Positions 1 to 64,000 of a stretch of 64,000 bases of DNA are shown here, piece by piece. The notes beneath the pieces were generated by a model. That model worked only from the letters and a program-made list of their open reading frames with translations, did not search any database and was not told the DNA's origin. The stretch lies in contig JBBRAY010000017.1 of the NCBI GenBank assembly GCA_038206355.1, forward strand, positions 4,364-68,363, written 5' to 3'. How positions within the stretch are numbered: the first letter of the stretch is position 1; the number at the start of each line of letters is the position of its first letter. The DNA is from Bacteroidia bacterium (GTDB lineage: Bacteria; Bacteroidota; Bacteroidia; AKYH767-A; 2013-40CM-41-45). Position numbers and translations under genes: made by a program.

Positions 1-516
1 AACACGACAACCTGTGCTGTATCGACAGCATGGACGACATCAAGTTCAGTGGATCAGTTTTATACTGCCATGGATAGCGGAGCCACAATGGTCGCTTATT
101 ATGGTGGCTTCGGAATGCCAACTGTAGTTCTTGTGGGCGGACTTGATCACCGGACAATGTTTTCAACGTTGAGTTTCAGTACAAGTGATACCACCATTAT
201 GCGCGATTCTATAATGGCCCTGTATAGTCAGTTGAATGGTGTGAATCAAATCTCTTCCGTGGTTTCCCGGTTTGCGGTTTTTCCAAATCCGGCAACAGAC
301 ATGATAAATATCAATGTTGATCTGAATGAAACAACAGATCTGCTCATTGATATTGCTGATATTACAGGAAAACAAGTGGCACTTGTTATGGATGAAAAAA
401 GTAGCGGAATTGTATCTAAACAATTTGACACCAATTCTCTTGCGAATGGAAGTTACCTTGTACGATTAACTATAAATGGTAAAACCACAACAAGAAAATT
501 AACAGTCAACCATTGA
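1..516 (+). CDS. T9SS C-terminal-sorting-domain protein, 3' fragment (the reading frame is open to the window start, so the gene begins upstream)
   Basis: There is no stop between position 1 and the GTG at 49. The last ~90 aa (VFPNPATDMININVDL...GSYLVRLTINGKTTTRKLTVNH) have the FPNPA...beta-sandwich pattern of T9SS type-A sorting domains. Confidence 0.6.
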   Translation, partial: NTTTCAVSTAWTTSSSVDQFYTAMDSGATMVAYYGGFGMPTVVLVGGLDHRTMFSTLSFSTSDTTIMRDSIMALYSQLNGVNQISSVVSRFAVFPNPATDMININVDLNETTDLLIDIADITGKQVALVMDEKSSGIVSKQFDTNSLANGSYLVRLTINGKTTTRKLTVNH

Positions 517-1217
517 TTTTGAAAAAAATTCTCCAATACATACTATTATCGGTGGCCGGATTTTTTCCGGCTACCGGTAATTCTTTTGGCCAGAACTATT
601 CAATTTCTCCAAATGATTCAGTAGAAATTTCGGGAGTCTTTGAGGACCTGCAAACGCTTATCGTTAATCAAATAAATACGTCAAACGATACACTTCACTT
701 GCAGTGGGAAAAAATAGACGAAAACATTCCACTTCTCTGGGAGGCCTCTGTATGTGATAATTCATTCTGTTATTCTACGCTGGAAGAAAGCGGATACATG
801 GACCCTGTATTGCCGGGGGAGTATGGTTTTTTGCTTTTGCACATCACTCCTCATGTAAATTTCGGCACCTCAGTTATCCGTTATGCTGTATGGGATACCA
901 ATTTTCCATTGGTAAAAGACACACTCACCTATATTCTAAAGGTTGATTCAGCCAATGCAATCGGTGAAGCGGGAAAAGGGACAGGAGTGAAACTATATCC
1001 GAATCCGGCAACAAATTTTATTCACCTTACCGCCGATTGGGAATCCGGATTTTCTTATTCCATCTCTGATTTATCAGGCAAAGAAATCAATATAGGTATT
1101 GCATCCACCGGTTCCATTTCAATTCCTGCAATCAATTTTCAAAACGGAATTTACCAAATTGCAATAACCCGGAAATCAAAAACGACTACCGTTCTGAAAT
1201 TTATGATTCATCATTAA
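513..1217 (+). CDS. Secreted hypothetical protein with T9SS C-terminal sorting domain
   Basis: N-terminal hydrophobic signal-like segment. The C-terminus (KLYPNPATNFIHLTADW...GIYQIAITRKSKTTTVLKFMIHH) is T9SS sorting-domain-like. The start is uncertain (a TTG overlapping the previous stop). Confidence 0.5.
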   Translation: MILKKILQYILLSVAGFFPATGNSFGQNYSISPNDSVEISGVFEDLQTLIVNQINTSNDTLHLQWEKIDENIPLLWEASVCDNSFCYSTLEESGYMDPVLPGEYGFLLLHITPHVNFGTSVIRYAVWDTNFPLVKDTLTYILKVDSANAIGEAGKGTGVKLYPNPATNFIHLTADWESGFSYSISDLSGKEINIGIASTGSISIPAINFQNGIYQIAITRKSKTTTVLKFMIHH

Positions 1218-2948
1218 ATGAAAAAAACATACATACTTTTTTTTATTCTACTATCCGGCAAAATTAATTTTGCACAAAATCCTTTATTCATTCCTCCCGC
1301 ATTAACAGGATCTACTTTTAACCTCAGCATTCAGGATGGCATTACTCAGTTTTACCCCGGGATCAATACACCTACTTATGGCATTAACGGTCCATTACTT
1401 GCCCCAACCCTCATTGTAAATAAATGGGACTGGGTAACAATGAATGTCACAAACAACCTGGCAGGAAACGGAAATTCGACAACCATTCACTGGCACGGAA
1501 TGCACGTACCTGCAATGGATGACGGCGGACCACACCAGGTAATTCTGCAAGGTTCAACATGGAGTCCGGATTTTCAGATCCTGAATTCCGCGGCTACTTT
1601 CTGGTACCATCCACACGGTGAAAATAAAACGGACCGCCACGTTTCTAAAGGCCTTGCCGGGCTGATCATCGTTAAAGACAGTTTGGAAGCATCACTTACA
1701 CTTCCACGCACATATGGCTTAGATGATTTTCCTGTCATTGTTCAATCCAAAGCTTTTGATGTTCTCAATCAGATTGCCATTGCCACTGAAGGCGATACTG
1801 CTGTATGTGTGAATGGAACAATGCATCCATATTTAGATGTTCCTGCTCAGGTTGTCCGATTACGTTTGCTGAACGGCTCTTCAATGCGCTCCTACAATTT
1901 TGGATTCACCGGCAATAAACCATTTAAAATGATTGCCACAGATGCCGGATTGCTTGACAGTGCAATTAACCTGACCAGAATATTATTAAACCCCGGCGAA
2001 AGGGCAGAAATCCTTCTGGACCTCCAGGGCATGATAGGGCAAACAATTTTTTTAAACAGTTACAGTTCCGAATTACCAAATGGTATTTATGGCGCAGCGA
2101 CTGTAACAGGAATGATGGGCGGTACAATTCCAGAATATGATTTAAATCCTTTGAATGGTGCTGACTTTGGAATACTACAGTTAAACGTAGTTGCACAAAC
2201 AGGAAATCCCGTTACCACATTTCCTACGACCCTGGAGTCAAATTATCCATGGACCAACTTCTCCCATTCACGAAATTTCACTTTCGCGCCTGATACAATG
2301 ATGAGTGCACAGGGGCAAGTTGAAGGACCGTTTAATATTAATGGAACACATTTCGACATGGGAGTTATCAATGAAATCACCTATCTCAACACAACAGAAA
2401 AGTGGAGAATCACAAATAACACGGGCATCGCACACCCGTTTCATATGCATGATATGCATTTTTACTTGCTGAATATCAATGGCGGAGTTGTTCCGCCTGA
2501 GTTGCGGGGAAAAAAAGATGTGGTATTGGTAATGCCCATGCAATATGTGGAGTTCATTACCAGGTTTGAAGATTTTGCTGACGACAGTATTCCTTATATG
2601 TATCACTGTCATCTATTACATCATGAAGATGATGGAATGATGGGTTCGTTTGTTGTTGTTGATACGACAGGAACAGCTATTCAGGAGACTGACAGGAACG
2701 CCTTTGAGATTTTCCCGAATCCCGCTTCGGGGTTGATCAGTGTAAAGACAATTACCACCATGAACATTGCAGAAATCAACATTTCCGTTTTTGATATTTC
2801 GGGTAGAAATATAAAATCAAATACGGTCCAGACTTCAGTTGATCAATTCACACTTGATCTTAATGAGATAGAAGATGGGATTTACTTTATCGCACTCAGA
2901 TCCGGAAATATGAATGTCACAAAAAAAATTATTATTCATAAATTATAA
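1218..2948 (+). CDS. Three-domain multicopper oxidase (laccase/CotA/bilirubin-oxidase-like) with T9SS C-terminal sorting domain
   Basis: Copper-ligand motifs HWHGMHV, HPHGEN, HPFHMHDMHF and HCHLLHHEDDGMMG are present. There is a signal peptide. The C-terminus (FEIFPNPASGLISVKT...GIYFIALRSGNMNVTKKIIIHKL) matches the T9SS sorting-domain pattern. Confidence 0.8.
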   Translation: MKKTYILFFILLSGKINFAQNPLFIPPALTGSTFNLSIQDGITQFYPGINTPTYGINGPLLAPTLIVNKWDWVTMNVTNNLAGNGNSTTIHWHGMHVPAMDDGGPHQVILQGSTWSPDFQILNSAATFWYHPHGENKTDRHVSKGLAGLIIVKDSLEASLTLPRTYGLDDFPVIVQSKAFDVLNQIAIATEGDTAVCVNGTMHPYLDVPAQVVRLRLLNGSSMRSYNFGFTGNKPFKMIATDAGLLDSAINLTRILLNPGERAEILLDLQGMIGQTIFLNSYSSELPNGIYGAATVTGMMGGTIPEYDLNPLNGADFGILQLNVVAQTGNPVTTFPTTLESNYPWTNFSHSRNFTFAPDTMMSAQGQVEGPFNINGTHFDMGVINEITYLNTTEKWRITNNTGIAHPFHMHDMHFYLLNINGGVVPPELRGKKDVVLVMPMQYVEFITRFEDFADDSIPYMYHCHLLHHEDDGMMGSFVVVDTTGTAIQETDRNAFEIFPNPASGLISVKTITTMNIAEINISVFDISGRNIKSNTVQTSVDQFTLDLNEIEDGIYFIALRSGNMNVTKKIIIHKL

Positions 2949-2950
2949 GA

Positions 2951-3361
2951 ATGTCACCTAAAAGCTTTTATGCTTCCGGAGTACTTCTCCTTTCAGTCCT
3001 CCTGTGTTCTTGTAAAAAAGAAGACAAATGCACCGGTGGCTCAGGTGGCAATCTCACATTGAAAATATCTCTCGTTCATCAAACTCATGCTATTATTAAT
3101 CTGAAAAACTTTCGGGATACCATTTATATTAAATACAATGCAAAAGAATTTCCCGGAACCGATCCCGCTCTTTATGATGCCGTCGTTATTGGTGACTGGC
3201 CTGCAGATGATGTTCTCATTCCCGGACTGCATTGCGGCGACTATTTTATTTATGGCGTCGGATATGAATCAGTACATGGGTATCGGGTGAGCGGAGGAAT
3301 TCCATTTAGTACCGATCAGAAAGAAGGAGAAAAGTCTTTAACGATACCTGTGTCAGAATAA
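2951..3361 (+). CDS. Hypothetical lipoprotein
   Basis: Lipobox-like LLCSCKK after a hydrophobic N-terminus. It starts 2 nt after the oxidase stop, so it is probably co-transcribed. No recognisable domain. Confidence 0.4.
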   Translation: MSPKSFYASGVLLLSVLLCSCKKEDKCTGGSGGNLTLKISLVHQTHAIINLKNFRDTIYIKYNAKEFPGTDPALYDAVVIGDWPADDVLIPGLHCGDYFIYGVGYESVHGYRVSGGIPFSTDQKEGEKSLTIPVSE

Positions 3362-3411
3362 TTTCTGACCTGATTACAGAATGAAAGAATAAATTTCTAA
3401 AATTAATTCCA

Positions 3412-3981
3412 ATGAAAAAGAAAATAATGTTTATCAGTCTTGCATTTTGTGCATCGACACTAATTTCATGTGCCCAGGCGAAACATGAACAAAAAAGTAA
3501 AGAATCAAAGACATCCGTTGTCTTATTTGAGAACACAAATGAGGAAGTAAAGACTCAAATCAATAATCTGCTTTCGGATTATATTAAACTAAAAGACGCC
3601 CTTGTAGCCGATGATGCAAAGATGACTGCCGTCAATACAAAAGCATTCCGAAAAACACTTGAGTTGATTGAAATGAATAAAATGACCGGCGCTGAGCATA
3701 CTTACTTTATGACGATGCAACCAAAACTTGATTATGATGCAGAACATATTCAAGGAGCACCGAATATAGATCACATGCGCGAACATTTTGCAACCCTATC
3801 CGACAATTTATTTTCTCTCGTGAAAGCATTTAAAGCAAACAATGGCACTGTTATTTATCTGGATCATTGTCCGATGTACGACAAAGGCGCAAACTGGATC
3901 AGCACTGAAGAGTCGATTAGAAATCCTTATTTCGGAAAACAAATGCCTACCTGTGGCAAGGTGACTGAAACACTGAATTAG
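3412..3981 (+). CDS. Periplasmic lipoprotein, DUF3347-like (a family that recurs in Bacteroidota metal-resistance loci)
   Basis: Lipobox LISCAQ. The body is helical, with a C-terminal HCPMY...MPTCGKV cysteine/His/Met segment. The family assignment is from memory of the DUF3347 architecture, not a search. Confidence 0.45.
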   Translation: MKKKIMFISLAFCASTLISCAQAKHEQKSKESKTSVVLFENTNEEVKTQINNLLSDYIKLKDALVADDAKMTAVNTKAFRKTLELIEMNKMTGAEHTYFMTMQPKLDYDAEHIQGAPNIDHMREHFATLSDNLFSLVKAFKANNGTVIYLDHCPMYDKGANWISTEESIRNPYFGKQMPTCGKVTETLN

Positions 3982-4081
3982 CATTTCAATATTTTCCGAA
4001 GAAAATAAAATACATCCATTCCGTTGAATTATTGATTTGATGGAATGATAAATCTATTCTCATTTTAAATATTTTCTATTA

Positions 4082-6424
4082 ATGGTTCGATCGAATAGAA
4101 TATCATTCCCACGGATTTCTAAATACGGGAAAAACTTTTTGCGGCTCGTAATCACATTACAGATTATTTCTTCATATGACTTATCGGCACAAAAGGTTGT
4201 GCGATACGACCTTTTGGTAAAAGACACCATTGTTAATTTTTCGGGAAAACAAAAACGTGCCATTGCAGTGAACGGACAAATCCCAATGCCGACGCTCACA
4301 TTTACAGAAGGAGATACGGCAGAAATATATGTGCACAATGAACTGAACGAAGAAACTTCTCTTCATTGGCATGGCTTGTTTTTGCCGAATCAATTTGACG
4401 GAGTACCAAATCTTACGCAGATGCCAATCAAGGCGCATCACACCCATTTATATAGATTCCCAATCATACAAAACGGTACGCACTGGTACCATAGTCATTC
4501 AGGATTGCAGGAACAGATAGGAATGTATGGATCAATGATCCTTAATAAAAAAGAATCTGATATAACCTATCGTAATGGAATAGATGATTTACCAACAGTT
4601 CCAATTATAATCAGTGAATGGACTGATATGAATCCGAGGCAGGTTCACCGGAGATTACACAATGCCTCCGACTGGTTTGCGATAAAGAAAGGAACCACAC
4701 AAAGTTATGGAGAAGCCATCGTGCAAGGGCATTTCAAAACGAAAGTGGCCAATGAATGGAAACGCATGAATGCAATGGATGTCAGTGATGTCTACTATGA
4801 CAAATTTTTGATCAATGGTCAAAATCATTTTGCACAATCTCAATTCAAGGCTGGAGATAAGGTCCGGTTAAGAATTTCCAATGGTGGTGCTTCAGATTAT
4901 TTCTGGCTTACCTATTCCGGCGGCAGGATTACCGTGGTAGCCACTGATGGTAGTGATGTTGAACCTGTTGAGGTTGACAGACTGATCATCGCCGTTTCAG
5001 AAACCTACGATGTGATTGTTACTGTTCCTGAAAATATGAGTTATGAATTTCTGGTAACGCCCGAAGATAGAACCAAGTCAGCATCTCTTTGGCTCGGATC
5101 AGGCATGAAGATGCCGGCCACACCCTTGCCGAAGTTAAAATATTTTGCCGGAATGAAAATGATGAACGGGATGATGAAGATGAATGGCGATCTTGATGAT
5201 ATGGGAATGAAGATGAGTCTGAATCAGATGGACATGAATAATGTGATGTATCCGGAAATTACAGGAGACGGGAAAAAGAAATCTAAAACGAAATCCGAAG
5301 GTCATGACATGCACAACATGCAAATGGGTGAAGATTCAAATTCCCCGGATGCAATGAAGGATATAGTTACACTGAATTATGCAATGCTGAAATCTCCGGT
5401 TGCCACAACACTTCCATCAGATGCACCGGTGAAGGAATTATTTTTTGAACTTACCGGTAATATGAACCGCTATGTATGGAGTATAAATAATAAAGTAATT
5501 TCCGAGAAAGAAAAAATTCTGATCAGGAAAGGAGAGAATGTACGCATCATATTATACAACAACTCAATGATGCGCCATCCTATGCATTTGCATGGACATG
5601 ACTTCCGCATATTGAATGGACAAGGCGCACATGCACCGTTAAAAAATGTGTTGGACATCATGCCGATGGAAACCGATACGATTGAATTTAACGCCAATGT
5701 TTATGGCGACTGGTTTTTTCATTGCCATATCCTTTATCATATGATGAGCGGTATGGGCAGGATATTCAGTTATGAAAATCAGCCGGCTAATCCTGAAATT
5801 ACAAATCCCGGACTGGCAAAACGGAAATTTATTTCCGAAGACAGGAAATTTCATTTTATGCTGAGTGCAGGAATTGAAACAAACGGCTCCGACGGAGAGG
5901 CAATGTTTGCTAATACCAGATGGAATGCAAAAACCATGTGGCATTTGGGATTTCATTCAGGTCATGGTTATGAAAGTGAAACGATGTTTGGAAGATATTT
6001 TGGAAAAATGCAGTGGCTGTATGCATACACAGGCTTTGATTATCATTACAAGACTGATGGTCCGACGCAGAAAAATTTTGTTGATATGGAGGGAAGCCCG
6101 AAAAATATTTTCGGGAGTGAGGAAATGAACTGGTTTGGGCAACGCAGTGATAAAAATAACAGGCAGACTGCAGTTTTAGGGATTGCTTATACCCTTCCCA
6201 TGTTACTCGTTGCTGACATCAGGGTTGACCTCAATTCCAAACTTCGTTTTCAACTAGCGAGAGAAGATATACCTTTAACCAAAAGATTTCGCGGAAGCAT
6301 CATGTTGAATACGGACAAGGAATACATGATAGGCCTCCACTATATTGCAATGAAACTTATTTCACTTTCAACGCACTATGACAGCGACATGGGTTGGGGT
6401 GCGGGCTTGATGTTTACTTACTGA
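4082..6424 (+). CDS. CopA/CueO-like multicopper oxidase with a methionine-rich segment and a ~230-aa C-terminal extension resembling an outer-membrane CopB-like beta-barrel
   Basis: MCO motifs HWHGL, HWYHSH, HPMHLHGHDF and HCHILYHMMSGM are present. The Met-rich tract (GMKMPATP...GMKMMNGMMKMNGDLDDMGMKMSLNQMDMNN) is typical of periplasmic Cu-resistance CopA. The C-terminal tail has alternating hydrophobic residues and ends in an aromatic residue (..AGLMFTY). Confidence 0.75.
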   Translation: MVRSNRISFPRISKYGKNFLRLVITLQIISSYDLSAQKVVRYDLLVKDTIVNFSGKQKRAIAVNGQIPMPTLTFTEGDTAEIYVHNELNEETSLHWHGLFLPNQFDGVPNLTQMPIKAHHTHLYRFPIIQNGTHWYHSHSGLQEQIGMYGSMILNKKESDITYRNGIDDLPTVPIIISEWTDMNPRQVHRRLHNASDWFAIKKGTTQSYGEAIVQGHFKTKVANEWKRMNAMDVSDVYYDKFLINGQNHFAQSQFKAGDKVRLRISNGGASDYFWLTYSGGRITVVATDGSDVEPVEVDRLIIAVSETYDVIVTVPENMSYEFLVTPEDRTKSASLWLGSGMKMPATPLPKLKYFAGMKMMNGMMKMNGDLDDMGMKMSLNQMDMNNVMYPEITGDGKKKSKTKSEGHDMHNMQMGEDSNSPDAMKDIVTLNYAMLKSPVATTLPSDAPVKELFFELTGNMNRYVWSINNKVISEKEKILIRKGENVRIILYNNSMMRHPMHLHGHDFRILNGQGAHAPLKNVLDIMPMETDTIEFNANVYGDWFFHCHILYHMMSGMGRIFSYENQPANPEITNPGLAKRKFISEDRKFHFMLSAGIETNGSDGEAMFANTRWNAKTMWHLGFHSGHGYESETMFGRYFGKMQWLYAYTGFDYHYKTDGPTQKNFVDMEGSPKNIFGSEEMNWFGQRSDKNNRQTAVLGIAYTLPMLLVADIRVDLNSKLRFQLAREDIPLTKRFRGSIMLNTDKEYMIGLHYIAMKLISLSTHYDSDMGWGAGLMFTY

Positions 6425-6571
6425 ATTCATTTTATAATTTGGCGGTGTGTAAAGCAGCCAGATGATTGAATGAAAACAAATCACTTATGGCTAGAATATT
6501 TTCAAAACGTTTTATTTCCTCTGATTTTTTTTCAGTACGACATAATTTGAAATGGATAAAACTTTTCAAAT

Positions 6572-7852
6572 ATGATTGAAAAAATAATCAGCTGGAGTAT
6601 CAGGCACCGGTACGAGGTGGTTTTGTTCACCTTGTTAACCATTGGGTTTGGCTGGTTTGCCCTAAAAAATACGCCTATTGATGCCATTCCCGATTTATCA
6701 GAAAACCAGGTAATTGTTTTTACGGAATGGATGGGACGCAGTCCGCAATTAATAGAAGACCAGGTTACCTATCCGCTTGTTTCAAATTTGCAAGGCATAC
6801 CGAAAGTAAAAAACATACGCGGCACTTCGATGTTCGGAATGAGTTTCGTTTATCTTATTTTTGAAGATGATGTGGATTTATACTGGGCACGGTCACGTGT
6901 ACTGGAGCGTTTAAATTATGCGCAGCGTTTATTGCCCGAAGGCGTAACCGCCAATCTTGGACCTGACGGCACAGGCGTTGGACATGTTTTCTGGTACACC
7001 ATAAAAGCGCCCGGTCTGGATTTAGGCGAGCAGCGTGCATTACAGGATTGGTACGTTAAGTTTGCTTTACAAACAGTTCCCGGTGTAAGTGAAGTCGCAT
7101 CATTTGGCGGATTTGAAAAACAATTTCAGATCACACTTGATCCTCACAAATTAAATTACTACAACATCCCTATGATGGATGTATTGCGCGCAGCCAAGAG
7201 TAATAACAATGATGTGGGAGGCCGTAAATTTGAAATGAGCAGCATGGCTTATATTATTCGCGGCTTAGGTTACATAAAAAATCTGGAGGATGTAGAAAAC
7301 ATTCCTGTGGGCGTTTATAATTCCGTTCCAGTAAGGATGAAAGATTTGGGAAGCGTACAGATGGGAGGCGCTTTGCGACTCGGCATATTTGATAACAACG
7401 GACAAGGCGAAGCAGTAGGAGGAATTGTGGTGATGCGTTATGGCGAAAACGCTGATAAAGTGATTAATGATGTAAAAGCAAAAATGAAAGATGTTGGCAA
7501 AGGGTTACCCGATGGTGTAACCTTTAATATTGCTTATGACAGAAGCGTGCTGATTGAAAGTGCAATGGAAACATTGAAACGAATTCTAACCGAAGAGATG
7601 ATTATCGTTTCCATTGTAATTATGATTTTTCTTTTTCACCTGCGGAGTTCCCTCATTGTAATTATCACACTACCGATTGCAATTCTCATCAGTTTTATAT
7701 TAATGTATTGGTTTAAGATTTCTTCCAACATCATGTCGCTCTCCGGAATTGCAATTGCAATAGGAGTAATTGTTGATGCCGCCATTGTGATGATTGAAAA
7801 TACACATCGTCATTTATCAGATGCACAAATAAAAAAGGAGGCTGAATTATGA
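6572..7852 (+). CDS. CusA/CzcA-family heavy-metal efflux RND permease, N-terminal 426 aa (the gene is split here by a -1 frameshift)
   Basis: The N-terminus (MIEKIISWSIRHRYEVVLFTLL...IPDLSENQVIVFTEWMGRSPQLIEDQVTYPL) is the canonical CusA start. The ORF ends in an ATGA overlap with the next ORF, which continues the same protein. Confidence 0.85.
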   Translation: MIEKIISWSIRHRYEVVLFTLLTIGFGWFALKNTPIDAIPDLSENQVIVFTEWMGRSPQLIEDQVTYPLVSNLQGIPKVKNIRGTSMFGMSFVYLIFEDDVDLYWARSRVLERLNYAQRLLPEGVTANLGPDGTGVGHVFWYTIKAPGLDLGEQRALQDWYVKFALQTVPGVSEVASFGGFEKQFQITLDPHKLNYYNIPMMDVLRAAKSNNNDVGGRKFEMSSMAYIIRGLGYIKNLEDVENIPVGVYNSVPVRMKDLGSVQMGGALRLGIFDNNGQGEAVGGIVVMRYGENADKVINDVKAKMKDVGKGLPDGVTFNIAYDRSVLIESAMETLKRILTEEMIIVSIVIMIFLFHLRSSLIVIITLPIAILISFILMYWFKISSNIMSLSGIAIAIGVIVDAAIVMIENTHRHLSDAQIKKEAEL

Positions 7853-9780
7853 ATTTGAAATTCTGGAAAAAGCAGCCCAATGATTTACTCTCTAAAGAAG
7901 AACGGAAAGCTATAATTGAAAAATCTTCTCACCAGGTTGGTCGTCCAATATTTTTCTCGACCATCATAATTGTCGTTTCTTTTTTGCCTGTATTTATGCT
8001 TACAGGAATGGAAGGGAAATTATTTCATCCGCTTGCTTATACAAAAACATTTGTATTGCTTGGCTCTGCATTGCTTGCCATCACTATCGTTCCGGTGCTG
8101 ATGATTTTATTTATGAAAGGAAAAGTAAAACCCGAAGGTAGTAATCCGGTTTCGCGTTTTTTTGAAAAATTATACGCTCCAGTTTTGCATTTATGTCTGG
8201 AATGGAAAAAAACAACACTTGCAATTAATGTTGTGGCATTAATCATCGGAATTTTTCTTACCTTGAATTTGGGTTCAGAATTTATGCCCCCGTTGGATGA
8301 AGGCTCTATTTTGCTGATGCCTGTTACCATGCCCGATGTAAGTAACTCCGAAGCAAAGCGCATCATTCAGTTGCAGGACAAAATAATCATGACCGTTCCT
8401 GAAGTGCATCATGTACTTGGTAAAGCAGGTCGTGCAAATACAGCAACCGACAATTCCCCTATCAGCATGATTGAAACAATTATTTTGCTGAAACCAAAAA
8501 CGGAATGGAGAAAAGGAATTTCGAAAGAGGATATTGTGAATGAACTGAATTCGAAATTGCAAATTCCGGGAGTAGTTAACGGCTGGACACAACCTATCAT
8601 CAACCGCATCAATATGCTTTCAACAGGAATCAGAACGGATGTGGGTTTGAAAGTATATGGTCAGAGTTTGGATACGATTTACAAACTTTCGGTGATGATG
8701 AAAAAGGAATTGGAAGATATCCGTGGCGTTAAAGATTTATATGTGGAGCCAATTACCGGAGGAAAATATCTCGACATCAAAATTAAAAAAACGGAAATAG
8801 GAAGATATGGTTTGAGTGAGAACGATGTAAACATGCTGGTGGAATCAGCATTGGGCGGAATGAACCTGACCTCTGTAATTGACGGAAGGCAACGCTTTAG
8901 TGTGAATGCACGGTTTGCACAAAACTTCCGAAACAGCATTGAAGACATCAAACGATTACTCGTCCAGACGCCTTCATATGGTCCGGTGCCCTTGAGTGCA
9001 GTAGCAGACGTTTACATTAGTGAAGGACCACCAATGATAAATTCAGAAAATGCAATGCTCCGCGGAACCGTGTTGTTCAATGTGCGCGACCGCGACCTTG
9101 GCGGCACTGTGAATGAAGCCATGAAAAAATTAAATGACATGGTGCAAAAACTTCCCAAAGGATATTACATCGAATGGAGCGGACAATGGGAAAATCAGGT
9201 GCGTGCAAACAAGCGATTGTCCATCATCATTCCACTTGCGTTGTTATCCATTTTCATACTTTTATTTTACACCTACAGATCGCTGAAAGAAGCCATTATC
9301 ACTTCCATCAGTGTTCCGTTTGCATTGATTGGCGGAGTTTATATTATTTATTTCTACGGAATTAATTTATCCGTTGCTGTTGCAGTGGGATTTATTGCAT
9401 TGCTCGGTGTTGCTGTTGAAACGGGTGTGCTCATGGTAATTTATCTGGATGAAGCAATGATAAAACTCACGGAGGAAAAAGGAAATAACCGTGAGAGTAT
9501 TACCCCGTTGGATATTCGCAAAGCCGTAGTGGCAGGCTCAGTAAAAAGATTGCGACCGAAACTAATGACGGTGGCTGCTGCAATCATGGGATTGATTCCG
9601 ATTTTATTATCGGATGCAACAGGCAGTGATGTAATGCGACCCATAGCACTGCCGATGATAGGCGGAATGGTCACTTCAGCAATACATGTACTGTTAGTTA
9701 CGCCAATTATTTTTTTACTGACAAAGGAATATGAATTTAAGAAACATGGGAAAATTGATGTGCTCAATGCCAAGCATTAA
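7849..9780 (+). CDS. CusA/CzcA-family RND permease, C-terminal 643 aa (continuation after the frameshift)
   Basis: The sequence continues colinearly with CusA (…GRPIFFSTIIIVVSFLPVF…, C-terminal TM bundle, IGGMVTSAIHVLLVTPIIF). The combined 426+643 aa is about the CusA length. Confidence 0.85.
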   Translation: MNLKFWKKQPNDLLSKEERKAIIEKSSHQVGRPIFFSTIIIVVSFLPVFMLTGMEGKLFHPLAYTKTFVLLGSALLAITIVPVLMILFMKGKVKPEGSNPVSRFFEKLYAPVLHLCLEWKKTTLAINVVALIIGIFLTLNLGSEFMPPLDEGSILLMPVTMPDVSNSEAKRIIQLQDKIIMTVPEVHHVLGKAGRANTATDNSPISMIETIILLKPKTEWRKGISKEDIVNELNSKLQIPGVVNGWTQPIINRINMLSTGIRTDVGLKVYGQSLDTIYKLSVMMKKELEDIRGVKDLYVEPITGGKYLDIKIKKTEIGRYGLSENDVNMLVESALGGMNLTSVIDGRQRFSVNARFAQNFRNSIEDIKRLLVQTPSYGPVPLSAVADVYISEGPPMINSENAMLRGTVLFNVRDRDLGGTVNEAMKKLNDMVQKLPKGYYIEWSGQWENQVRANKRLSIIIPLALLSIFILLFYTYRSLKEAIITSISVPFALIGGVYIIYFYGINLSVAVAVGFIALLGVAVETGVLMVIYLDEAMIKLTEEKGNNRESITPLDIRKAVVAGSVKRLRPKLMTVAAAIMGLIPILLSDATGSDVMRPIALPMIGGMVTSAIHVLLVTPIIFLLTKEYEFKKHGKIDVLNAKH

Positions 9781-9788
9781 TTAATAAA

Positions 9789-11024
9789 ATGAAAAAGAAT
9801 TGTGTCATCTGTATTTTGATTTTGTTTTTGGGCAGTAGTTGTCTTAAAATAAATGCACAGGTAATTTCTCTCGATTCCATTCTAACGGCTGTGGAGACAA
9901 ATTACCCGATGCTTAAAATGTATGATGAAAAAATAAAAGCACTAAACGCAAATGCCGAAGGGGCGAAGTCATGGATGCCACCGCAATTCGGGGTTGGTTT
10001 GTTTATGACACCTTACAATTTTCAAAAGGATATGGGGGCTGTTATGCTTAGCGGCGAACAAATGATTCCAAATCCGGTGAAACTATCAGCAAATAAAAAA
10101 TACATGCAAAGTATGTCGGCCGTAGAATCAGATAGTAAATCCTATTCAAAGAACCAGATGTTCGGAATGGCAAAAATGATTTACTACGATTGGGTGGTGA
10201 TGAAGATGAAAAAACTCGTGCTTACCCGGAATGAAGAACTTTTGAATTTTACCATTGCCAGTGCAGAAAACAGGTACCCCTATGGTAAAGAAAAATTAAA
10301 TAATATTTATAAAGCCAAAGCCCAATTGTATGAAGTTTATAATATGCAGTTAATGCTTGACAAAGACATTTCTCAGATGAGGATTGCACTGAACACGTTG
10401 TTGAACGTTGATAAAAATACAACGTTTGATGTAGACACCAACTTTATAATCCAAAATTATGATGTCAGCTTGGTGGATATTTCATCGTTTAAATCTTTTC
10501 GCAGTGACATCAAACTGGCAGAGTCACAAATCAGCATGATGCAATACAAACAGCAGCTTGAAAAGAATGCCCGACTTCCTGATTTTGGTATCAGGTACGA
10601 TCATATGAATACCCTGGGTAAGTCTTCTAATCTCTTTTCAATTATGGGAATGATTACCATCCCAATTGCTCCATGGTCTTCAGGTATGTACAAGGCAAAT
10701 GTGAAAGGCCTCGGATTTGAAATTCAATCCAAGCAGTTTCTAAAAGTGGACATCGTAAATGAAGCAGCCGGTAAACTGGAAGATTTGCGAATACAAATTA
10801 AATTCAAAAAACAGCAATTGATTCTTTACAGTGATAGCATATTGCCGGCTCTTAAAAACAACTATCAGATTACAATAATAGCATATGATCAAAATACCGA
10901 TGATTTATTCATGGTTCTTGACGCATGGCAAATGCTCAACATGAAAGAATTGGAATATTACGACCGTGTGGGTGAACTTTTGCAGTTGCAAGTCGGCTAT
11001 GAAAAAGAAATTGAAAAGCGATAA
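9789..11024 (+). CDS. TolC-like outer-membrane efflux channel (CusC/CzcC-type OMF)
   Basis: Signal peptide, then the typical OMF N-terminal helix (LDSILTAVETNYPMLKMYDEKIKALNANAEGAKS). About 410 aa with coiled-coil repeats. It lies between the RND permease and the adaptor genes. Confidence 0.75.
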   Translation: MKKNCVICILILFLGSSCLKINAQVISLDSILTAVETNYPMLKMYDEKIKALNANAEGAKSWMPPQFGVGLFMTPYNFQKDMGAVMLSGEQMIPNPVKLSANKKYMQSMSAVESDSKSYSKNQMFGMAKMIYYDWVVMKMKKLVLTRNEELLNFTIASAENRYPYGKEKLNNIYKAKAQLYEVYNMQLMLDKDISQMRIALNTLLNVDKNTTFDVDTNFIIQNYDVSLVDISSFKSFRSDIKLAESQISMMQYKQQLEKNARLPDFGIRYDHMNTLGKSSNLFSIMGMITIPIAPWSSGMYKANVKGLGFEIQSKQFLKVDIVNEAAGKLEDLRIQIKFKKQQLILYSDSILPALKNNYQITIIAYDQNTDDLFMVLDAWQMLNMKELEYYDRVGELLQLQVGYEKEIEKR

Positions 11025-11027
11025 AGG

Positions 11028-12320
11028 ATGATTAACAGAAAAAATAAATTAAATAAAATATTCTTCATCGTAACGATTTCAATTTCGGCGGCCTTTCTAT
11101 TTGGCTGTAATGAAAATAATTCATCACATGATGATCACAATCATTTGACTGAAAATAAAATATATACCTGCTCCATGCATCCGCAGATCATTCGAAATGC
11201 CCCAGGGAACTGCCCAATTTGCGGAATGAAGCTGATTGAAAAAACACAAGGCGTATCACTTGATGGAAACATCAACATCACTGATGTGGTAAAACCAACA
11301 GATGAATCTGTAATTTCAAATGTAAAAACTTTCACGGTAAAAGAATTGATTTTTCGACCTAAAATTACAAGTATTGGAAGTATTGAATATGACACCAGAA
11401 GATTTACAAACATTGCATCAACAATTGACGGGCGTATAGAGCATCTGTATGTTAAGTACCAATATCAGGTGATTCATAAAGGAGAAAAACTATACGATAT
11501 TTATAGTCCGGCTTTACAGACTGAAGTACAGAACTTAATTTATCTTTTAAATCATGAATCGGATAATTCCAATTTAGTTATTGCTTCAAAACTGAAATTG
11601 AAATTACTTGGTTTGTCGCATATGCAGCTTGATGAAATATCAACAAACAAACAAGCAACTGCTACCCTCAGCATTTACAGCCCGGCCGACGGATACGTTA
11701 TAGACAATTCAATGAATGTCGTTTCTTCAAATCAGTCCATGCCAATGGCTACCTTATCACAAAATAAATCTGCATCTACTAATTCTTTTTCAATGAAAGA
11801 AGGGCAGTATGTTAAACAAGGGGAAACCGTTTTTAAAGTCATCAACACACAGAAGGTTTGGGCAGTGATGAATATATATGCCGATGAAATTAATCACATT
11901 TCGAAAGGACAATCAGTAAAACTGATAATGGATAATATGCGGGATGACACGTTGATCACAAAAATTGATTTTGTGGAACCCGTGTTTGATTCCGGCAACA
12001 AATTTTTAAAGCTCCGCGCCTATCTCGATAATCCTACGGGCATGTTGATTCGCGGCAATTTATTTCACTCATATATTCAAACAGAACTCACATCAGGATT
12101 TTGGATCCCGAAATCTGCAGTGCTTGATTTAGGCAAAGAAAAAGTAGTGTATGTTCAAAATGAAAATATGTTTTATGCCCGCTTGATAACCACCGGCGCC
12201 GCCGTAAATCAGCATGTGCGTATTACTGCCGGATTACATTCAGGAGAAACAATTGCATCAAACGCACAGTATCTAATGGATAGTGAAAGTTTTATAAAAA
12301 TTAAAACACATGAAAATTAA
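11028..12320 (+). CDS. RND periplasmic adaptor (CusB-like membrane fusion protein) with an N-terminal CxxC heavy-metal-binding domain
   Basis: Lipobox FLFGCNEN. The motif YTCSMHPQIIRNAPGNCPICGMKL matches the YxCPMHP...CPxCGM metal-binding domain found at CusB N-termini. The rest is a membrane-fusion-protein beta-barrel/lipoyl-like body. Confidence 0.8.
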   Translation: MINRKNKLNKIFFIVTISISAAFLFGCNENNSSHDDHNHLTENKIYTCSMHPQIIRNAPGNCPICGMKLIEKTQGVSLDGNINITDVVKPTDESVISNVKTFTVKELIFRPKITSIGSIEYDTRRFTNIASTIDGRIEHLYVKYQYQVIHKGEKLYDIYSPALQTEVQNLIYLLNHESDNSNLVIASKLKLKLLGLSHMQLDEISTNKQATATLSIYSPADGYVIDNSMNVVSSNQSMPMATLSQNKSASTNSFSMKEGQYVKQGETVFKVINTQKVWAVMNIYADEINHISKGQSVKLIMDNMRDDTLITKIDFVEPVFDSGNKFLKLRAYLDNPTGMLIRGNLFHSYIQTELTSGFWIPKSAVLDLGKEKVVYVQNENMFYARLITTGAAVNQHVRITAGLHSGETIASNAQYLMDSESFIKIKTHEN

Positions 12321-13413
12321 TATACTGCCACTTTTTTTTCTTCTAATATTATTTTCCTGTAATAAAAACAAGGAAAAGCAAATGAATATGACGGAAGAAG
12401 AACACAGCTCAATGAACAAATTTATATTCAGTGAAGCACAACTGAAACTCGCCAACATTAAGGTGGAATCAATTGAAATGAAAAACATTTCGGAAGAAAT
12501 ACTATTAACCGGAAAGATCGTACCTGATGAAAATAATGCCACTCAAATCAATTCCCGAATCATGGGGCGAATTGATAAGTTGTATTTCAAATACGCAGGA
12601 GAAAGTATCCATAAAGGAAATTTACTATTTGAAATTTATAGTGAAGATTTAATGGTCGCTCAGCGAGATTATTTGCTTGCCCTGCAGCAAACAGAAAACA
12701 AATCTTATAACCACGAATACCTGAAACAGCTAAAAACATCTTCAAAAAACAAGTTAATTCTTTGGGGCTTGACTGAATTGCAGCTTGCTGAACTGGAAAA
12801 AACCAAAAAAATAAATTCAACTACAAATATTTACAGTGATGTCAGCGGCATCATAACCGATGTAACGGTACGCGAAGGAGATTATGTAATGGAGGGCACC
12901 CCTGTATATAAACTAAATGATCTGTCATCGCTTTGGGTGGAAGCTCAATTGTATTCCAATGAACTGCAATCGGTAAAAAAAAATACAGAAGCAGAAATAA
13001 TAGTTGATGGTTTCACCAATCAAAGTCTAAAGACGAAAATTTCATTTATCAATCCCGAACTGAACAACAACAGTATTGTAAATATCGTCCGTGCAGGAAT
13101 TCCAAATGCTGATTATAAATTAAAACCCGGCATGATGGCAACTATCCGAATAAAAACAAAATCAAAAAATGCTTTGGTGCTCCCGGTAGATGCAGTACTT
13201 CAGGAACCGGATGGTAGTTCGGTATGGGTACAAAATAGCGATGGATCATTTAAGAATAAAATGGTAATGACAGGCATCAGAAATAAAAACGAACTGGAAA
13301 TAACGATGGGATTGAATGCCGGTGAGAAAGTTGTGGTAAGCGGGGCCTATCTCATCAACAGCGAATTCAGACTCAAGCAAGATTCAGATCCAATGGCAGG
13401 AATGAAAATGTAA
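12310..13413 (+). CDS. Second RND periplasmic adaptor (membrane fusion protein paralog) lacking the metal-binding module
   Basis: Lipobox LFSCNKN. It has the hairpin/lipoyl/beta-barrel organisation of a membrane fusion protein and a Met-rich C-terminus (DPMAGMKM). It overlaps the upstream adaptor gene by 11 nt. Confidence 0.7.
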   Translation: MKINILPLFFLLILFSCNKNKEKQMNMTEEEHSSMNKFIFSEAQLKLANIKVESIEMKNISEEILLTGKIVPDENNATQINSRIMGRIDKLYFKYAGESIHKGNLLFEIYSEDLMVAQRDYLLALQQTENKSYNHEYLKQLKTSSKNKLILWGLTELQLAELEKTKKINSTTNIYSDVSGIITDVTVREGDYVMEGTPVYKLNDLSSLWVEAQLYSNELQSVKKNTEAEIIVDGFTNQSLKTKISFINPELNNNSIVNIVRAGIPNADYKLKPGMMATIRIKTKSKNALVLPVDAVLQEPDGSSVWVQNSDGSFKNKMVMTGIRNKNELEITMGLNAGEKVVVSGAYLINSEFRLKQDSDPMAGMKM

Positions 13414-13510
13414 ATTGAAAAAACAATAATATTTCCTCAAGAAAATATTAATTTGTCAAATAGAATGATTAAAATAACCTATTTTCATTAATTCAAAACT
13501 CAAAATAACC

Positions 13511-13780
13511 ATGAGAAAATCAAACATCATTTTAACGGCAGCATTTGCTTTAATGCTTTGCGCCTGCAGTACTTCATCCAACAAGAATGAACAATCAAAT
13601 GCTACTGATAGCGCTGGAGTTCAAAGTACGGCCATGGAACAAATTTTTAATCTGGATACCACAATCCTGGCAAGTGGAGCAACATTTTATCAGTGTGAAA
13701 TGGATCCCGAAGTTCTTTCAGACAATCCCGGTAGTTGTCCTAAATGCGGAATGTATCTATCGGCGCGTAAGAAAAATTAA
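13511..13780 (+). CDS. Small lipoprotein carrying a variant CxxC heavy-metal-binding domain
   Basis: Lipobox LMLCACS. The C-terminus (FYQCEMDPEVLSDNPGSCPKCGMYL) is a variant of the YxCPMHPE..CPxCGM module. Confidence 0.6.
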   Translation: MRKSNIILTAAFALMLCACSTSSNKNEQSNATDSAGVQSTAMEQIFNLDTTILASGATFYQCEMDPEVLSDNPGSCPKCGMYLSARKKN

Positions 13781-13886
13781 AGAGCTCCCAAACGCAAATG
13801 TATTCGATATGGATCCATTGAAAAAGATGATGCTTGCATCCTCGCAATTACTCTTATAAACGCAACAAGCGCTAAAAAATAAACCG

Positions 13887-14099
13887 GTGGAAAGTAACCT
13901 TATTCTGAATGCTGTAATTAAATGTCCGGTTTGTGGTTTCAGCAAAATAGAAATAATGCCGGTTGATGCCTGTCAGTACTTTTATGAATGTGAAAATTGC
14001 AAAACCATCCTCAAACCTAAGCCCCGTGATTGCTGCGTTTATTGCAGTTATGGATCAGTAAAATGTCCTTCAAAACAGGAAGGAAAAAGTTGTTGCTAA
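13887..14099 (+). CDS. GDCCVxC-family small cysteine-rich metal-binding protein
   Basis: 70 aa with CPVCGF, CENCK, PRDCCVYC and a C-terminal KSCC. The RDCCVYC core matches the GDCCVxC domain signature seen in heavy-metal loci. Confidence 0.55.
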   Translation: MESNLILNAVIKCPVCGFSKIEIMPVDACQYFYECENCKTILKPKPRDCCVYCSYGSVKCPSKQEGKSCC

Positions 14100-14721
14100 A
14101 CTAATCAGTTTAAACTTGAAATAGCATAGAATAAAAACCACCGGAATACATCGGGAAAACATTTTGGAAACGAAAGCTGAAAATGAAGTAAGTTGACTTT
14201 AAACTTACATCAAAATTTCAATATACTTTTAAGAACTATTTTACTTACGAATTTACATAAGTGTTATTGATGTCTTTATATTCTGAACGAGTCAACCTTT
14301 AATATGAGAAAGATCATCTCAATGAATGACAAAAGTCAGATAAATAAGATTCCGCTATTTCCATATTTACTACACAAAAGATGTACAAATCCCTGAATAG
14401 AAATTGATGTCTGGATGCCGATCAATGGAAGGAATATTTTACTTCATAATATGTGCATTATAACCAACTGAAAATGTCGGCGCATTACATCAGGAGCAAA
14501 TTTTGCCCCATGCAAGTGAATGCGTTTACACCTTCTGCATTGAATGGAAATATTCAGATCGACAACGTTTTAATGCGAAAGTCATTTATAGAAACTTTCT
14601 CCGGCTTACAGTCCTGACATATGAATTATGTAACTATTTCCAATAATTATATAATGCCCTTCATTAAAAAAAAAGGATCTTTGATGAAAGTAAAATCATT
14701 TAAATATTAAACACAAATAAA

Positions 14722-14835
14722 ATGATGAACGAACATTCATGGGGTTGGGGAATGGGTTATGGTATGTGGATCATTCCAATTATACTTCTCATTATTGTTG
14801 TCTTTACTTTAAGAAACAGACGGAGAAAAAAATAA
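14722..14835 (+). CDS. Possible 37-aa single-pass membrane mini-protein (MMNEHSWGWGMGYGMWIIPIILLIIVVFTLRNRRRKK)
   Basis: It is the only coding-like ORF in an 840-bp gap. It has a strongly hydrophobic core followed by a basic tail. It lies just upstream of the Met-rich chaperone gene and is below the ORF-track length cutoff. Confidence 0.25.
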   Translation: MMNEHSWGWGMGYGMWIIPIILLIIVVFTLRNRRRKK

Positions 14836-14937
14836 TAAGACTGTATTAATTTTTAATGACGCAATATACATCCGGGCGACAGCGATACTGAAGAGCGGGT
14901 AACAGCGCCTCTGAAATATATTTAAACTAAATTTAAA

Positions 14938-15399
14938 ATGAAAAACAAAAAAATGATTGCCGCCATGTTTGCTTCAATGCTCATGCTGGTTGTATGCATT
15001 ACTTCAGGTAATTCTTTTGCACAAACCAAGACCGATTCTACAATGATGAAAGATTGCTGTTTGATGAAGGATGGTAAAATGATGCAAATGATGGACGGCA
15101 AAATGATGCCAATGGAAAAAGACATGACCATGAAAAATGGAACCATGTGTATGACCAATGGCGAATGTGTGATGAAAGATGGAACAAAGATGATGATGAA
15201 AGATGGAGATTGTATGGACATGAGTGGCAAGATGGATAATTGCGCCATGATGATGAAAGGTTCAAAAAGTGGAACCAAAATGGAAAGTGATAAAAAGGAT
15301 GTGGCTATGACTTACACTTGCCCAATGCATCCCGAAGTTACAAGTGACAAAGCAGGGAAATGCCCGAAATGCGGAATGGATCTGATGGAGAAGAAGTAA
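14938..15399 (+). CDS. Secreted Met/Cys-rich copper-binding protein with degenerate MKDG(K)MM repeats and a C-terminal CxxC metal-binding domain
   Basis: Signal peptide. About 75 aa contain >25 Met plus Cys pairs (MMKDCCLMKDGKMMQMMDGKMMPMEKDMTMKNGTMCMTNGECVMKDGTKMMMKDGDCMDMSGKMDNCAMMMKG). The C-terminus (YTCPMHPEVTSDKAGKCPKCGMDL) is the canonical metal-binding motif. Confidence 0.7.
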   Translation: MKNKKMIAAMFASMLMLVVCITSGNSFAQTKTDSTMMKDCCLMKDGKMMQMMDGKMMPMEKDMTMKNGTMCMTNGECVMKDGTKMMMKDGDCMDMSGKMDNCAMMMKGSKSGTKMESDKKDVAMTYTCPMHPEVTSDKAGKCPKCGMDLMEKK

Positions 15400-15420
15400 C
15401 AAAAAAACTGACTTCTAAAT

Positions 15421-17469
15421 ATGAATATGACGCATACGGATCACTCAAAGATGAATCATTCGGAACACGGGAATGTTCCAATGGGAATGGCAGGTCATAA
15501 TCATCACAAAATGATGATTGATGATTTCAAGCGACGATTTTATGTGACGCTTGTCATTACCCTTCCTGTCATGCTGCTTTCGCCAATGATTCAGCATTGG
15601 TTCCATTTCACCATTGCGTTTCCCGGGTCAACTTATTTACTATTCGGCCTCTCAACTGTTGTCTTTTTTTATGGCGGGCTGCCTTTCCTGAAAGGAATCG
15701 TTGATGAACTAAAACAGAAAACGCCCGGCATGATGACATTGATCGCAGTGGCTATTACTACTGCCTATGCCTACAGCGTTGCTACCGTTTTTGGCTTACA
15801 TGGGATGGATTTTTTCTGGGAACTCTGTACCTTGATCTTAATCATGTTACTTGGGCACTGGATTGAAATGAAATCCGTAGCAGGAGCTTCGAAAGAACTG
15901 GAACTCCTCGTGCAACTTATGCCTTCTGATGCACATATGATTATGCCGGCCCACAAAGGTTCAGGCGCCGGTGAAATGATACATGAAGTAAAAACAGATT
16001 CACTGAAAGAAGGTGACCTGATTTTAATTAAGCCCGGAGAAAAAGTTGCTGCAGATGGAATCATTTCCCACGGAGAAAGCTACCTGAATGAATCCATGCT
16101 CACCGGAGAATCTGTCCCCGTAAAAAAGAACAAGGGAGAAAAAGTTATTGCAGGATCTATCAATGGCAATGGCTCATTAAAAGTTACGGTGAGTCATTCA
16201 TCAAAAGACTCCTATCTTTCACGCGTAATCAAACTGGTGAATGACGCACAAAAAGCAAAATCAAAAACCCAGCTACTCGTTGATAAGGCAGCACAGATAC
16301 TTACCATCGTTGCACTCGCATCAGGTTTTGCTACATTTTTTTTCTGGTGGTTAATTGCTAAGGAAACACCTGTATTTGCCATTGAGAGAATGGTAACTGT
16401 GATCGTAATCTGCTGCCCGCATGCACTTGGGCTTGCAGTACCATTGGTGGTTGCAATCTCAACATCACTATCTGCTAAAAACGGCCTGCTTATAAAAAAC
16501 AGAACGTCTTTTGAGAATGCAAGGAAAATTACCACCGTCATATTTGACAAAACAGGAACACTCACTTATGGAAAGTTTGAAGTGGCAAGAATAAAAATCT
16601 TAAAACCGGGGCTGGATGAAAAAGAAATCATCCGCATTTCAGCAGCACTCGAACAAAACTCTGAACATCCGATCGCAACAGGAATCATTGCAAAAGCTAA
16701 AGAATTTTCACTTAACATTCCCACGGTAAATAATTTCAGGGCCATCACAGGAAAAGGAATAGAAGCTGAGTTGGAAGGGAAGAATGTCAAAGTTGTAAGT
16801 CCGGGTTATTTACGTGAGAAAAACATTCATTTACCTGACAATGATTCCGGGACCGCTGCCGAAACCATTGTATTTGTTATTGTCAATGATGAGTTGACCG
16901 GATACATTTCACTGGCAGATAAAATCAGACCTGAATCAGCAGAAGCAATTAAAATACTCCATGAAAACAATATCAAATCCATTTTACTCACCGGTGACAA
17001 TGCAAAAGTTGCAAAGAGTGTAAGTGATGAATTAAAAATGGATGGCTTCTTTGCTGAAGTATTACCACATCAAAAACTTGAAAAAATAAAAGAGTTGCAA
17101 AGCAAAGGTGAGTTCATTGCTATGACAGGCGACGGAGTAAACGATGCGCCTGCACTGGCTCAGGCAGATATCGGAATTGCAGTTGGCAGTGGCAGCGACA
17201 TTGCAGCAGAAACCGCGGGAATCGTTCTTGTCAACAGCAATCCAAAAGACATTTCAAGTCTGATCCTTTTTGGAAAAGCTACCTACAGAAAAATGATTCA
17301 GAATTTAATCTGGGCGACAGGATACAATGTCATCGCACTTCCTTTGGCTGCAGGCGTGCTTTACAAATGGGGAATAATGCTGAGTCCGGCGGCAGGAGCA
17401 GTACTGATGAGCGTTAGTACAATCGTTGTTGCCATTAATGCAAAAATGCTTCGGGTTACAAATAAATGA
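15421..17469 (+). CDS. Heavy-metal-translocating P1B-type ATPase, CPH-type (P1B-3/CopB-like) with a His-rich N-terminus
   Basis: His-rich MNMTHTDHSKMNHSEHGNVPMGMAGHNHHKMM N-terminus. TM6 carries CPH (VICCPHALGLAVP) rather than CPC. DKTGTLT, TGDN and GDGVNDAPAL motifs are present. No ferredoxin-like GMxCxxC N-terminal domain. Confidence 0.9.
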   Translation: MNMTHTDHSKMNHSEHGNVPMGMAGHNHHKMMIDDFKRRFYVTLVITLPVMLLSPMIQHWFHFTIAFPGSTYLLFGLSTVVFFYGGLPFLKGIVDELKQKTPGMMTLIAVAITTAYAYSVATVFGLHGMDFFWELCTLILIMLLGHWIEMKSVAGASKELELLVQLMPSDAHMIMPAHKGSGAGEMIHEVKTDSLKEGDLILIKPGEKVAADGIISHGESYLNESMLTGESVPVKKNKGEKVIAGSINGNGSLKVTVSHSSKDSYLSRVIKLVNDAQKAKSKTQLLVDKAAQILTIVALASGFATFFFWWLIAKETPVFAIERMVTVIVICCPHALGLAVPLVVAISTSLSAKNGLLIKNRTSFENARKITTVIFDKTGTLTYGKFEVARIKILKPGLDEKEIIRISAALEQNSEHPIATGIIAKAKEFSLNIPTVNNFRAITGKGIEAELEGKNVKVVSPGYLREKNIHLPDNDSGTAAETIVFVIVNDELTGYISLADKIRPESAEAIKILHENNIKSILLTGDNAKVAKSVSDELKMDGFFAEVLPHQKLEKIKELQSKGEFIAMTGDGVNDAPALAQADIGIAVGSGSDIAAETAGIVLVNSNPKDISSLILFGKATYRKMIQNLIWATGYNVIALPLAAGVLYKWGIMLSPAAGAVLMSVSTIVVAINAKMLRVTNK

Positions 17470-17532
17470 CGAACTATTTTTTCATTCAATTGATTTCGTC
17501 AAAAATGAAGAAAGTAATTTCAGTTGCGAAGG

Positions 17533-18843
17533 TCACACCACTTCCGCCACCACAAATGTACTCCCGCCCACAAACACAAGATCATTCTCCTCTGCGGAAG
17601 ATTGAGCGGCATTAAGGGCTGCAGCCACAGACGGATAACTTTCACCTGTAAGATCAAATTCCTTCGCCTTATCTTTCAAATCATTTGCATCAAGTGCCCT
17701 TGGAATACCTGCCTTACAGAAATAATAAGTGGCATCTGAAGGCAGCAACTTAAGAACAGATGCAACCTCTTTGTCGTTCACCATTCCCAGTACAAAATGT
17801 AAATGACGGAAAGGGATTTTTGAAAGCTGATTAACTACTTCAAAAACTCCGGATTCATTGTGCCCTACATCACAAATGGTCAGTGGATTATCACTGATCC
17901 GTTGCCAGCGACCCAAAAGTCCTGTGAGTTGCTTTACGTTTTTCAATCCACCGGAAATGTGCTCATCATTTATTTTCCATCCCTTTATTTGTAACAGTCG
18001 AACAGTCTCAAGAACTGCAATTATATTTTTAGACTGATAGCTTCCTTTGAGATCAACCTCATAATGTTGAATAGAACTGCTGTTGTCCTCAACTGCAATC
18101 ACATTGAAAGCTGCATTTTCCCTTATCACATTTGCGTTGAATTTTTGAGAAGCAAATACAATAGGACTTTTCAATTCTTCAGCACGATGAATAAATACAT
18201 GATCAATGCTTTCATTTATCTCGCCGATCACAGTAGGAACTCCCCGCTTGATGATGCCTGCTTTTTCAGTTGCAATTTTTTCGAGCGTGTTCCCCAAAAG
18301 ATTGGTATGGTCAAAACTGATATTGGTAATTACGCATATTTCCGGAGTGATTACGTTGGTGGAGTCGAGACGCCCGCCCAGACCGGTTTCAATTACTGCG
18401 ATGTCCACTTTTTCACGCGCAAAATAATCGAAGCATAAACCTACCGTCCATTCAAAAAATGACAGATCGATTTTTTCAAATTGCGATTTATGGTTTTCAA
18501 CAAATGAAACTAATTCCGTATCAGGAATCATCTCACCGTTTATTTTAATCCGCTCACGAAAATCCTTCAGATGTGGAGAAGTATAAAGTCCTGTTTTATA
18601 ACCTGCTTTCTGCAAAATGGCGGCAAGCATATGCGAGGTACTACCCTTCCCATTCGTTCCCGCAACGTGAATACTTTTGAATTTTGTCTCAGGATGCTTA
18701 AGAATTTCGCAAAGCGCCAATGTGTTTTTCAGATCTGCTTTATACGCAGCAGCACCAATGCGCTGATACATCGGTAGTCGGGAAAATAAATAATCAAGTG
18801 TTTCCTTGTAAGTCATCTGATCAGGCAAAGAAAGAGGAAACAA
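17533..18843 (-). CDS. folC: Bifunctional folylpolyglutamate synthase / dihydrofolate synthase
   Basis: P-loop HVAGTNGKGST and Mur-ligase-family central and C-terminal domains. 436 aa. Confidence 0.85.
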   Translation of the reverse strand: MFPLSLPDQMTYKETLDYLFSRLPMYQRIGAAAYKADLKNTLALCEILKHPETKFKSIHVAGTNGKGSTSHMLAAILQKAGYKTGLYTSPHLKDFRERIKINGEMIPDTELVSFVENHKSQFEKIDLSFFEWTVGLCFDYFAREKVDIAVIETGLGGRLDSTNVITPEICVITNISFDHTNLLGNTLEKIATEKAGIIKRGVPTVIGEINESIDHVFIHRAEELKSPIVFASQKFNANVIRENAAFNVIAVEDNSSSIQHYEVDLKGSYQSKNIIAVLETVRLLQIKGWKINDEHISGGLKNVKQLTGLLGRWQRISDNPLTICDVGHNESGVFEVVNQLSKIPFRHLHFVLGMVNDKEVASVLKLLPSDATYYFCKAGIPRALDANDLKDKAKEFDLTGESYPSVAAALNAAQSSAEENDLVFVGGSTFVVAEVV

Positions 18844-18869
18844 CTAAATGAAAAGAAGTAAAGGAATAA

Positions 18870-20312
18870 TTAATGTAACACAGTCAGCTTTTGGGCAGCG
18901 ATCACATTGTTGCTGCGAACGGTAACAAAATATATTCCTGCAATATTAAGATTTACAGAAATCTTTTTTGCCCCGGGTAGATCATGATACACAATTTGCC
19001 CCAATGCATTTGTGATCACGACTTCATCCATAACCTGCTTGCTTGTTATCTGAACCTCTGAAGAAGCAGGGTTCGGAAACACAGACAATGAAACAGAAAC
19101 TGCGGTCTCCTGCACTCCTGTTGTTGAATTAAAAGATCCGGTACGAATCTTTATCGTATTTGACCCATCATCCTGCCAGATCACAAAAACTTTCCCGCCG
19201 TAAACCGCTACGTCAGCATTGGTAACATTACTAAGATCTACCGTATCGTATTGCATGGGTAATCCATTTGTAATATCATTGGTAAACCGTATCACGCACT
19301 GGTCATTGCCACTCACCACCTGCTTCCACACCACAGCCATCGCCGTTCCGTCACTTGCAATGCGCGGATAATTCTGCAATGAAAGTCCGGGAACAGATCC
19401 CGCAAGTGCAATACCCTGCGAGCCATTCATCTCTGAAATGGAAGAAGCATTCATGTACACTAAACTCGTTCCGCTCGCTCCGTTCATGTAAACAGAATAA
19501 AGTGAATCTCCTATTATTACAGCATCACCACCTGTAGAAGGGCAGGAAAAAATATTCCAGTTGTTCTGGTCAATCGGCATTCCGTATGAAAATGTATAGC
19601 CGCCATCCGTTGAAATGCCGGCCCATGAATCACGATTGTTATTGTCGTTGTCTCTGTAAACCATAGCCACCGTATTCCCGCTGCAGGCCAGTGCTCCCGG
19701 ACAACAGTCGCAAATCAAAGACGATGCGCTGCTCCATCCGCTTGCCTTGGTATCAATTGAAAATGAGAATCCGAAATCGGTGGATCTGGAAACTGCCCAT
19801 CGCGAATCTGAAAATGTTGCATCAAATTTCATAAAGGCAACAATGGGATTTCCCAGATCATCAGTAGTAACTGTGGGAAAACGGGAAATGCTGTCTGCAA
19901 TATCGTCAACCTGAACAGGCGCGGAAAAATTAACTCCTCCATCATAAGAATGCGTGCAAAAAATATGGCAGGTATCTGAATTTTCAGGAGTCTGTTTGAA
20001 AACAACATAAACAGTGTCACCGTACGAAGCAATATCAGGCCCCATCCAGGCAGCCCCTGCAACAGTAATATTCATAGGGTTCACGGGCATGGGCATTGTG
20101 AATGCATTTCCATCCCAGCGTGTAAACATTGCATTGTTATTATGATTCCAGACAACCAACGGATTTCCACTTCCATCTACAGCAATGCGAGGATGGTTGT
20201 TCCCTGATGCAGAATTTATATTCATTCCTGAGTTCCATGTGATGCCTGTCTGTGCCTGACCGAATGAACTTAACAAAAGGAAAGCAATAAATAGGTAAAG
20301 ATTCTTATTCAT
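18870..20312 (-). CDS. BNR/Asp-box repeat (sialidase-like beta-propeller) protein with T9SS C-terminal sorting domain
   Basis: Signal peptide. Asp-box motifs SYDGGVNFS, SRSTDFGFSFS and ISTDGGYTFS. The C-terminus (LSVFPNPASSEVQI...GIYFVTVRSNNVIAAQKLTVLH) is T9SS sorting-domain-like. Confidence 0.7.
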   Translation of the reverse strand: MNKNLYLFIAFLLLSSFGQAQTGITWNSGMNINSASGNNHPRIAVDGSGNPLVVWNHNNNAMFTRWDGNAFTMPMPVNPMNITVAGAAWMGPDIASYGDTVYVVFKQTPENSDTCHIFCTHSYDGGVNFSAPVQVDDIADSISRFPTVTTDDLGNPIVAFMKFDATFSDSRWAVSRSTDFGFSFSIDTKASGWSSASSLICDCCPGALACSGNTVAMVYRDNDNNNRDSWAGISTDGGYTFSYGMPIDQNNWNIFSCPSTGGDAVIIGDSLYSVYMNGASGTSLVYMNASSISEMNGSQGIALAGSVPGLSLQNYPRIASDGTAMAVVWKQVVSGNDQCVIRFTNDITNGLPMQYDTVDLSNVTNADVAVYGGKVFVIWQDDGSNTIKIRTGSFNSTTGVQETAVSVSLSVFPNPASSEVQITSKQVMDEVVITNALGQIVYHDLPGAKKISVNLNIAGIYFVTVRSNNVIAAQKLTVLH

Positions 20313-20512
20313 GATAAATATTTTGGGTAGTCATGCAATATACAAAAATTCAGCGCGGGATCTCTAATTGCCAGTAAAAAATTCCCTGAAAAGGCCATCT
20401 TATCTCCATTCTTAAAACCATTCAGAACTGTCTGGCATTGAACAATCATATTCCGGATTTGAAAAAATAAATTATACCTTTCATTTTTGAAAAACCGGTA
20501 AAACCCCAACCA

Positions 20513-22933
20513 ATGAAACACCTCTCCATCACAATTATTTTATTGACTTCTATTTTCGTTGTTAATGCCAGTGGCCAGAGTAATCCTATAGCTCTAAAAG
20601 CGGGAATCACTATCAACAGGATTCTCACTGTTCAAAACGGGTCAATTCGGGTTATCAAAGATCCCGTCAGTAGAAATTTATTTTATTCAACAACCGATGG
20701 AAAAATATTTGAAGTACATCAGCCATCGGGCAGTGCAGCTTATGATTCACTTGTATTTACATCTGCCGACCACATGGTAACCTATGCACAGGGATTCACC
20801 GTTCACGACAGCACATTTTATATTTCCGGAAACGACAGTTCGAATAAGCCGCTCACTTTCGGAATTATTGTACGTGGTGTACTGCAACCAAATGGTACCC
20901 GTATGTGGAGCAAGGTAATGCAAACAGATTTTTATGAGACAGGTGATTATTTTGATCACCTTTTTAGTGGACTTGCTGTTACGCCGTCCGGTGATAGTTT
21001 ATTAATATGCAGCGGCGCAAGAGGAGATCATGGTGAAATCGAAACACGTTATGGACTTTATCCGAATCTTCGAAATGTACCACTGACGACGAATTTATAT
21101 ATCGTTCCCGCAAATGATACGGGCATTGTTGTGCTGCACAATGACTCAGTATGGAATGATACATCTGATCTTCTTTACGCGCGCGGAATCCGCAACACTT
21201 TCGACTTGGCATTTGATGGAGGCGGACATTTGTTCGGGGTAGAAAATTCAGGCGACCGCGACCACAACGAAGAAATGAACTGGCTTAGGAGAGGTCGGCA
21301 TTATGGTTTTCCATGGGTGATGGGCGACACAGATAATCCTCAACAATTTCCGGGATTCATTCCCGCTGCTGACCCGTTGATATCTCACTATTCCAGGTCA
21401 TGGAGAATCGGTGCTTGGAGTAATGATCCCACCTTTCCTCCTCCTCCAACGGGTGTGGTGTTCGATGCCCCCATTCAAAACTTCGGACCGGATGCAGATA
21501 AATACCGGGATCCTGTAACAGGACTTGTAATGGATGCAAGCGATTCTTCTGTTTCGATTGGAACATTTACAGCGCACCGTTCACCGCTTGGACTTGTGTT
21601 CGACAACGACAGCGTGATGCATACTGATTACAGAGGTGATGGATTTATGCTGAGCTGGACAAAAGGTCTTGACTCTTGCGGATGTACTGCGATTCCTGAT
21701 TCCGGTATCGGGCCTTTTGTTGATCCCTCGCAGGACCTCATTCACCTCGACCTTGCTTTTGATTCATTGATTGATAATTTCACGCTTCATGCCACACGTG
21801 TCATTGCTGAATTTCAACATCCTGTTGATGATGCTATAGACAGCAATAAAATTTACGTGCTTGAAAACGGTTATGGTGGCACATCCGGGCTTTACGAAGT
21901 TGTAATGCCATTCATTCCTGTTTGTGCGCCCGCTTACAGCGCAGCAGTAACGCATTATGCCTGTGATTCGGCAAAAGTTTTTGCTACTGCCAATGCAACA
22001 GGTTTTCCGCCCTATATTTATGTATGGAGAGATTCCACCGGACAAACTATTCAAACGGACACACTCAATTCCGATGATTCCCTTTCCATTTTTATGCCCG
22101 GTAATTATTCCGTTGAAGTTATCGATAGTTTCGGTTGCAACATGCTGATACCATTTACTATCATCGATCCCGTTCAGTTCAACATTAATCTTTTTAATTT
22201 ATGTGATTCCGGATTGGCGTTTTCAGTTGCGAATGCTGATGGTACAGGTCCTTTTAGTTATACATGGAGGTCACCTGATTCAACCGGAACCATTATTCAA
22301 TACCATTCACCGTCACCGGAAACTGATTCACTCTTTAATATTCCACCCGGAAATTATTTTGTGGTAGTCAGTGACAGCATTGGTTGTTCCGTTTCAACAT
22401 CATTCACCATAGTTGCGCCCATTGTGCTGCATCGTGATTCTGTACATCACACCACATGTATTGGATGCAACAACGGTTCGATTTTCTTTAGTGTTGCTCC
22501 CGGGCCGTTTTCACTTGTACTGAATCCTCCGGTCGGGTTCTTCCAGGGAAATTCAATAGACAGTTTACCTCCCGGTGGTTATACACTTTGCGGAACCGAT
22601 TCTATGGGTTGTAGCAGTTGCATTAATTTTATTATTCAGGAAGATCCGTCATCAATTGCTCCAATTGCCTATCATACATTATCCATTTTTCCAAATCCTG
22701 CAGATGGAATTATAACGATTAGGACAAAAATCAATACTGAATCTCCGCTTTCAATTAATATTTTCAATGCCACCGGACAAAAAACCGGCATCGTTGCTGA
22801 TGAATTGATTTCTGCAGCAAGTGAAAGGGAATTTTCATTAGACACAAAAAATCTTTCACCGGGATGCTATTATGTTGAGTTCAGATTGTCCACGCAAGTG
22901 ATGCGGGGAAAATTTATTGTGACGAAAAATTAA
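20513..22933 (+). CDS. PQQ-dependent sugar dehydrogenase-like (soluble glucose/sorbosone dehydrogenase family) beta-propeller fused to Ig-like repeats and T9SS C-terminal sorting domain
   Basis: RGIRNTFDLAFDGGGHLFGVENSGDRDHNEEMNWLRRGRHYGFPW matches the glucose/sorbosone-dehydrogenase signature. Ig-like repeats follow (YIYVWRDSTG..., FSYTWRSPDSTG...). The C-terminus (LSIFPNPADGIITIRT...) is T9SS sorting-domain-like. Confidence 0.65.
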   Translation: MKHLSITIILLTSIFVVNASGQSNPIALKAGITINRILTVQNGSIRVIKDPVSRNLFYSTTDGKIFEVHQPSGSAAYDSLVFTSADHMVTYAQGFTVHDSTFYISGNDSSNKPLTFGIIVRGVLQPNGTRMWSKVMQTDFYETGDYFDHLFSGLAVTPSGDSLLICSGARGDHGEIETRYGLYPNLRNVPLTTNLYIVPANDTGIVVLHNDSVWNDTSDLLYARGIRNTFDLAFDGGGHLFGVENSGDRDHNEEMNWLRRGRHYGFPWVMGDTDNPQQFPGFIPAADPLISHYSRSWRIGAWSNDPTFPPPPTGVVFDAPIQNFGPDADKYRDPVTGLVMDASDSSVSIGTFTAHRSPLGLVFDNDSVMHTDYRGDGFMLSWTKGLDSCGCTAIPDSGIGPFVDPSQDLIHLDLAFDSLIDNFTLHATRVIAEFQHPVDDAIDSNKIYVLENGYGGTSGLYEVVMPFIPVCAPAYSAAVTHYACDSAKVFATANATGFPPYIYVWRDSTGQTIQTDTLNSDDSLSIFMPGNYSVEVIDSFGCNMLIPFTIIDPVQFNINLFNLCDSGLAFSVANADGTGPFSYTWRSPDSTGTIIQYHSPSPETDSLFNIPPGNYFVVVSDSIGCSVSTSFTIVAPIVLHRDSVHHTTCIGCNNGSIFFSVAPGPFSLVLNPPVGFFQGNSIDSLPPGGYTLCGTDSMGCSSCINFIIQEDPSSIAPIAYHTLSIFPNPADGIITIRTKINTESPLSINIFNATGQKTGIVADELISAASEREFSLDTKNLSPGCYYVEFRLSTQVMRGKFIVTKN

Positions 22934-23427
22934 TGGGGTTGGGTAACCGCCCTGTTTCTTAATGCTAATTTACTTTCAGCTGCGAGAGATTTAGCAAGCA
23001 TTTCTCCTTCTTTTGTAAACGACCAGACGAACAATGTATTTATCGGATGATCTTTGCAGATTGCGTTGATGGCATTCAAACAAACTTTTTTTGTTTCTCC
23101 TTTGCCGCGGTATTCAGGCAACGTGGTTGCAGAGCAAAGGTAAATGCAATCGTAAGTCGCGCCTGGTATTGTTCTTTCCGGAATTTCTCTTTCCTGAATT
23201 TTTCCATCAAGAAAATCATTCATGACTGATGAAGTAGTTGGAATCACGAGCACCCAGATTACAGGACCATTTTCATTGGCAAGTTCGGAAAGGGCAGCAG
23301 GATGAATTTCATTTAGTTTTTTCAAATCACTTTCCGTTACCTGAAGCTGTCCGGCGTCGCTGCGGGTTGCAAAAACCTCGTCAATGAGGGCAAACATTCG
23401 AGACATGTTAGGTGAATATTCCGACAT
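22930..23427 (-). CDS. Hypothetical protein, possibly a GNAT-family acetyltransferase
   Basis: 165 aa. A weak acetyl-CoA-binding-like motif (EYRGKGETKK). No other recognisable features. Confidence 0.35.
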   Translation of the reverse strand: MSEYSPNMSRMFALIDEVFATRSDAGQLQVTESDLKKLNEIHPAALSELANENGPVIWVLVIPTTSSVMNDFLDGKIQEREIPERTIPGATYDCIYLCSATTLPEYRGKGETKKVCLNAINAICKDHPINTLFVWSFTKEGEMLAKSLAAESKLALRNRAVTQPH

Positions 23428-23467
23428 TGAAAGAACTTAATTTAAATGATACCTGAAATAACCATAT

Positions 23468-24508
23468 TTAATAATACTTTTTCGTTGAAAGAAATTCCTT
23501 CACATACTCACCGACTCCATCTTCCAATGAATAAAAAGAATTTGAATATCCAATACTGCGCAGCTTTTCCATTTTTGCTTCTGTGAAGTATTGGTACTTG
23601 TCACGGATGTCAAGCGGGGTATTAATAAATTCTATTTCTTCCTTTTTGTTCATCGCTTTAAAAACGTTTTTTACCAGGTCTAAAAAAGTACGCGCAGTTC
23701 CTGAACCAAGATTATATATACCGGAGTTTTTTCTGTGGTGCATTAGCCAGTAGCAAACGTTTACTACATCTTTCACATATACAAAATCACGAAGTTGTTC
23801 ACCATCTTTGTAAGCGGGGTTGTGTGAACGAAACAATTTCATTTTACCGGATGAAGAAATCTGATTGTATGCGTGAAACATTACAGACGCCATCCGTCCT
23901 TTATGATATTCATTCGGACCATAAACATTAAAAAACTTTAATCCCGCCCAGAAGTATGGTGAACCGGGTTCCTCCTGACTGCTGCTGCTATCTTTGCTGC
24001 TGCCGCTGCCTCCTGCCGCTTTCCCCACTGCCCATTTATCAAATTCATTCTTAGAATCCCCGTAAGGATTGAGTGGTTTTAACTGCTGAATAATTTCATG
24101 GTTATCTTCATACCCCAACTCACCATCTCCGTATGTCGCTGCTGACGAAGCATACACCAATGGCAAGCCAAATTCAACACACAGATTCCACACGTCCTTC
24201 GTGTACTGAACATTCAGTTTTTCAAAAATCGCATAATCAAACTCAGTAGTATCCGTTCTTGCACCGATATGAAACACAAACTGAACAAAACGATGATTCT
24301 GTTTCAGCCATTCAATAAAATGATCCCGTTCAACGAGCGCTGAATATTTTTTCCCTTTGTAGTTCTCCTCTTTATCCTTTTTTGAAAAGTCATCTACCAG
24401 AATGAGATCATAGTACCCCTCATCGTTGAGTTTCCTCACGAGACAACTGCCGATGAATCCTGCTGCTCCTGTTATTACTATCATAATTATCTTTTTCGCA
24501 ATCCACAA
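23468..24508 (-). CDS. NAD-dependent epimerase, ADP-L-glycero-D-manno-heptose-6-epimerase-like (HldD/RfaD family) with a Ser-rich low-complexity insertion
   Basis: Rossmann VITGAAGFIGS. YASSAATYG and FFNVYGPNEYHKGRMASVMFH parallel the HldD motifs. There is an unusual GKAAGGSGSSKDSSSSQEEPGSP insert. The true start is probably the internal MIVITG. Confidence 0.6.
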   Translation of the reverse strand: MWIAKKIIMIVITGAAGFIGSCLVRKLNDEGYYDLILVDDFSKKDKEENYKGKKYSALVERDHFIEWLKQNHRFVQFVFHIGARTDTTEFDYAIFEKLNVQYTKDVWNLCVEFGLPLVYASSAATYGDGELGYEDNHEIIQQLKPLNPYGDSKNEFDKWAVGKAAGGSGSSKDSSSSQEEPGSPYFWAGLKFFNVYGPNEYHKGRMASVMFHAYNQISSSGKMKLFRSHNPAYKDGEQLRDFVYVKDVVNVCYWLMHHRKNSGIYNLGSGTARTFLDLVKNVFKAMNKKEEIEFINTPLDIRDKYQYFTEAKMEKLRSIGYSNSFYSLEDGVGEYVKEFLSTKKYY

Positions 24509-24538
24509 CCACTCTGTGCCGATGTTGCGGCTATTTTT

Positions 24539-25450
24539 CTATAGTACTACTTTTTGACTGACCACAAAAATATCCTGCGGCACAGATTTTATTAACCCGG
24601 CATCTTTTGACTTTTGAAATAAAACCCGGATTGCATTTTTACCATCCTCTCCCAAATCAATTGAAAATTCATTCACATACGTTTTAATATGCTTCATCCT
24701 TACTTCCTCTTCCATTTCCTGCGCATGTTGCTTTACATAATCTCTTCCTGAATCCTGATTTGCAAATGCAAACTCCACACTTCTTCTCATCACTCTGTCT
24801 ATCTTTATTTTAAATTCTTCAGGTAAATTTCTTTTTACAGCAATACCTCCTAGGGGAATTGGCTGACTTGTTTCCTGCTCCCATAATTCTCCGAGGTCAC
24901 AGATTTTTACCAAACCCTTTTGCTGATAGGTGAACCGGTTCTCATGAATGATTACACCTGCATCGGCATGACCTGATAAAACGGCATCTTCAATTTCTGA
25001 AAAAATATATTCTGTTATATTTTTTGCTTCCGGAAAATAAAGTGAGAAAAGAAAATTTGCTGTGGTCCGCATTCCGGGAATGGCAATTTTCATGTTGGCA
25101 ATATGCGACCTGTATTCAGCTAACCTCTCCTCCGCAGACTCCATGCTTTTATTATCCTTACAAACAAGCAATGGCCCAACTCCCTTGCCGAGTGCGCTAC
25201 CTCCATTCAGTAACTGCCATGAATCCGCCAGTTGAGTGAATGCAGCAAAACTAATTTTCGTAATGTCAGGAATTCCCTTTTCTGCATTGCGGTTAAGTGC
25301 CTCCACATCTTCCATCATCACTTCAAAATCCAAACCTTCTGTATCAATTTTATGATGAACCATGGCATCAAACATAAACGTATCATTCGGGCAGGGAGAA
25401 AAGCCGAGTTTTAGTTTGTGTTCCGGATGATATGTTTCTGAAAAAGACAT
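24539..25450 (-). CDS. mqnD: 1,4-dihydroxy-6-naphthoate synthase (futalosine-pathway menaquinone biosynthesis)
   Basis: LKLGFSPCPNDTFMFDAMVHHKIDTEGL, KGVGPLLV, IAIPGMRTTANFLFSLYFPE and IIHENRFTYQQKGL are collinear with MqnD (VitK2_biosynth fold). An MqnA paralog cannot be fully excluded. Confidence 0.75.
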   Translation of the reverse strand: MSFSETYHPEHKLKLGFSPCPNDTFMFDAMVHHKIDTEGLDFEVMMEDVEALNRNAEKGIPDITKISFAAFTQLADSWQLLNGGSALGKGVGPLLVCKDNKSMESAEERLAEYRSHIANMKIAIPGMRTTANFLFSLYFPEAKNITEYIFSEIEDAVLSGHADAGVIIHENRFTYQQKGLVKICDLGELWEQETSQPIPLGGIAVKRNLPEEFKIKIDRVMRRSVEFAFANQDSGRDYVKQHAQEMEEEVRMKHIKTYVNEFSIDLGEDGKNAIRVLFQKSKDAGLIKSVPQDIFVVSQKVVL

Positions 25451-25458
25451 AGACTAAT

Positions 25459-26115
25459 TTACACGATCATTTTATCAAGTAAGGTACGCATTGCACCGGA
25501 AAGATTTTCAAGCGCCGGTTCAATCTTCCATGCACTTCGGTCCCTCAATTCTACACGGTTGCTGATGGCACGCAGCTGAAGAAAAGGTATATGCTCCATG
25601 GCGCAAACATAAAAAAACGCTGCGCCTTCCATCGTTTCAATATCAGGATGAAACTTAATAAAAGTACGGTTAATGCTATCATAATTCCCGTGTACCTTAT
25701 TCACTGTTATCCCTTTCACTTTTTTTAATGCGCCGATGGATTTATAATTCCCTGCATGTTCATTTTTAATTTTTCCATTCCAGAATGGGAACCCATCTCT
25801 GCCTTGCAACTTGAGGTCAAATACTGAAAGAAATTTTTCACCATCTTCAGCACCGAGATCAGCAAATGTATCACTCACCACATTTACCACTTCTCCGATC
25901 GAAATTTCATTGCGGAAACTACCAGCGAGACCAACGTTGACTACCAGGTCATATTTTTTTGCTGAAAGTTTTTTGGTAAGCGAATAAACCGTTGGCGTCA
26001 TTCCCACGCCCGTAACAAGAAAATCAATGGTCATTTTCGACGAGACCGCTCCTGAATAATGATCCCTGGTTGCAGCAATTTCATGCGCTGTAGCCGCAAC
26101 AATGAGTATTCGCAT
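25459..26115 (-). CDS. mqnB: Futalosine hydrolase (MTA/SAH-nucleosidase family)
   Basis: PNP/UDP phosphorylase-like fold (MRILIVAATAHEIAAT...). 218 aa. It sits directly beside mqnD. Confidence 0.65.
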   Translation of the reverse strand: MRILIVAATAHEIAATRDHYSGAVSSKMTIDFLVTGVGMTPTVYSLTKKLSAKKYDLVVNVGLAGSFRNEISIGEVVNVVSDTFADLGAEDGEKFLSVFDLKLQGRDGFPFWNGKIKNEHAGNYKSIGALKKVKGITVNKVHGNYDSINRTFIKFHPDIETMEGAAFFYVCAMEHIPFLQLRAISNRVELRDRSAWKIEPALENLSGAMRTLLDKMIV

Positions 26116-26335
26116 GGAGCAAATATACGGGATTGGTTGATGTTAATAAAGTTATCTCAGATCCGTTCTGATCCATGTGCGATAGATTCGGAGACTTCTC
26201 GCCGTAAAATCCGTTGCCACCATTCTAGTCTCAGTTCCTTTGCTAATACTGACGATACTGGCTTTTGCGAAATAACCATCAGTCAGGCAAACCTTTCCAC
26301 AAGTCATTTGTTACATTTGCGCCTTTAAAAATAGT

Positions 26336-26749
26336 ATGGTATTCATAACAAGAAAAGAGACCTTCAGCGCAGCTCATAAATTAAGTCGCACCGACTGGGA
26401 CGAGGAAAAAAATAAATCTGTATTTGGAAAATGTGCCAACCCAAACTGGCATGGGCATAATTACAACCTGTCCGTTACGGTGAAAGGGGAAGTGAATCCG
26501 GATACTGGTTTTGTGGCAAACCTTTCCTTGGTTGGGCAAATCCTTAAAACCAAAATCATTGATAAGGTTGATCACAGAAACCTGAACCTTGACGTTGATT
26601 TTATGCAAGGCAAATTACCAAGTACTGAGGTGCTTGCGATTGAAATCTGGAACCAGATTGAAAATGAGGTCAATGCACTTGGATGTAAATTGCACTGTGT
26701 AAAAATCCAGGAGACAGAAAAAAACTACGTGGAATACTTCGGAAAATAA
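26336..26749 (+). CDS. queD: 6-carboxy-5,6,7,8-tetrahydropterin synthase / 6-pyruvoyl-tetrahydropterin synthase
   Basis: PTPS-family motifs (CANPNWHGHNY, catalytic Cys/His/Glu pattern). 137 aa. It lies beside folE. Confidence 0.7.
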   Translation: MVFITRKETFSAAHKLSRTDWDEEKNKSVFGKCANPNWHGHNYNLSVTVKGEVNPDTGFVANLSLVGQILKTKIIDKVDHRNLNLDVDFMQGKLPSTEVLAIEIWNQIENEVNALGCKLHCVKIQETEKNYVEYFGK

Positions 26750-26880
26750 ATCGATTAATTCCCGGAAGAAGGAGTAATGCAAAAAAAAAGATTACGATTT
26801 GAAAAAATTAGTTTTTCGTAATTCGCTTATTCGTTTCAGATTAGTTATTCGAAGGGGTTATTAAACATAAAAACAATTGT

Positions 26881-27516
26881 ATGTCACCTAAAAAAGATAT
26901 GGCAGATGAAAACGAAATGAACGGCTATTTAAAGATAGATAGCTACGATACTGAACTGGTTGAAAAGAATTCAAAACTATATTCTTCAATCATCACCAAC
27001 CTTGGCGAGGATGTTCACCGCGAAGGACTCTTGAAAACGCCTGAGCGCGTATCGAAGGCCATGCAATACCTCACCCATGGGTACGGCCTGAACCCGGCTG
27101 AAATATTGAAGTCTGCGATGTTCAAAGAAGATTATCGTCAGATGGTAATCGTAAAAGACATTGAGATTTATTCTTTATGCGAGCACCACATGCTTCCGTT
27201 TTTCGGGAAAGCGCACGTTGCTTATATTCCCAATGGTTGCATCGTAGGGTTAAGTAAAATTCCGCGGATTGTGGATGCTTTTGCAAGGCGATTACAGGTG
27301 CAGGAACGGCTAACAACGGAAATCAGGGATTGCATTCAGGATACTTTGAAACCTCTTGGCGTTGCTGTCGTAATTGAAGCCAAACATTTATGTATGCTAA
27401 TGCGCGGAATTCAGAAACAAAATTCTGTTGCTACGACGTCTGCCTTTACCGGTGAATTTGAAAATGAAAAAACGCGTGGAGAATTCATTCGACTCATATC
27501 TGCCAATCTTTCTTAA
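26881..27516 (+). CDS. folE: GTP cyclohydrolase I
   Basis: [37 protein letters not shown] and [23 protein letters not shown] signatures. Confidence 0.9.
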
Positions 27517-27568
27517 TCTATACCTTTGGCAAATAATTTGACAACAATCAAAATTCAAACAAATAAAA

Positions 27569-28306
27569 ATGGACAATAATCAAAATTGGAATTTCAATGT
27601 TCAGAATCAACCGGGGCTTGCCACACAACCGGTAACAAGAACATTCTTCGCAAGCGTATTTATGTGGATGGGTGTGGCTCTCGGCATCAGCGCCATTACC
27701 GCTTACGTATTCGGAACTGACATGAGTTATATGCAGTACCTTATCAATACTGAAAAGGGCGGTATGTCAGGACTGGGTTATTTTGTCATGTTTGCCCCAC
27801 TCGGACTTGTCCTTCTGATGAGTTTCGGAATCAACAAACTTTCATCAACTGCTTTGATTGGCGTCTTTCTTCTTTATTCAGTGCTGATGGGCATGAGTCT
27901 CAGCTTTATTTTCATGGCCTATACGCTGGGATCTATTTATGGAGTATTCTTCGCCAGTGCTGCCATGTTTGGTGTGATGGCGGTTCTCGGTTATACCACC
28001 AAAACTGACCTTACCAAATTCGGAAGCATCATGATCATGGCTTTGATCGGAATTATCATTGCGGGAGTGATCAATATGTTTATGCGAAGTGACGGACTGA
28101 GTTACATCATCAGTTTTATCTCTGTGATTGTTTTCACAGGCCTTACAGCTTATGACGTTCAGAAGATTAAAAACATCGGCGAGCAAGTTGAAAACGGAAC
28201 AGAAGCTGCAGCCAAGATGGGTATCATGGGAGCACTTACGCTGTATCTTGATTTCATTAACCTGTTCCTGGCGTTGTTGAGATTGTTTGGAAGTAGAAGA
28301 AACTAG
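27569..28306 (+). CDS. Bax-inhibitor-1/YccA-family inner-membrane protein
   Basis: Seven predicted TM helices. The N-terminal Q/N-rich tail and overall BI-1 topology fit the family. 245 aa. Confidence 0.8.
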   Translation: MDNNQNWNFNVQNQPGLATQPVTRTFFASVFMWMGVALGISAITAYVFGTDMSYMQYLINTEKGGMSGLGYFVMFAPLGLVLLMSFGINKLSSTALIGVFLLYSVLMGMSLSFIFMAYTLGSIYGVFFASAAMFGVMAVLGYTTKTDLTKFGSIMIMALIGIIIAGVINMFMRSDGLSYIISFISVIVFTGLTAYDVQKIKNIGEQVENGTEAAAKMGIMGALTLYLDFINLFLALLRLFGSRRN

Positions 28307-28342
28307 GGTACGAATAACCAATCATTACAAATTTACAAATGA

Positions 28343-28381
28343 AAAATCCGGTCGTGCAAAATGCAGATCGGATTTTTTTTT
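28343..28381 (+). terminator. Rho-independent terminator after the BI-1 gene
   Basis: An AAAATCCG...CGGATTTT hairpin followed by a T9 run. Confidence 0.5.
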
Positions 28382-28416
28382 GCAGTCGCGGATTTTATTT
28401 CGACTTTGCAACTCCT

Positions 28417-28488
28417 GAACTATTGAACTATTGAACTATTGAACTATTGAACTTTTGAACTAATCAACAAATCAACTACTCAACCAAA
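28417..28488. repeat. Tandem 8-bp repeat (GAACTATT x4 perfect, then degenerate GAACTTTT, GAACTAAT, CAACAAAT, CAACTACT, CAACCAAA) abutting the fabD start codon
   Basis: Read directly from the sequence. The 8-nt periodicity runs into the ATG at 28488. Confidence 0.8.
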
Positions 28489-29372
28489 TGAAAGCATACA
28501 TCTTCCCCGGACAAGGCTCACAATTTATCGGAATGGGAAAGGATCTTTACGATTCCTCCACTATTGCCAAAGCGCTTTTTGAAAAAGCAAATTCATTGCT
28601 GGGTTTTAATATTACAGATCTGATGTTCAGCGGAACAGATGAGGACCTGAAACAAACAAAGGTCACACAACCGGCTATCTTTTTGCATTCGATTATTCAG
28701 GCAATAGTCATGGGTGATTCATTGAAACCGGATATGGTTGCCGGTCATTCGCTCGGCGAGTTCTCTGCACTTGTGGCAAATAAAACACTCACATTTGAAA
28801 ATGCATTGTTGCTGGTGAAAGAACGTGCCGGTGCCATGCAGGCAGCATGTGAAGCAAATCCTTCCACAATGGCAGCAGTTCTTAGTCTGGAAGATGCTAT
28901 AGTCGAAAATATTTGCGCTGAAGTATCAGCCTCAGGAGAAATTGTTGTTGCAGCAAATTATAATTGTCCGGGCCAGTTGGTCATCAGTGGAACGATTAAC
29001 GGAGTAAACATAGCCTGCGAAAAATTAAAAGCTGCCGGCGCCCGTCGGGCATTGGTACTACCTGTTGGCGGCGCATTTCATTCTCCATTGATGGAACCTG
29101 CACGCACACGACTTGCCAAAGCCATTGAAGGAACAACATTCTCTGTTCCGGTTTGTCCGGTATATCAAAACGTTACCGCGAAACCGGTAATCAATCCAGA
29201 TGAAATAAAACAAAATCTCATCGCACAACTCACAGCTCCCGTTCGCTGGACGCAAACCATTCAAAACATGATTGCCGACGGCGCAACACAGTTTATTGAA
29301 GTTGGTCCGGGGAAGGTGCTTCAAGGGCTTGTAAAGAAAGTGAATAAAGAGATGGAAGCGGTTTCTGCGTAG
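28488..29372 (+). CDS. fabD: Malonyl-CoA:ACP transacylase
   Basis: MKAYIFPGQGSQFIGMG, the GHSLGEFSAL active-site Ser, and a conserved C-terminal Gln/His. Confidence 0.9.
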   Translation: MKAYIFPGQGSQFIGMGKDLYDSSTIAKALFEKANSLLGFNITDLMFSGTDEDLKQTKVTQPAIFLHSIIQAIVMGDSLKPDMVAGHSLGEFSALVANKTLTFENALLLVKERAGAMQAACEANPSTMAAVLSLEDAIVENICAEVSASGEIVVAANYNCPGQLVISGTINGVNIACEKLKAAGARRALVLPVGGAFHSPLMEPARTRLAKAIEGTTFSVPVCPVYQNVTAKPVINPDEIKQNLIAQLTAPVRWTQTIQNMIADGATQFIEVGPGKVLQGLVKKVNKEMEAVSA

Positions 29373-29373
29373 G

Positions 29374-29470
29374 GGAAGTAGGGAGGGGAAGTCGCAAGCG
29401 GAAGTCAGTAGGGGAAGTCCCAAGGGGAAGTCAAGAGGAGAAGTCGCTAGGCAACCTCTTGCGACTTCTG
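29374..29470. repeat. GA-rich degenerate ~9-mer array (GGGGAAGTC-like units) with an embedded inverted repeat (GAAGTCGCAAG...CTTGCGACTTC)
   Basis: Read directly. It is the reverse-complement counterpart of the TC-rich array downstream of the 29553..29966 gene. Confidence 0.6.
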
Positions 29471-29552
29471 TTAGTGAATTCCGATACTGATCCGGATGCC
29501 AATAAAATAAACTGTATAAATCAGTTGGCGAGCCCGAATCTACCATATAGTT

Positions 29553-29966
29553 TTGGGGTTGATGGAAAAAATATTTACTAAAGAAATTAAGTATAGTCAT
29601 CTGGGATACGAAGGCTTGAATGTTTACCGCTTATCATTCATTTTAGCAATGGATATATTCGAAATTTCTAAAACATTCCCTAAAGAAGAAAAGTATTCCT
29701 TAACAGACCAGGTGCGAAGAAGCTCAAGGTCTATATGCGCAAATCTGGCTGAAGGATATCGTAAGCGCATTTACCCAAAATCATTTTCCGCAAAAATGAT
29801 TGACTGTGCCGGAGAATGTTCAGAAACTTTGGTTCACTTGAAATTTGCCCATTGTTGTAATTATATTACCTCGGAAATTTTAACTTACTTTGAAACAAGA
29901 TACGATGAGGTGGGGAAAATCCTCAACTACATGTATCAACATCCTGAAAAATTTGCACCGAAATGA
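29553..29966 (+). CDS. Four-helix-bundle protein (the 23S-rRNA-intervening-sequence / 'S23 ribosomal'-like family)
   Basis: 137 aa. YRLSFILAMDIFEISKTFPKEEKYSLTDQVRRSSRSICANLAEGYRK matches this family's conserved core. The gene is bracketed by inverted repeat arrays. Confidence 0.75.
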   Translation: MGLMEKIFTKEIKYSHLGYEGLNVYRLSFILAMDIFEISKTFPKEEKYSLTDQVRRSSRSICANLAEGYRKRIYPKSFSAKMIDCAGECSETLVHLKFAHCCNYITSEILTYFETRYDEVGKILNYMYQHPEKFAPK

Positions 29967-30010
29967 AATGGTAACATTAATTAAAACTAAAAATTCACGG
30001 CTATTGGATT

Positions 30011-30222
30011 TGACTCCCTCCTTCCGCTCCCTACTACCTACTAATCGGCTGCTGTTCTTCACTTCCTCCTTCCGCTCCCTACTCGCGACCACTCGGCTGC
30101 TGGATTTAACTCCCTCCTTCCGCTCCCTACTTGCGACCACTCGGCTGCTGGATTTACCTCCCTCCTTCCGCTCCCTACTCGCGACCACTCGGCTGCTGGA
30201 TTTAACTCCCTCCTTCCATCTA
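30011..30222. repeat. Tandem ~48-bp repeat, about 4.3 copies (unit TCCCTCCTTCCGCTCCCTACTCGCGACCACTCGGCTGCTGGATTTAAC)
   Basis: Read directly, with periods of 48, 48, 49 and 47 nt. It has open frames in several phases only because the unit length is a multiple of 3. Confidence 0.85.
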
Positions 30223-30241
30223 AAATACTAATCAACAACAA

Positions 30242-31771
30242 GTGCCAATCATAAACTCGATACTCTCCTGGTGGATGAAAAAACGAATGCACCAGGTGGA
30301 GCTTTTCATCAAGTACCCGCATGAGGTGCAGGAGGACTGGCGTGTGCGGTTGATTCAGGCTGCTAAGATGACGGAATGGGGACGCAAATATGACTACTCA
30401 ACTATACGGTCGCTGAAAAATTTTAAAGAACGTGTACCGGTTAGCAATTATGATTCGGTTAAACCATTTATTAAACGGATCATGCATGGCGAACAGAATA
30501 TTTTATGGCCCAGCGATATCAAATGGTTTGCAAAATCTTCCGGAACTACATCCGATAAAAGTAAATTCATTCCTGTCAGCAATGAAGCGATGGAGGAATG
30601 TCATTTCAAAGGAGGAAAAGATTGCGTTTCATTTTATTGTACAAACAACCCCGATACAAAAATATTTACAGGAAAGGCGCTGCTACTCGGCGGAAGTCAC
30701 CAGATCAACACTTTCAGTAATGAATCTTTTTATGGTGACATCTCCGCTGTACTCATGCAGAACCTCCCCTTCTGGATACAGTTCCTTCGAACACCTGATT
30801 TATCCATTGCCCTCATGGATAAGTGGGAAGAAAAAATTGAACGACTTGCCGATGCTACTATCAATGAAAACGTAACCAACATCAGTGGTGTTCCTACCTG
30901 GACGCTTGTGCTGGCGAAACATGTGATGGAGATGACCGGTAAAAGCAACCTCCTCGAAATATGGCCAAACCTGGAATTGTTTATCCATGGTGCTGTGAGT
31001 TTCACTCCTTACCGCGACCAGTTTGCAAAACTGATTCCTTCGGAGAAAATGAGTTACCTGGAAACCTATAATGCCTCAGAAGGTTTTTTTGGTATTCAGG
31101 ATCAGCCACGCAGCGATGAGATGTTGCTGATGCTCGACTATGGTATTTACTATGAGTTCATGCCGATGGAAGAATACGGAAAAGATTTCCCTGATACCCT
31201 TTCACTCGAACAGGTGGAGCTCAATAAAAATTATGCTGTCGTCATTTCCACCAATGCCGGACTGTGGAGATACCTCATCGGCGATACCGTGAGGTTCACT
31301 TCTTTGAATCCATACCGGATAAAAATTACAGGACGTACTAAATTATTCATCAATGCCTTTGGCGAAGAGGTGATGATTGAAAATACTGACAATGCTGTAC
31401 ATATTGCCTGTGAGAAAACAGAAGCACTGATCAGGGATTATACTGTTGCTCCTGTTTATTTTTCTGAAAGTGAAAACGGTGCCCATGAATGGCTAATCGA
31501 ATTTGAAAAAGCACCTGACAACCTTGACTACTTTATTGAAACGCTTGATACTGCTCTCAAATCACTCAACAGCGATTACGAGGCAAAACGGTATAAAAAT
31601 ATGGCGCTCAGAAAACCAATACTAAAGGTACTTCCTGAAAATACATTCTATTCATGGATGAAGAGCAAAGGAAAACTGGGCGGACAGCACAAAGTACCAA
31701 GATTGAGTAATGATCGTAAATTTGTGGAGGAGATTCTTCATATGCTGGATCAACAGAATACTAAGGTATAG
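30242..31771 (+). CDS. GH3-family (auxin-responsive-promoter-like) acyl-acid amido synthetase homolog
   Basis: 509 aa. The N-terminus (LFIKYPHEVQEDWRVRLIQAA...) and the adenylate-forming GH3 architecture (SSGTTSDKSKFIPVS, YNASEGFFGIQD) fit the family. Confidence 0.8.
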   Translation: MPIINSILSWWMKKRMHQVELFIKYPHEVQEDWRVRLIQAAKMTEWGRKYDYSTIRSLKNFKERVPVSNYDSVKPFIKRIMHGEQNILWPSDIKWFAKSSGTTSDKSKFIPVSNEAMEECHFKGGKDCVSFYCTNNPDTKIFTGKALLLGGSHQINTFSNESFYGDISAVLMQNLPFWIQFLRTPDLSIALMDKWEEKIERLADATINENVTNISGVPTWTLVLAKHVMEMTGKSNLLEIWPNLELFIHGAVSFTPYRDQFAKLIPSEKMSYLETYNASEGFFGIQDQPRSDEMLLMLDYGIYYEFMPMEEYGKDFPDTLSLEQVELNKNYAVVISTNAGLWRYLIGDTVRFTSLNPYRIKITGRTKLFINAFGEEVMIENTDNAVHIACEKTEALIRDYTVAPVYFSESENGAHEWLIEFEKAPDNLDYFIETLDTALKSLNSDYEAKRYKNMALRKPILKVLPENTFYSWMKSKGKLGGQHKVPRLSNDRKFVEEILHMLDQQNTKV

Positions 31772-31804
31772 GAATGAGGATTGAGTATTGAAGTGGGAAT
31801 GATA

Positions 31805-32125
31805 AGTCAGAAGTTAAAAGTTAAAAGTTACGAATTACGAGTTTCAAATTGAGGACGAATAAATGACCAATGACGGCTGCTCCTTTCCCCACGTTCACCC
31901 CTTCCCCATAGCCATCGGGACCTGAAGGGGGCATTCGCACAGAATATGATATACAATTTTGATTTTGTACTCGATTATAATCCCGTGAACTAATGACTTA
32001 ATGACGGCTGCTTCTTCTTAAGTCAAAACGCAAAAGTTAAAAGTTACAAGCTACGAATTACGAGTTTCAAATTTACAATGAGCAAATGACTAATGACTTA
32101 ATGACGGCTGCTTCAATGACGGTTG
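31805..32125. repeat. Intergenic repeat family: two ~80-bp copies (AAAAGTTAAAAGTTAC.AG.TACGAATTACGAGTTTCAAATT...AATGAC.AATGACGGCTGCT.C) plus extra copies of the AATGACTTAATGACGGCTGCTTC module, flanking a CCCCTTC...GAAGGGG hairpin
   Basis: Read directly. There is no ORF of 60 aa or more in this 400-bp gap. Confidence 0.6.
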
Positions 32126-32168
32126 TTTCAGCAATACTCAAGACGTAAATTAAAATTTATATTAAAAA

Positions 32169-32960
32169 GTGAAATTGAAAAACCTAATTTCCATCATCAC
32201 TTGCATCGTACTTGTTTCATTCACTCCGGATGAATTCAGGCTGATCAATTCTTTGCCGTTCACAAGCGCCCGCCTTACAACTGATCGCCTTGGGAACGCA
32301 TACGTCATTGTTGAAAATCAGCTATTGGAATTTGATTCATTGGGAAAACCGAAAGCCAATTTCGCAGAAACAAATTCCGGAATACTTACTTCAGTTGATG
32401 CCGGTAATCCGTTTAAGATAATGCTGTTCTACCGCGACTTTGCCCGTTTGCAATTGCTCAACAATAAACTATCAAAGGAATCTACCATCGAATTACGTGA
32501 TGCAGGAATCATGCAGCCGCTCGTGGCATGCCAGTCGTATCTTGATGGTTACTGGATTTTTGACCAGCAGGATTTCTCTCTTAAAAAAATAAACCTCAGC
32601 CTCCGGCTAGTTTACCAGAGTGGAAACATGAATCAGACACTGGGCTATTCACTGGAACCGGAATCAGTAAAAGAATCCGGCGACAATATTTACATGAACA
32701 ATCCCGCTACGGGAATGCTGGTTTTTGATAAGTTCGGCACTTACTATAAAACCATTCCGATTACCGGCATTGTCTCATATCAGATTATCGAAAATAATTT
32801 ATTGTACGTCAAAGACAATAAACTCAACCAGTACAATTTTACCACCTTCGACGACCACGAGGTAATACTCCCTCCTTTTGAATCACTGGTGGCGGCAAGA
32901 TTTGAACAGCAGAAACTTTTTTTATTAACAACTGCCTCTCTTACTTTTTATTCTTATTAG
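32169..32960 (+). CDS. Hypothetical protein
   Basis: 263 aa with a hydrophobic N-terminus and beta-rich composition. No recognised motif. Confidence 0.4.
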   Translation: MKLKNLISIITCIVLVSFTPDEFRLINSLPFTSARLTTDRLGNAYVIVENQLLEFDSLGKPKANFAETNSGILTSVDAGNPFKIMLFYRDFARLQLLNNKLSKESTIELRDAGIMQPLVACQSYLDGYWIFDQQDFSLKKINLSLRLVYQSGNMNQTLGYSLEPESVKESGDNIYMNNPATGMLVFDKFGTYYKTIPITGIVSYQIIENNLLYVKDNKLNQYNFTTFDDHEVILPPFESLVAARFEQQKLFLLTTASLTFYSY

Positions 32961-33049
32961 ATTCGCTCGCTGAAACGTTTTTCGTTCACATAATCAGGAA
33001 AACAACAACAAAATACTTATTTCGAATTTAACATTATTCAATTTAAACT

Positions 33050-33799
33050 ATGACAGTTAAAAGCGTCCGCAAAAAATCTTCCTCCAAGGCAAGTGTAAAA
33101 TCAAAAGCACCATCACGTAAAGTAAATGTGACTGTAAAGTCCGAAAAGGAAAAGTACATCCCGACAAAGAAGCAGGTGAATCCGCTTCACATTGCCATTG
33201 CCGGGAATATCGGCGCCGGAAAAACAACACTGACCAATCTGCTTTCCAAAAACATGAAATGGGAACCGCATTATGAAGCGGTAGAGGACAATCCATACCT
33301 CAACGATTTTTATGAGGACATGCAGCGCTGGAGTTTTAACCTACAAATCTATTTTCTCAATTCCCGCTTTCAGCAGGTGATGAAAATCCGCCAGAGCGGG
33401 AAAACAATTATCCAGGACAGGACCATTTATGAAGACGCACACATCTTTGCTCCAAATTTACATAGTATGGGACTGATGACCACCCGCGACTTCAACAATT
33501 ACCAGGCGTTGTTTGATCTGATGAACAAATTTATTTCTCCGCCTGATTTACTGATCTATCTGCGTGCATCTGTTCCAACGCTGGTAAACCAGATCCAGAA
33601 ACGTGGTCGCGATTATGAAAATACCATCCGCATTGATTACTTAAAACGATTGAATGAGCGTTATGAAGCATGGATATCAACCTATGAAATGGGAAAAATC
33701 TTAGTCATTGACATCGACCACATCAACTTTGCAGAAAACCGCGAAGACCTCGGTGGCATCATCAATAAAATAAATTCACAGATCAACGGATTGTTTTAA
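33050..33799 (+). CDS. Deoxynucleoside kinase (dNK/dGK family) with a ~45-aa Lys/Ser-rich N-terminal extension
   Basis: P-loop IAIAGNIGAGKTT. ERS-like and lid motifs are present (EAVEDNPYLNDFYEDMQRWSFNLQIYFL; IQDRTIYED). The N-terminus (MTVKSVRKKSSSKASVKSKAPSRKVNVTVKSEKEK) is histone-H1-like. Confidence 0.8.
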   Translation: MTVKSVRKKSSSKASVKSKAPSRKVNVTVKSEKEKYIPTKKQVNPLHIAIAGNIGAGKTTLTNLLSKNMKWEPHYEAVEDNPYLNDFYEDMQRWSFNLQIYFLNSRFQQVMKIRQSGKTIIQDRTIYEDAHIFAPNLHSMGLMTTRDFNNYQALFDLMNKFISPPDLLIYLRASVPTLVNQIQKRGRDYENTIRIDYLKRLNERYEAWISTYEMGKILVIDIDHINFAENREDLGGIINKINSQINGLF

Positions 33800-33877
33800 T
33801 TACTTAACATATACTACCCAGCATAAACAATTTGCGAAGTGGTAACTTAGACTTGAAAAGAGGTTGTCTCAAAATTA

Positions 33878-33898
33878 AAGAGATGGCCTCTTTTTTTT
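33878..33898 (+). terminator. Putative Rho-independent terminator after the kinase gene
   Basis: AAAGAG-ATGGC-CTCTTT hairpin followed by a T8 run. Confidence 0.45.
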
Positions 33899-33982
33899 AC
33901 CCTTATGGTTAGCAGGGATTTCTATTTCAGATTTTAGTTGCCCGCGAGTGGAATACCTTATGATTTTTTTTCGCGCTCTTTA

Positions 33983-34237
33983 ACCCATTCTACTTTTTAT
34001 CCTGATCAGCGCATTCACAAATTTGCTGCTTTTCTTTTTATTAAACCTCCCGCAGTTTATTTTTTCAAAAATATTTTTTTATCCAATAATTAAATTCCAT
34101 CTCCAATTTCGATTACGATTCTTAAAACCTATATGCCTGCCTGGATTGTAAGCCCGGCTGTTCTTTTCTTTTTAGCAGCCACATCCGCTTTTTAATGCAA
34201 CCATCTTCTGATGAAGAAGATTGTGTATTTTTCAAAA
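33983..34237. repeat. Cassette leader repeat, copy 1 (~250 bp, near-identical to 35936..36181)
   Basis: Two blocks (about 110 bp and 105 bp) are almost identical between the copies, separated by a ~40-bp diverged core. It contains the ATCTTC-TGATG-GAAGAT hairpin immediately 5' of the downstream gene. Confidence 0.85.
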
Positions 34238-34251
34238 CTAAAAATATCATT

Positions 34252-35091
34252 ATGAAAATAATAATTCTTCTTTTCGTTCTAAGCATTTCCTTATTGTTAA
34301 CAACTGCTTCTAAAGCCCAAATAATTCTGGAACATACTCTGGATTCAACTGGCGTTCCCTATTTTTATTATACTGATATCGGGAACAACGATTTTAAATA
34401 TGTTTTTCTCAATCGAGCATTAAATAGTTTTAGCTTGTTTAATATGGATATGTCACCATTCCTTATAAATATTAGTATCCCTGTAACCAATGATTCAATT
34501 TCCCAGGGGTTTGGTGTTATATATATCACGAAAACTTTATTTGATTGCGACTCTACAAACCTTGAATATGTTTATGAAAATCCTTACAGCGTCAATAGTA
34601 AGTTTCGTGTATTTAGAACAGACGGAACAATGTTACTTGAGGTGGATAGTGCCAACGGTCCATATTATTTAGGAGGAGGAATTTATGGGGGCTCCAATGA
34701 TTTCAGACCAATTGCAAATACATCAGATGGAACAAAATTGTTTTTACAGAAATACAATAATAATGGCATACCAGAGATATTAATTTATGGTTTGTGCGGT
34801 ATTCTTCCATTGCACATTTATGATTTCAGAGACATGAAATCATACGTACAAATATTTCCTAATCCAGTAAATCAGGAATTAAATTTTGAAATCTCGTTGC
34901 CAAATAATCATGAAGAATTTCAAATTACAATTTTTGATACGAATTCCAAGGAACAAAAAAAGCAGTGTATTTCATTATCTCAAAACAAATGTGTTCTTGA
35001 TGTGAGAAATTACAACAGTGGTACCTATTTCTATTCCCTTTCCTCAAAGAATAAAATATATCAAAGTGGTAAATTTATGATATCAAAGTAA
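34252..35091 (+). CDS. T9SS-sorted hypothetical protein, cassette gene 1, copy a (the ORF track extends to 34195 through the repeat)
   Basis: The start at MKIIILLF has a signal peptide. The TLFDCDSTNLEY motif is shared with its paralog. The C-terminus (YVQIFPNPVNQELNFEI...GTYFYSLSSKNKIYQSGKFMISK) is T9SS sorting-domain-like. Confidence 0.65.
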   Translation: MKIIILLFVLSISLLLTTASKAQIILEHTLDSTGVPYFYYTDIGNNDFKYVFLNRALNSFSLFNMDMSPFLINISIPVTNDSISQGFGVIYITKTLFDCDSTNLEYVYENPYSVNSKFRVFRTDGTMLLEVDSANGPYYLGGGIYGGSNDFRPIANTSDGTKLFLQKYNNNGIPEILIYGLCGILPLHIYDFRDMKSYVQIFPNPVNQELNFEISLPNNHEEFQITIFDTNSKEQKKQCISLSQNKCVLDVRNYNSGTYFYSLSSKNKIYQSGKFMISK

Positions 35092-35132
35092 AATTAATAA
35101 AAATAAATCTTAACTTCAAAAAATAAATACAA

Positions 35133-35831
35133 ATGAAAAATCAATTCAAACTGATAACATTAACCATATTGGTAATCGTCAGTGCCCAATTCAATTCTGC
35201 CGTTGGGCAGGTAACAGTTCCTACAAATGGGATTACTTCTACCGATTATGTCGGCAGTAGTAATCCTAATGATGTATTGTTTAAAGGAAATGGAAATCTT
35301 TATTTAAAACTATTGCAAAGCAACGGTAATCTTGGTTTAAGTAACCCAACAAATTGGGCTGGCGGTTTTGTTCCTAATTTTAGTTTAGATGTAGATGCCG
35401 GAGACATTAATTTAAACACCTTCACCAATGCATATCGTATTGGCGATGGCTCAACAGGTAATAGTGTTCCTGTACTTTGGCATAACGGTATTATCAGCAG
35501 TATTTATGTAGGCGTTGGAGCAGGGAACTCAACAAGCGCGGCTACGGAGAATACCTTTGTTGGTAACAATTGCGGAAATATTATTGGACTTGGGGGCTCC
35601 AATACTTTTGTAGGGTACAATTCGGGAGCCTTAAATACAGGTGGTTCACTAAACACTTATATTGGTAGCAGCGCCGGTCCGATAAGCACTACAGGAGATG
35701 CAAATACTTTTATTGGAAATGAGTCCGGATTTTCTAATATAACCGGCGGGGAAAACACCTTTGTTGGCGCACTCAGCGGCCATACCAGTAATGGCGGTGG
35801 CGGAAATACCTTTATTGGTGCAAGGGTATAA
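35133..35831 (+). CDS. Gly-rich fibre-like repeat protein, N-terminal module only (cassette gene 2, copy a). It lacks the stalk, the S74 module and the sorting domain
   Basis: Signal peptide. NTF(V/I)G beta-helix-like repeats. The last ~105 aa are encoded by a block ~98% identical in nucleotides to 37390..37702. It ends (..GNTFIGARV*) where copy b continues. Confidence 0.6.
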   Translation: MKNQFKLITLTILVIVSAQFNSAVGQVTVPTNGITSTDYVGSSNPNDVLFKGNGNLYLKLLQSNGNLGLSNPTNWAGGFVPNFSLDVDAGDINLNTFTNAYRIGDGSTGNSVPVLWHNGIISSIYVGVGAGNSTSAATENTFVGNNCGNIIGLGGSNTFVGYNSGALNTGGSLNTYIGSSAGPISTTGDANTFIGNESGFSNITGGENTFVGALSGHTSNGGGGNTFIGARV

Positions 35832-35935
35832 TCCGGAAATTAAAATCATTTCTCTTTCTGATGGAAATTTTTCTGTATATTTAGTCTCAGTAATCTAAAT
35901 CAGTAATGGAAACATCCCCTCTCGTTTCTCTTTTA

Positions 35936-36181
35936 CTTTTTATCCTGATCAGCGCATTCACAAATTTGCTGCTTTTCTTTTTATTAAACCTCCCGCAGTT
36001 TACTTTTTCAAAAATTTTTTTTTACCCGCTCGGTAAATTCAATCTTACGTTTCGGTTGCAAATCTTAAAACCTGTATGCCTGCCTGGATTGTAAGCCCGG
36101 CTGCTCTTTTCTTTTTAGCAGCCACATCCGCTTTTTAATGCAACCATCTTCTGATGAAGAAGATTGTGTATTTTTCAAAAA
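35936..36181. repeat. Cassette leader repeat, copy 2
   Basis: See copy 1. Both copies carry TATGCCTGCCTGGATTGTAAGCCCGGCTG..TTTTTAGCAGCCACATCCGCTTTTTAATGCAACCATCTTCTGATGAAGAAGATTGTGTATTTTTCAAAA. Confidence 0.85.
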
Positions 36182-36197
36182 AATAAAAATTAATTCT

Positions 36198-37022
36198 ATG
36201 AAAATAATTCCGTTTGTTTTGATGTTACTGTTAAGTATTTTAAGCAAAGCTCAATTTACTTTTGAGCAAACCTATATAATAGGCGGAGGACATGAATCGC
36301 CTTTTCTAACCAATCTTGGAAACAATAATTTCAAGTGGGTTTTGAATGACTATTTCCACGACAAGTTCAGTTTGTACAATTTGGATCACAGTCCATTTTT
36401 GGTAAATATACCATACGCCGTTTCTTCTGATTCAGGACAATCGTACGCATTAGGTTATATTACAAATACATTATTTGATTGCGACAGCACAAACATTGAA
36501 TATACTTTGATGAGCGCATCTCCGAATCCTGCTCGAAAATTTATGGTGTACAGAACGGATGGTACGCTCTTGTTTTCTAAGGACAGCGTTACAGTTCCTT
36601 ATGCTCTCGGTGCTAATGTTGGAAGCGTTTCATGGCATGGTGTAACTAATACAAATGGAGGAACTAAACTGACGCTCTTTAAAGCCATCTCAGGTCAATT
36701 TCAATTTAACATATATGGGCTATGTGGAATATTGCCTGAAAATATAACAGAGATCTACCAATCGTCATCTTTTGTTCAAGTTTCACCTGTGCCATCTTCG
36801 AACCAGGTAAAATTCAGGATAATTCCTCCCGGCAACCTGGATGAATACAATTTAATAATTTTTAATTCGGAATATCAAACCATACAAACTACAAGTATTC
36901 CCACAGGACGTGAGACTGAAATAAACCTGGACGGCCAGTCTTTAAGTACAGGAACTTATTTCTATTCTCTGCAAAACAAAAACAAAATATTTCAAACAGG
37001 AAAATTCATTATTTCAAAATAA
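36198..37022 (+). CDS. T9SS-sorted hypothetical protein, cassette gene 1, copy b (paralog of 34252..35091 at roughly 40% identity)
   Basis: MKIIPFVLMLLLSILSKAQ signal. TLFDCDSTNIEY and YGLCGILP are shared with copy a. The C-terminus (FVQVSPVPSSNQVKFRI...GTYFYSLQNKNKIFQTGKFIISK) is T9SS sorting-domain-like. Confidence 0.65.
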   Translation: MKIIPFVLMLLLSILSKAQFTFEQTYIIGGGHESPFLTNLGNNNFKWVLNDYFHDKFSLYNLDHSPFLVNIPYAVSSDSGQSYALGYITNTLFDCDSTNIEYTLMSASPNPARKFMVYRTDGTLLFSKDSVTVPYALGANVGSVSWHGVTNTNGGTKLTLFKAISGQFQFNIYGLCGILPENITEIYQSSSFVQVSPVPSSNQVKFRIIPPGNLDEYNLIIFNSEYQTIQTTSIPTGRETEINLDGQSLSTGTYFYSLQNKNKIFQTGKFIISK

Positions 37023-37059
37023 AATTCTTTAAACAACATACACTTAATTCTTAAATAAA

Positions 37060-39614
37060 ATGAAAAAAAGTATATCCTTTACAGTTATCATCTGGATAAT
37101 TATGCTATTTAATTTTAGCATGAATGCACAGACTACCGTCCCTGCAAATTCACCTTCATTAGCTACTGACCATCTTGGATGGGATGTAAACTCTTATTTA
37201 ACCGTTAATTCTCTCGATATAGCAACTAAAGATGTTGGGGCTAATGCAATTCCTATTAATTTTTATACAGATAATACTTTATTCCTCCAAGTTCTCACCG
37301 GTGGAGATTTGAATATCGCGCAACCTACCAATGGCTATATGATAGACAACGATTTTGTGCTGCGGCATAATGGAACCGTATCAAGCATCTATGTAGGCGT
37401 TGGCGCAGGGAACTCAACAAGCGCGGCTACGGAGAATACCTTTGTTGGTAACAATTGCGGAAATATTATTGGACTTGGGGCTCCAATACTTTTGTAGGGT
37501 ACAATTCGGGGGCATTAAATACAGGTGGTTCACTAAACACTTATATTGGTAGCAGCGCCGGTCCGTTAAGCACTACAGGAGATGCAAATACTTTTATTGG
37601 AAATGAGTCCGGATTTTCTAATATAACCGGCGGGGAAAACACCTTTGTTGGCGCACTCAGCGGCCATACCAGTAATGGGGGTGGCGGAAATACCTTTATT
37701 GGAAATTCGGCCGGATATGTAATGTAGAATAGGAGTGGCTGTACTTTTGTTGGAAATTCGAGCGGCTATAATACAACAGAAAGAGGTAATTCATTTTTCG
37801 GCGGTGATGCGGGTGCATCCACAACTGAAGGCACGTATAACACTTTTATTGGCTATGAAGGCGGCAATGGGAATGTGTCAGGGAGTTTCAATTCAGCTAT
37901 TGGTTTTCAGGCTGGTTTTAATAATGGTTCAGGTAATTACAATACACTTCTGGGCTGCACAGCAACTGTTCAAAGCGGTGCCACTCGTCTTAATTGTACG
38001 GCAGTTGGTGCCAATACCATTGTACCAGGGAGTAATCAACTCATACTTGGTGGTAATACTATTGGCACTACTCATAATGATGTAAATGTCGGCATAGGAT
38101 TATCGGGAGATAATACCGGGGCAAATGGTCTTGGCTATGAAGGACCTGCTGTTAAGCTTGAAATAAACGCAGATGCCAACAGTTTTGCTTATACAAGTGC
38201 CGGTAGTGGATTGCGCTTTAGGCAACTTACAACTGCCAATGATGTTACTGCCAACCCCGGACCAGGATTATTGTCAGTAACCGAGGACGGAGATGTTATA
38301 TATGTTGAAGACATCGGAAATTACTGTAATGAAACACCGCAAAGAGCATTACGTGCTGATTATGAAATTCCGCTTTATGATAATATTGGCATGACAGGTC
38401 ACGATTATTATTTTACAGGATCATCAATTGGCGTTACGGACATTATTGTTGGGGAACCTGTTTGTGGTACAAACCCCATTCCGAGTTCAAAATTTCAATC
38501 CTATCAGTTAATGAATCAGGGCGTTCCGAGCTATGCCGGTTATTTTAAAAATAGTACGGATGACAAAACCGCGGTAGGTGCATTGGGAATATCAGATGCA
38601 TCACAGAACATTAATTTTGGTCTGCAAGGTTTTGTAAGAGAGTATAGAGGTAAATCTAATTATGGTGTTCTTGGAGCGACCATTCCGAACCCAGCAGCAC
38701 TAATAGGCAATATTAATATTGGCGTTTATGGCTATGCTAACCTGAATCCTGATCCAGCAATCTCAAAGAGGAACTATGCTGTAGTTGGTGACTTAGGTCC
38801 TATGTGTGCCGCTTGTACTTCGGGTACAGCCGGAGGATTTCTTGATTTTGCCGGATATTTTAATGGAGATTTGTTTACAACTGCCGGATTTTACACACCT
38901 TCAGATTCAACTCTTAAGGAAAACATTCAGGATATTACTAACCCGATGGATATAATAAATTCATTGAATCCTAAATCGTATACTTTTAAACAGCAAGGTA
39001 ACGAATCAATGCATTTATCGAGCGGCACGCATTACGGTTTGTTAGCTCAGAATATTGCTTTAGTATTACCTTTCGCAGTAAAAGATTGTATTCATCCGGC
39101 TCGATACGATTCACTGGGAAACCAAACGCACGATGAAATAGATTTCAAAGGAGTTAACAATTTAGAAATAATTCCATTCCTGATTGCAGCAGTGAAAGAG
39201 CAAGAACAGACGATTGAAGCAATGCAAGCAGAAATTGCTACACTTAATGGCGGAGGCAATCGCCAAAACCATCATAGTGGTGAAGAAGAGAATTCTAGTG
39301 ATGAAGAACAAGGCACTCGTTCCTCCATTGATGTTGAATTGCAAAACGCAAAATCAATCATCCTCAACCAAAATGTACCTAACCCGTTTGCAGAGCAAAC
39401 AACCATTACCTACTTTCTTACTGATGATGTAAAGAAAGCACAAATGTTCTTTTATGATAACAAAGGAACGATCTTAAAAACGGTTGACATCAATGAAAAA
39501 GGTGAGGGGCAAATTAATGTTTTCGCTGCAGATCTCAGCAGTGGAAACTATACCTACACTCTTGTCGCTGATGGAAAAGTTATGGATACTAAGAAAATGA
39601 TTAAGACAAACTAA
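37060..39614 (+). pseudogene. Full-length fibre-like protein (cassette gene 2, copy b), interrupted by a 1-nt G-run frameshift near 37485 and an in-frame TAG at 37725..37727. Its modules are signal peptide, Gly-rich NTFxG repeats, a stalk, a peptidase-S74 intramolecular-chaperone module, an acidic linker and a T9SS C-terminal sorting domain
   Basis: The ORF pieces 37060..37497, 37455..37727 and 37875..39614 are colinear. G4 here versus G5 in copy a (35596) accounts for the frameshift. Translation continues in the same frame straight through the TAG. SDSTLKENIQDITNPMD...KSYTFK...HYGLLAQNIALVLPFAVK is the auto-cleaving tail-spike chaperone signature. The C-terminus (NVPNPFAEQTTITYFL...GNYTYTLVADGKVMDTKKMIKTN) is T9SS sorting-domain-like. 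Confidence 0.6.
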
Positions 39615-39671
39615 GAACTGATTTTTCGAAATTAATTTTCAGGAAAAGAGTTTGTAGCTTGAAATTATTAA

Positions 39672-39712
39672 GAGCCCTTCGGTCCCGGATAATAAGAACG
39701 AAGGGCTTTTTT
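39672..39712. terminator. Bidirectional Rho-independent terminator between the convergent fibre gene and the O-methyltransferase gene
   Basis: AGAGCCCTTCG-(17 nt)-CGAAGGGCT followed by T6. On the opposite strand it is A-rich. Confidence 0.7.
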
Positions 39713-39716
39713 GCAC

Positions 39717-40784
39717 TCAAACCTTTTTACACTTCAACAGCGAATGATAAACCCCGATATCATCCGTTTGCTCCGCAATTGTAAATCCTGCCTTCTCCAC
39801 ACATTGCTGAAATACTTTTGAATAATACATCTGACTGTTGCCATTGGCGATAGTGGTGAAGTACAGCGAAGTCATCTGTAAGCAAAAAGCAGAAGTTTCA
39901 AAATCCTGTTGGTCCCACAATGTTTCCATAATGTAAACATGCCCGGCTTCCGATACTGCGTCACGGCAGCGACTCAGGATTGAAACAATTTCATCGTCAG
40001 AAAAACAATCCAGAAACTGGCTCATCCAGATGGCATCAAATCCCTGAGGAAATTTTTTATCGCCTTCGAGAATATTATTTTCGAAAAATGAAATGCGGTT
40101 GCTCAGTCCGAGTTCGGCTACATTTTTCTTCGCCATCTCTAATTGTCCGGGCAAATCCATAATGGTAACATGCACATCGGGATCATGTTTCACGCATTGT
40201 ATCGCCCACTTGCCCGTGTTGCCACCAATATCAAGCAGGTGTTTGGGCTTGTCTTTGAATATAGCTTTCAATGCATACGGAAAGGCATGGTCAGAATAAT
40301 AATGATCGAAGCCAAACCAGCTTCGCTGTACATGTACAGGTAGTTTCGACAACCCTTCATACACCGTTTTCCAGTTTCCAAAAACTTTTAGTCCTTCCGG
40401 CTTTCCGTTTCTGATGGATTCATCAAGACGAAACAACCCTTCATAGCAAACATCATGTGTGAAGTCCATATTCGCTTTCGTCATCGGATCATTCAGAATA
40501 AAATAACCCGTTTTACTCAGGCGGTATTTTTCATCATCCCACAATAACAAACCAATACCCAATCCTGCTTCCATGAGTACACGCGCACCATAATGACTCA
40601 GGTTACATTTTTTCTCCACCTGTTCAATGGTTACAGCATTAGGTTTTTGCGATTCTATATATTCCAGTATTCCGAAATCACGCAAGGCACGCGATGCCTG
40701 AAAAACAAATGGTGCATAAGCTATCCACTGTGCATTTTCCTTTGCTTCAAGAGCAGTCTTTACTTCCTTTTTGAAAAAATCCAT
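39717..40784 (-). CDS. Class I SAM-dependent O-methyltransferase (dimerisation domain plus Methyltransf_2-like)
   Basis: LLDIGGNTGKWAIQ is SAM-binding motif I, followed by the acidic motif II (IMDLP). 355 aa. It borders the pigment-type fatty-acid-synthase-like cluster. Confidence 0.7.
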   Translation of the reverse strand: MDFFKKEVKTALEAKENAQWIAYAPFVFQASRALRDFGILEYIESQKPNAVTIEQVEKKCNLSHYGARVLMEAGLGIGLLLWDDEKYRLSKTGYFILNDPMTKANMDFTHDVCYEGLFRLDESIRNGKPEGLKVFGNWKTVYEGLSKLPVHVQRSWFGFDHYYSDHAFPYALKAIFKDKPKHLLDIGGNTGKWAIQCVKHDPDVHVTIMDLPGQLEMAKKNVAELGLSNRISFFENNILEGDKKFPQGFDAIWMSQFLDCFSDDEIVSILSRCRDAVSEAGHVYIMETLWDQQDFETSAFCLQMTSLYFTTIANGNSQMYYSKVFQQCVEKAGFTIAEQTDDIGVYHSLLKCKKV

Positions 40785-40811
40785 AGGCCGGCAAAGAGAA
40801 GAAAAAAATCT

Positions 40812-41354
40812 TTAATTCACGATAAACTTTCCGTTCATTTTCTGATAATGGCCGGGATAGGTGCAAATGAAATCATACGTTCCTTTTTCAGGAGCAGGAA
40901 AAGTGATCTCTGTTTTTTCTTTCGGCGCCGTCATTTTTGTTGACACGAGTACCTGTTTCATTTTTGGAACGTAATCGTTATCAGCTCCTGCTTTCATTCC
41001 CTCAGGTCCTACTTTTTCGGCAGAACCTTCATCAATAAGTACAAAATTATGCGACATGGAAACGTCAGTGCTTTCATTGATAAATAAAAGATGGACTGTA
41101 CTTCCGGCTTTAACACGAAGTTCCTTCAGATCATAACTCATATCAGCCATTGAATTTCCCATTGCTTTGAGCGTCACTTCTACAACCGGCGCAGCAGGAT
41201 CAATTTTAATAGGATCATAAGCAGGACCTTCATCCATCAGATTGGAAGGAGCTGCAGTTTCGGGTTCAGCAGGAGCCTGTTTTTGCCCGTTGTTGCTGCA
41301 GGATGAGATAAAAAAACATGCTGCAATTGAAATTAATGATGCGTACTTTTTCAT
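40812..41354 (-). CDS. Azurin-family blue (type-1) copper protein, lipoprotein
   Basis: Lipobox FISSCSNN. Ligand motifs SHNFVL and CTYPGHYQKMNG (the azurin C-x-x-P-G-H-x-x-x-M signature). Confidence 0.75.
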   Translation of the reverse strand: MKKYASLISIAACFFISSCSNNGQKQAPAEPETAAPSNLMDEGPAYDPIKIDPAAPVVEVTLKAMGNSMADMSYDLKELRVKAGSTVHLLFINESTDVSMSHNFVLIDEGSAEKVGPEGMKAGADNDYVPKMKQVLVSTKMTAPKEKTEITFPAPEKGTYDFICTYPGHYQKMNGKFIVN

Positions 41355-41682
41355 GGTAAAAGAATTTAGCGTATAAAAGTAGTTATAAAATTTATGGTAT
41401 CAGGAAAGAATCCCCATGGTGAAGTAGCTCAGATTCAATTTGTAAAAAAATACATGCAACGAATTTCACTAATTAACACTAAACATACAGAAGACATGAA
41501 ATTCTTAATAAATTGAATTACACAAATAAGGATCCAATTTTGTTAAATAATAACCAACCGATGCATTGGTGTTAATTCGTGAAATTCGTGGCAGATCTTT
41601 TCAAAACTTATTCACTACCCTTGCTACATACCCTGCCACATGAAAATAATTTAAGTAATATTGAACCCCGAATTAAAAATTT

Positions 41683-43221
41683 ATGGTTTCAATAGGCGAT
41701 CGCTACCTGGCGCTGGAGGATTTAATTGCAATTGTGGAACAAAACCGTAAAGTTGAGTTGAATGACACAGCTACACGAAGAGTTTACCAGAGCTATTATT
41801 TCCTAAAAGAGTTCATCAAGGAAAAACTGATTTACGGTATTAATACCGGCTTCGGCCCTATGGCCCGTTACCGCATCAATGCTGAAGACCAGGTAGACCT
41901 CCAGTTCAACCTCATACGCAGCCATTGCAGCGGAAGCGGTGCCATGATTGACCCACTTTTTGTAAAAGCAACATTGATTGCACGTCTCAATACCTTGCTT
42001 TTGGGCTATTCCGGAATCCATCCTGATGCTGTTGAATTGCTGAAGGAGATGATCAACCACGATGTGCTTCCTGTCATATACGAACATGGCGGTTTGGGCG
42101 CCAGCGGTGACCTCGTCCAACTTGCACATGTGGCGCTTTCCATGATCGGCGAAGGAAATGTAATTCATGCTGGCACAGTGAAAAAAACCGCCGACGTATT
42201 TGCAAAAGAAAAAATTACTCCGTTGCAAGTTCATATCAGAGAAGGACTTGCGTTGATGAACGGCACCTCTGCCATGTGCGGAATTGGTGCTTTGAATATC
42301 AGCAATGCAAAAAACCTGATGAACTGGTCGGTGGCCATTTCATCCATGATCGTAGAACTTGTTGAATCGTATGACGACCACTATTCTTCCGAACTGAATA
42401 ACGTAAAGCAGCATGAAGGCCAGAGAAAGGTGGCCGGAATGATGAGGGCATTTCTGGTTGACAGTAAAATGGTGAAGAGCCGTGAAGAGCATCTGTACAA
42501 CAGAAAGATTGACGAGAATATCCTAAAGGAAAAAGTACAGGAATATTATTCCATCCGCTGCGTGCCGCAAATTCTCGGACCGGTTTACGACACCATTGCA
42601 AACGCGGAAAAAGTGGTGATGGATGAAATCAATTCAGTGAATGACAATCCTGTTATTGATTATGAAAATAAAAATGTTTTTCACGGAGGAAATTTTCACG
42701 GAGATTATGTGGCATTGGAGATGGACAAACTAAAAATTGCCGTTGCCAAACTATCTATGTTGTGCGAACGACAACTTAATTTCCTAATGAACGACCACCT
42801 GAACGGAAAGCTTCCGCCTTTTGTAAATCTCGGAAAACTCGGATTGAATATCGGCATGCAGGGCACACAGTTTACGGCAACTTCTACCGTTGCAGAAAAT
42901 CAAATGCTCTCCAACCCGATGTATGTTCACAGCATTCCAAGCAATAACGACAACCAGGATATCGTAAGTATGGGATCAAATGCTGCGCTGATAGCTGCAA
43001 AGGTGATCAACAATTCATTTGAAATAATAGCCATTGAATTAATTTCTCTCGTTCAGGCCATTGATTACCTCGGCATTGCAAATAAACTTTCATCAGCATC
43101 TAAAGTTGTTTACCATGATGTCAGGAAATTAGTTCCTGTCTTCAAGAGCGATGAGATCATGTACGAGCGTGTAAAAATTGTAAAGGATTTTTTAAAAAAC
43201 AATAAGAAAAATCTCAATTGA
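41683..43221 (+). CDS. Aromatic amino-acid ammonia-lyase (HAL/PAL/TAL family, MIO-forming)
   Basis: GGLGASGDL MIO tripeptide. NTGFGP, and conserved Tyr, Arg and Asn lyase residues. 512 aa. Its neighbours argue for a tyrosine/phenylalanine starter-unit role rather than histidine catabolism. Confidence 0.85.
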   Translation: MVSIGDRYLALEDLIAIVEQNRKVELNDTATRRVYQSYYFLKEFIKEKLIYGINTGFGPMARYRINAEDQVDLQFNLIRSHCSGSGAMIDPLFVKATLIARLNTLLLGYSGIHPDAVELLKEMINHDVLPVIYEHGGLGASGDLVQLAHVALSMIGEGNVIHAGTVKKTADVFAKEKITPLQVHIREGLALMNGTSAMCGIGALNISNAKNLMNWSVAISSMIVELVESYDDHYSSELNNVKQHEGQRKVAGMMRAFLVDSKMVKSREEHLYNRKIDENILKEKVQEYYSIRCVPQILGPVYDTIANAEKVVMDEINSVNDNPVIDYENKNVFHGGNFHGDYVALEMDKLKIAVAKLSMLCERQLNFLMNDHLNGKLPPFVNLGKLGLNIGMQGTQFTATSTVAENQMLSNPMYVHSIPSNNDNQDIVSMGSNAALIAAKVINNSFEIIAIELISLVQAIDYLGIANKLSSASKVVYHDVRKLVPVFKSDEIMYERVKIVKDFLKNNKKNLN

Positions 43222-43266
43222 AATAATGTCGGCTGCTCCCAATCAACTTTATCAACCTTTTCACCA

Positions 43267-43995
43267 ATGAAATACGCATTAGTCACCGGAGGATCTCGAG
43301 GAATCGGCAAGGCCATTTGTCTGAAACTGGCAGAGCTGGGATATTTTGTGCTCATCAATTATCAGTCAAATAAAAAAGCAGCAGAAGAAACATTAGCTGA
43401 AGTAAGAGCAAAAGGAAGTGATGGCGAACTGATGATGTTTGACGTAGCAGACGAAACCCGGGTGAATGCTGTGCTCGGCGGATGGATTGAAAATCACAAA
43501 GAAGAACCAATAGAAATTCTCGTCAACAATGCAGGAATAAAAAACGATACTTTGCTGATGTGGATGAGTACGAAGCAATGGAAAGACGTATTGAATACCA
43601 GTGTAGATGGTTTCTTTTACGTTACCAAGGTCGTGGTTCAGGGAATGATCGTAAAGAAGTACGGAAGAATTGTGAACGTTGTTTCATTGTCGGGATTAAA
43701 AGGAATGCCGGGACAAGTGAATTATTCCGCTGCAAAAGCGGCTGTAATAGGCGCTACAAAAGCACTGGCGCAGGAAGTAGGAAGAAGAAACATTACGGTG
43801 AATGCTGTTGCTCCGGGATTTATAAGGACGGACATGACGAAAGAAATTGACGAGAAAAGTTTCAAGCAATTAATTCCGGTGGCGCGTTTCGGAAACCCTG
43901 AAGAAGTCGCAGAAGCCGTTTGTTTCCTTGCATCAGAAAAAGCGTCGTATATTACAGGGACCATACTAAACGTCAATGGCGGATTGTACACTTAG
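43267..43995 (+). CDS. fabG: 3-oxoacyl-ACP reductase (SDR)
   Basis: TGGSRGIGKA, NNAG and the YSAAK catalytic triad. Confidence 0.8.
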   Translation: MKYALVTGGSRGIGKAICLKLAELGYFVLINYQSNKKAAEETLAEVRAKGSDGELMMFDVADETRVNAVLGGWIENHKEEPIEILVNNAGIKNDTLLMWMSTKQWKDVLNTSVDGFFYVTKVVVQGMIVKKYGRIVNVVSLSGLKGMPGQVNYSAAKAAVIGATKALAQEVGRRNITVNAVAPGFIRTDMTKEIDEKSFKQLIPVARFGNPEEVAEAVCFLASEKASYITGTILNVNGGLYT

Positions 43996-44030
43996 TCACA
44001 TAATCACTTAATCACGTAGTCACTTCCAAA

Positions 44031-45254
44031 ATGAACAGAGTAGTAATAACAGGCATGGGGGTTTATTCCTGCCTGGGGAAAAATTTAGAAGAGGTTCGCA
44101 ATTCTTTATACACAGGGAAATCAGGTATTGGTTTTGATCCCGAAAGAAAAGCGTTTGGATTTCGATCAGGTCTAACAGGTATTGTAGAAAAACCACAACT
44201 GAAAGGAAAACTGGACCGCAGGCTGAGAATTGGATTGGCAGAAGAAGGAGAATACGCATACCTCTCTACCCTCGAAGCATTGGCAAACGCAAAGCTTGAT
44301 ACTGAATATCTTGATTCTCATGAAGCAGGAATTATTTTCGGTAACGATAGTTCTGCACTTGCTGTAGTTGAAGCAACAGATACCATCCGTTTGAAAAAGG
44401 ATACTACGCTTTTGGGATCTGGGTCTATTTTTCAGAGTATGAACTCAACGGTGAACATGAACCTTGCAACAATTTTCAAACTGAAAGGAATTAATTTCAC
44501 CGTGAGTGCAGCTTGTGCAAGTGGATCTCATGCGGCAGGATTGGGATTTTTATTTATCAAAGAAGGTTACCAGGACATAGTAATCTGTGGCGGTGCGCAA
44601 GAAGTAAATATGTATTCGATGGGAAGTTTCGATGGACTCAGTGCATTCTCCATCAGGGAAAATGAACCGGCAAAAGCTTCACGGCCGTTTGATAAATCAC
44701 GTGATGGATTAATTCCAAGTGGCGGAGCGGCAACAATTGTACTGGAAAGTTTAGAGAGCGCTCAAAGACGAGGTGCGAATATTCTCGGAGAAATTATCGG
44801 ATACGGATTTTCATCCAACGGCGACCATATCTCCAATCCCAACGTTGACGGGCCATACCGTTCACTGATGCGCGCCATGAAACAATCCGGTCTAAATATT
44901 TCTGACATTGACTATATCAATGCACATGCGACTTCCACTCCCAATGGTGATATGTTTGAAGCACGCGCTATTGATAAACTTTGCGGTGACGTAAAAACAG
45001 CTGTCAGTTCTACCAAATCAATGACAGGCCATGAATGCTGGATGGCAGGTGCAAGTGAAATTGTTTATTCATTGCTGATGATGCGCGATTCTTTTGTTGC
45101 GCCCAACATCAACTTCGAAACTCCTGATGAAGATTCGGCCAAGCTCAACATTATTGCGAAAACACTCGATAAGAATATTGATATTTTTCTATCCAACTCG
45201 TTTGGATTTGGAGGAACCAATTCGACAATTATCGTAAAGAAATTCAGAAATTAA
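44031..45254 (+). CDS. Beta-ketoacyl-ACP synthase (KAS I/II type)
   Basis: Active-site Cys in SAACASGSHAAG. The two His are in NAHATSTPNGD and KSMTGHECWMAGA. Confidence 0.85.
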   Translation: MNRVVITGMGVYSCLGKNLEEVRNSLYTGKSGIGFDPERKAFGFRSGLTGIVEKPQLKGKLDRRLRIGLAEEGEYAYLSTLEALANAKLDTEYLDSHEAGIIFGNDSSALAVVEATDTIRLKKDTTLLGSGSIFQSMNSTVNMNLATIFKLKGINFTVSAACASGSHAAGLGFLFIKEGYQDIVICGGAQEVNMYSMGSFDGLSAFSIRENEPAKASRPFDKSRDGLIPSGGAATIVLESLESAQRRGANILGEIIGYGFSSNGDHISNPNVDGPYRSLMRAMKQSGLNISDIDYINAHATSTPNGDMFEARAIDKLCGDVKTAVSSTKSMTGHECWMAGASEIVYSLLMMRDSFVAPNINFETPDEDSAKLNIIAKTLDKNIDIFLSNSFGFGGTNSTIIVKKFRN

Positions 45255-45277
45255 ATTTAACCAGGGATCCTGTTTAA

Positions 45278-46747
45278 TCACCGGCACACCACCAGTTTTT
45301 TTGTGATGATTCCCCTATCAGTTTTCACGTTGACAAAATAAATCCCTGCCCCAAAGGCACCAATGTCAATTTCGTTTTTTATACCTGTCCTTATTACTCC
45401 CTTGTAAACTTCCTTCTGTAGGATATTAAATACTGAAATATCCATGATCTTATCCGGGAACAATACACTTTCCAATACCAATTGAAATTTCCCCATATTG
45501 GGATTTGGGAACACCTGCATCATTTCCTGAAGTGAAATGTCATTGGTACCAATCACGGAACAAAGTCCGCTAACCTGAACCGGAGAAGTCGCACTGGTAT
45601 TATTTCCATTTCCCAATTGACCGTATGAATTGTCTCCCCACGTCCATACCGTTCCGTCATTTTTCAAAACCGTAGAACTGATTTGATTACCCTGCATGGA
45701 TATTACAGTACTTATGGTATTAACCTGTACAAAAGTGCTGGTACTTGTAGTTGTTCCATTTCCCAATTCACCCCAGTCATTGGTTCCGCAGGCCCAATAG
45801 GTTCCGTTATTCTTAAGTACCATTGCATGCTTACCGCCGGCTTCAATGGCAACAATACCGGTTAATGATAAGGCTTGCACAGGAACATTATATGCATTTG
45901 CAAAAACGCCCGTACCCATTTGACCTTCGTTATTATCTCCCCATCCCCACACAGTACCGTCACTTTTTAATGCCATAGAATGGGCCACATCGCCTGATAT
46001 CGCTATTACATTATCTAATCCGCTTACCTGAACCGGTACATTGCTGTTTGTATTATTTCCGTTTCCAAGCTGTCCGTAATTATTATCGCCGGTACACCAA
46101 ACAGTTCCGTTATTCTTCAGAAAAATACTGTGGTTGGTACCTGCAGCTATTGCACTTACCTCACTCAAAGCGGTTACCTGAACAGGTGTATTTGTATTTG
46201 TGGTACTTCCATTTCCAAACTGACCAATATCATTACTGCCCCATGCCCAAACTGTTCCATCATTCCTTATGGCAAGTGAATGTCCGTTCGCGGCTGCGAT
46301 TGCGACAATACCTGTCAGAGAATTTACATGAACTGGAACGTTGCTGTTTGAATTGGTACCATTACCAAGCTGGCCATAAAGATTAAATCCCCAAGCCCAA
46401 ACTGAACCATCATTTTTCAATGCCAGGGAATGAAAAACTCCAGCAGCGACAGCTTTTACATCTGTAAGTGTACTCACCTGAACAGGAACATTGCTGCTTG
46501 TAGTTGTTCCATTTCCTAGTTGACCATAAGAATTATCTCCCCACGAACGTACGCTGTTATTGGTGCACAAAGCAAGCGAATGATATGAACCACCGGCAAT
46601 TGACTGTGACCATGAATTACCGGTTGAAATCAAATTTATCAGTAGAATAAAAATGATTGCTGAAAATCCTGACGATAATGATTGTAGTTTTTTATTCATT
46701 TTAAATGGCTCAATGTATTTATGTATTGCACAATAATACAAATTCAA
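45278..46747 (-). CDS. RCC1-repeat (seven-bladed beta-propeller) protein with T9SS C-terminal sorting domain
   Basis: At least seven tandem ~50-aa GDN.YGQLGNG.......PV.V repeats. The C-terminus (MQVFPNPNMGKFQLVLES...GIYFVNVKTDRGIITKKLVVCR) is T9SS sorting-domain-like. Confidence 0.75.
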   Translation of the reverse strand: MNLYYCAIHKYIEPFKMNKKLQSLSSGFSAIIFILLINLISTGNSWSQSIAGGSYHSLALCTNNSVRSWGDNSYGQLGNGTTTSSNVPVQVSTLTDVKAVAAGVFHSLALKNDGSVWAWGFNLYGQLGNGTNSNSNVPVHVNSLTGIVAIAAANGHSLAIRNDGTVWAWGSNDIGQFGNGSTTNTNTPVQVTALSEVSAIAAGTNHSIFLKNNGTVWCTGDNNYGQLGNGNNTNSNVPVQVSGLDNVIAISGDVAHSMALKSDGTVWGWGDNNEGQMGTGVFANAYNVPVQALSLTGIVAIEAGGKHAMVLKNNGTYWACGTNDWGELGNGTTTSTSTFVQVNTISTVISMQGNQISSTVLKNDGTVWTWGDNSYGQLGNGNNTSATSPVQVSGLCSVIGTNDISLQEMMQVFPNPNMGKFQLVLESVLFPDKIMDISVFNILQKEVYKGVIRTGIKNEIDIGAFGAGIYFVNVKTDRGIITKKLVVCR

Positions 46748-47046
46748 TTTTGTAATTCATTACAAATCCCGGACTTAGTGCATATCAAAATGAAGAGGAG
46801 TTGAATGTGTGATCCGAAAAAAATATGACAAGCCAACTTTTCAACCGCCGTTTTCAAGTTATGAATTATGAATTTTCATAAATCAGTTCTTGTTTTTAAT
46901 ACCAATCGGGGAATCCTCCGGCTGCGCTTTACTTCCGCATTTCATACCGGAATTAAGGGGTCATTTTCTTTGAGATAATCAGCGATGGATTTTTAAAAAA
47001 AATGATGTAGGTTTGCCGTTCTTCTTCAAATAACAAACATTTTGAA

Positions 47047-47298
47047 ATGACAGCAACTGACGAAATTATTACAAAAATAAACGCCTTCCTCGTAGACGAG
47101 TTTGAGGTTGAGCCTCAGGCAATTACACCCGCCGCCAACCTGAAAGAAACGTTGAACCTCGACAGCTTAGACTATGTGGATCTGGTCGTTGTTATTGAAA
47201 GCAATTTCGGCTTTAAGGTAAAAGGAGAGGATTTTGTCAATATAAAGACCTTTCAGGATTTCTACGACTACATCAACTCTAAAGTAGCGGCTAACTGA
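47047..47298 (+). CDS. Acyl carrier protein
   Basis: 83 aa. LDSLDYVDLV phosphopantetheine-attachment Ser motif. Confidence 0.8.
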   Translation: MTATDEIITKINAFLVDEFEVEPQAITPAANLKETLNLDSLDYVDLVVVIESNFGFKVKGEDFVNIKTFQDFYDYINSKVAAN

Positions 47299-47305
47299 TT
47301 TTCTC

Positions 47306-48190
47306 ATGCCTTCATGGAAAGGTAAATCGCAGGGCGGACTTCTCGGATACAAAATATTTGTTTTCATTTTAAAGCTGCACGGATTACGGCTGGCTTATTT
47401 TATTCTGAGGTTTGTTGCGTCTTATTACCTTTTATTTTCTTTCAAAACATTTAAATCTTCCTGGAATTTTTACCGGAGAAAATTGAAGTTTAATTTCTTT
47501 AAAAGCATTGCTTCAATTTATTCAAGCTATTATAATCTCGGCGTTTCATTGCTCGACAAGTTTGCAATGATGGCAGGCATCAAAACAAACTTTACTTTTA
47601 AATTTGTCGGAGAAAAATTTCTTCATGAGATGTCAGATGCCGGACGTGGTGGTGTACTCATCAGCGGGCATCTCGGAAACTGGGACATGGCCGGAAACAT
47701 GTTGAGGCGCATTGAAACGAAAGTGAACATTGTACTCTTCGAAGGTGAAGCCGAACAGATTAAAAAATACATGGAGCAATTCGCAGGAACACCGTACTAT
47801 AATATTATCTCTGTGAAAAATGATATGTCGCACATTTTTCAGATTTCAGCGGCGATACAGCGAAATGAATTCATTTGTATTCATGGCGACCGGTTTACAG
47901 AGGGAACAAAAACATTTGAAACTGAATTTCTCGGGGAGAAAGCACTATTTCCTGCAGGAGTATTTCAGATTGCACACAAACTGAAAACGCCTTACACTTT
48001 TGTTTATGCGATAAAGGAAAGCTCAAAACATTATCACTACTCAGCTACGCAACCAAAAGTAAGCACAACAAGTCCTGAAGATATTTTAAAAGAATACGTT
48101 ACTTCGCTCGAGGATAAATTAAAACAGTATCCGACGCAGTGGTTTAATTTTTATGACTTCTGGAGGGAAGGAAGAAAGCAGGCCATGTAA
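47306..48190 (+). CDS. LpxL/HtrB-like lysophospholipid (lipid-A-type) acyltransferase
   Basis: SGHLGNWDMAG matches the HxGNWE catalytic motif of the LPLAT family. N-terminal TM segment. Confidence 0.65.
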   Translation: MPSWKGKSQGGLLGYKIFVFILKLHGLRLAYFILRFVASYYLLFSFKTFKSSWNFYRRKLKFNFFKSIASIYSSYYNLGVSLLDKFAMMAGIKTNFTFKFVGEKFLHEMSDAGRGGVLISGHLGNWDMAGNMLRRIETKVNIVLFEGEAEQIKKYMEQFAGTPYYNIISVKNDMSHIFQISAAIQRNEFICIHGDRFTEGTKTFETEFLGEKALFPAGVFQIAHKLKTPYTFVYAIKESSKHYHYSATQPKVSTTSPEDILKEYVTSLEDKLKQYPTQWFNFYDFWREGRKQAM

Positions 48191-48234
48191 AATGTAAGAA
48201 TTAATATTTAAACGGTAATAAGTAACATTGAGAA

Positions 48235-48690
48235 ATGGACAAGGAACAAATCTTAGCGAAGGGAGATGAGATCCTAAATTACATTCCGCAACGTCCGCCG
48301 TTTGTGATGGTTGACAAGTTGTATGCTTGTGATGAAAAATTTGTGAGAACGGGATTTCAACCCGCGAAAGAAAATATATTTTCTTCAGGAGGTTTTTTTA
48401 CCGAGCCCGGGTTGATCGAAAATATGGCTCAGAGCGCGGCAGCCGGTACGGGATATTTTTTCAAAAGCAGGAATAGGGATGTCCCTGTTGGATTTATCGG
48501 TGCCATAAAGGACTTTCAACTATTTCAACTGCCAAAAATAAATGAATTGCTGACTACAGAAATTACAGTGGTTGCCGAAGTTATGAATGCTTCCGTCATC
48601 AGGGCAAAAATCAGTTATAATGATGTAGAAATTGCGTCCTGCGAAATGAAAATATTCCTTATGGATACGACGCCGAAGCCCTCCGCGTAA
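48235..48690 (+). CDS. Hot-dog-fold 3-hydroxyacyl-ACP dehydratase-like protein
   Basis: IPQRPPFVMVDKL parallels the FabZ/FabA ILPHRYPFLLVDR entry motif. 151 aa. Confidence 0.6.
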   Translation: MDKEQILAKGDEILNYIPQRPPFVMVDKLYACDEKFVRTGFQPAKENIFSSGGFFTEPGLIENMAQSAAAGTGYFFKSRNRDVPVGFIGAIKDFQLFQLPKINELLTTEITVVAEVMNASVIRAKISYNDVEIASCEMKIFLMDTTPKPSA

Positions 48691-48800
48691 GCTGTTCTTT
48701 ATGGAGCATTTGTGTGAATTTAACTTTGGGAAAAATAAATTAATCGGTTTATCCGCATACCTTTTTTGTTTTACCTTCGCATACACTAACAAACCACAAG

Positions 48801-50096
48801 ATGAATAAAAATCTACTTCTGTCATTAGTATGTCTGTTTTCCCTCCTCAGAATTAACGCATATGCACAGCCCGCAGATGCTGAAGTTGCAACATTTGCAT
48901 CGCCTGCAATGCAGTATTTTTGCCCGGCCCAGATGCCAATCACTATTAATATTTATAACAATGACCTGGTTGACATTACCGATGTAGCATTAACATGGAC
49001 CATCGATGGCGTTTCTCAATCTCCCGTTTCATGGTCAGGTCTGATTGCAGCCGGTGACATCGCTCCCGTTGAACTTACTACTGCTCACGATTTTTTAAGC
49101 GGGACCGGTTACAATATCGAAGTTACCATTCAATCAGTAAATGGAATGGCCGATCCGAATTCCGCAAATGATGTCGGTTCAGAAACATTTACTGCGTACG
49201 ATGTCTTCATTCCCATTTTTTACTGGAACGGATGTTCACTTGAATGCCTGAACTTCACAGATTACATTTCAATACAGTGGTATAAGGATGGAGTACCGGA
49301 TCCCGATGCTCCTGATAATGCAATTTATACTCCGTCACATAGCGGCTCTTACACGATGATAGGTTTGACTTTTGACTCCTGTGACGCAACTACAGACTCA
49401 TCTATTTTTGTAACTCCGCCTACACATGATATTACTCCCCTTGGTGTAATTGCCTTTTGTGAAGGCGATTCAGTTGGACTTGTATTCACATCCAGCGAGC
49501 AGGTATTTTATTCCTGGAATACAGGAAGCATGGATGATACGATTTACGCAAGTATGGATGGATGGTATGCTGTAAACGGAGTTACCGTGTTTTCCTGTCC
49601 GGTTATCGACAGCATTTATGTTACCGTTTATCCTACTCCTGTCGTTTCAATCAGCGACATGAATGATACACTGGTCTCAACATACAGCGGCTTACACCAA
49701 TGGTATTTTAACGGCAGTCCGATTGGTGGTGCACATGATTCCACTTTTGTGCCAACTGCTTCAGGGATTTATTATACCACCGTAACTGATATTAATGGGT
49801 GCACAGGAACGTCCAATTCAATCAACTGGATTTTCCCGGGTATCAGCATTCCTGTTGAAGTGACAGATATCATGATTTATCCGAATCCTGCTAAAGATAT
49901 AATTAATGTCCGATTCAATAACGGAAATGAAGATCTGGCGTTGACCATTTTTGATGCTGTTGGCCGCCTTGTCCTGCAAGATGAAATCAATGCAGACAAA
50001 ACCATCAATATTTCCGGATTAAAAGAAGGTGTTTATCAGTGTGTGTTTACAGGAGAAAAGGTAAGATTCTCGAAAAAACTGGTGAAGACTTTTTAA
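48801..50096 (+). CDS. Secreted Ig-like-repeat protein with T9SS C-terminal sorting domain
   Basis: Signal peptide. The C-terminus (IMIYPNPAKDIINVRFNN...GVYQCVFTGEKVRFSKKLVKTF) is T9SS sorting-domain-like. Confidence 0.6.
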   Translation: MNKNLLLSLVCLFSLLRINAYAQPADAEVATFASPAMQYFCPAQMPITINIYNNDLVDITDVALTWTIDGVSQSPVSWSGLIAAGDIAPVELTTAHDFLSGTGYNIEVTIQSVNGMADPNSANDVGSETFTAYDVFIPIFYWNGCSLECLNFTDYISIQWYKDGVPDPDAPDNAIYTPSHSGSYTMIGLTFDSCDATTDSSIFVTPPTHDITPLGVIAFCEGDSVGLVFTSSEQVFYSWNTGSMDDTIYASMDGWYAVNGVTVFSCPVIDSIYVTVYPTPVVSISDMNDTLVSTYSGLHQWYFNGSPIGGAHDSTFVPTASGIYYTTVTDINGCTGTSNSINWIFPGISIPVEVTDIMIYPNPAKDIINVRFNNGNEDLALTIFDAVGRLVLQDEINADKTINISGLKEGVYQCVFTGEKVRFSKKLVKTF

Positions 50097-50137
50097 AGCG
50101 GTTTTGGGAATTTGTTATTCCGAAAGTTAATACTCAC

Positions 50138-52108
50138 TTACTGAACTGTAAGTACTGAAGCCTCTACCCAGTCACCGTTATCTTTAATAAGGGTGATCAG
50201 TTCGTCCACAGCCTGTTCTGTCGGAACACTTTTCTTCATTACTTCTTTGCCTTTATACAAAGTAATTTTTCCGGGACCGGAACCAACATATCCATAGTCT
50301 GCATCTGCCATTTCACCGGGGCCGTTGACAATGCAGCCCATGATGCCGATTTTAATTCCTTTCAGATGATCAGTCCTCGAGCGGATTTTCGCAGTCGTTT
50401 CCTGTAAATCAAAGAGTGTTCTGCCGCAACTTGGACAAGAGATGTATTCTGTTTTGGAAATGCGCGTACGTGCTGCCTGTAATATCCCGAAAGAAAGACT
50501 ATTCAAAAGTTTGGGGTTGTACTTCCCTCCTATCCAGATGCCGTCACCAAAACCATCAATGAGCAAACCTCCGCAATCGGTCGAAGCATGAAGCATGAGT
50601 GTGTCTTCCGGAAGATTGTTGTACTGACGTCGTATAATAACCGGACAGTAAATATTTTTCTGAAGGAAGTCGAAGAATATTCTTCGCTGCTCTGCCATGC
50701 CGTGCATGTTTTCTGAATCAATAACAAATACAACCGGATAAGATTTAATTTTTGCAACATCGAATCCTGAAATTAAATCATTGATACCGGCAGAAACAAA
50801 ATTCAGCTGAGGAGATCGTTTATCTGCAACTAAAAATTCTTTCAGTGTAAAAAGCGGAAAGCTTCGCGTTTGATTTTCCAGTTGATTCCATTTATCGAAA
50901 TCGTAAATCAGTCCGAGTGTTCCCGGTATTTCAAATTCAACGGGCAATTGCCCCACGTATAAATAATCACATGCCTGATCAGAAATATTCCATTTATCAA
51001 GACCTGCAGAATAATTATATCCGAATGGAAATAAAGTAGCCGGCGTAATTTCCTTTCTGTCACTGATATCGCCAATCACCCGTGGAACCTGGTGTCCACC
51101 GAAATTGGCAATTTCGCCGGTCTGCCTTCTGAAGTGTTCAACGGGAGAAAAAAACTTCAGGAGTTTATAAATGTCTTCAATTTCATGAATGGGTTTCTGA
51201 TTTGCAGCTCTGTCATTATACCGTTTTACAAGTTCCTTTGCTACAGGAATTTCAAATTCAGGATCCTCTGTGAGCGAAACACGAATGGTATCTCCCAGTC
51301 CGTCTTCCAGCAATGTTCCGATTCCTGTTGCTGATTTTATCCTGCCGTCTTCTCCTTCTCCTGCTTCCGTAACTCCGAGGTGAAGCGGATAGTTCATGCC
51401 TTCCTCCTTCATCTTCATCACGAGCAAGCGGTAAGCCTGTACCATTACCTGTGTATTACTCGACTTCATGGATAGCACAATGTTGAAATAATTTTCGCTT
51501 TCACAGATCCTCAGAAACTCCAATGCTGATTCCACCATTCCGAGCGGAGAATCGCCATACCTGCTCATGATTCTGTCACTCAATGAACCGTGGTTGGTTC
51601 CGATGCGCATGGCAGTACCATACTCTCTACAAATTTTTACAAGCGGAATAAAACGCTTGCGGATTCTATCCAGCTCCATGTCATAAGAAGCATCGGTATA
51701 ATCTATCGTTTCAAATTTTTTACGGTCGGCATAGTTTCCCGGATTCACACGTACCTTCTCTACGATGCGTGCCGCAGTTTCTGCAGCATTGGGCGTGAAA
51801 TGGATGTCAGCACATATTGGTTGTAAATAACCCCTCTTCTTCAATTCAGATTTAATGACTGCAAGGTTATTCGCCTCATTGATACTGGGTGCTGTAATGC
51901 GTACCAATTCACATCCTGCTTCAATCATTCGTATAGATTGCTCGACAGTTGCCTTGGTGTCCATCGTATCAGTAGTTGTCATACTCTGTACGCGAATGGG
52001 ATTACTGCCTCCGATATGAAGACTACCTGCCATCACTTCCCTGGTAATAAAACGGGAATAGCGGGTTAAACTATTACAATAAAGCTGAGGAAGCGGTTGC
52101 GCTTGCAT
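50138..52108 (-). CDS. ispG: 4-hydroxy-3-methylbut-2-enyl-diphosphate synthase, long (insert-containing) form
   Basis: The N-terminal TIM-barrel (IRVQSMTTTDTMD) and the C-terminal 4Fe-4S motif (ISCPSCGRT) are both present. The 656-aa length indicates the Bacteroidota/plant-type inserted domain. Confidence 0.9.
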   Translation of the reverse strand: MQAQPLPQLYCNSLTRYSRFITREVMAGSLHIGGSNPIRVQSMTTTDTMDTKATVEQSIRMIEAGCELVRITAPSINEANNLAVIKSELKKRGYLQPICADIHFTPNAAETAARIVEKVRVNPGNYADRKKFETIDYTDASYDMELDRIRKRFIPLVKICREYGTAMRIGTNHGSLSDRIMSRYGDSPLGMVESALEFLRICESENYFNIVLSMKSSNTQVMVQAYRLLVMKMKEEGMNYPLHLGVTEAGEGEDGRIKSATGIGTLLEDGLGDTIRVSLTEDPEFEIPVAKELVKRYNDRAANQKPIHEIEDIYKLLKFFSPVEHFRRQTGEIANFGGHQVPRVIGDISDRKEITPATLFPFGYNYSAGLDKWNISDQACDYLYVGQLPVEFEIPGTLGLIYDFDKWNQLENQTRSFPLFTLKEFLVADKRSPQLNFVSAGINDLISGFDVAKIKSYPVVFVIDSENMHGMAEQRRIFFDFLQKNIYCPVIIRRQYNNLPEDTLMLHASTDCGGLLIDGFGDGIWIGGKYNPKLLNSLSFGILQAARTRISKTEYISCPSCGRTLFDLQETTAKIRSRTDHLKGIKIGIMGCIVNGPGEMADADYGYVGSGPGKITLYKGKEVMKKSVPTEQAVDELITLIKDNGDWVEASVLTVQ

Positions 52109-52129
52109 AACAAGAGCAAAGATAGGGAA

Positions 52130-52804
52130 TCAGTCTTTGAAAAATTTCTTTATAACAGTGGAATGGTCACTATTCATAACTTCAACAAAGTAAATTCCGC
52201 TGCTGCAGGATCCCGTATTAAAGCCTGTAACGGGACCTTTAAACCGCAATACCTCAACACCCATGATGTCAAAAACCCTTACCTGTTCAACTTTTTCAGG
52301 ATGGGCAATCTGAAGTTCCATTCGTCCACCGGAAGAGCCGGGAAACAATAAAAATGATTGTGCGTTATTGTGTTCTTCGATTCCCACATTAATGAAATAC
52401 ACATTAAAATACAGCGAATCATTCGAAACTGCGAGCGGCATCTGAGATGAAGCCGGCCAAACGACTACAATGTTGTCACCACCATCCAGTTCGGAAGCCT
52501 CAAAGGTGTGTGTAATGTGAAGGGTATCATAAAAAGTATTTCCGGAAATAACGTATGCAGGATTATAATAGAGGGTATCAACACCTGAGGAATCACCCAG
52601 CGAATGCATCAGGACGACCAGGTCGGCATTAAAAAGAAATCCACCTGAATTGCTGATCAGCAAGTCCATGGTTTTGGATTCGCCAGCATAAACCGTATCA
52701 GGAAATCCAATAATTGAATCCAGCTTTATGGTTTGGGCCGAGGTACTTTTTCCAAAAAGAAAAACAGAAATGAAAAGGGTCAGAAATAAAAATAGCTTCT
52801 TCAT
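52130..52804 (-). CDS. Secreted hypothetical protein with T9SS C-terminal sorting domain
   Basis: Signal peptide. The C-terminus (...VRVFDIMGVEVLRFKG...GIYFVEVMNSDHSTVIKKFFKD) is T9SS sorting-domain-like. Confidence 0.55.
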   Translation of the reverse strand: MKKLFLFLTLFISVFLFGKSTSAQTIKLDSIIGFPDTVYAGESKTMDLLISNSGGFLFNADLVVLMHSLGDSSGVDTLYYNPAYVISGNTFYDTLHITHTFEASELDGGDNIVVVWPASSQMPLAVSNDSLYFNVYFINVGIEEHNNAQSFLLFPGSSGGRMELQIAHPEKVEQVRVFDIMGVEVLRFKGPVTGFNTGSCSSGIYFVEVMNSDHSTVIKKFFKD

Positions 52805-52892
52805 AAAGGGGAAGTTTTGTTGGAAACAAATTTATTAAATCCTTTCTTCGCACCAATATTATTTTTAATTTTCCTTACCTGTTTAAATCCCT

Positions 52893-54341
52893 ATGGACAT
52901 CCTGAACCAGATTATTGCAAACATGAACAAGGAGCAGGTACGCGGCTATAAACTCTTCGTTAACCGGACCAATGAAAAAGATGACCGGAAGGACATTTTA
53001 TATTTTGATTATGTGCGCAAAAGTGGCGAGGGTTATGATGAAAAAAAGATTCACAGCAAATTATACAACGGGGCAGATAAAAATACTTTTTACCGTCTGA
53101 AGAACAGGGTGCTCAGCGATGTAAGTAAAAGCCTCATGGTTCAGCATTTTGATGATGATGAGCTGATCTACGCATTGCATCTCCTCGCACTTGAAAAATT
53201 TCACTTTAACCACAACCGTACGCACATCGCCCATTATTATCTGAAGAAGGCCGAGGCAGAAGCAAAGCGGATTGAGAACTTTGAATTGTTGGACATCATT
53301 TATGGAGAATACATCCGGTTGAGCCGGGAAATGATGACAATTAATCCTGAACAATACATTAGCCTAAGAACTTCAAACCAGGAACAGATCAGGCAGTTGC
53401 GAGCGATTGACAATATACTTGCAACCGTTACATTCCGACTAAAAACAACTCAGAATTTTTCTACTTCTGAAAATCCGGTGCTGAAGCTGCTGCAGAAAAC
53501 GGTAAAAGAACTTTCAGCTGATAAAGAACTTCAGCAAAGTGCGAAGCTCCGGTTCAAAATTTATGATGCGGTTACACAAATTCTTTTGCAGAAACGGCAA
53601 TACCCTGCGCTGGAGGAATACCTGCTGAGCATGTACAATGATTTTGTCAAAGAAAAATTATTCAACAAAAACAACCACGATACCAGGTTGCAGATGTTGG
53701 TGTTTATCGTGAACACCTTATTCAAAACAGAGAAACTGAATGAGTCATTGAAATATACGGAGAAGCTGAAATCAGCCATGGAAGAGCATCACAGGCTGCA
53801 CTATGACAAGTACCTGTTTTTTTATTACAACTCACTGGTGATAAATTATTCACGCCTCGATAGAAAAAAAGCCATTGATATCCTTACTGAAATGAAGGGA
53901 AATGAAAAAATCTGTGCCAATAATTTTTATGAACTTTTCATTTACCTGAATCTTGCTGTCGTTTATTTCGATAAAAAAGATTTTCACCAAAGCATCCGTA
54001 ATCTGCATAAAATTTACCTCCTCGGTGGTTATAAGGATGCCGACAAAGCATTGCAGTTTAAAATAGCCATTGCCGACCTAATCGTGCGATATGAATTGAA
54101 TGATGAAGATACTTTAGCTTATAAACTGAAACAGGTAAAAAAAGACTTCCGGGTTTTGCTGTTGCAAAAAGAAAATAGCAGGGAAAAAGAAATGATAGAC
54201 ATTATTTCAGGTATGATCAATACGCAGGATATAAAAAGAAATCCGTTGCTGGTTAAAAAAATTCAGGCATTGCTCAAACAAGGTGAAGCCAGCGACACCG
54301 AAATCATTCATTACAGAAACTGGCTCAAGGAAAAAATTTAA
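52893..54341 (+). CDS. Hypothetical alpha-helical protein
   Basis: 482 aa, no signal peptide. Helical, TPR-like composition. No motif recognised. Confidence 0.35.
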   Translation: MDILNQIIANMNKEQVRGYKLFVNRTNEKDDRKDILYFDYVRKSGEGYDEKKIHSKLYNGADKNTFYRLKNRVLSDVSKSLMVQHFDDDELIYALHLLALEKFHFNHNRTHIAHYYLKKAEAEAKRIENFELLDIIYGEYIRLSREMMTINPEQYISLRTSNQEQIRQLRAIDNILATVTFRLKTTQNFSTSENPVLKLLQKTVKELSADKELQQSAKLRFKIYDAVTQILLQKRQYPALEEYLLSMYNDFVKEKLFNKNNHDTRLQMLVFIVNTLFKTEKLNESLKYTEKLKSAMEEHHRLHYDKYLFFYYNSLVINYSRLDRKKAIDILTEMKGNEKICANNFYELFIYLNLAVVYFDKKDFHQSIRNLHKIYLLGGYKDADKALQFKIAIADLIVRYELNDEDTLAYKLKQVKKDFRVLLLQKENSREKEMIDIISGMINTQDIKRNPLLVKKIQALLKQGEASDTEIIHYRNWLKEKI

Positions 54342-54345
54342 ACGC

Positions 54346-55221
54346 TTACATTTTTTTAGGAGTCATCAGGTTCTTGCAGGAGTTATCTTTGTACTGATTC
54401 TTCAGTTTGTAAGGCTTGAAGAGTGCTGTAGTAAAATAATAAGTGAGGTGAAAATTTGTGTAAACGTACCAATCCTTGTTAGTCGGATTCCCACGCACCC
54501 TGTTATGTGCCGCCGGATCAGTACTTCTGTCGGAAAGTTGTACGGCAATTTCACCTTCTTTCGCCCGAAGCTGATTTTTGTCCGGATAGAAAGTACTGAC
54601 GTCATCGAGATAATCCGTAAAAGTTTTTCTGAAACCGCACTCTCCGCCGAAGTCAAATTTTTGTGTGATTTTTATCATGAATCCGATTCCAAATGGTATA
54701 CTGATTTGCTGCAGCTGATAAGGTTTTGGGTAATTGCCTCCGAGGTTTTGTCCTTCAGTCCCTACTTTCTGTAATTCATATGTTTTGCCGTTGAAATTGG
54801 TTTTAGGGTTGAACATGAAACCGGCAGCGCCGGCAAAAATATATGGCGTAACAAAGTTTCGTTTGGTAAATCCCCGCTTCCGGTTTTGAAATTTGTACAT
54901 AAACACCAGCGACAACTCATCAATGTCAGTATAAAAATCAAGATTGCGCCTGTTATTGGCAGCGAGTAGTCCACCGTCATGAGCTCCCATGCGACCGTGA
55001 AAGAATGCGAGCCGAACGTGGACCCGGCTGAAGAACAATGCAGTGGCATGAATCCCTACCCCCGGCTTTGTAAATTGTAAGGAAAAATTATCATCAAGCT
55101 CACCTGCGTAATTGACGGCACCTGCTGAAATACCGAATCCGATCATGCCACGCTTTTCCTGCGCCAGCAGATGAATGGAACATAGAACCAATAGAATAAA
55201 AATGAAGTAATATTTTTTCAC
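54346..55221 (-). CDS. Putative outer-membrane beta-barrel protein
   Basis: Signal peptide. Alternating hydrophobic beta-strand pattern with Gly/aromatic girdles. About 290 aa. Confidence 0.45.
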   Translation of the reverse strand: MKKYYFIFILLVLCSIHLLAQEKRGMIGFGISAGAVNYAGELDDNFSLQFTKPGVGIHATALFFSRVHVRLAFFHGRMGAHDGGLLAANNRRNLDFYTDIDELSLVFMYKFQNRKRGFTKRNFVTPYIFAGAAGFMFNPKTNFNGKTYELQKVGTEGQNLGGNYPKPYQLQQISIPFGIGFMIKITQKFDFGGECGFRKTFTDYLDDVSTFYPDKNQLRAKEGEIAVQLSDRSTDPAAHNRVRGNPTNKDWYVYTNFHLTYYFTTALFKPYKLKNQYKDNSCKNLMTPKKM

Positions 55222-55268
55222 AACGGTAGAAAATCAAAAATAGCTAAAGTGATGCGATAAAAAAATTA

Positions 55269-55898
55269 TCAGAGGTATTTATCAAGCGAATCAAACTGAA
55301 AACCCAACTGTGAAAAATGCTTTATGGTCATTTCAAGTGCCGGCAACATCCTTTCTTTTGCTTTAATACTATCATGAAAAACGATGATGCTTCCCGGTAC
55401 AGCCTTTCTTATTACTTTATCATAACAAAACAAAGGGCTTCGGTTTTTTTTCCAGTCATAGGTTAATACATCCCACATCACAATTTTATATTTCTTTTTA
55501 ACTGCAGCGTATTGTGAATATGTCAGCTTTCCGTAAGGCGGACGAAATAACATTTGTGATTGCCTGGACTGACCATTCTTTTCAAGCACTTCTTTGCATT
55601 GTTCAATATTATTGAGGTAAGCATCAAATGTATTGTGCCATCCGTTCAAGTGATGAAAAGTGTGGTTACCAACGGCATGACCATCATCTATTATTTGCCT
55701 GAAAAGGTCAGGATGCTTGATGATATTTTCACCGATACAGAAAAATGTCGCTTTTGCCTTTTCGCGACCAAGAATTTCAAGAACCTGCGGGGTAGCTTCC
55801 GGAACAGGGCCATCATCAAAAGTGAGAAATATTTTTTTCTCATCCGTTTTTATACGACATGTTACTGAAATGAATAACTCAAGGACACGGGGAAGCAA
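55269..55898 (-). CDS. Polysaccharide deacetylase (NodB-homology / CE4 family)
   Basis: LTFDDGP (Asp-Asp metal motif) and HAVGNHTFHH (His-His motif). Confidence 0.8.
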   Translation of the reverse strand: MLPRVLELFISVTCRIKTDEKKIFLTFDDGPVPEATPQVLEILGREKAKATFFCIGENIIKHPDLFRQIIDDGHAVGNHTFHHLNGWHNTFDAYLNNIEQCKEVLEKNGQSRQSQMLFRPPYGKLTYSQYAAVKKKYKIVMWDVLTYDWKKNRSPLFCYDKVIRKAVPGSIIVFHDSIKAKERMLPALEMTIKHFSQLGFQFDSLDKYL

Positions 55899-56424
55899 AA
55901 AGTTGTTTATTTAAAATTTTGATAAAATAGGCTCTTTCCGTTGAAACTTTTGCCAAGCATACAAAATTACTCAATCATTATTTAATAATTTTTAATCGAA
56001 ACTTAAGGCGCAATTGCCGTCATCTTAAAAATATATAACCAACCAATACAATAAATACCATGAAAACATTTTAATTCTTAAATAGATGAAATTTATCAAA
56101 ATTTAACCATTTTTGCTGTATCCATAAATTATTAATACAATTCATACTCATCCATTCAACTATTTATTAATCAGCATATTAAAGTCAAATTATTTTTTAT
56201 GTGACATTTTAACCGCTTGTATTATGCTAAGTAATTAGCCAATAATATTATGAATTATACCAAATAAAAAGCCACACTCGCACCAATTATATTGATTATT
56301 GCCAAAATAATTAAACAATATTGTATTATAATCCTACTTTAGCACCAAAATAAAATTATACTAATTATTAACCATTACTAACAAGGCAATCAATCAATTA
56401 AGTTAGTACAAAAAACTCTTCAAA

Positions 56425-59400
56425 ATGAAAAAAATTACATTCATTTGGGCATCTATGTTTTTGCTGTTATTTACGGCAATTACAAGCACATTTGCTATCT
56501 CACCTACAAGCGATTGTGGAACCAATGGCAGCCAGCAAATTACTGTTAACAACAATAACTGCAACACGACTTCATTCGATTTCAGTTCATCTATTGGAAG
56601 TCCTTCATTGAGTGGCACTTGTGCAAGCGGCGGGACCCAGGATGGCTGGGGATGGTTCAATGCAAATGGAACATCTACAACCGTATCAGCAACACCCTCA
56701 GGAAGTAACCCCAGAAACATTGCGCTGATGATTTATACAGGAACATGTGGTTCTTTATCCTTGGTTACATGCATAAATGCCAGTTCAGGGTCGGGTACTG
56801 AAAGCGTGACTTTCACTTCAGTAAATGGAGTAAATTACTTTATTAGGGTCGTGAGAATGTCGGGTACGTCAAATAGTTCAGAAAATGATGTTTGTGTTAC
56901 GAATAATGTCCCTCCTGTTATTTCAGGATTCTCACCTTCATCAGGATGTGTGGGATCAACGTTAACAATTAACGGCACCAATCTTAACAATGCTACATCA
57001 GTAAAAATCGGAGGCACCAATGCAGCAATTATCTCCAATAGTTCAACAGTAATAACTGCCACCGTAGGAAGCGGTACTACAGGTATCGTTTCTGTAACAT
57101 CTTCAGGAGGTACAGCTAACGGTTCAGGAACATTTACTGTAAACCAGCTTCCTGTTCTTTACACGGTTTCCGGTGGCGGTGCTTATTGTCCGGGCGATGC
57201 CGGAATGCCGGTTAACCTGAGTAATTCAGAAGTCGGAGTTTCATATCAGTTAAAATTAGGAGCATCCAATTCAGGTTCACCGGTTTCAGGTACGGGCGGT
57301 GCATTTTCTTTTGGAAATCAGACAAGCACAGGAACGTATACCGTAGTCGCAACAACCGGAGCCGGCTGCGGACGCACGATGTCGGGAAACGCAGCTGTTA
57401 GTACAAACACAAATGCCGGAATCAGTTCTCAACCTCCAAACAGAACCATCTGTGAAAATGCAAATACGAGTTTCTCTGTAACAGCAAATGGTACAGGTCC
57501 TTATAGCTATCAATGGCAGGACAACAGCACAGGAAGTATGGCTGACATTTCAGGAGCAACAAATTCTTCTTTTAGTGTTTCCGGCGCATCACTTGGAATG
57601 AGTGGTAGACAATACCATGTATTGGTAACGGGCGCCTGTGGTCCGGTTGTAACTTCCAACACGGTTTCACTTACTGTCAATCCGATACCCGTTGTATCAG
57701 TTTCACCTACTCCATCAAATGCAATGGTTTGCGGTACAGGATCGGTTACGCTTGCAGCTTCCGGCGCAACAACTTACAGCTGGACACCGGGTGGATCATC
57801 TAGTGCATCTATATCAGTATCACCTCTTACAACTACTAACTATACTGTTACAGGTACTACAACAGGATGCTCTTCAACAGCAACACAAAGCGTAACTGTT
57901 AATCCGGCGGTTACTGCTCTGGCGTCAGCTTCTCTTACCACGCTTTGTGAAGGCGGTAATTCAGCACTGGCAGCCGCCGGAGGAAATACAACCAATTATA
58001 ATATCACATCCATACCATACAGCGGCCCGCTTGGATCAGGTTCAAGTGCTGTTTCCGGAGATGATGTCGTTTCAGGATCAGTAACGATACCATTTACATT
58101 CAGCTACTACGGTATAAATTATAACAACCTGTATGTTTATACCAATGGTTTTGTTCAGTTGGGAAGCAGTTCAAACTCAACAACTGTTTACGGACAAACA
58201 CTTCCATCGGCATCAAATCCGAATAATATAATTGCCGGTGTATTGTCTGACCTGAATGCTTCTTCAAATACCATTTCAACTTTTACCACGGGCTCTTCGC
58301 CAAATCGTGTGTTTAGTATTTATTATAACAACGTCCAGTTTTATTGCAGCGGAACTTCAGGTGGATGTTCAAGTAACAAAAGAGGAAATGCAAATTTTCA
58401 GATACGCTTATATGAGAACTCAAACATCATAGAAGTGCATTTACAAAATGTCGCAAATAGTTCCACCACTTCAGGTTCATTAAAATCCTGTGGACTGGAA
58501 AACGCAAATGGTACGTCGGCTAAAGTTCCTACCGGCAGAAATGGCAGTGATGGCAACTGGATGGTTTCTACTCCTGAAGCGTGGCGCTTTACGCCAGGTG
58601 GTGGAACGCTTACTTATTCATGGTCTCCTACAACATACCTCACAGACGAAACGATCAGTGATCCGACAGCACAGAATATGTTGTTAAGTCAAAACTATAT
58701 TGTTACGGTTACTGATCAAAACGGATGTACCGATGTATCACAGGCAGCAGCGATTACTGTAAATCCACTGCCGAATGTTACCATTACTCCTGCCGGACCT
58801 ACAGCATTTTGCGCAGGGGGAAATGTTACACTAACGGCACCGGCAGGTATGTCATCTTATTCATGGAATACAACCCCGGTACAAACAACACAAAGTATCG
58901 TTGTAAATACACAGGCCGGTTATATTGTTACAGGTACCAATTCAAACGGTTGTTCCAATACAGCAACACAGGTAATAACGGTTTATGATACTTTGCCTGC
59001 TGCAATTATTGTAATAGGAAACAGTAACCTCTGCACCGGGCAAACAACTACGGATCTTCTGGCATTCCAGTCCAATGCAGTAAGTTATTTATGGAATACA
59101 TCTTCGGGAACTGATTTGATCACCGTATCCACTTCAGGAATTTATTCTGTATCAGTAACTGACAATCATGGATGCCTGCACAACCAAAGTCAGGCAATAA
59201 CAGAATCATCAGCGCCGGTAGCTCCCATTATACAAGCCCTGGGATCTATTGTTTTATGTTCTGACGGAATAACAACTACAAGTGTTGTACTCAGTACCAC
59301 CAACTACTCCTCAGATCTTTTATGGAGTACCAGTGAAACTACGCCGGATATTACCGCAGATTATGGTGACAATTTTATTGTTACCTATACAGATGCCAAC

Positions 59401-61335
59401 GGATGCTATTCATCTTCAAATACAATAACGACTGAAGTGAGGGACTTTTCATTAGATCCTTCATCTGCTTTGAATAACTCATCTTACGGAGAGATATGCT
59501 CAGGATCTCCTGCATCACTCACTGTAAACGGAGGTGCATTGGCAGTTGACGCAACCTGGGTGTGGTATGAAGGCGCATGCGGAAATGGTATTGCTGTAGC
59601 ATCAGGAACATCTGCAGCTCCAATTCCTACAGGTGGTGGGATGCATCATTATTATGTAAGAGCCGAAGGGTATTGCAATGTCACCAATTGCGTCCCGGTA
59701 TCAGTAAGGGTGCGTACATCAGTTCCTTTATCTACCGTAAATGTGAATTCCGCACCTGCTTCAGCATGTACAGGAAATACGGCAGCGATTTCAGTAAGCA
59801 CTGTATCAAACGCTTCTTATTATTCATGGAGCGGTCCATCAGGCGTATTGTTTGATGGCGTTGCAGGTCCTTATCAAACTACTGCTACAGGTGTTGTAAC
59901 CACATTCGGTTCATTACCTTCCGGATCAGGTTATAGTATTTGTGCTTTTGCGGGAAATGCCTGCGGACAAAGCGGTACAATCTGCAAATGGGTTCGCGCC
60001 AAACTTACTACTCCCGGTGCAATTTCAGGCAGCACTACCGGTTGCCCGAATACAAATTCGATTTATAGTGTAGATCCTGTGGCAGGTGCTGATACTTATA
60101 CATGGACAGTATCAGGAAACGATGCAACATTAAACGGAACATCACTTTCAACAACCACAACCTCTACTCCGAATGTATCGGTTGATTTCGCCGCTCCGTT
60201 TACAGTTGCTACACTTCAAGTTTATGCTTCACTGAGTTGTGGCTATAACAGCGCATCAAGAAGTCTTGCCATCAGCCGCAATCCTGCAGCGCCGGGAACA
60301 ATGTCAGGCATTTCATACGTCTGTCCTCAGGGCAGTGCGATGTATTCAATATCCCCGGTAAACGGGGCGGCAAGTTATAACTGGTCATGTTCTGTTCCCG
60401 GAGCCATCATAAGCCCGGCAGGAAATACGGCAAACATATTTTTCCCTACCACTATTCCGGGTGGATCTGTGGTTTGCGTAACGGCATTGAGTGGATGCGG
60501 ATATCCAAGTATAACAAGGTGTAAAGGAATTGCAACAGGTATTCCAAATACACCTGCCAATATCATTGGTCCTGCGCTCGGACAGTGTGGCGAAAACGGA
60601 GTATCCTATTCAATACCTCCGGTAAACAGCGCAACTTCATACCAATGGAATGTTTCCAATGGAAATGCATCAATAGTAGGTCCAAATAACCTGAGTTCAA
60701 TCGCTGTTGATTTCACCGGAAGTCTGAATAATGTACAGTTGTCCGTTTATGCCATCAACAATTGTGGAGTCAGCGTAACACGTACATTGAGCGTCTTCGG
60801 CAAACCGGGAAATCCTTCAGCGATCCAGGGGAATAATTCTGTGTGTAATGGATCTGTTGAAAGTTATACTACAGGCGGATCAGCAGGCGCTACAACATTA
60901 ACATGGGTGGTACCGAATACTGCCACCATTCTTGGAGGACAAGGCTCTGCAAACATCCTGGTGCTTTGGGGAAGTTCAGGTGGTCAGCTAAAAGTAATTG
61001 CTGTAAACGATTGCGGAAGTTCCTCATATGTTATCCTGCCGGTTAATGTTACCTGCCGCCAGTCACAAATAAGCAACACATTTGAAAGTGACGTTAAGAT
61101 TTATCCTAACCCTGCACACGATAAGATGAAAGTGGAAATATCCTCTTTGATTTCTGACCGTGCAAACATTGAATTAATTAATACCATCGGCGAAATTGTT
61201 TACCGTTCAGAATTAAAAATTAATGAAGGCACTAACGTGATTGAGCTAAACCTTGAAAATATGGCAAAAGGATTCTATAACCTTTCTGTTAAGGGATCCT
61301 CAATCAATGCTCAGCAGCGTATTGTAATTGAATAA
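56425..61335 (+). CDS. Giant (1636-aa) cell-surface adhesin-like protein with IPT/TIG and many Ig/PKD-like Cys-containing repeats and T9SS C-terminal sorting domain
   Basis: Signal peptide. IPT-like segment (PPVISGFSPSSGCVGSTLTINGTNLNNATSVKIGG). More than 12 repeats of the ...C.G....L.A.GG..YSW...form. The C-terminus (DVKIYPNPAHDKMKVEISS...GFYNLSVKGSSINAQQRIVIE) is T9SS sorting-domain-like. A 520-bp AT-rich leader lies upstream. Confidence 0.75.
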   Translation: MKKITFIWASMFLLLFTAITSTFAISPTSDCGTNGSQQITVNNNNCNTTSFDFSSSIGSPSLSGTCASGGTQDGWGWFNANGTSTTVSATPSGSNPRNIALMIYTGTCGSLSLVTCINASSGSGTESVTFTSVNGVNYFIRVVRMSGTSNSSENDVCVTNNVPPVISGFSPSSGCVGSTLTINGTNLNNATSVKIGGTNAAIISNSSTVITATVGSGTTGIVSVTSSGGTANGSGTFTVNQLPVLYTVSGGGAYCPGDAGMPVNLSNSEVGVSYQLKLGASNSGSPVSGTGGAFSFGNQTSTGTYTVVATTGAGCGRTMSGNAAVSTNTNAGISSQPPNRTICENANTSFSVTANGTGPYSYQWQDNSTGSMADISGATNSSFSVSGASLGMSGRQYHVLVTGACGPVVTSNTVSLTVNPIPVVSVSPTPSNAMVCGTGSVTLAASGATTYSWTPGGSSSASISVSPLTTTNYTVTGTTTGCSSTATQSVTVNPAVTALASASLTTLCEGGNSALAAAGGNTTNYNITSIPYSGPLGSGSSAVSGDDVVSGSVTIPFTFSYYGINYNNLYVYTNGFVQLGSSSNSTTVYGQTLPSASNPNNIIAGVLSDLNASSNTISTFTTGSSPNRVFSIYYNNVQFYCSGTSGGCSSNKRGNANFQIRLYENSNIIEVHLQNVANSSTTSGSLKSCGLENANGTSAKVPTGRNGSDGNWMVSTPEAWRFTPGGGTLTYSWSPTTYLTDETISDPTAQNMLLSQNYIVTVTDQNGCTDVSQAAAITVNPLPNVTITPAGPTAFCAGGNVTLTAPAGMSSYSWNTTPVQTTQSIVVNTQAGYIVTGTNSNGCSNTATQVITVYDTLPAAIIVIGNSNLCTGQTTTDLLAFQSNAVSYLWNTSSGTDLITVSTSGIYSVSVTDNHGCLHNQSQAITESSAPVAPIIQALGSIVLCSDGITTTSVVLSTTNYSSDLLWSTSETTPDITADYGDNFIVTYTDANGCYSSSNTITTEVRDFSLDPSSALNNSSYGEICSGSPASLTVNGGALAVDATWVWYEGACGNGIAVASGTSAAPIPTGGGMHHYYVRAEGYCNVTNCVPVSVRVRTSVPLSTVNVNSAPASACTGNTAAISVSTVSNASYYSWSGPSGVLFDGVAGPYQTTATGVVTTFGSLPSGSGYSICAFAGNACGQSGTICKWVRAKLTTPGAISGSTTGCPNTNSIYSVDPVAGADTYTWTVSGNDATLNGTSLSTTTTSTPNVSVDFAAPFTVATLQVYASLSCGYNSASRSLAISRNPAAPGTMSGISYVCPQGSAMYSISPVNGAASYNWSCSVPGAIISPAGNTANIFFPTTIPGGSVVCVTALSGCGYPSITRCKGIATGIPNTPANIIGPALGQCGENGVSYSIPPVNSATSYQWNVSNGNASIVGPNNLSSIAVDFTGSLNNVQLSVYAINNCGVSVTRTLSVFGKPGNPSAIQGNNSVCNGSVESYTTGGSAGATTLTWVVPNTATILGGQGSANILVLWGSSGGQLKVIAVNDCGSSSYVILPVNVTCRQSQISNTFESDVKIYPNPAHDKMKVEISSLISDRANIELINTIGEIVYRSELKINEGTNVIELNLENMAKGFYNLSVKGSSINAQQRIVIE

Positions 61336-61373
61336 AAATAAATCAGAAAAACTTTCAGTGGCTCATCCAAAAG

Positions 61374-61404
61374 AAAATGCCCTTCAAATTGAAGGGCATT
61401 TTCT
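61374..61404. terminator. Bidirectional terminator hairpin between the convergent adhesin gene and the DUF2723 gene
   Basis: AAATGCCCTTCA-AAT-TGAAGGGCATTT is a perfect 12-bp stem. It is flanked by T-rich sequence on the plus strand and A-rich on the minus strand. Confidence 0.7.
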
Positions 61405-61417
61405 TTATTAGTAATTT

Positions 61418-64000
61418 CTACATCCCTGCCTGTGAGGCAAGGTCATTAAACTTCTTATCCAGCTTCTCAGCCAATTCTTTCTGATCCGTTTGTTTCACAA
61501 TGCCTGATACAGCCTGCAAGATATATAGTGCCTGGTTCATATCCTGTTCTACAAACTTGAAATACTTGGTGCCCTTCAAAGACAAATAATAATTCAGGTT
61601 GTCGGCATAAATATCGCTGAGCCGTGTAAGAATTGAGTTTGCTTTATCTACCCATTCTTTTTTCTTACTCAACTCCACATCAGCATTTGCCAGAGCCGGA
61701 TCAAACGGTATGTTTGTTACGCCTGCCGCGCGGTAGTACAACTCTCCGATCTTCGTCATGAAATAATTGTAAGGAATCGTCTTGTCGGGCGTAACCTCCA
61801 CGCATTTATCAAGCACAGCAATTGCCGAATCCTTCTTTCCTTCGTTTAGTAATTCCTCAGCCAGACGGCCAAAGTTGATGCGGAAATTCGTCGTCATACG
61901 CGTGTTGTTTTCATCGAGATAAACGCGCTCATCATTCATATTTCCCCACACAAATTCAGACATTACATTCTTGTACATCACATCTGTTTCCACTCTGCCG
62001 GGAACGATGTCATTTTTCTTTTCGGTACGGATGGGAACAATCCGGTAGGTAAGGCCTTCCAGCTGAAAATATGGTTCAAGGTTCATAAAATTATCTGAAC
62101 CCACTGTGGTTGCAAAGTAAACCGGTCGCTTCCAGTTGTTATTGGCAAGGATATTCAGCACCATGAGGTCATTCTTCATCAGGTACCCCCCGTCAATAGT
62201 CCAGTCCATTACTTTTACAATTTTATCAGCATCTTTAGCAGCTACTGTTCCGCTGTTAACGGCTGCTGCAGAATCCACAGTAATCTTGAAATGTTTGGTT
62301 GGATAATAATTCACCGACTCCCCGCCTTGTGTTCTCGCTTTCGCCGACTCATCATCGTTGCCCATAAAGTCAACAATTTCCTTTAATTCAACCGGACCTT
62401 TCAGGCCGCGGTCATAAAACGGAATATAATCCCTTTTGCCGAGAGAGTATTTTTCAGTGGCCCATGAAATATTGATCGGATCGCTGTCATAATATTTCCG
62501 TTTCAACTGATTGATGTACCAGTCAGTATTCAGGAGCGACAAATTCACTACACGGACATCCGTCCGAACACCTTCCACTTCCTGGGCATACCACAATGGG
62601 AATGTATCATTGTCGCCATTTGTAAAGATGATTGCATTGGGTGCACATGAATTCAGGTAGTCTGTCGCAAAGTCACGCGAAGTATAACGGAAAGAACGGT
62701 CGTGATCATTCCATTCAGCTTTAGCCATGATTGCAGGTACAACGAGTCCGACAACGGTTGCGAGGACTGCGGCTACATTGCCGGAAGATTTTTTTCGTAT
62801 CCATTCAAAAATCTGCAGTACACCAATACCGATCCACATTGCAAATGCATAGGTGGAGCCTGCATAAGCATAGTCACGTTCACGCGGCTGAAGCGGAGGA
62901 CCATTTAAGTAAATCACAATTGCAATTCCTGTAAAGAAGAACAATAACAAAACAATCCAGGCATCGTGCTTGTCGCGTTTAAAATGGAAATATAAACCGA
63001 GCAGACCAAGGATGAATGGAATGCCGTAAAGAAAATTCCGCGCCTTGTTATTTTTTAATTGTTCTGATAATTTGTCCTGTGGCCCCAGGCGCATTTCATC
63101 AATGAATTTGATACCACTCATCCAGTTTCCTTTGGTGATTCCGCCCGGCCCCTGAATGTCATTCTGACGTCCTACATAATTCCACAAAAAATAACGCCAG
63201 TACATTTCTCCAACCTGATAGGTAAAAAAGAATTTAAGATTCTCGCCAAATGTCGGTGTGCGGTCACCTTTGATATCGGCCCACTTTTTATATTCCGCGA
63301 CATGGTTATCCTGACTGCTGTACATCCGTGGGAAAATGGTGCTTTTGCTGTCATCATAAATAGGAATTACTTTTCTTCCTGCTTCAACATATTTATCCAC
63401 CCCTTCTATTTTTGCATACTGCATAGAACCTTGTTCCTGGTTCACAACTTTTGCATTGAAATATTGTCCATAGAAAAGCGGCCTGTCCCCATATTGCTCA
63501 CGGTTGAGGTAACTTACAAAGTTGAATACATTGTCAGGATTGTTTTCGTCGAGTGGAGGTTCTACCTGACTGCGGATTACAATCATGGCAAAGGATGAAT
63601 ATCCGATCAGCACAAAAGCAAAGCTGATCACGGCAGTATTCCAGTGCACTAAATTTTTTCTTTTGGTGTATCTCAATCCCCACACTACACCGATAATAAT
63701 CAGTGCAATATAAAATGTGAATCCGCTCCAGAATGGAAGTCCCATCGTATTCACAAAAAGCAATTCAAATTTACTTCCCAATACAAATAATCCCTGGATC
63801 ACCCCGAACTGAATAAATCCGAGAATGAGCATTCCAAGTGAGGCCGTATAAAAAATTCCTTTTTTTGTTGGTTTGTATTTTCTGAAATAATAAACAAAAC
63901 CCAGTGCAGGGATCGTAAGTAGGTTCAGTAAGTGAACGCCGATAGAGAGTCCCATCAGGTAGGCGATGAGGATAATCCACCGGAGGTTATGCGGTTCATC
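61418..64000 (-). CDS. DUF2723-like polytopic membrane protein with a C-terminal TPR-like domain. It is 5'-truncated, with the N-terminus beyond the window end
   Basis: More than 845 aa. Multiple TM helices then a soluble helical repeat tail. Family members usually have about 100 more N-terminal residues. The frame is still open at 64000. Confidence 0.55.
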   Translation of the reverse strand, partial: DEPHNLRWIILIAYLMGLSIGVHLLNLLTIPALGFVYYFRKYKPTKKGIFYTASLGMLILGFIQFGVIQGLFVLGSKFELLFVNTMGLPFWSGFTFYIALIIIGVVWGLRYTKRKNLVHWNTAVISFAFVLIGYSSFAMIVIRSQVEPPLDENNPDNVFNFVSYLNREQYGDRPLFYGQYFNAKVVNQEQGSMQYAKIEGVDKYVEAGRKVIPIYDDSKSTIFPRMYSSQDNHVAEYKKWADIKGDRTPTFGENLKFFFTYQVGEMYWRYFLWNYVGRQNDIQGPGGITKGNWMSGIKFIDEMRLGPQDKLSEQLKNNKARNFLYGIPFILGLLGLYFHFKRDKHDAWIVLLLFFFTGIAIVIYLNGPPLQPRERDYAYAGSTYAFAMWIGIGVLQIFEWIRKKSSGNVAAVLATVVGLVVPAIMAKAEWNDHDRSFRYTSRDFATDYLNSCAPNAIIFTNGDNDTFPLWYAQEVEGVRTDVRVVNLSLLNTDWYINQLKRKYYDSDPINISWATEKYSLGKRDYIPFYDRGLKGPVELKEIVDFMGNDDESAKARTQGGESVNYYPTKHFKITVDSAAAVNSGTVAAKDADKIVKVMDWTIDGGYLMKNDLMVLNILANNNWKRPVYFATTVGSDNFMNLEPYFQLEGLTYRIVPIRTEKKNDIVPGRVETDVMYKNVMSEFVWGNMNDERVYLDENNTRMTTNFRINFGRLAEELLNEGKKDSAIAVLDKCVEVTPDKTIPYNYFMTKIGELYYRAAGVTNIPFDPALANADVELSKKKEWVDKANSILTRLSDIYADNLNYYLSLKGTKYFKFVEQDMNQALYILQAVSGIVKQTDQKELAEKLDKKFNDLASQAGM

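Follow-up and report, generated by a model that had tools for sequence, protein, structure and literature searches.

This locus carries, twice in tandem, a leader, a gene for a small predicted secreted protein (gene-1) and a gene for a fibre-like protein, and we questioned whether the two units exchange alternative fibre tips, as the initial annotation had proposed, or instead record past recombination. The DNA derives from a soil or water Bacteroidota genome. The locus is chromosomal and lies amid housekeeping genes, and no phage genes were found among the flanking ORFs of the window, by which we mean the whole 64-kb stretch that was analysed. Alignment of the two copies confirmed the proposed repeat structure and both of its elements. 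The leaders (33988-34262 and 35931-36208) are 90% identical over 279 nt, reaching 100% at 34000-34059, 72% at 34060-34119 and 97% at 34120-34239 when divided into 60-nt segments. The fibre genes share a block (35471-35818 and 37356-37702) that is 95% identical over 350 nt, with 98% identity over its last 226 nt and 97-100% between 35539 and 35778. Neither repeat has a further copy within the 64-kb window. Both are direct, the spacing of the block copies shifts from 1885 to 1884 nt at a G-run, and as arms of ~280 nt (leader) and ~350 nt (block) they enclose a variable segment of 1.2-1.3 kb, in which gene-1 and the fibre N-terminus are 32-67% identical, with a sharp change at the arm boundaries. 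No inverted repeats were found bracketing the leader or the module, and inspection by eye of the flanking ORF translations, without a family-library scan, revealed no recombinase. The spacer between the units matched nothing elsewhere in the window or among 127 fetched loci, which are cited below by L number (Table 1).

Table 1. Coordinates of the features of the duplicated locus
Feature	Position	Strand	Remarks
Leader copy 1	33988..34251	+	Direct repeat of 35931-36208; covariance model R1 75.4 bits, E 5e-17
Gene-1a, 279 aa	34252..35091	+	Signal peptide; all-beta N-domain; T9SS type A CTD ~34852-35088
Fibre a, orphan N-terminal module, 232 aa	35133..35831	+	Signal peptide, 'LGSSN' type N-domain, VLWHNG junction, ~five Gly-rich NTF.G repeats
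Shared block, copy a	35471..35818	+	In frame; G5 run at 35592-35596
Unique 112-nt spacer, end of unit a to leader copy 2	35819..35930		
Leader copy 2	35931..36197	+	Core motif 36075-36141; R1 76.9 bits, E 2e-17
Gene-1b, 274 aa	36198..37022	+	Gene-1a paralog, different subfamily; family HMM 322 bits
Fibre b, disrupted full-length gene	37060..39614	+	Signal peptide, 'LGWD' type N-domain, shared block 37356-37702, Gly-rich repeats, stalk, S74 (Peptidase_S74 ~38901-39080), T9SS CTD (~39378-39611)
Lesion 1 in fibre b: G4 run vs G5 in copy a	37477..37480	+	1-nt frameshift inside shared block; stop at 37495-37497
Lesion 2 in fibre b: in-frame TAG	37725..37727	+	23 nt downstream of shared block end; persists after frame repair
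GC-rich hairpin (agcccttcg..cgaagggct) then TTTTTT, 3' of fibre b	39672..39712		Read from sequence

Gene-1 is a small protein, predicted to be secreted, that combines a T9SS sorting domain with an N-domain resembling part of a beta-propeller. Its start codon belongs to a conserved MK(I/K), at 34252 and 36198, so that the two proteins are shorter than the ~295 residues first assigned to them; the extra 'MQPSSDEEDCVFFK' ahead of the start is translation of the conserved leader. Their paralogy stands, at 44% identity over 287 aligned residues (E 2e-64). The closest relatives of gene-1a, at 66-72% identity, belong to other genomes, whereas gene-1b is 44% identical to it, so the pair is not a recent local duplication; the nearest relatives of gene-1b likewise lie in other genomes (L080 and L083). 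The gene-1a N-domain carries invariant LFDCD, RTDGT and LCG motifs, and the suggested marker TLFDCDSTN does identify the family, as it holds the invariant LFDCD core. The type A sorting domain (Por_Secre_tail, PF18962 / TIGR04183), which had been attributed to both gene-1 proteins, scores above the curated cut-off in gene-1a and falls just short in gene-1b (23.4 against a cut-off of 27 and 22.6 against 23, respectively), as it does in fibre b (22.1 against 27 and 22.5 against 23); most homologs of gene-1b and of fibre b have a precomputed PF18962 match. All four proteins of the locus have hydrophobic N-termini ending in ..KAQ or ..NAQ.

The core motif of leader copy 1 (34132-34198) consists of a TGCCTGCCTGGAT box, a hairpin (GGCTG..CAGCC) and CCGCTTTTTAAT. 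A second hairpin follows at ~34194-34229, next to a T-run, and the predicted fold shows both. The leader hairpin is conserved in a subset of gene-1/fibre loci at 40-58 nt (73 nt in one) 5' of the gene-1 ATG, and Rfam 15 covariance models run against 33000-40500 gave no match up to E = 1. The 5' segment at 34000-34059 is identical between the two copies yet not conserved in other genomes, and the leader of L028 is likewise duplicated (85% over 327 nt). As a counterpoint to recombination, purifying selection on a regulatory element could explain part of the high identity of the leaders. At the other end of the locus, the GC-rich hairpin between fibre b and a convergent gene (39717-40784) is probably a terminator shared by both; a simple terminator scan did not report it, its loop probably exceeding the scan's 8-nt limit.

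The second gene of the operon is predicted to encode a phage-tail-fibre-like protein composed of an N-domain, the VLWHNG junction, Gly-rich repeats, a stalk, an S74 chaperone and a T9SS sorting domain. On the repaired reading frame of fibre b PF13884 scores 48.9 bits (cut-off 22) at residues 615-674, and the C-terminal part matches PHROG phage tail-fibre families. The S74 domain includes SDSTLK (38901-38918), with a Ser followed five residues downstream by a Lys; this fits S-D-x-x-x-K, which we take to be the S74 catalytic motif, and the domain is predicted to be self-cleaving. In phage endosialidase-type fibres the S74 domain is cut off, so that the C-terminal end is free and the N-terminus is the attachment end. 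The earlier placement of the N-terminus at the distal tip overlooked this S74 domain, which lies between stalk and CTD with its SDxxxK motif kept. We also considered a trimeric autotransporter adhesin and rejected it, as Pfam returns only S74 and Por_Secre_tail, without a YadA-type C-terminal anchor. Some relatives of the fibre do have YadA head repeats (PF05658), and 'trimeric autotransporter adhesin' is a name that JGI gives to some.

Fibre a is, as first described, an N-terminal module only: its stop lies 13 nt past the end of homology with fibre b, and it has neither S74 domain nor CTD. Its N-domain is of the same type as the L049 fibre N-terminus (47% identity, residues 23-112). The N-termini of fibres a and b, initially called unrelated, are weakly alignable and strongly diverged, and as judged from this alignment they are distant homologs. 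The description of fibre b as full length did not hold, since a frameshift and a nonsense codon make the gene a pseudogene (Table 1). Both lesions are real because an intact relative of 898 aa in L010 (62% identity over the C-terminal 628 residues) reads through both positions, with Leu (TTA) in place of the TAG, and because the pieces of fibre b are on public record as separate 145-aa and 579-aa products of the same 68,499-nt contig. Recoding of TAG as sense was rejected, as TAG ends 6 of the 36 long ORFs in the window, a search for a suppressor found no tRNA gene there, and the interruptions in relatives do not keep to one type of stop. The locus therefore encodes no complete fibre and cannot act as a switch at present.

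A search of other Bacteroidota, as the initial annotation had suggested, revealed that gene-1 and the S74 fibre form an uncharacterised T9SS operon that is widespread among MAGs of Chitinophagales and other Bacteroidota. A fibre-like ORF follows gene-1 in 46 of 87 distinct gene-1 copies, a lower bound, given that the simple filter used missed at least L010, L021, L025, L098 and L126. There are 173 fibre b relatives at E below 1e-30, mostly of 700-1050 aa and with PF13884 and PF18962, the nearest being 62-66% identical; when the window proteins were looked up by exact match, no further contig turned up, and no recombinant or ancestral arrangement was encountered for this lineage. The layout seen here, gene-1 with a truncated fibre N-module upstream of gene-1 with a full fibre, occurs in at least six other loci, with recurrent arrays in L081, L028, L003, L036/L095 and L068. 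In L121 a truncated unit precedes a second gene-1 in an array cut off by the contig end, and L084 has the order gene-1, gene-1, fibre. In three of the loci fragment and full fibre share a homology block starting at VLWHNG: L003 (84.5% over 155 nt), L081 (100% over 33 nt) and L068 (79% over 271 nt); no high-identity block was found in the L028 and L036 arrays, so its retention is not universal. The L027 fibre combines the N-type of the L003 orphan (61% aa) with a stalk like that of the L003 full fibre (55% over 740 aa). Fibre N-type follows gene-1 type only loosely (Mantel rho 0.28), and the L059 gene-1, 66% identical to gene-1a, is paired with a different fibre N-type. The fibre genes of this family decay often, through TAG, TAA, TGA or frameshifts at differing positions: an in-frame TAG is fixed in the L049-L058 fibres across 10 assemblies, together with two further disruptive variants, in-frame stops occur in L033, L001 and L006, and frameshifts in L014, L025 and L032.

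Collectively, these data lead us to favour, with moderate confidence, the reading that unit a is a displaced orphan N-terminal module left behind by homologous recombination at the VLWHNG junction. Unit a would then be an anciently diverged second set of leader, gene-1 and fibre N-module lying in tandem upstream and ending just past the junction block. The arms, namely the leader and the block from VLWHNG onward, would have been recently exchanged or homogenised by homologous recombination, because stretches of them are 97-100% identical, in contrast to an interior in which differences have reached saturation. This agrees with the gene-conversion or recombination footprint that the initial annotation offered as its alternative, the better-supported half of its interpretation. 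We infer that a fibre N-module and its own gene-1 can be replaced together by recombination at the junction, and that the old module may sometimes stay behind upstream. Such an array could first form only through an illegitimate join at 35818/35819 or if a circular intermediate integrated, a step that the data do not explain.

The best-surviving alternative, which we nevertheless regard as rather unlikely, is that the 5' part of the operon was duplicated in tandem long ago, with purifying selection keeping the leader similar and local gene conversion homogenising the Gly-rich block, and that no module was imported or displaced. Selection on the leader is plausible, since other genomes keep its core at a constant distance from the gene-1 ATG; Gly-rich repeats readily undergo conversion; and L028 has the appearance of an older array, with its 85% leader and no block identity. 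However, selection alone is insufficient to account for the 34000-34059 segment, gene-1a and gene-1b belong to different subfamilies and are each nearer to genes of other genomes, and only one unit is present in L049, the most closely related lineage.

Less probable still is active tip-switching for antigenic or receptor variation, in which unit a would be a stored module moved through the leader and block arms into the expression site at a population-relevant rate. The locus is modular, its architecture recurs, and a swap of N-modules at the conserved junction is reasonable, so this part of the tip-exchange proposal survives. The arms would suffice for RecA-dependent conversion of the segment that they enclose, and the fibre genes of the family are often inactivated, as contingency loci are. 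Switching itself fits poorly: the nonsense codon lies outside the arms, so arm exchange never yields an intact fibre, and the repeats are direct, so that any switch would be a one-way deletion rather than a reversible event, with reciprocal recombination permanently removing unit b. One such deletion, by a crossover between the direct blocks on the 3' side of the G-run, would place tip a on stalk b and restore the frame, with the TAG remaining. There is also a single stored module, which has a leader, start codon and signal peptide of its own and so is not silent; neither flanking inverted repeats nor a noticed recombinase accompanies it. Phase-variable tracts slip efficiently only when longer than the G4/G5 run found here.

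An assembly artefact, in which paralogous or strain-variant loci were joined through repeats and the frameshift is a consensus error, is the least probable explanation: the source is a metagenome-assembled contig, the 280-350 nt repeats exceed typical short reads, contigs of this family often break off within fibre genes and synteny with L007 stops directly after the dNK gene, just upstream of the module, but the join does not lie at a repeat (unit a runs 13 nt past the block to its stop and then into the unique spacer), the same architecture was assembled independently at least six times, in different studies, a substitution such as the TAG is untypical of assembly error, and the window's other long genes are intact.

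Having favoured a displaced N-terminal module, we compared the locus with known systems. Bacteroides-type shufflons and invertible promoters likewise vary Bacteroidota surface genes through repeated sequence, but they use inverted repeats and a site-specific recombinase; site-specific inversion was rejected here, as the repeats are direct, without flanking inverted repeats, and no recombinase was noticed. Fibre b belongs to a group that NCBI annotates as 'tail fiber domain-containing protein' or T9SS type A cargo of Bacteroidota, which is otherwise uncharacterised and whose annotation does not include the gene-1 pairing, the leader motif or orphan arrays; our literature search found no paper describing any of these three. 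With S74 phage tail fibres and tailspikes (endosialidase, T5 pb1) it shares the SDxxxK S74 domain, PHROG tail-fibre matches and mosaic swaps at conserved junctions, but the gene is chromosomal, its product bears a Sec signal peptide and, following S74, a T9SS sorting domain, and its partner is gene-1 rather than virion proteins. Neisseria pilS/pilE undergoes gene conversion from silent cassettes. As there, a variable segment between conserved flanks lies near a partial copy, which makes non-reciprocal copying possible; unlike there, the single extra copy comes with a leader, a start codon and a signal peptide of its own, identity within the variable segment is far lower (44% aa for gene-1, with fibre N-termini barely alignable), and no dedicated recombination-initiating element was identified at the locus.

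The closest parallel is provided by the orphan toxin tips of Rhs/CdiA proteins, such as the Salmonella Rhs orphans (PMC3967940); their arrays probably form by displacement of a resident module by an incoming one. In both cases a partial copy stands beside a full-length gene, keeps a short conserved block and has its own small partner gene, and the orphan module can become joined to the main gene when the direct blocks recombine. As in an orphan cassette, unit a shares a homology block (350 nt, 95%) with a nearby full-length gene, although the recipient gene is not intact. Here, however, the variable module is N-terminal and upstream, whereas theirs is C-terminal and downstream, so displacement would be the mirror image of theirs; the partner is a T9SS-sorted beta-propeller-like protein instead of an immunity protein, with no toxin domain; export is predicted to proceed through Sec and T9SS; and the main gene is inactivated. 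A more ambitious scheme, which we consider improbable, is that Bacteroidota keep RecA-driven orphan N-module arrays for T9SS-exported, phage-derived fibres, in which gene-1, as a surface-anchored partial beta-propeller, and the fibre N-domain would be co-adapted, the N-domain docking on gene-1 after S74 frees the fibre of its sorting domain, with modules swapped at VLWHNG and the new structured leader controlling the operon. If true, such arrays would constitute an N-terminal mirror image of the polymorphic-toxin orphans, serving surface-fibre attachment or specificity instead of toxins.

The two tandem units lie on the + strand in the order leader, gene-1 (a small T9SS-sorted protein gene, present as paralogs gene-1a and gene-1b) and a fibre-like ORF with a signal peptide. 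Global alignment of unit a against unit b, scored in 60-nt windows, revealed a mosaic in which leader identity runs through 100%, 72%, 97% and 97% in successive windows, the interior (gene-1 and the fibre N-terminal region) holds only 32-67%, and identity stands at 97-100% from 35539 to 35778 within the block, the fibre segment common to both units that starts at a VLWHNG junction. The variable segment is thus diverged in its interior and bounded by almost identical sequence; unit homology stops at 35818/37702, and the identity boundaries are very sharp. Neither repeat has a further copy anywhere in the 64-kb window, and the spacer at 35819-35930 matched no sequence compared. GC content is mostly 31-38% in the module, reaching 41-44% along the shared block and the repeats, and is about 40% outside, where translations of the flanking genes appear housekeeping-like.

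Features of the tandem units and of the closest gene-1a relative
Feature	Coordinates	Strand	Remarks
Leader copies	33988-34262 and 35931-36208	+	90% identity over 279 nt
gene-1a and gene-1b	34252-35091 and 36198-37022	+	proteins 44% identical
Fibre block copies	35471-35818 and 37356-37702	+	95% identity over 350 nt
Fibre a	35133-35831	+	
Fibre b	37060-39614	+	
Closest gene-1a relative (L049-L058)	fibre at L049 10840-13125		Logan assemblies SRR28520265-SRR28520292

The anatomy described in the initial annotation is real: the duplicated leader, the near-identical fibre block and the gene-1 copies as roughly 40% identical paralogs were all recovered on alignment, and fibre a is read as an orphan N-terminal module. 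Several details were in error. The fibre N-termini, held to be unrelated, span about 115 aa and are weakly alignable; gene-1 starts at a conserved MK codon, the upstream 'MQPSSDEEDCVFFK' being translated conserved leader; and fibre b, taken as full length, is not one ORF, its coding sequence being broken by a frameshift plus an in-frame TAG. The break in frame falls at a G-run that reads GGGG at 37477-37480 as opposed to GGGGG at 35592-35596 in copy a, with a stop at 37495-37497, and the TAG at 37725-37727 persists once the frame is restored. The intact 898-aa relative at comparison locus L010 is open through both lesion sites and has Leu (TTA) where fibre b has TAG. Since the public protein collection lists fibre b from this 68,499-nt contig in pieces, as two separate products of 145 aa and 579 aa, the lesions are present in the deposited sequence. 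A G-run of 4-5 nt was judged too short for phase variation and was treated as an ordinary frameshift. Recoding or read-through of the TAG was likewise rejected, given that TAG ends 6 of the 36 long ORFs in the window and that relatives carry varied lesions. No tRNA gene was found in the window.

Disrupted fibre genes also occur among other gene-1 relatives. In the closest relative of gene-1a, one in-frame TAG after fibre codon 237 is common to all ten independent assemblies (L049-L058); these fibres carry three rare variants, two of them disruptive (a C-to-A change at 12113, present in two samples, and a 1-nt deletion at 10941, present in a single sample), and gene-1 and the leader are invariant across the ten. 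Elsewhere, fibres are interrupted by an in-frame TAG (L033), TAA (L001) or TGA (L006) or are frameshifted (L014, L025 and L032). This variety argues for repeated inactivation of an often-hit family rather than for a recoding signal.

After repair, the fibre b sequence shows a Peptidase_S74 domain (48.9 bits) that contains the SDSTLK motif and precedes a T9SS sorting domain; PHROGs phage tail-fibre families are hit by its C-terminal part. It belongs to the large NCBI group 'tail fiber domain-containing protein', whose members are mostly 700-1050 aa, and its nearest fibre relative is 62-66% identical. The type A sorting domain is clear in gene-1a, and the corresponding scores of gene-1b and fibre b fall just below the curated cut-offs. 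In phage fibres, the S74 domain self-cleaves once the trimer has folded. In fibre b this domain follows the stalk and precedes the sorting domain; if it cleaves here too, the mature fibre would not be held C-terminally, and the N-module may be the attachment end. In that case the proposal that C-terminal anchoring makes the N-terminus the distal tip would be undercut by the intervening S74. Literature searches combining T9SS with S74 fibres turned up no specific account.

At least 185 proteins, drawn from MAGs of Chitinophagales and other Bacteroidota, make up the gene-1 family, in which LFDCD, R.DG and C motifs are invariant; exact look-ups in the assembly collection gave no further contigs with gene-1a, gene-1b or fibre a. 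The N-domain of gene-1a (34315-34848) is predicted to be all-beta (pLDDT 89), resembles only about three beta-propeller blades and had no good match in the PDB; oligomers of the predicted domain could complete a propeller. We regard gene-1 as a candidate partner of the fibre on account of its sorting domain, its location 5' of the fibre in half or more of the copies examined and its co-travel with the N-module in arrays. Identities of gene-1 and the fibre N-domain are only modestly correlated (rho 0.28, Mantel p 0.001, n = 41) with clear exceptions, and those of gene-1 and the fibre C-terminus are not significantly so (rho 0.10, n = 14). Strict co-evolution of gene-1 and the fibre N-domain was dropped in view of the weak correlation and its exceptions.

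We compared the module with 48 genome loci and 69 metagenome loci encoding gene-1 relatives, plus the 10 assemblies of the closest relative. Under a simple filter that accepts a fibre-like ORF with a signal peptide starting within 200 nt 3' of gene-1, and that missed several true cases, such an ORF lies downstream of at least 46 of 87 distinct gene-1 copies, so gene-1 followed by an S74 fibre is a conserved though not obligatory operon. The window's layout, gene-1 with a truncated fibre N-module and then gene-1 with a complete fibre, recurs in L081, L028, L003 (which holds four gene-1 copies), L036/L095 and L068; L121 has a truncated unit followed by a second gene-1 and then runs off its contig, and the order in L084 is gene-1, gene-1, fibre. 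The L003 fragment differs from its full fibre through the first 100 residues, after which the two share a 155-nt block, 84.5% identical, from 'VLWHNG'. L081 has 33 nt in common at 100% identity, over 'LWHNGNLQDIF', and L068 has 271 nt at 79%; L028 has a duplicated leader (85% over 327 nt) and no block identity between fragment and full fibre. The L027 fibre combines an N-type like the L003 orphan (61% aa) with a stalk homologous to that of the full L003 fibre (55% over 740 aa), as would be expected had a new module displaced an old one in the L003 lineage.

Repeats were also seen in two other arrangements. A leader-like region of at least 560 nt, lying upstream of gene-1 in L010 (1-560), recurs at 81% about 5.5 kb downstream (6090-6651), past the intact fibre, which suggests tandem complete operons; the same MAG carries two additional gene-1 loci (L038 and L039). 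In L025, 269-nt repeats at 98% (9335-9602 and 16870-17138) bracket a gene-1/fibre operon and a separate 156-aa fibre N-fragment downstream of it (14954-15424), an arrangement that differs from the window's.

Only L007 shares the window's upstream genes, and the common order stops after the deoxynucleoside-kinase-like gene. GH3-like, 263-aa protein and deoxynucleoside-kinase-like genes at L007 15641-18625 match window 30242-33799 at 66-74% aa, and the synteny break coincides with the start of the window's module; gene-1 of L007 stands alone with no fibre, and a tandem repeat (9432-9701) lies before it. In the window, a 48-nt tandem repeat (29998-30217, 4.6 copies, 87% match) just 5' of the GH3-family-like gene (30242-31771) yields spurious repetitive ORFs on both strands. 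Short tandem repeats flank the ORF at 28488-29372, an 8/24-nt TGAACTAT-type set (28410-28489) being intergenic just upstream and a 13/26/39-nt AGGGGAAGTC-type set (29369-29447) lying at the 3' end and beyond. Translations from 41683-45254 (ammonia-lyase-like with an ASGDL motif, a short-chain reductase and a further enzyme) are perhaps those of a pigment or aryl-polyene type cluster.

The suggested search of other Bacteroidota for the leader and for gene-1/S74-fibre pairs recovered both. Some gene-1 genes have leaders with a common core of TGCTGCCTGGAT, a hairpin (consensus GGCTGCG..CGCAGCC) and CCGCTTTTAAT, followed 3' by a second hairpin of variable sequence and a T-rich box. Scanning about 0.94 Mb with a covariance model gave 15 instances that were significant or nearly so; every one lies on the strand of gene-1 and ends 40-58 nt (one at 73 nt) 5' of the ATG. 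Comparative support is limited to the first hairpin, which shows compensatory changes at 5 of 7 pairs, some via G-U pairs; a proposed outer 4-bp helix has none. The leader had no Rfam match, its folding energy is unremarkable (z = -1.5 on the + strand, -1.4 on the - strand), and a sigma-70 promoter and terminator scan gave counts at shuffle level. The motif is a conserved cis-element of the gene-1/fibre operon, which may act near the promoter or as a structure in the 5' UTR. The 5' part at 34000-34059 is 100% identical between the window copies and was not found conserved in other genomes, which recent recombination explains better than selection.

The units are old paralogs or alleles: each window gene-1 is closer to genes of other genomes than to its neighbour copy. 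The mosaic identity and the recurrent orphan arrays with a junction block are consistent with a model in which gene-1 plus the fibre N-module would be exchanged by homologous recombination at the VLWHNG junction, with the displaced module occasionally kept upstream as an orphan. On this evidence the best reading of the locus is that of a recombination footprint in which an orphan N-module adjoins an inactivated fibre gene; a footprint had been offered as the alternative to tip switching. Were the two blocks to recombine 3' of the G-run, with loss of what lies between them, tip a would be fused to stalk b and the reading frame regained; the TAG, which lies 23 nt past the block, would stay, and a complete fibre would need a further change. 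As the repeats are direct, a reciprocal exchange would be irreversible; the main fibre is broken, the TAG lies outside the block, and the locus is not a demonstrated tip-switching system. An assembly mis-join between the units is unlikely: their boundary does not fall at a repeat, the intervening spacer is unique and independent assemblies show the same layout. An inversion or shufflon mechanism was rejected, as no inverted repeats flank the module.

Taken alone, the window carries the more modest message of a recombination footprint in which the main gene is broken. Environmental Bacteroidota commonly carry T9SS cargo of phage-tail-fibre architecture, as yet unstudied, and the comparison delineates a conserved partner gene and leader element for T9SS S74 fibres, frequent inactivation of the fibre genes, and N-modules recurrently stranded upstream with the partner gene, the recombination block retained. 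If the displacement model holds, it would provide a testable hypothesis for fibre attachment following S74 self-cleavage and would extend the orphan-cassette principle of Rhs/CdiA toxins to surface-fibre N-termini. The orphan tip cassettes of these toxins, which can be reactivated through direct-repeat recombination, are the closest described parallel to the window's orphan N-module (PMC3967940).

Follow-up and report, generated by a model that had tools for sequence, protein, structure and literature searches.

In silent-cassette antigenic variation, as described for Neisseria pilE/pilS, Borrelia vlsE, and Mycoplasma MgPa, the silent cassettes carry no promoter or start codon, are usually numerous, and serve as non-reciprocal donors. 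Segmental gene conversion between tandem paralogues is a further feature of bacterial surface-protein families. For rhs genes, a C-terminal displacement model was reportedly put forward by Jackson in 2009 and Poole in 2011, in which the orphan is said to retain a piece of the conserved core. In T7SS immunity gene arrays, tandem paralogues are described as undergoing segmental gene conversion or homologous recombination (PMC9484751), and experiments have demonstrated that a main rhs gene can recombine with an orphan fragment (Koskiniemi et al. 2014, PMC3967940). The locus described here lies in a window from a Bacteroidia contig (the window being the whole stretch of DNA that was analysed, 64,000 nt) and contains two fibre genes, A and B, which share a short, near-identical block. 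It resembles each of these systems in part, and differs from each in the way that its variable and conserved pieces are arranged.

Two fibre genes in a housekeeping setting

Fibre gene A (35133..35831, forward strand) encodes a 232-aa protein in which a signal peptide and an N-terminal module (module A) are followed by six 17-aa repeats, with no S74 domain and no sorting domain. No fibre-like coding sequence is present downstream of it, which identifies gene A as a truncated 5' fragment. Fibre gene B (37060..39614, forward strand) is full length, encoding 851 aa once repaired, and carries two lesions as assembled. Its product contains a signal peptide, a different N-terminal module (module B), a repeat shaft, a Peptidase_S74 domain, and a weak match to a T9SS sorting domain. 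The S74 domain (residues 615-674) was matched by PF13884 with E = 8e-13 and 48.9 bits against a cutoff of 22, and the only PDB sequence match to fibre B, 6f45, covers the same stretch. The sorting-domain scores were just under their cutoffs, with 22.1 against 27 bits for PF18962 and 22.5 against 23 bits for TIGR04183. With residue 222, the TAG position, entered as X, the repaired fibre B is 58% identical over 100% of the length to P0002 (898 aa).

The first lesion in gene B is a run of four G residues (37477..37480, forward strand) within the block, which causes a -1 frameshift; copy A has five G residues here, and its reading frame agrees with that of the protein from the related locus L002. 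The second is an in-frame TAG (37725..37727, forward strand) at codon 222, 22 nt past the block, where the L002 fibre has Leu. In the alignment, gene A stops only a few codons from the position of this TAG. As assembled, neither gene is predicted to encode a complete fibre, and the two intact fibre genes assumed by an earlier, sequence-only reading of this DNA have to be replaced by a truncated 232-aa fragment and a gene with both a frameshift and a nonsense codon. A recoded TAG was also considered and was rejected, since TAG terminates 8 of the 45 ordinary ORFs of the window.

Interrupted fibre ORFs were also observed in other genomes. An in-frame TAG is present in the fibre of a Logan population (runs SRR285202xx) at codon 238, where L022 has Ser, in all seven of the seven contigs checked. 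This population (L105-L112, for example L105 9573-9575) is of a different species, and its TAG is at a position similar to that in fibre B. Split fibre ORFs are found in further relatives (L022, L028, L110, and L111). Such interruptions could reflect either recurrent inactivation or expression of the fibre in two parts.

The neighbouring genes are housekeeping genes, encoding GH3, a deoxynucleoside kinase, an O-methyltransferase, and an aromatic ammonia-lyase, and are syntenic with those of a related MAG (L003/L018). Homologues of the fibres in Bacteroidota and Chitinophagales MAGs carry the name "tail fiber domain-containing protein", and a phage-fibre context had been suggested for the genes. 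This was not borne out, as the housekeeping neighbourhood, the signal peptide, and the T9SS-type C-terminal domain indicate bacterial fibres. The locus is a chromosomal bacterial surface-fibre locus and not a prophage, with no phage genes nearby. The predicted domain order is that of a trimeric-fibre-like protein, with an N-terminal module, a shaft of 17-aa repeats, and a putative Peptidase_S74 intramolecular chaperone, and secretion is probably via the T9SS.

Short repeats are also found upstream of the fibre genes. A 48-nt tandem repeat (4.6 copies, 87% matches) lies at 29998-30217, just upstream of the GH3 gene, with 13/26/39-nt AGGGGAAGTC-type repeats and an 8-nt repeat near this array (29369-29447, 28416-28462), and a Logan unitig, L001, starts inside the 48-nt array. 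The intergenic region between the GH3 gene and a hypothetical gene contains further repeats, with 31808-31874 being 85% identical to 32031-32097 and 31989-32014 being 100% identical to 32089-32114.

Each fibre gene is preceded by a copy of a gene referred to here as X. X1 (34252..35091, forward strand) encodes a secreted protein of 279 aa with a T9SS type A C-terminal sorting domain (PF18962, E = 1.3e-10, 41.8 bits against a threshold of 27; also TIGR04183). Its paralogue X2 (36198..37022, forward strand) encodes 274 aa with 43% amino acid identity to X1. Both have a signal peptide and a C-terminal sorting domain, although the X2 match is just under threshold (23.4 against 27 bits for PF18962 and 22.6 against 23 bits for TIGR04183), and many homologues have a precomputed PF18962 annotation. 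An AlphaFold model of X1 (pLDDT 90.9) consists of an all-beta N-terminal domain followed by an Ig-like sorting domain. When this model was compared to the PDB with Foldseek, only the sorting-domain part was matched and there was no match for the all-beta N-terminal domain.

The X family is widespread, with about 185 homologues of X1; its members are about 275 aa long and have a T9SS sorting domain but no named N-terminal domain, and the invariant residues include LFDCD, R.DG, and LCG. Among loci in which the sequence extends far enough downstream, about half have a fibre gene directly after X and the rest do not. Covariation of X with the fibre head by a Mantel test was r = 0.34 overall and about 0 in the subset with C-termini.

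A near-identical block at the end of a duplicated unit

The block shared by the two fibre genes is 314 nt long in gene A (35505..35818, forward strand) and 313 nt long inside gene B (37390..37702, forward strand), and encodes a stretch beginning SSIYVGVGAGN together with six 51-nt repeats of the NTF[VI]G type. The two copies are 98.1% identical (BLASTN E = 1e-157), and no third copy was found by BLASTN of the window. Five substitutions separate them (given as A/B: 35519 A/C, 35627 A/G, 35630 C/A, 35682 A/T, and 35795 C/G), and the sole indel is in the G run, with G5 at 35592-35596 in A and G4 at 37477-37480 in B. Pairwise alignment thus reproduced exactly what had been counted by eye in the sequence-only reading, which was a block of about 314 nt and about 98% identity with about five substitutions and a single G-run indel.

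Identity changes in a step at both edges of the block, both in sliding windows and at base resolution, and gradual decay was not seen. In 50-nt sliding windows it rises from about 50% to 96-100% at the block and returns to low values within one window. At the left edge, 15 of the 35 positions at 35470-35504 are mismatched and identity goes from 57% to about 99% within a few bases; at the right edge there is an immediate fall from 100% to about 32%. The block is periodic, being built of six 51-nt units that correspond to the 17-aa NTF[VI]G repeats, but out-of-register alignments of it reach only 58-66%, which indicates that the in-register identity of 98% is not a product of this periodicity.

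At the left edge, the variable module gives way to the conserved LWHNG/IYVGVGAGN boundary. In the codons just to the left of it the protein is kept (VLWHNG..SS versus VLRHNG..SS) while the synonymous codons differ, for example Ser as AGC versus TCA, which shows that this edge is a real breakpoint. On the other side, similarity is absent because gene A ends there, with its stop codon closing 13 nt past the block.

The sharp steps agree with the earlier description of a block with no similarity on either side, but that description does not hold for the 5' side, which is colinear with copy B and includes a second island of about 98% identity further upstream. Nor are the 5' flanks unrelated modules, as had been proposed, since 33988..35818 aligns colinearly with 35931..37702 at 67% identity overall. 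These two segments are the copies of a tandem unit of about 1.83 kb that begins with a leader arm and continues through X and the fibre N-terminal module as far as the sixth repeat. The block can be kept as a recombination arm; it is, however, only one of two arms, the downstream one being all that the sequence-only reading had noticed, and the partial tandem duplication that they delimit includes the upstream gene X.

The upstream arm, or island 1, is the non-coding leader of X (copy A, 33988..34237, preceding X1; copy B, 35931..36180, preceding X2; both forward strand), and its copies are about 98% identical except for a variable patch of about 50 nt at 34073-34124. Along the unit, identity between A and B is 98.5% in the arm at 33988-34055, 75% at 34056-34124 across the variable patch, 98.1% in the arm at 34125-34232, about 49-53% in gene X, 42% in the fibre N-terminal module, and 32% beyond the block. 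The 3' half of the arm is homologous to the region before X in five related loci (L003, L023, L019, L015, and L012).

In the syntenic locus L003, a single X-fibre unit lies between the same deoxynucleoside kinase and methyltransferase genes, together with two extra genes that are missing here, a GerE-like gene and a gene of 154 aa. Of the 154-aa gene, which L003 has and this genome has lost, both upstream arms contain the last codons, CLPGL-stop. Survival of the GerE-like and 154-aa genes at this locus was considered and rejected, as the CLPGL-stop codons are all that is left. The arm does not appear to be a structured RNA (folding z = -1.3), and an Rfam search of 33000-40000 at E <= 1 returned no match.

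An invariant TGTGTATTTTT motif is found about 20-30 nt before the start of X, both in the window (34206-34240 and 36149-36183) and in relatives (L003 at about 9090-9130, L023 at about 8740-8780, and L082). It is preceded by a hairpin of 6-7 bp in which the sequence varies and the pairing is kept (ATCTTC/GAAGAT, ATTCTTC/GAAGAAT, and CAATTTT/AAAATTG). The motif and hairpin could be a promoter or operator for each unit, and the motif resembles the Bacteroidetes -7 box; an exact TAnnTTTG box is not present. A scan for sigma-70 promoters and terminators gave no more matches than shuffled sequence, and no terminator was found after gene A.

Between the end of block copy A and the second upstream arm is a unique junction of 112 nt (35819..35930). 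It has no match elsewhere in the window or among 100 related loci, and is 33% identical to the 112 nt preceding the upstream arm of copy A. One candidate for its origin was a remnant of the lost C-terminus of gene A, as one of its frames, ending in LSDGNFSVYLVSVI and a stop, loosely resembles the end of a sorting domain. This was unsupported, as a Pfam search at E <= 10 was empty and the 100 loci contained no match at either the nucleotide or the translated level.

Recency of the block and origin of the arrangement

Synonymous divergence was estimated by the method of Nei and Gojobori. Between the two copies of the block dS is 0.053, from four synonymous changes and one non-synonymous change, compared with about 2.0 between the fibre N-terminal modules and saturation between X1 and X2 (pS 0.86). 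The block is at dS 1.4 from its closest orthologue, L002, with 77% nucleotide identity, and housekeeping genes are at 1.2-2.2 from L003. With a dS of 0.05 in the block against about 2 or saturation in the interior and 1.4 to the orthologue, the identity of the two copies reflects recency and not constraint.

Constraint would be the explanation if the block were held by selection on the protein or the DNA. The block is the most conserved part of the N-terminal half of the fibre (the IYVGVGAGN boundary and the NTFVG repeats), as this explanation would have it, but its synonymous sites are near-identical as well (dS 0.05 against 1.4, and 77% nucleotide identity, to the closest orthologue), and protein-level selection cannot keep synonymous sites at 98% within a genome while they are saturated between species. 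A related form of the explanation is that the whole unit was recently duplicated and its interior diverged very fast, but the interior combines saturated synonymous sites with many indels, which is beyond what protein selection could bring about after a recent duplication. We regard this explanation, in either form, as extremely improbable.

Four of the five block substitutions are synonymous (omega 0.08, binomial p = 0.015 under neutrality). The block differences in another locus, L006, are also mostly synonymous (dS 0.75, omega 0.084, p = 2e-6). The synonymous bias in the block of the window is easier to reconcile with two alleles that were both working than with a copy decaying once it had been truncated.

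Recombination or gene conversion between cassettes, as invoked in the sequence-only reading, is supported by the contrast between the dS of 0.05 in the block and about 2 or saturation beside it, and with the 77% identity to L002. The idea that the block is a conversion tract was upheld at the left edge, which is a breakpoint; the right edge marks where copy A was truncated or joined, and not where a tract ends between two genes that both continue. We think it likely that a partial tandem duplication, with the block as its downstream homology arm, had its two arms placed together or homogenised by recent recombination. The interiors, X and the N-terminal module, are ancient, saturated variants. 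Because copy A is cut off at the right edge of the block, it appears to be a 5' orphan cassette.

Two candidate events could produce this arrangement. In the first, a second cassette from a closely related strain would have been inserted, anchored by homology in the conserved shaft repeats, with the previous head being left as an upstream orphan; this would mirror, at the N-terminal side, the C-terminal displacement proposed for rhs genes. In the second, gene conversion would have taken place between old tandem paralogues, after or together with deletion of the 3' part of A. A simple tandem duplication leaves the 112-nt junction unexplained, and as the junction has no matches, insertion and conversion both stand as candidates. 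The anatomy of the locus, its stepped edges, the contrast in dS, the truncation of A, the two lesions in B, and the recurrence of the layout in relatives are observed; the kind and direction of the event, as well as the continued ability of the arms to recombine, are inferred.

A different concern is that the arrangement was created in assembly, by threading two strain alleles, or two separate loci that share the block, into one contig, in which case neither the tandem layout nor the truncation of A would be real. The source is a MAG contig, a 314-nt repeat exceeds typical short reads and could cause a mis-join, and the X1, X2, and FA products were found on no other contig. Looking up the exact products FA, X1, and X2, in long and short forms, as well as P0001 gave no contigs, and genome and metagenome scans with an X alignment yielded no contig of the same species for this locus (best X identity 52% and 64%, respectively). 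The one contig with a 100% match, unitig L001, stops at 34020, ahead of the locus, and alternative arrangements were seen in no contig from another sample. Against a mis-join, the block copies differ at six positions and so derive from distinct molecules, and the unique 112-nt junction must exist in reads. Furthermore, L001, an independent Logan unitig from run SRR19962010, matches 30188..34020 at 100% identity and breaks just where the upstream arm begins. It ends 30 nt into the arm (k-1, with k = 31), which is expected if the arm has two left flanks. The same layout is also found in independent assemblies, in L043 and in L060, where the shared stretch of 33 nt is too short to mislead. An assembly artefact is very unlikely on this evidence.

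Scans of genome and metagenome collections with the X alignment identified 99 distinct related loci, giving 100 sequences with the window segment included. Compared with these relatives, fibre B and the block form a mosaic. The N-terminal module of B is closest to the L003/P0003 fibre (59-60% over about 70 aa) and that of A resembles the module of L002 (54% over 48 aa); the block (74%) and the mid-shaft (59%) are both closest to L002/P0002, and the S74 and sorting-domain end is closest to L003/P0003 (74.5%).

The order of X with a short, stop-terminated 5' fibre ORF, followed by X with a full-length fibre, is found in four other loci (L006, L025, L043, and L060), and partial contigs L021 and L034 have the same layout with the orphan upstream. 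In L006, the N-terminus of the orphan is unrelated to that of its neighbour until LWHNG, after which there are 42 identical nt and 85% identity over 152 nt, and the orphan stops soon after this shared block. In L060, the divergent N-terminus switches at LWHNG to a perfect match of 33 nt and then the orphan ends, so that both loci have the left breakpoint at the LWHNG boundary, as in the window. In L021 the boundary region is repeated about 145 nt before the next X, as a 107-nt stretch of 99% identity, and L025 and L034 each have duplicated upstream arms that are 87-89% identical. The orphans of L043 and L025 resemble their neighbours over the whole length, and thus not every array has a divergent head joined to an identical boundary. 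The layout in the window is a recurrent feature of this fibre family, with arms of very different ages.

Two additional observations were made in these relatives. In L006, a 190-aa ORF (10931-11503) immediately after an X gene contains the HUH-like motif IMPNHFHAIL and by eye is IS200/REP-type Y1 transposase-like. In L034, the upstream arm is a duplicated LytTR-like regulator gene (106-456 and 1834-2134).

The recurrence of this layout raises the question of whether the truncated copy is a stored alternative cassette (X and head) that is swapped onto a single shaft and chaperone. Such a store would be the mirror image of Rhs/CdiA orphan modules or of silent pilin cassettes. Consistent with such working head-switching, the layout recurs in several genomes with left breakpoints at one boundary, the cassette comes with a start codon and a signal peptide of its own and with the leader arm that also precedes the full gene, the block differences are mostly synonymous both in the window and in L006 (omega 0.08), and recombination of the main rhs gene with an orphan fragment provides an experimental precedent (PMC3967940). 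If copy A converted copy B across the G run, the frame of fibre B would be repaired. However, the arms are direct repeats, and a crossover in the block would join module A to the shaft at the cost of X2 and module B; with the resident cassette deleted, this would be a one-way switch. The receiving gene B is itself broken by a TAG outside the block, and the ORFs that were examined within the array and beside it included no recombinase gene. The identity of the arms across genomes is 99%, 98%, 85%, confined to 33 nt, or absent, which fits decaying remnants better. On balance, working head-switching of this kind seems unlikely, and an active head-switching reservoir at this locus is doubtful. Because the arms differ so much in age from genome to genome, and because gene B is broken, we favour decaying remnants over a maintained switching system.

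A more general possibility, which we put forward tentatively and consider unlikely, is that S74/T9SS-type Bacteroidota fibres diversify by "N-terminal displacement", with displaced heads kept upstream and able to be re-fused, or to repair the main gene, through the shared block. New cassettes, each with a leader, X, and head, would in this case be installed by recombination at the LWHNG boundary or in the first shaft repeats, and the stored heads would form a working reservoir for switching, as a mirrored form of the orphan toxin modules of Rhs/CdiA loci.

Comparison with described systems

Taken alone, the block is a textbook recombination footprint, and its dS of 0.05 dates a rearrangement of the fibre locus as very recent. 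The wider interest is in a poorly studied family of Bacteroidota fibres in which the head and the upstream partner are hypervariable and truncated heads accumulate upstream in several genomes. If these fragments are reusable, they would be an N-terminal counterpart of the orphan-module logic of polymorphic toxins, and would offer a handle on the surface variation of environmental Bacteroidota under phage or predator pressure. If they are only debris, the fibre would be a surface gene with fast turnover that is often inactivated.

With phage S74 fibres and proteins named "tail fiber domain-containing protein", the fibres described here have in common the S74 chaperone domain and a repetitive, glycine-rich shaft; they differ in their chromosomal housekeeping setting, signal peptide, T9SS-type C-terminal domain, and lack of phage genes nearby. 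In contrast to invertible or shufflon-type systems, the repeats here are direct, and the only inverted repeats found were short ones (14-22 nt), which are often chance matches. The likeness to silent-cassette antigenic variation lies in a complete gene accompanied by an incomplete copy, with shared conserved segments bordering variable ones. Unlike silent cassettes, however, there is a single upstream copy, which has an ATG, a signal peptide, and the leader arm of copy B. No sign of ongoing exchange was seen.

Segmental conversion between tandem paralogues likewise leaves step-like islands of near-identity within divergent paralogues, and synonymous divergence drops in the tract as it does here. 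The differences are that one partner is truncated exactly at the end of the tract, and that islands are present at both ends of the unit, where they flank a hypervariable interior of two genes.

The Rhs and CdiA systems also have a truncated fragment beside a full-length gene, with the fragment consisting of a variable module and a short conserved stretch. In both cases a small partner gene travels with the variable module, and recombination in the shared stretch could fuse the orphan to the main gene. No toxin or immunity domain was found here by Pfam or NCBIfam, and X is a secreted T9SS protein and not a cytoplasmic immunity protein, with secretion in this case probably being of the T9SS type. 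The polarity is also reversed, as the variable module is N-terminal and the orphan, which lies upstream, is equipped with a start codon, a signal peptide, and a leader of its own. A literature search found no description of this mirrored N-terminal orphan form for these proteins. The event nevertheless belongs to known kinds, namely segmental gene conversion and an orphan-module architecture, the latter in a mirrored, N-terminal form.

What the first reader, a model, noticed from the sequence alone, without database searches (positions are those of the whole stretch)
37875..39614. Phage tail-spike intramolecular chaperone (S74) module fused upstream of a T9SS sorting domain
The full-length fibre ends in four parts: SDSTLKENIQDITNPMDIINSLNPKSYTFK...HYGLLAQNIALVLPFAVK, then a helix (EQEQTIEAMQAEIATL), then an acidic linker, then a canonical T9SS sorting domain. 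S74 modules fold trimeric phage fibres and then excise themselves at the Ser of the SD..LKENI motif. Here excision would also remove the T9SS sorting domain, so the secretion signal and an autoproteolytic trimerisation chaperone sit in series. This implies a secreted, trimeric, phage-fibre-like surface filament.
Basis: partly seen in the sequence, partly recalled or inferred. Interest (0 to 1): 0.7.

Follow-up and report, generated by a model that had tools for sequence, protein, structure and literature searches.

The report
Self-cleaving fibre module before T9SS signal
This is a broken copy of a common but unstudied Bacteroidota surface-fibre gene, in which a phage-type self-cleaving trimerisation domain sits directly before the type IX secretion signal, so it is unclear how self-cleavage and export are ordered.

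Summary
ORF 37875-39614 carries a Peptidase_S74 intramolecular-chaperone (IMC) domain (49.7 bits, cut-off 22). Its Ser343/Lys348 dyad is invariant in 68 homologs. A disordered acidic linker and a terminal T9SS type A sorting domain follow (TIGR04183 23.4 bits against cut-off 23; Pfam 22.1 against 27). The predicted fold matches the MyRF and endosialidase chaperones.

Three corrections apply:
- The "helix" is the coiled-coil end of the IMC, not a separate part.
- The gene is chromosomal, not prophage.
- This copy is broken. The real gene starts at 37060 with a signal peptide. A 1-nt loss in a G-run (37477-37480) and an in-frame TAG (37725) interrupt it, so the 579-aa ORF has no export signal.

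The IMC-linker-sorting-domain module is common. It gives 1202 protein clusters at E<=1e-30 and at least 433 hits in species-representative genomes, nearly all labelled Bacteroidota. NCBI names these "tail fiber domain-containing protein". No searched paper discusses S74 together with T9SS. The closest studied relatives are the Bdellovibrio MAT-S74 fibres.

The likely mechanism in intact members is Sec export, IMC-driven trimerisation, T9SS export, then self-cleavage that discards chaperone and signal together. The order of these steps is inferred. This is a new variant of a known kind, of moderate interest.

The parts
37060..37497 (+). 5' fragment of the fibre gene. It encodes the start codon, a Sec signal peptide (MKKSISFTVIIWIIMLFNFSMNAQ), the N-terminal domain and the first NTFVG-type repeats. 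It runs out of frame after the G-run.
   Evidence: ORF list and three-frame translation. It is colinear with the intact homologs P0002 and P0005.
37477..37480 (+). Frameshift site. The run is GGGG here and GGGGG in the near-identical paralogous patch upstream, about 1.88 kb away.
   Evidence: DNA alignment of the two cassette copies, repeat spacing 1885 against 1884, and sequence print.
37725..37727 (+). In-frame TAG, at the position where P0002 has Leu (..FFMLNQSGC..).
37875..39614 (+). The 579-aa ORF of the finding. It is the 3' two-thirds of the fibre gene from the first in-frame start codon after the TAG, and it has no signal peptide.
   Evidence: The identical 579-aa protein is in the public protein collection from an NCBI source as P0001.
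37875..38084 (+). Last YadA/EibD-like head repeats, of the type seen in trimeric autotransporter adhesin heads (aa 1-70).
   Evidence: Weak phmmer hit to the EibD head 2xqh, aa 6-81, E=0.099. Three homologs (P0066, P0072, P0117) carry PF05658 YadA_head in precomputed Pfam hits; it was re-scanned here for P0072, 28.4 bits against cut-off 25. pLDDT is 80-91.
38085..38900 (+). Beta-rich shaft or tip region (aa 71-342), including a VGIGLS...P..KLEI loop motif. It would become the C-terminal end of the mature fibre after cleavage.
   Evidence: Low monomer pLDDT of 46-70. This is the most variable folded part of the family, with median identity 34%.
38901..39251 (+). S74 intramolecular chaperone / autoprotease domain (aa 343-459). 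The predicted scissile bond is Pro342|Ser343. The catalytic Ser343 codon is 38901-38903 and the Lys348 codon is 38916-38918. The aromatic pair is Tyr369/Phe371. The C-terminal coiled-coil helix is aa 433-459 (nt 39171-39251).
   Evidence: Pfam 49.7 bits. S343, D344 and K348 are invariant in 68 of 68 sequences, and the aromatic pair is conserved. pLDDT is 79-93. Foldseek finds 7dc3 MyRF ICA at E=4e-7 with TM 0.76-0.79, and 3gw6. The family profile hits 6f45 at E=5.5e-17 and 7dc3 at E=2.8e-10. Residue equivalences come from PMC8326128.
39252..39362 (+). Disordered acidic linker (aa 460-496).
   Evidence: pLDDT 30-46. A linker is present in every homolog (20-65 aa, median 38) but its sequence is poorly conserved.
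39363..39611 (+). T9SS type A C-terminal sorting domain (aa 497-579). The HMM match covers aa 502-577 (nt 39378-39605).
   Evidence: TIGR04183 23.4 bits against cut-off 23. Pfam 22.1 bits against 27. The model gives several beta strands, as expected for a beta-sandwich, at pLDDT about 90. P502, N503 and P504 are invariant. All 10 homologs tested hit TIGR04183 and 8 of them pass the cut-off.
36198..37022 (+). Conserved upstream partner gene: about 275 aa, with a signal peptide, an all-beta domain of about 160 aa and a T9SS type A sorting domain.
   Evidence: The same gene lies immediately upstream of the fibre in L001 and L003, and homologs lie upstream of the fibre match in L004-L007, L026 and L040. 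The family has at least 163 members. The model has pLDDT 88.8 and no solved relative for the N-terminal domain.
34195..35091 (+). Paralogous copy of the partner gene, in the first cassette.
   Evidence: Por_Secre_tail 41.8 bits. 44% identity to the second copy. Repeat families D1 and D4.
35133..35831 (+). Truncated paralog of the fibre gene (232 aa). It has a signal peptide, an N-terminal domain and head repeats, then breaks off. It has no IMC and no sorting domain.

Best explanation
The region is the 3' part of a chromosomal Bacteroidota (Flavobacteriales-like) gene for a fibre-type surface protein. NCBI names this family "tail fiber domain-containing protein".

An intact member reads, from N to C terminus:
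- Sec signal peptide and N-terminal domain
- YadA-like head repeats
- beta-rich shaft or tip
- S74 intramolecular chaperone with an SDxxxK Ser-Lys dyad and a terminal coiled-coil helix
- a flexible linker of about 40 aa
- T9SS type A sorting domain

Proposed mechanism for intact members:
1. Sec exports the protein to the periplasm.
2. The C-terminal S74 domain nucleates a homotrimer and templates fibre folding from the C to the N terminus.
3. The three sorting domains, held on long flexible linkers, recruit the precursor to the T9SS translocon.
4. The trimer-activated Ser343/Lys348 dyad cuts the Pro342|Ser343 bond. The mature fibre is freed from one disposable piece that holds both the chaperone and the secretion signal.

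For export to work, cleavage must follow translocation. Alternatively, the cut chaperone must stay bound until translocation is over.

The domain identities and the dyad are shown here. Trimerisation, T9SS dependence, cleavage and the order of steps are inferred.

In this window the copy is disrupted by a 1-nt deletion in a G-run and by a TAG codon. As assembled, the 579-aa ORF lacks a signal peptide and is most likely a pseudogene fragment, unless these lesions are assembly errors.
For: Domain identity:
- Pfam S74 scores 49.7 bits against cut-off 22, and TIGR04183 scores 23.4 against 23.
- The AlphaFold model is confident for the IMC and the sorting domain and shows a disordered linker.
- Foldseek's top PDB hits are the MyRF ICA domain and the endoNF chaperone.
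- The family profile hits phage S16 gp37 at E=5.5e-17 and MyRF at E=2.8e-10. Both alignments run through the terminal helix.

Catalytic competence:
- S343, D344 and K348 are invariant in 68 of 68 homologs, and the Y369/F371 aromatic pair is conserved.
- These residues align with MyRF S587, K592, Y615 and Y617. In MyRF, S587A and K592A abolish cleavage, the cut is P586|S587, and cleavage requires the trimer (PMC8326128).
- A chromosomal bacterial fibre with the same SDxxxK motif, Bd3182, self-cleaves at its Ser (PMC10769870).

The module is a conserved unit:
- Ser-to-C-terminus length is 215-265 aa in 67 of 68 homologs.
- There are 1202 clusters at E<=1e-30, and the listed matches that cover the whole module end within a few residues of the protein's C terminus.
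- The module is attached to different trimer-forming passengers: YadA-head repeats or collagen repeats.

Cellular, T9SS-using context:
- Neighbours are housekeeping and pigment-type genes.
- The syntenic locus L003 has an intact 795-aa gene with a signal peptide.
- At least 9 other proteins in this window carry type A sorting domains.
- Hits are almost all labelled Bacteroidota.
- Phage records match only the IMC part.

Disruption of this copy.
Against: - No experiment or multimer model supports trimerisation or cleavage for this family.
- The sorting domain is below Pfam's gathering score and only just above the TIGR04183 cut-off.
- T9SS cargo is proposed to fold in the periplasm before export (PMC10202324), and S74 domains cleave once the trimer forms. 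A simple reading therefore predicts loss of the signal before export, and the proposed order needs an unproven delay or a persisting non-covalent complex.
- The copy in this window is interrupted twice, so nothing can be said about its own function.
- The homolog sets were seeded partly on sorting-domain words, which inflates how universal the sorting domain looks.
Confidence: 0.6

Rival explanations
1. Anchor-then-shed, as in MyRF. The uncleaved trimer is exported. PorU removes the sorting domains and links the linker end of the IMC to anionic LPS, so the IMC acts as the cell-surface anchor. Slow or triggered self-cleavage later releases the fibre from the cell. If the Ser-Lys site is kept inactive, the fibre stays attached.
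For: - Type A sorting domains are normally cut by PorU and replaced by A-LPS (abstracts of PMC8545088 and PMC4804311, listed).
- In MyRF the same domain sits before a membrane anchor, and its cleavage releases the N-terminal trimer (abstracts).
- MYRF cleavage can be gated by partner proteins (PMC12803276 abstract).
- The long flexible linker would suit a tether.
Against: - Nothing here shows PorU processing or A-LPS attachment in this lineage.
- Many non-Porphyromonas T9SS cargos are simply released.
- A shed fibre has no obvious function unless its N-terminal domain keeps it on the cell, as proposed for the Bdellovibrio MAT fibres.
Confidence: 0.2
2. This copy is a dead gene. The locus is a decaying, rearranging adhesin cassette, and the ORF is a pseudogene fragment with no present function. 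This reading concerns this window only and is compatible with the family-level mechanism.
For: - There are two independent lesions, a frameshift at 37477-37480 and a TAG at 37725.
- The 579-aa ORF starts inside a repeat and has no signal peptide.
- The upstream paralog is truncated at 232 aa.
- The homologs in L001 and L003 are intact.
Against: - The frameshift lies in a homopolymer inside a patch about 340 nt long and about 99% identical to the paralog. Assemblers and polishers err in such places.
- The source looks like a metagenome-assembled contig.
- The downstream 1.7 kb is an uninterrupted ORF with all invariant residues kept, so any inactivation is recent.
Confidence: 0.5
3. The S74 domain here serves only as a trimerisation domain and stays in the mature protein. 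Under this reading the sorting domain is never lost through self-cleavage.
For: The cleavage-incompetent S587A form of the MyRF ICA domain was crystallised as three chains (7dc3 A-C), so trimerisation does not appear to need cleavage. Cleavage was not tested for any member of this family.
Against: Ser, Asp and Lys of SDxxxK are invariant in 68 of 68 sequences spanning 30-63% overall identity, and the aromatic residues around the cutting site are kept. Such conservation is hard to explain without catalysis.
Confidence: 0.1
4. It is a prophage or phage tail-fibre gene, and the terminal beta-sandwich is a receptor-binding tip rather than a secretion signal.
For: - The IMC region matches 102 phage tail-fibre records.
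- The Pfam Por_Secre_tail score is below the gathering threshold.
- Two IMG/VR contigs encode the IMC-plus-sorting-domain module.
Against: - No phage genes are nearby, and the flanks are housekeeping genes conserved in synteny in L003.
- Phage hits stop at aa 481 at the latest, short of the sorting domain, and mostly by about aa 458.
- In L081 the gene lies outside the repressor and Mu-type transposase end of the prophage. The L082 neighbours are not phage-like.
- The domain has the type A sorting-domain motifs, sits at the extreme C terminus, and its carriers are almost all labelled Bacteroidota.
Confidence: 0.03

Closest known systems
Bdellovibrio bacteriovorus MAT (mosaic adhesive trimer) fibres, S74 subgroup, e.g. 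Bd3182 (Caulton et al. 2024, PMC10769870)
   Same: Both are chromosomal bacterial genes, not phage genes. Both encode a signal peptide, a long trimeric fibre and a C-terminal S74 domain with the SDxxxK motif. Bd3182 self-cleaves at its Ser. Both occur as multi-paralog repertoires. The family profile also matches the beta-helix and capping-loop unit of Bd3182 (8ojn, E=1.2e-5) and of Bd2439 (8ol4, E=1.8e-4).
   Different: S74-group MAT proteins end at the S74 domain, and their export route is unknown. Here the S74 domain is followed by a linker and a T9SS sorting domain. The host phylum differs (Bacteroidota against Bdellovibrionota). The conserved 130-aa N-terminal MAT domain was not shown here. 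The MAT paper and its three held supplementary files contain no mention of T9SS or Bacteroidetes.
Phage C-terminal intramolecular chaperone domains: endosialidase endoNF of phage K1F (3gw6), T5 L-shaped fibre pb1, S16 gp37 (6f45)
   Same: They share the fold, the Ser-Lys dyad and the terminal helix. They also share a position at the C-terminal end of a trimeric fibre.
   Different: In phages the IMC is the last domain, and folding takes place in the host cytoplasm. Nothing has to be secreted. Sequence identity is only about 28-35% and is limited to the IMC.
Eukaryotic MYRF ICA domain (7dc3)
   Same: It is the best structural match (E=4e-7, TM 0.76-0.79). The dyad, the Pro|Ser cut site and the aromatic pair are the same. 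As here, the domain is followed by a targeting or anchoring element, so cleavage separates the N-terminal trimer from it.
   Different: The downstream element in MYRF is an ER transmembrane helix, not a secretion signal. The passenger is a transcription factor.
Trimeric autotransporter adhesins (YadA, EibD)
   Same: The head-type repeats are similar (weak hit to EibD, E=0.099; YadA_head in the homolog P0072). Both are obligate trimers nucleated from the C terminus, and both are surface fibres.
   Different: There is no C-terminal beta-barrel translocator. Trimerisation and export are assigned to two separate modules, the S74 domain and the T9SS sorting domain.
Canonical T9SS type A cargo (gingipains, and other sorting-domain proteins in this window)
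   Same: Both have an N-terminal signal peptide (in intact homologs) and a terminal type A sorting domain preceded by a flexible linker.
   Different: I am not aware, from my own knowledge, of any described cargo that is an obligate homotrimer or that carries its own protease site just upstream of the sorting domain. The T9SS effector review PMC10202324 contains neither 'trimer' nor 'oligomer'.

Membership tests
Peptidase_S74 / intramolecular chaperone auto-processing (ICA/CIMCD) domain | Significant match to the family HMM (PF13884) | tested here: met
   E=4.4e-13, 49.7 bits against gathering score 22, aa 343-402. All 6 homologs scanned score 31-64 bits.
Peptidase_S74 / intramolecular chaperone auto-processing (ICA/CIMCD) domain | Ser-Lys catalytic dyad in an S-D-x-x-x-K motif at the N-terminal edge of the domain | tested here: met
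   S343-D-S-T-L-K348. S, D and K are invariant in 68 of 68 sequences. They align to the A587 (S587A)/K592 positions of 7dc3. The motif definition comes from PMC8326128 and PMC10769870.
Peptidase_S74 / intramolecular chaperone auto-processing (ICA/CIMCD) domain | ICA fold, including the C-terminal helix that forms the trimeric coiled coil | tested here: met
   AF2 pLDDT is 79-93 for aa 340-460, with a helix at 433-459. Foldseek finds 7dc3 at E=4e-7 with TM 0.76-0.79, and 3gw6. This is a monomer model only.
Peptidase_S74 / intramolecular chaperone auto-processing (ICA/CIMCD) domain | Homotrimerisation and self-cleavage at the Ser | not testable with these tools
   No multimer prediction or biochemistry is available. 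Inferred from conserved residues.
T9SS type A cargo (C-terminal sorting domain, TIGR04183 / PF18962) | HMM match at or above the curated cut-off | tested here: inconclusive
   TIGR04183 scores 23.4 against 23, a bare pass. PF18962 scores 22.1 against 27, a fail. All 10 homologs tested hit TIGR04183 and 8 of them pass. The L081 relative scores 34 bits in Pfam.
T9SS type A cargo (C-terminal sorting domain, TIGR04183 / PF18962) | Domain at the extreme C terminus with a beta-sandwich fold and the PNPF / GxY / terminal K-x-K motifs | tested here: met
   The match ends 2 residues before the stop. The model shows several beta strands at pLDDT about 90. P502, N503, P504, G557 and Y561 are invariant. 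The motif names are from my own knowledge of the sorting-domain literature.
T9SS type A cargo (C-terminal sorting domain, TIGR04183 / PF18962) | N-terminal Sec signal peptide on the same polypeptide | tested here: not met
   The 579-aa ORF has none. The signal peptide is on the 37060 fragment, cut off by a frameshift and a TAG. It is met in the intact homologs P0002 and P0005.
T9SS type A cargo (C-terminal sorting domain, TIGR04183 / PF18962) | Host encodes a T9SS, and secretion depends on it | not tested
   No T9SS machinery gene was looked for. Indirect support: at least 9 other proteins with type A sorting domains in the window, and relatives almost all labelled Bacteroidota.
MAT (mosaic adhesive trimer) superfamily of Bdellovibrio | Conserved beta-rich domain of about 130 aa right after the signal peptide | not tested
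   No MAT N-terminal domain sequence or structure was available for comparison. The paper says this domain has no PDB homologue.
MAT (mosaic adhesive trimer) superfamily of Bdellovibrio | Trimeric beta-helix units with the V-G-G/N-x-x-x-P-x-x-x-L capping-loop motif, optionally ending in S74 | tested here: inconclusive
   The family profile matches the Bd3182 fragment 8ojn (E=1.2e-5) over a ..GfvGiGt..P...L.v.. unit, and matches Bd2439 8ol4 (E=1.8e-4). In the window copy the motif is degenerate or carries an insertion (VGIGLS...GPAVKLEI).
Trimeric autotransporter adhesins (type Vc) | C-terminal 12-strand trimeric beta-barrel anchor | tested here: not met
   No such domain was found in the Pfam or NCBIfam scans. 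The C terminus is occupied by the S74 domain and the sorting domain. Only the head-type repeats resemble TAAs.

The most novel reading that the evidence does not exclude
The IMC-linker-sorting-domain tandem defines a large, unstudied class of obligately trimeric T9SS cargo, with more than 1000 clusters at 50% identity. In this class a built-in, trimer-activated protease removes the secretion signal together with the folding chaperone.

If true, one of two things follows. Either T9SS can move pre-assembled trimeric fibres while cleavage is held back, or the fibres assemble from the C to the N terminus on the cell surface as they emerge. In both cases signal removal would not need PorU. The conserved upstream 275-aa sorting-domain protein could be the fibre's dedicated surface partner.
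Probability: 0.3. Interest if true: 0.7.

Novelty: new variant of a known kind. Interest (0 to 1): 0.5.

Why it matters
T9SS cargo is usually treated as monomeric proteins whose signal is removed by the PorU sortase. S74 chaperones are usually treated as a phage (and MYRF) device that acts where the protein is made. A family with over a thousand clusters puts the two in series, and this raises a concrete, testable question: when does a self-cleaving trimerisation domain fire relative to outer-membrane translocation?

The answer would show whether T9SS can carry assembled oligomers and whether signal removal can bypass PorU. The proteins are also likely adhesins of abundant environmental Bacteroidota, comparable to the prey-recognition MAT fibres of Bdellovibrio.

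For this particular window the biological weight is low, because the copy is disrupted.

Tried and rejected
- Prophage origin was rejected from the gene neighbourhood, synteny with L003, phage-database hits confined to the IMC, and near absence from IMG/VR (3 loci). The best of those loci lies outside a Mu-like prophage end.
- The exact-sequence look-up of P0001 for its contig found nothing. The cluster look-up gave no name or accession. The source organism is therefore known only as a relative of uncultured Flavobacteriales MAGs.
- Literature searches for S74 or intramolecular chaperone combined with T9SS or Bacteroidetes found nothing relevant. The only lead is a 362-aa "tail fiber domain-containing protein" in a Tannerella forsythia vesicle proteome. 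Whether it carries a sorting domain could not be checked.
- The fold search for the upstream partner protein returned only generic Ig-like sandwiches matching its sorting domain, so no function could be assigned.
It was replaced by a scan of 10 members.
- Programmed frameshifting or phase variation at the G-run was considered and set aside. The run is only 4-5 G long, and the homologs in L001 and L003 are uninterrupted.
- The split RND pump gene at 7849-7852 was checked as a possible sign of assembly indel errors. It is split exactly between the two halves with an ATGA overlap, so it is uninformative.
Full report
**1. The observation**

SDSTLKENI begins at aa 343 (nt 38901), HYGLLAQN at aa 386, EQEQTIEAMQAEIATL at aa 442, and the protein ends in ...KKMIKTN.

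- Pfam finds Peptidase_S74 (PF13884) at aa 343-402 with E=4.4e-13, 49.7 bits against a gathering score of 22.
- Pfam finds Por_Secre_tail at aa 502-576 with 22.1 bits, below its gathering score of 27.
- NCBIfam TIGR04183 (T9SS type A sorting domain) scores 23.4 bits against a cut-off of 23.

**2. Anatomy of the C-terminal module**

I aligned the ORF with 67 homologs (alignment A1). S343, D344 and K348 are invariant, as are P502, N503 and P504 and several Gly and Tyr residues of the sorting domain. The aromatic pair Y369/F371 is conserved as Tyr or Phe in nearly all sequences.

An AlphaFold2 monomer model built on this alignment gives these confidences:

| Segment | Residues | pLDDT |
|---|---|---|
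| IMC, ending in a helix at 433-459 | 340-460 | 79-93 |
| Linker | 461-505 | 30-46 |
| C-terminal beta-stranded domain (sorting domain) | 508-577 | about 90 |

Foldseek against the PDB puts the MyRF ICA domain first (7dc3, E=4e-7, TM 0.76-0.79 on the target), followed by the endosialidase intramolecular chaperone 3gw6. A profile built from the family hits the phage S16 long-tail-fibre IMC (6f45, E=5.5e-17) and MyRF (E=2.8e-10). Both alignments run through the terminal helix.

The "helix" is therefore part of the S74 chaperone. PMC8326128 reports that in MyRF this C-terminal triple coiled coil is the main driver of trimerisation. The same paper reports that S587 and K592 (equivalent to endoNF S911 and K916) form the catalytic dyad, that the cut is P586|S587, and that cleavage is activated only in the trimer. 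In the window protein the aligned residues are P342|S343, K348, Y369 and F371.

**3. The gene is broken in this window**

The reading frame is open upstream of the GTG that the ORF lister used. A gene starts at 37060 with a typical signal peptide (MKKSISFTVIIWIIMLFNFSMNAQ). It runs through NTFVG-type repeats and loses its frame at a G-run (GGGG at 37477-37480). It resumes in the frame of the 579-aa ORF and then meets an in-frame TAG at 37725-37727.

A near-identical paralogous patch upstream has GGGGG and reads through. The TAG sits where the homolog P0002 has Leu. Repairing both lesions gives an 851-aa protein that is colinear with P0002 (898 aa, 57.8% identity) across both sites.

As assembled, the 579-aa ORF begins inside a repeat and has no signal peptide, so its sorting domain could never reach the periplasm. 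This copy is either a recent pseudogene or the product of assembly errors. The frameshift lies in a homopolymer within a repeated patch about 340 nt long at about 99% identity, a place where assemblies fail. The TAG lies just outside that patch. I cannot decide between the two explanations without reads.

**4. Locus structure**

The region 33988-37702 is a diverged tandem duplication of a two-gene cassette. Each cassette holds a protein of about 275 aa with a type A sorting domain (34195-35091 and 36198-37022), followed by a fibre gene. The first fibre copy (35133-35831) is truncated after 232 aa.

The partner gene lies immediately upstream of the fibre in L001 and L003. Homologs lie upstream of the fibre match in L004 (two copies), L005, L006, L007, L026 and L040. 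It belongs to an unnamed family of at least 163 proteins. Its model is confident (pLDDT 88.8). Apart from sandwiches that match its sorting domain, it has no solved structural relative by Foldseek.

**5. The context is cellular, not viral**

The neighbours are a GH3-family protein, a deoxynucleoside kinase, an O-methyltransferase, a cupredoxin, an aromatic amino-acid lyase, a ketoreductase and a ketosynthase. The same order is found in L003, from an uncultured Flavobacteriales MAG, where the fibre gene is intact at 795 aa.

Phage genomes match only aa ~265-481 (mostly ~314-458), the IMC and its near flanks, at 27-35% identity in the listed rows. A scan of 2.9 million viral contigs returned three loci. 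In the best one the gene lies to the left of a CI-type repressor and Mu-type transposase genes, so it is probably in the host flank. The second has no phage-like neighbours.

The window itself encodes at least nine other proteins with type A sorting domains. I take this as indirect evidence that the organism uses T9SS. I did not search for the machinery genes.

**6. How common the architecture is**

- The word-indexed search returned 194 relatives. Most are 700-1000 aa, and most carry precomputed PF13884 plus PF18962. NCBI names them "tail fiber domain-containing protein", and JGI sometimes names them "trimeric autotransporter adhesin".
- An exhaustive phmmer search with aa 335-579 (IMC, linker and sorting domain) found 15914 proteins at E<=1e-3, 7774 at E<=1e-10 and 1202 at E<=1e-30 among 50%-identity representatives. 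In the 150 best, matches that cover the whole module end within a few residues of the C terminus of the protein, which is 143-1375 aa long.
- A scan of one genome per species found at least 433 encoded relatives. Nearly all are labelled Bacteroidota (Flavobacteriales including Fluviicola, Taishania, Brumimicrobium and Lishizhenia; Chitinophagaceae; Sphingobacteriaceae), often with several paralogs per genome.
- The passenger varies. It is usually YadA-head-like repeats (PF05658 in the homolog P0072; a weak EibD hit for the window protein) and sometimes collagen repeats.
- The distance from the catalytic Ser to the C terminus is nearly constant, at 215-265 aa in 67 of 68 sequences.
- Within alignment A1 the sorting domain is the best-conserved part (median 61% identity). 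The IMC has 41%, the shaft 34% and the linker 26%. This ranking is partly an artefact, because both searches were seeded on conserved words of the sorting domain.

**7. Mechanism**

*Shown here:*
- the domain order;
- the intact and invariant dyad;
- the chaperone fold;
- the flexible linker;
- the terminal sorting domain;
- a signal peptide in intact homologs;
- restriction of almost all hits to a T9SS-bearing phylum.

*Inferred from the named families:*
- The S74 domain trimerises through its terminal helix, templates fibre folding and cuts N-terminal to its Ser once the trimer has formed (PMC8326128; PMC10769870).
- The sorting domain directs outer-membrane translocation and is normally removed afterwards (abstracts listed).

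The unresolved point is timing. T9SS effectors are proposed to fold in the periplasm before recruitment (PMC10202324), and S74 domains cleave upon trimerisation. Export therefore needs one of three things:
- delayed cleavage;
- a cleaved chaperone that stays bound until translocation is over;
- assembly on the outer face as the C terminus emerges.

I favour cleavage after or during translocation as the working model, with overall confidence about 0.6. A MyRF-like "anchor then shed" version, in which PorU links the IMC tail to LPS, is the main rival.

**8. Comparison with what is known**

The closest characterised system is the S74 subgroup of the Bdellovibrio MAT fibres. These are chromosomal, carry a signal peptide, are trimeric and have an SDxxxK motif. 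Self-cleavage has been demonstrated for Bd3182. The family profile even matches the beta-helix and capping-loop unit of Bd3182 and Bd2439.

S74-group MAT proteins, however, end at the S74 domain. That paper and its three held supplementary files never mention T9SS or Bacteroidetes. Eight literature searches found no paper that treats S74 or intramolecular chaperones together with T9SS.

The architecture is thus recorded in databases but, as far as the searchable library shows, has not been described or tested.

**9. Verdict**

This is a new variant of a known kind: an S74-terminated trimeric fibre coupled to T9SS. It is represented here by a disrupted copy. Interest is moderate. The family-level question is real and testable, but the architecture is widespread and already annotated, this instance is probably non-functional, and every mechanistic step beyond domain identity is inferred.

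Noticed in passing
window 33988-37702: A diverged tandem duplication of a two-gene cassette (small sorting-domain protein plus fibre gene). The coding parts are only about 50-60% identical. The upstream intergenic region is about 90% identical (repeat family D1: 89%). A patch of about 340 nt inside the fibre genes is about 99% identical, which suggests gene conversion or an assembly join. The first fibre copy (35133-35831) is truncated at 232 aa.
   Followed up: partly
window 34195-35091 and 36198-37022; L001 531-1367; L003 4384-5217: A family of about 275-aa proteins (signal peptide, all-beta domain of about 160 aa with an invariant FDCDS motif, type A sorting domain). The gene lies immediately upstream of the fibre in the closest loci. 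It has no name and no solved structural relative for the N-terminal domain. It may be a fibre partner or anchor.
   Followed up: partly
homologs in alignment A1, linker after the IMC helix: Many homologs have a CC or C..C motif (e.g. NCINGLNLCG, SCCSN) immediately after the coiled-coil helix. These could form inter-chain disulfides that lock the chaperone trimer. The window copy lacks the motif.
   Followed up: no
window 39717-45254: Immediately downstream lies a pigment-type biosynthetic set: an O-methyltransferase (minus strand), a cupredoxin, an aromatic amino-acid ammonia-lyase, a ketoreductase and a ketosynthase. It resembles a flexirubin/aryl-polyene cluster, and its order is conserved in L003.
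   Followed up: no
window 6572-9780: A CusA/AcrB-type RND pump is encoded as two ORFs, split exactly between its two halves (profile positions 1-420 and 417-1020) with an ATGA stop/start overlap at 7849-7852. It is either a natural split or another frameshift.
   Followed up: partly
window 1218-2948, 18870-20312, 20513-22933, 45278-46747, 48801-50096, 56425-61335: The window has an unusually high density of T9SS type A cargo. It includes a multicopper oxidase, an RCC1-repeat protein and a 1636-aa PKD/Ig-repeat protein, all with clear Por_Secre_tail hits (35-57 bits).
   Followed up: no
L053 and L075: Two full-length relatives with the sorting domain lie on contigs labelled Akkermansia sp. and Brevifollis sp. 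(Verrucomicrobiota), a phylum not known for T9SS. These are probably taxonomic mislabels or binning errors.
   Followed up: no
L081 1-1194 and 3354-7827: In an IMG/VR contig an S74-plus-sorting-domain gene (Pfam 52.7 and 34.1 bits) lies about 2 kb from the repressor and Mu-type transposase A/B end of a transposable prophage. It is probably in the host flank.
   Followed up: partly
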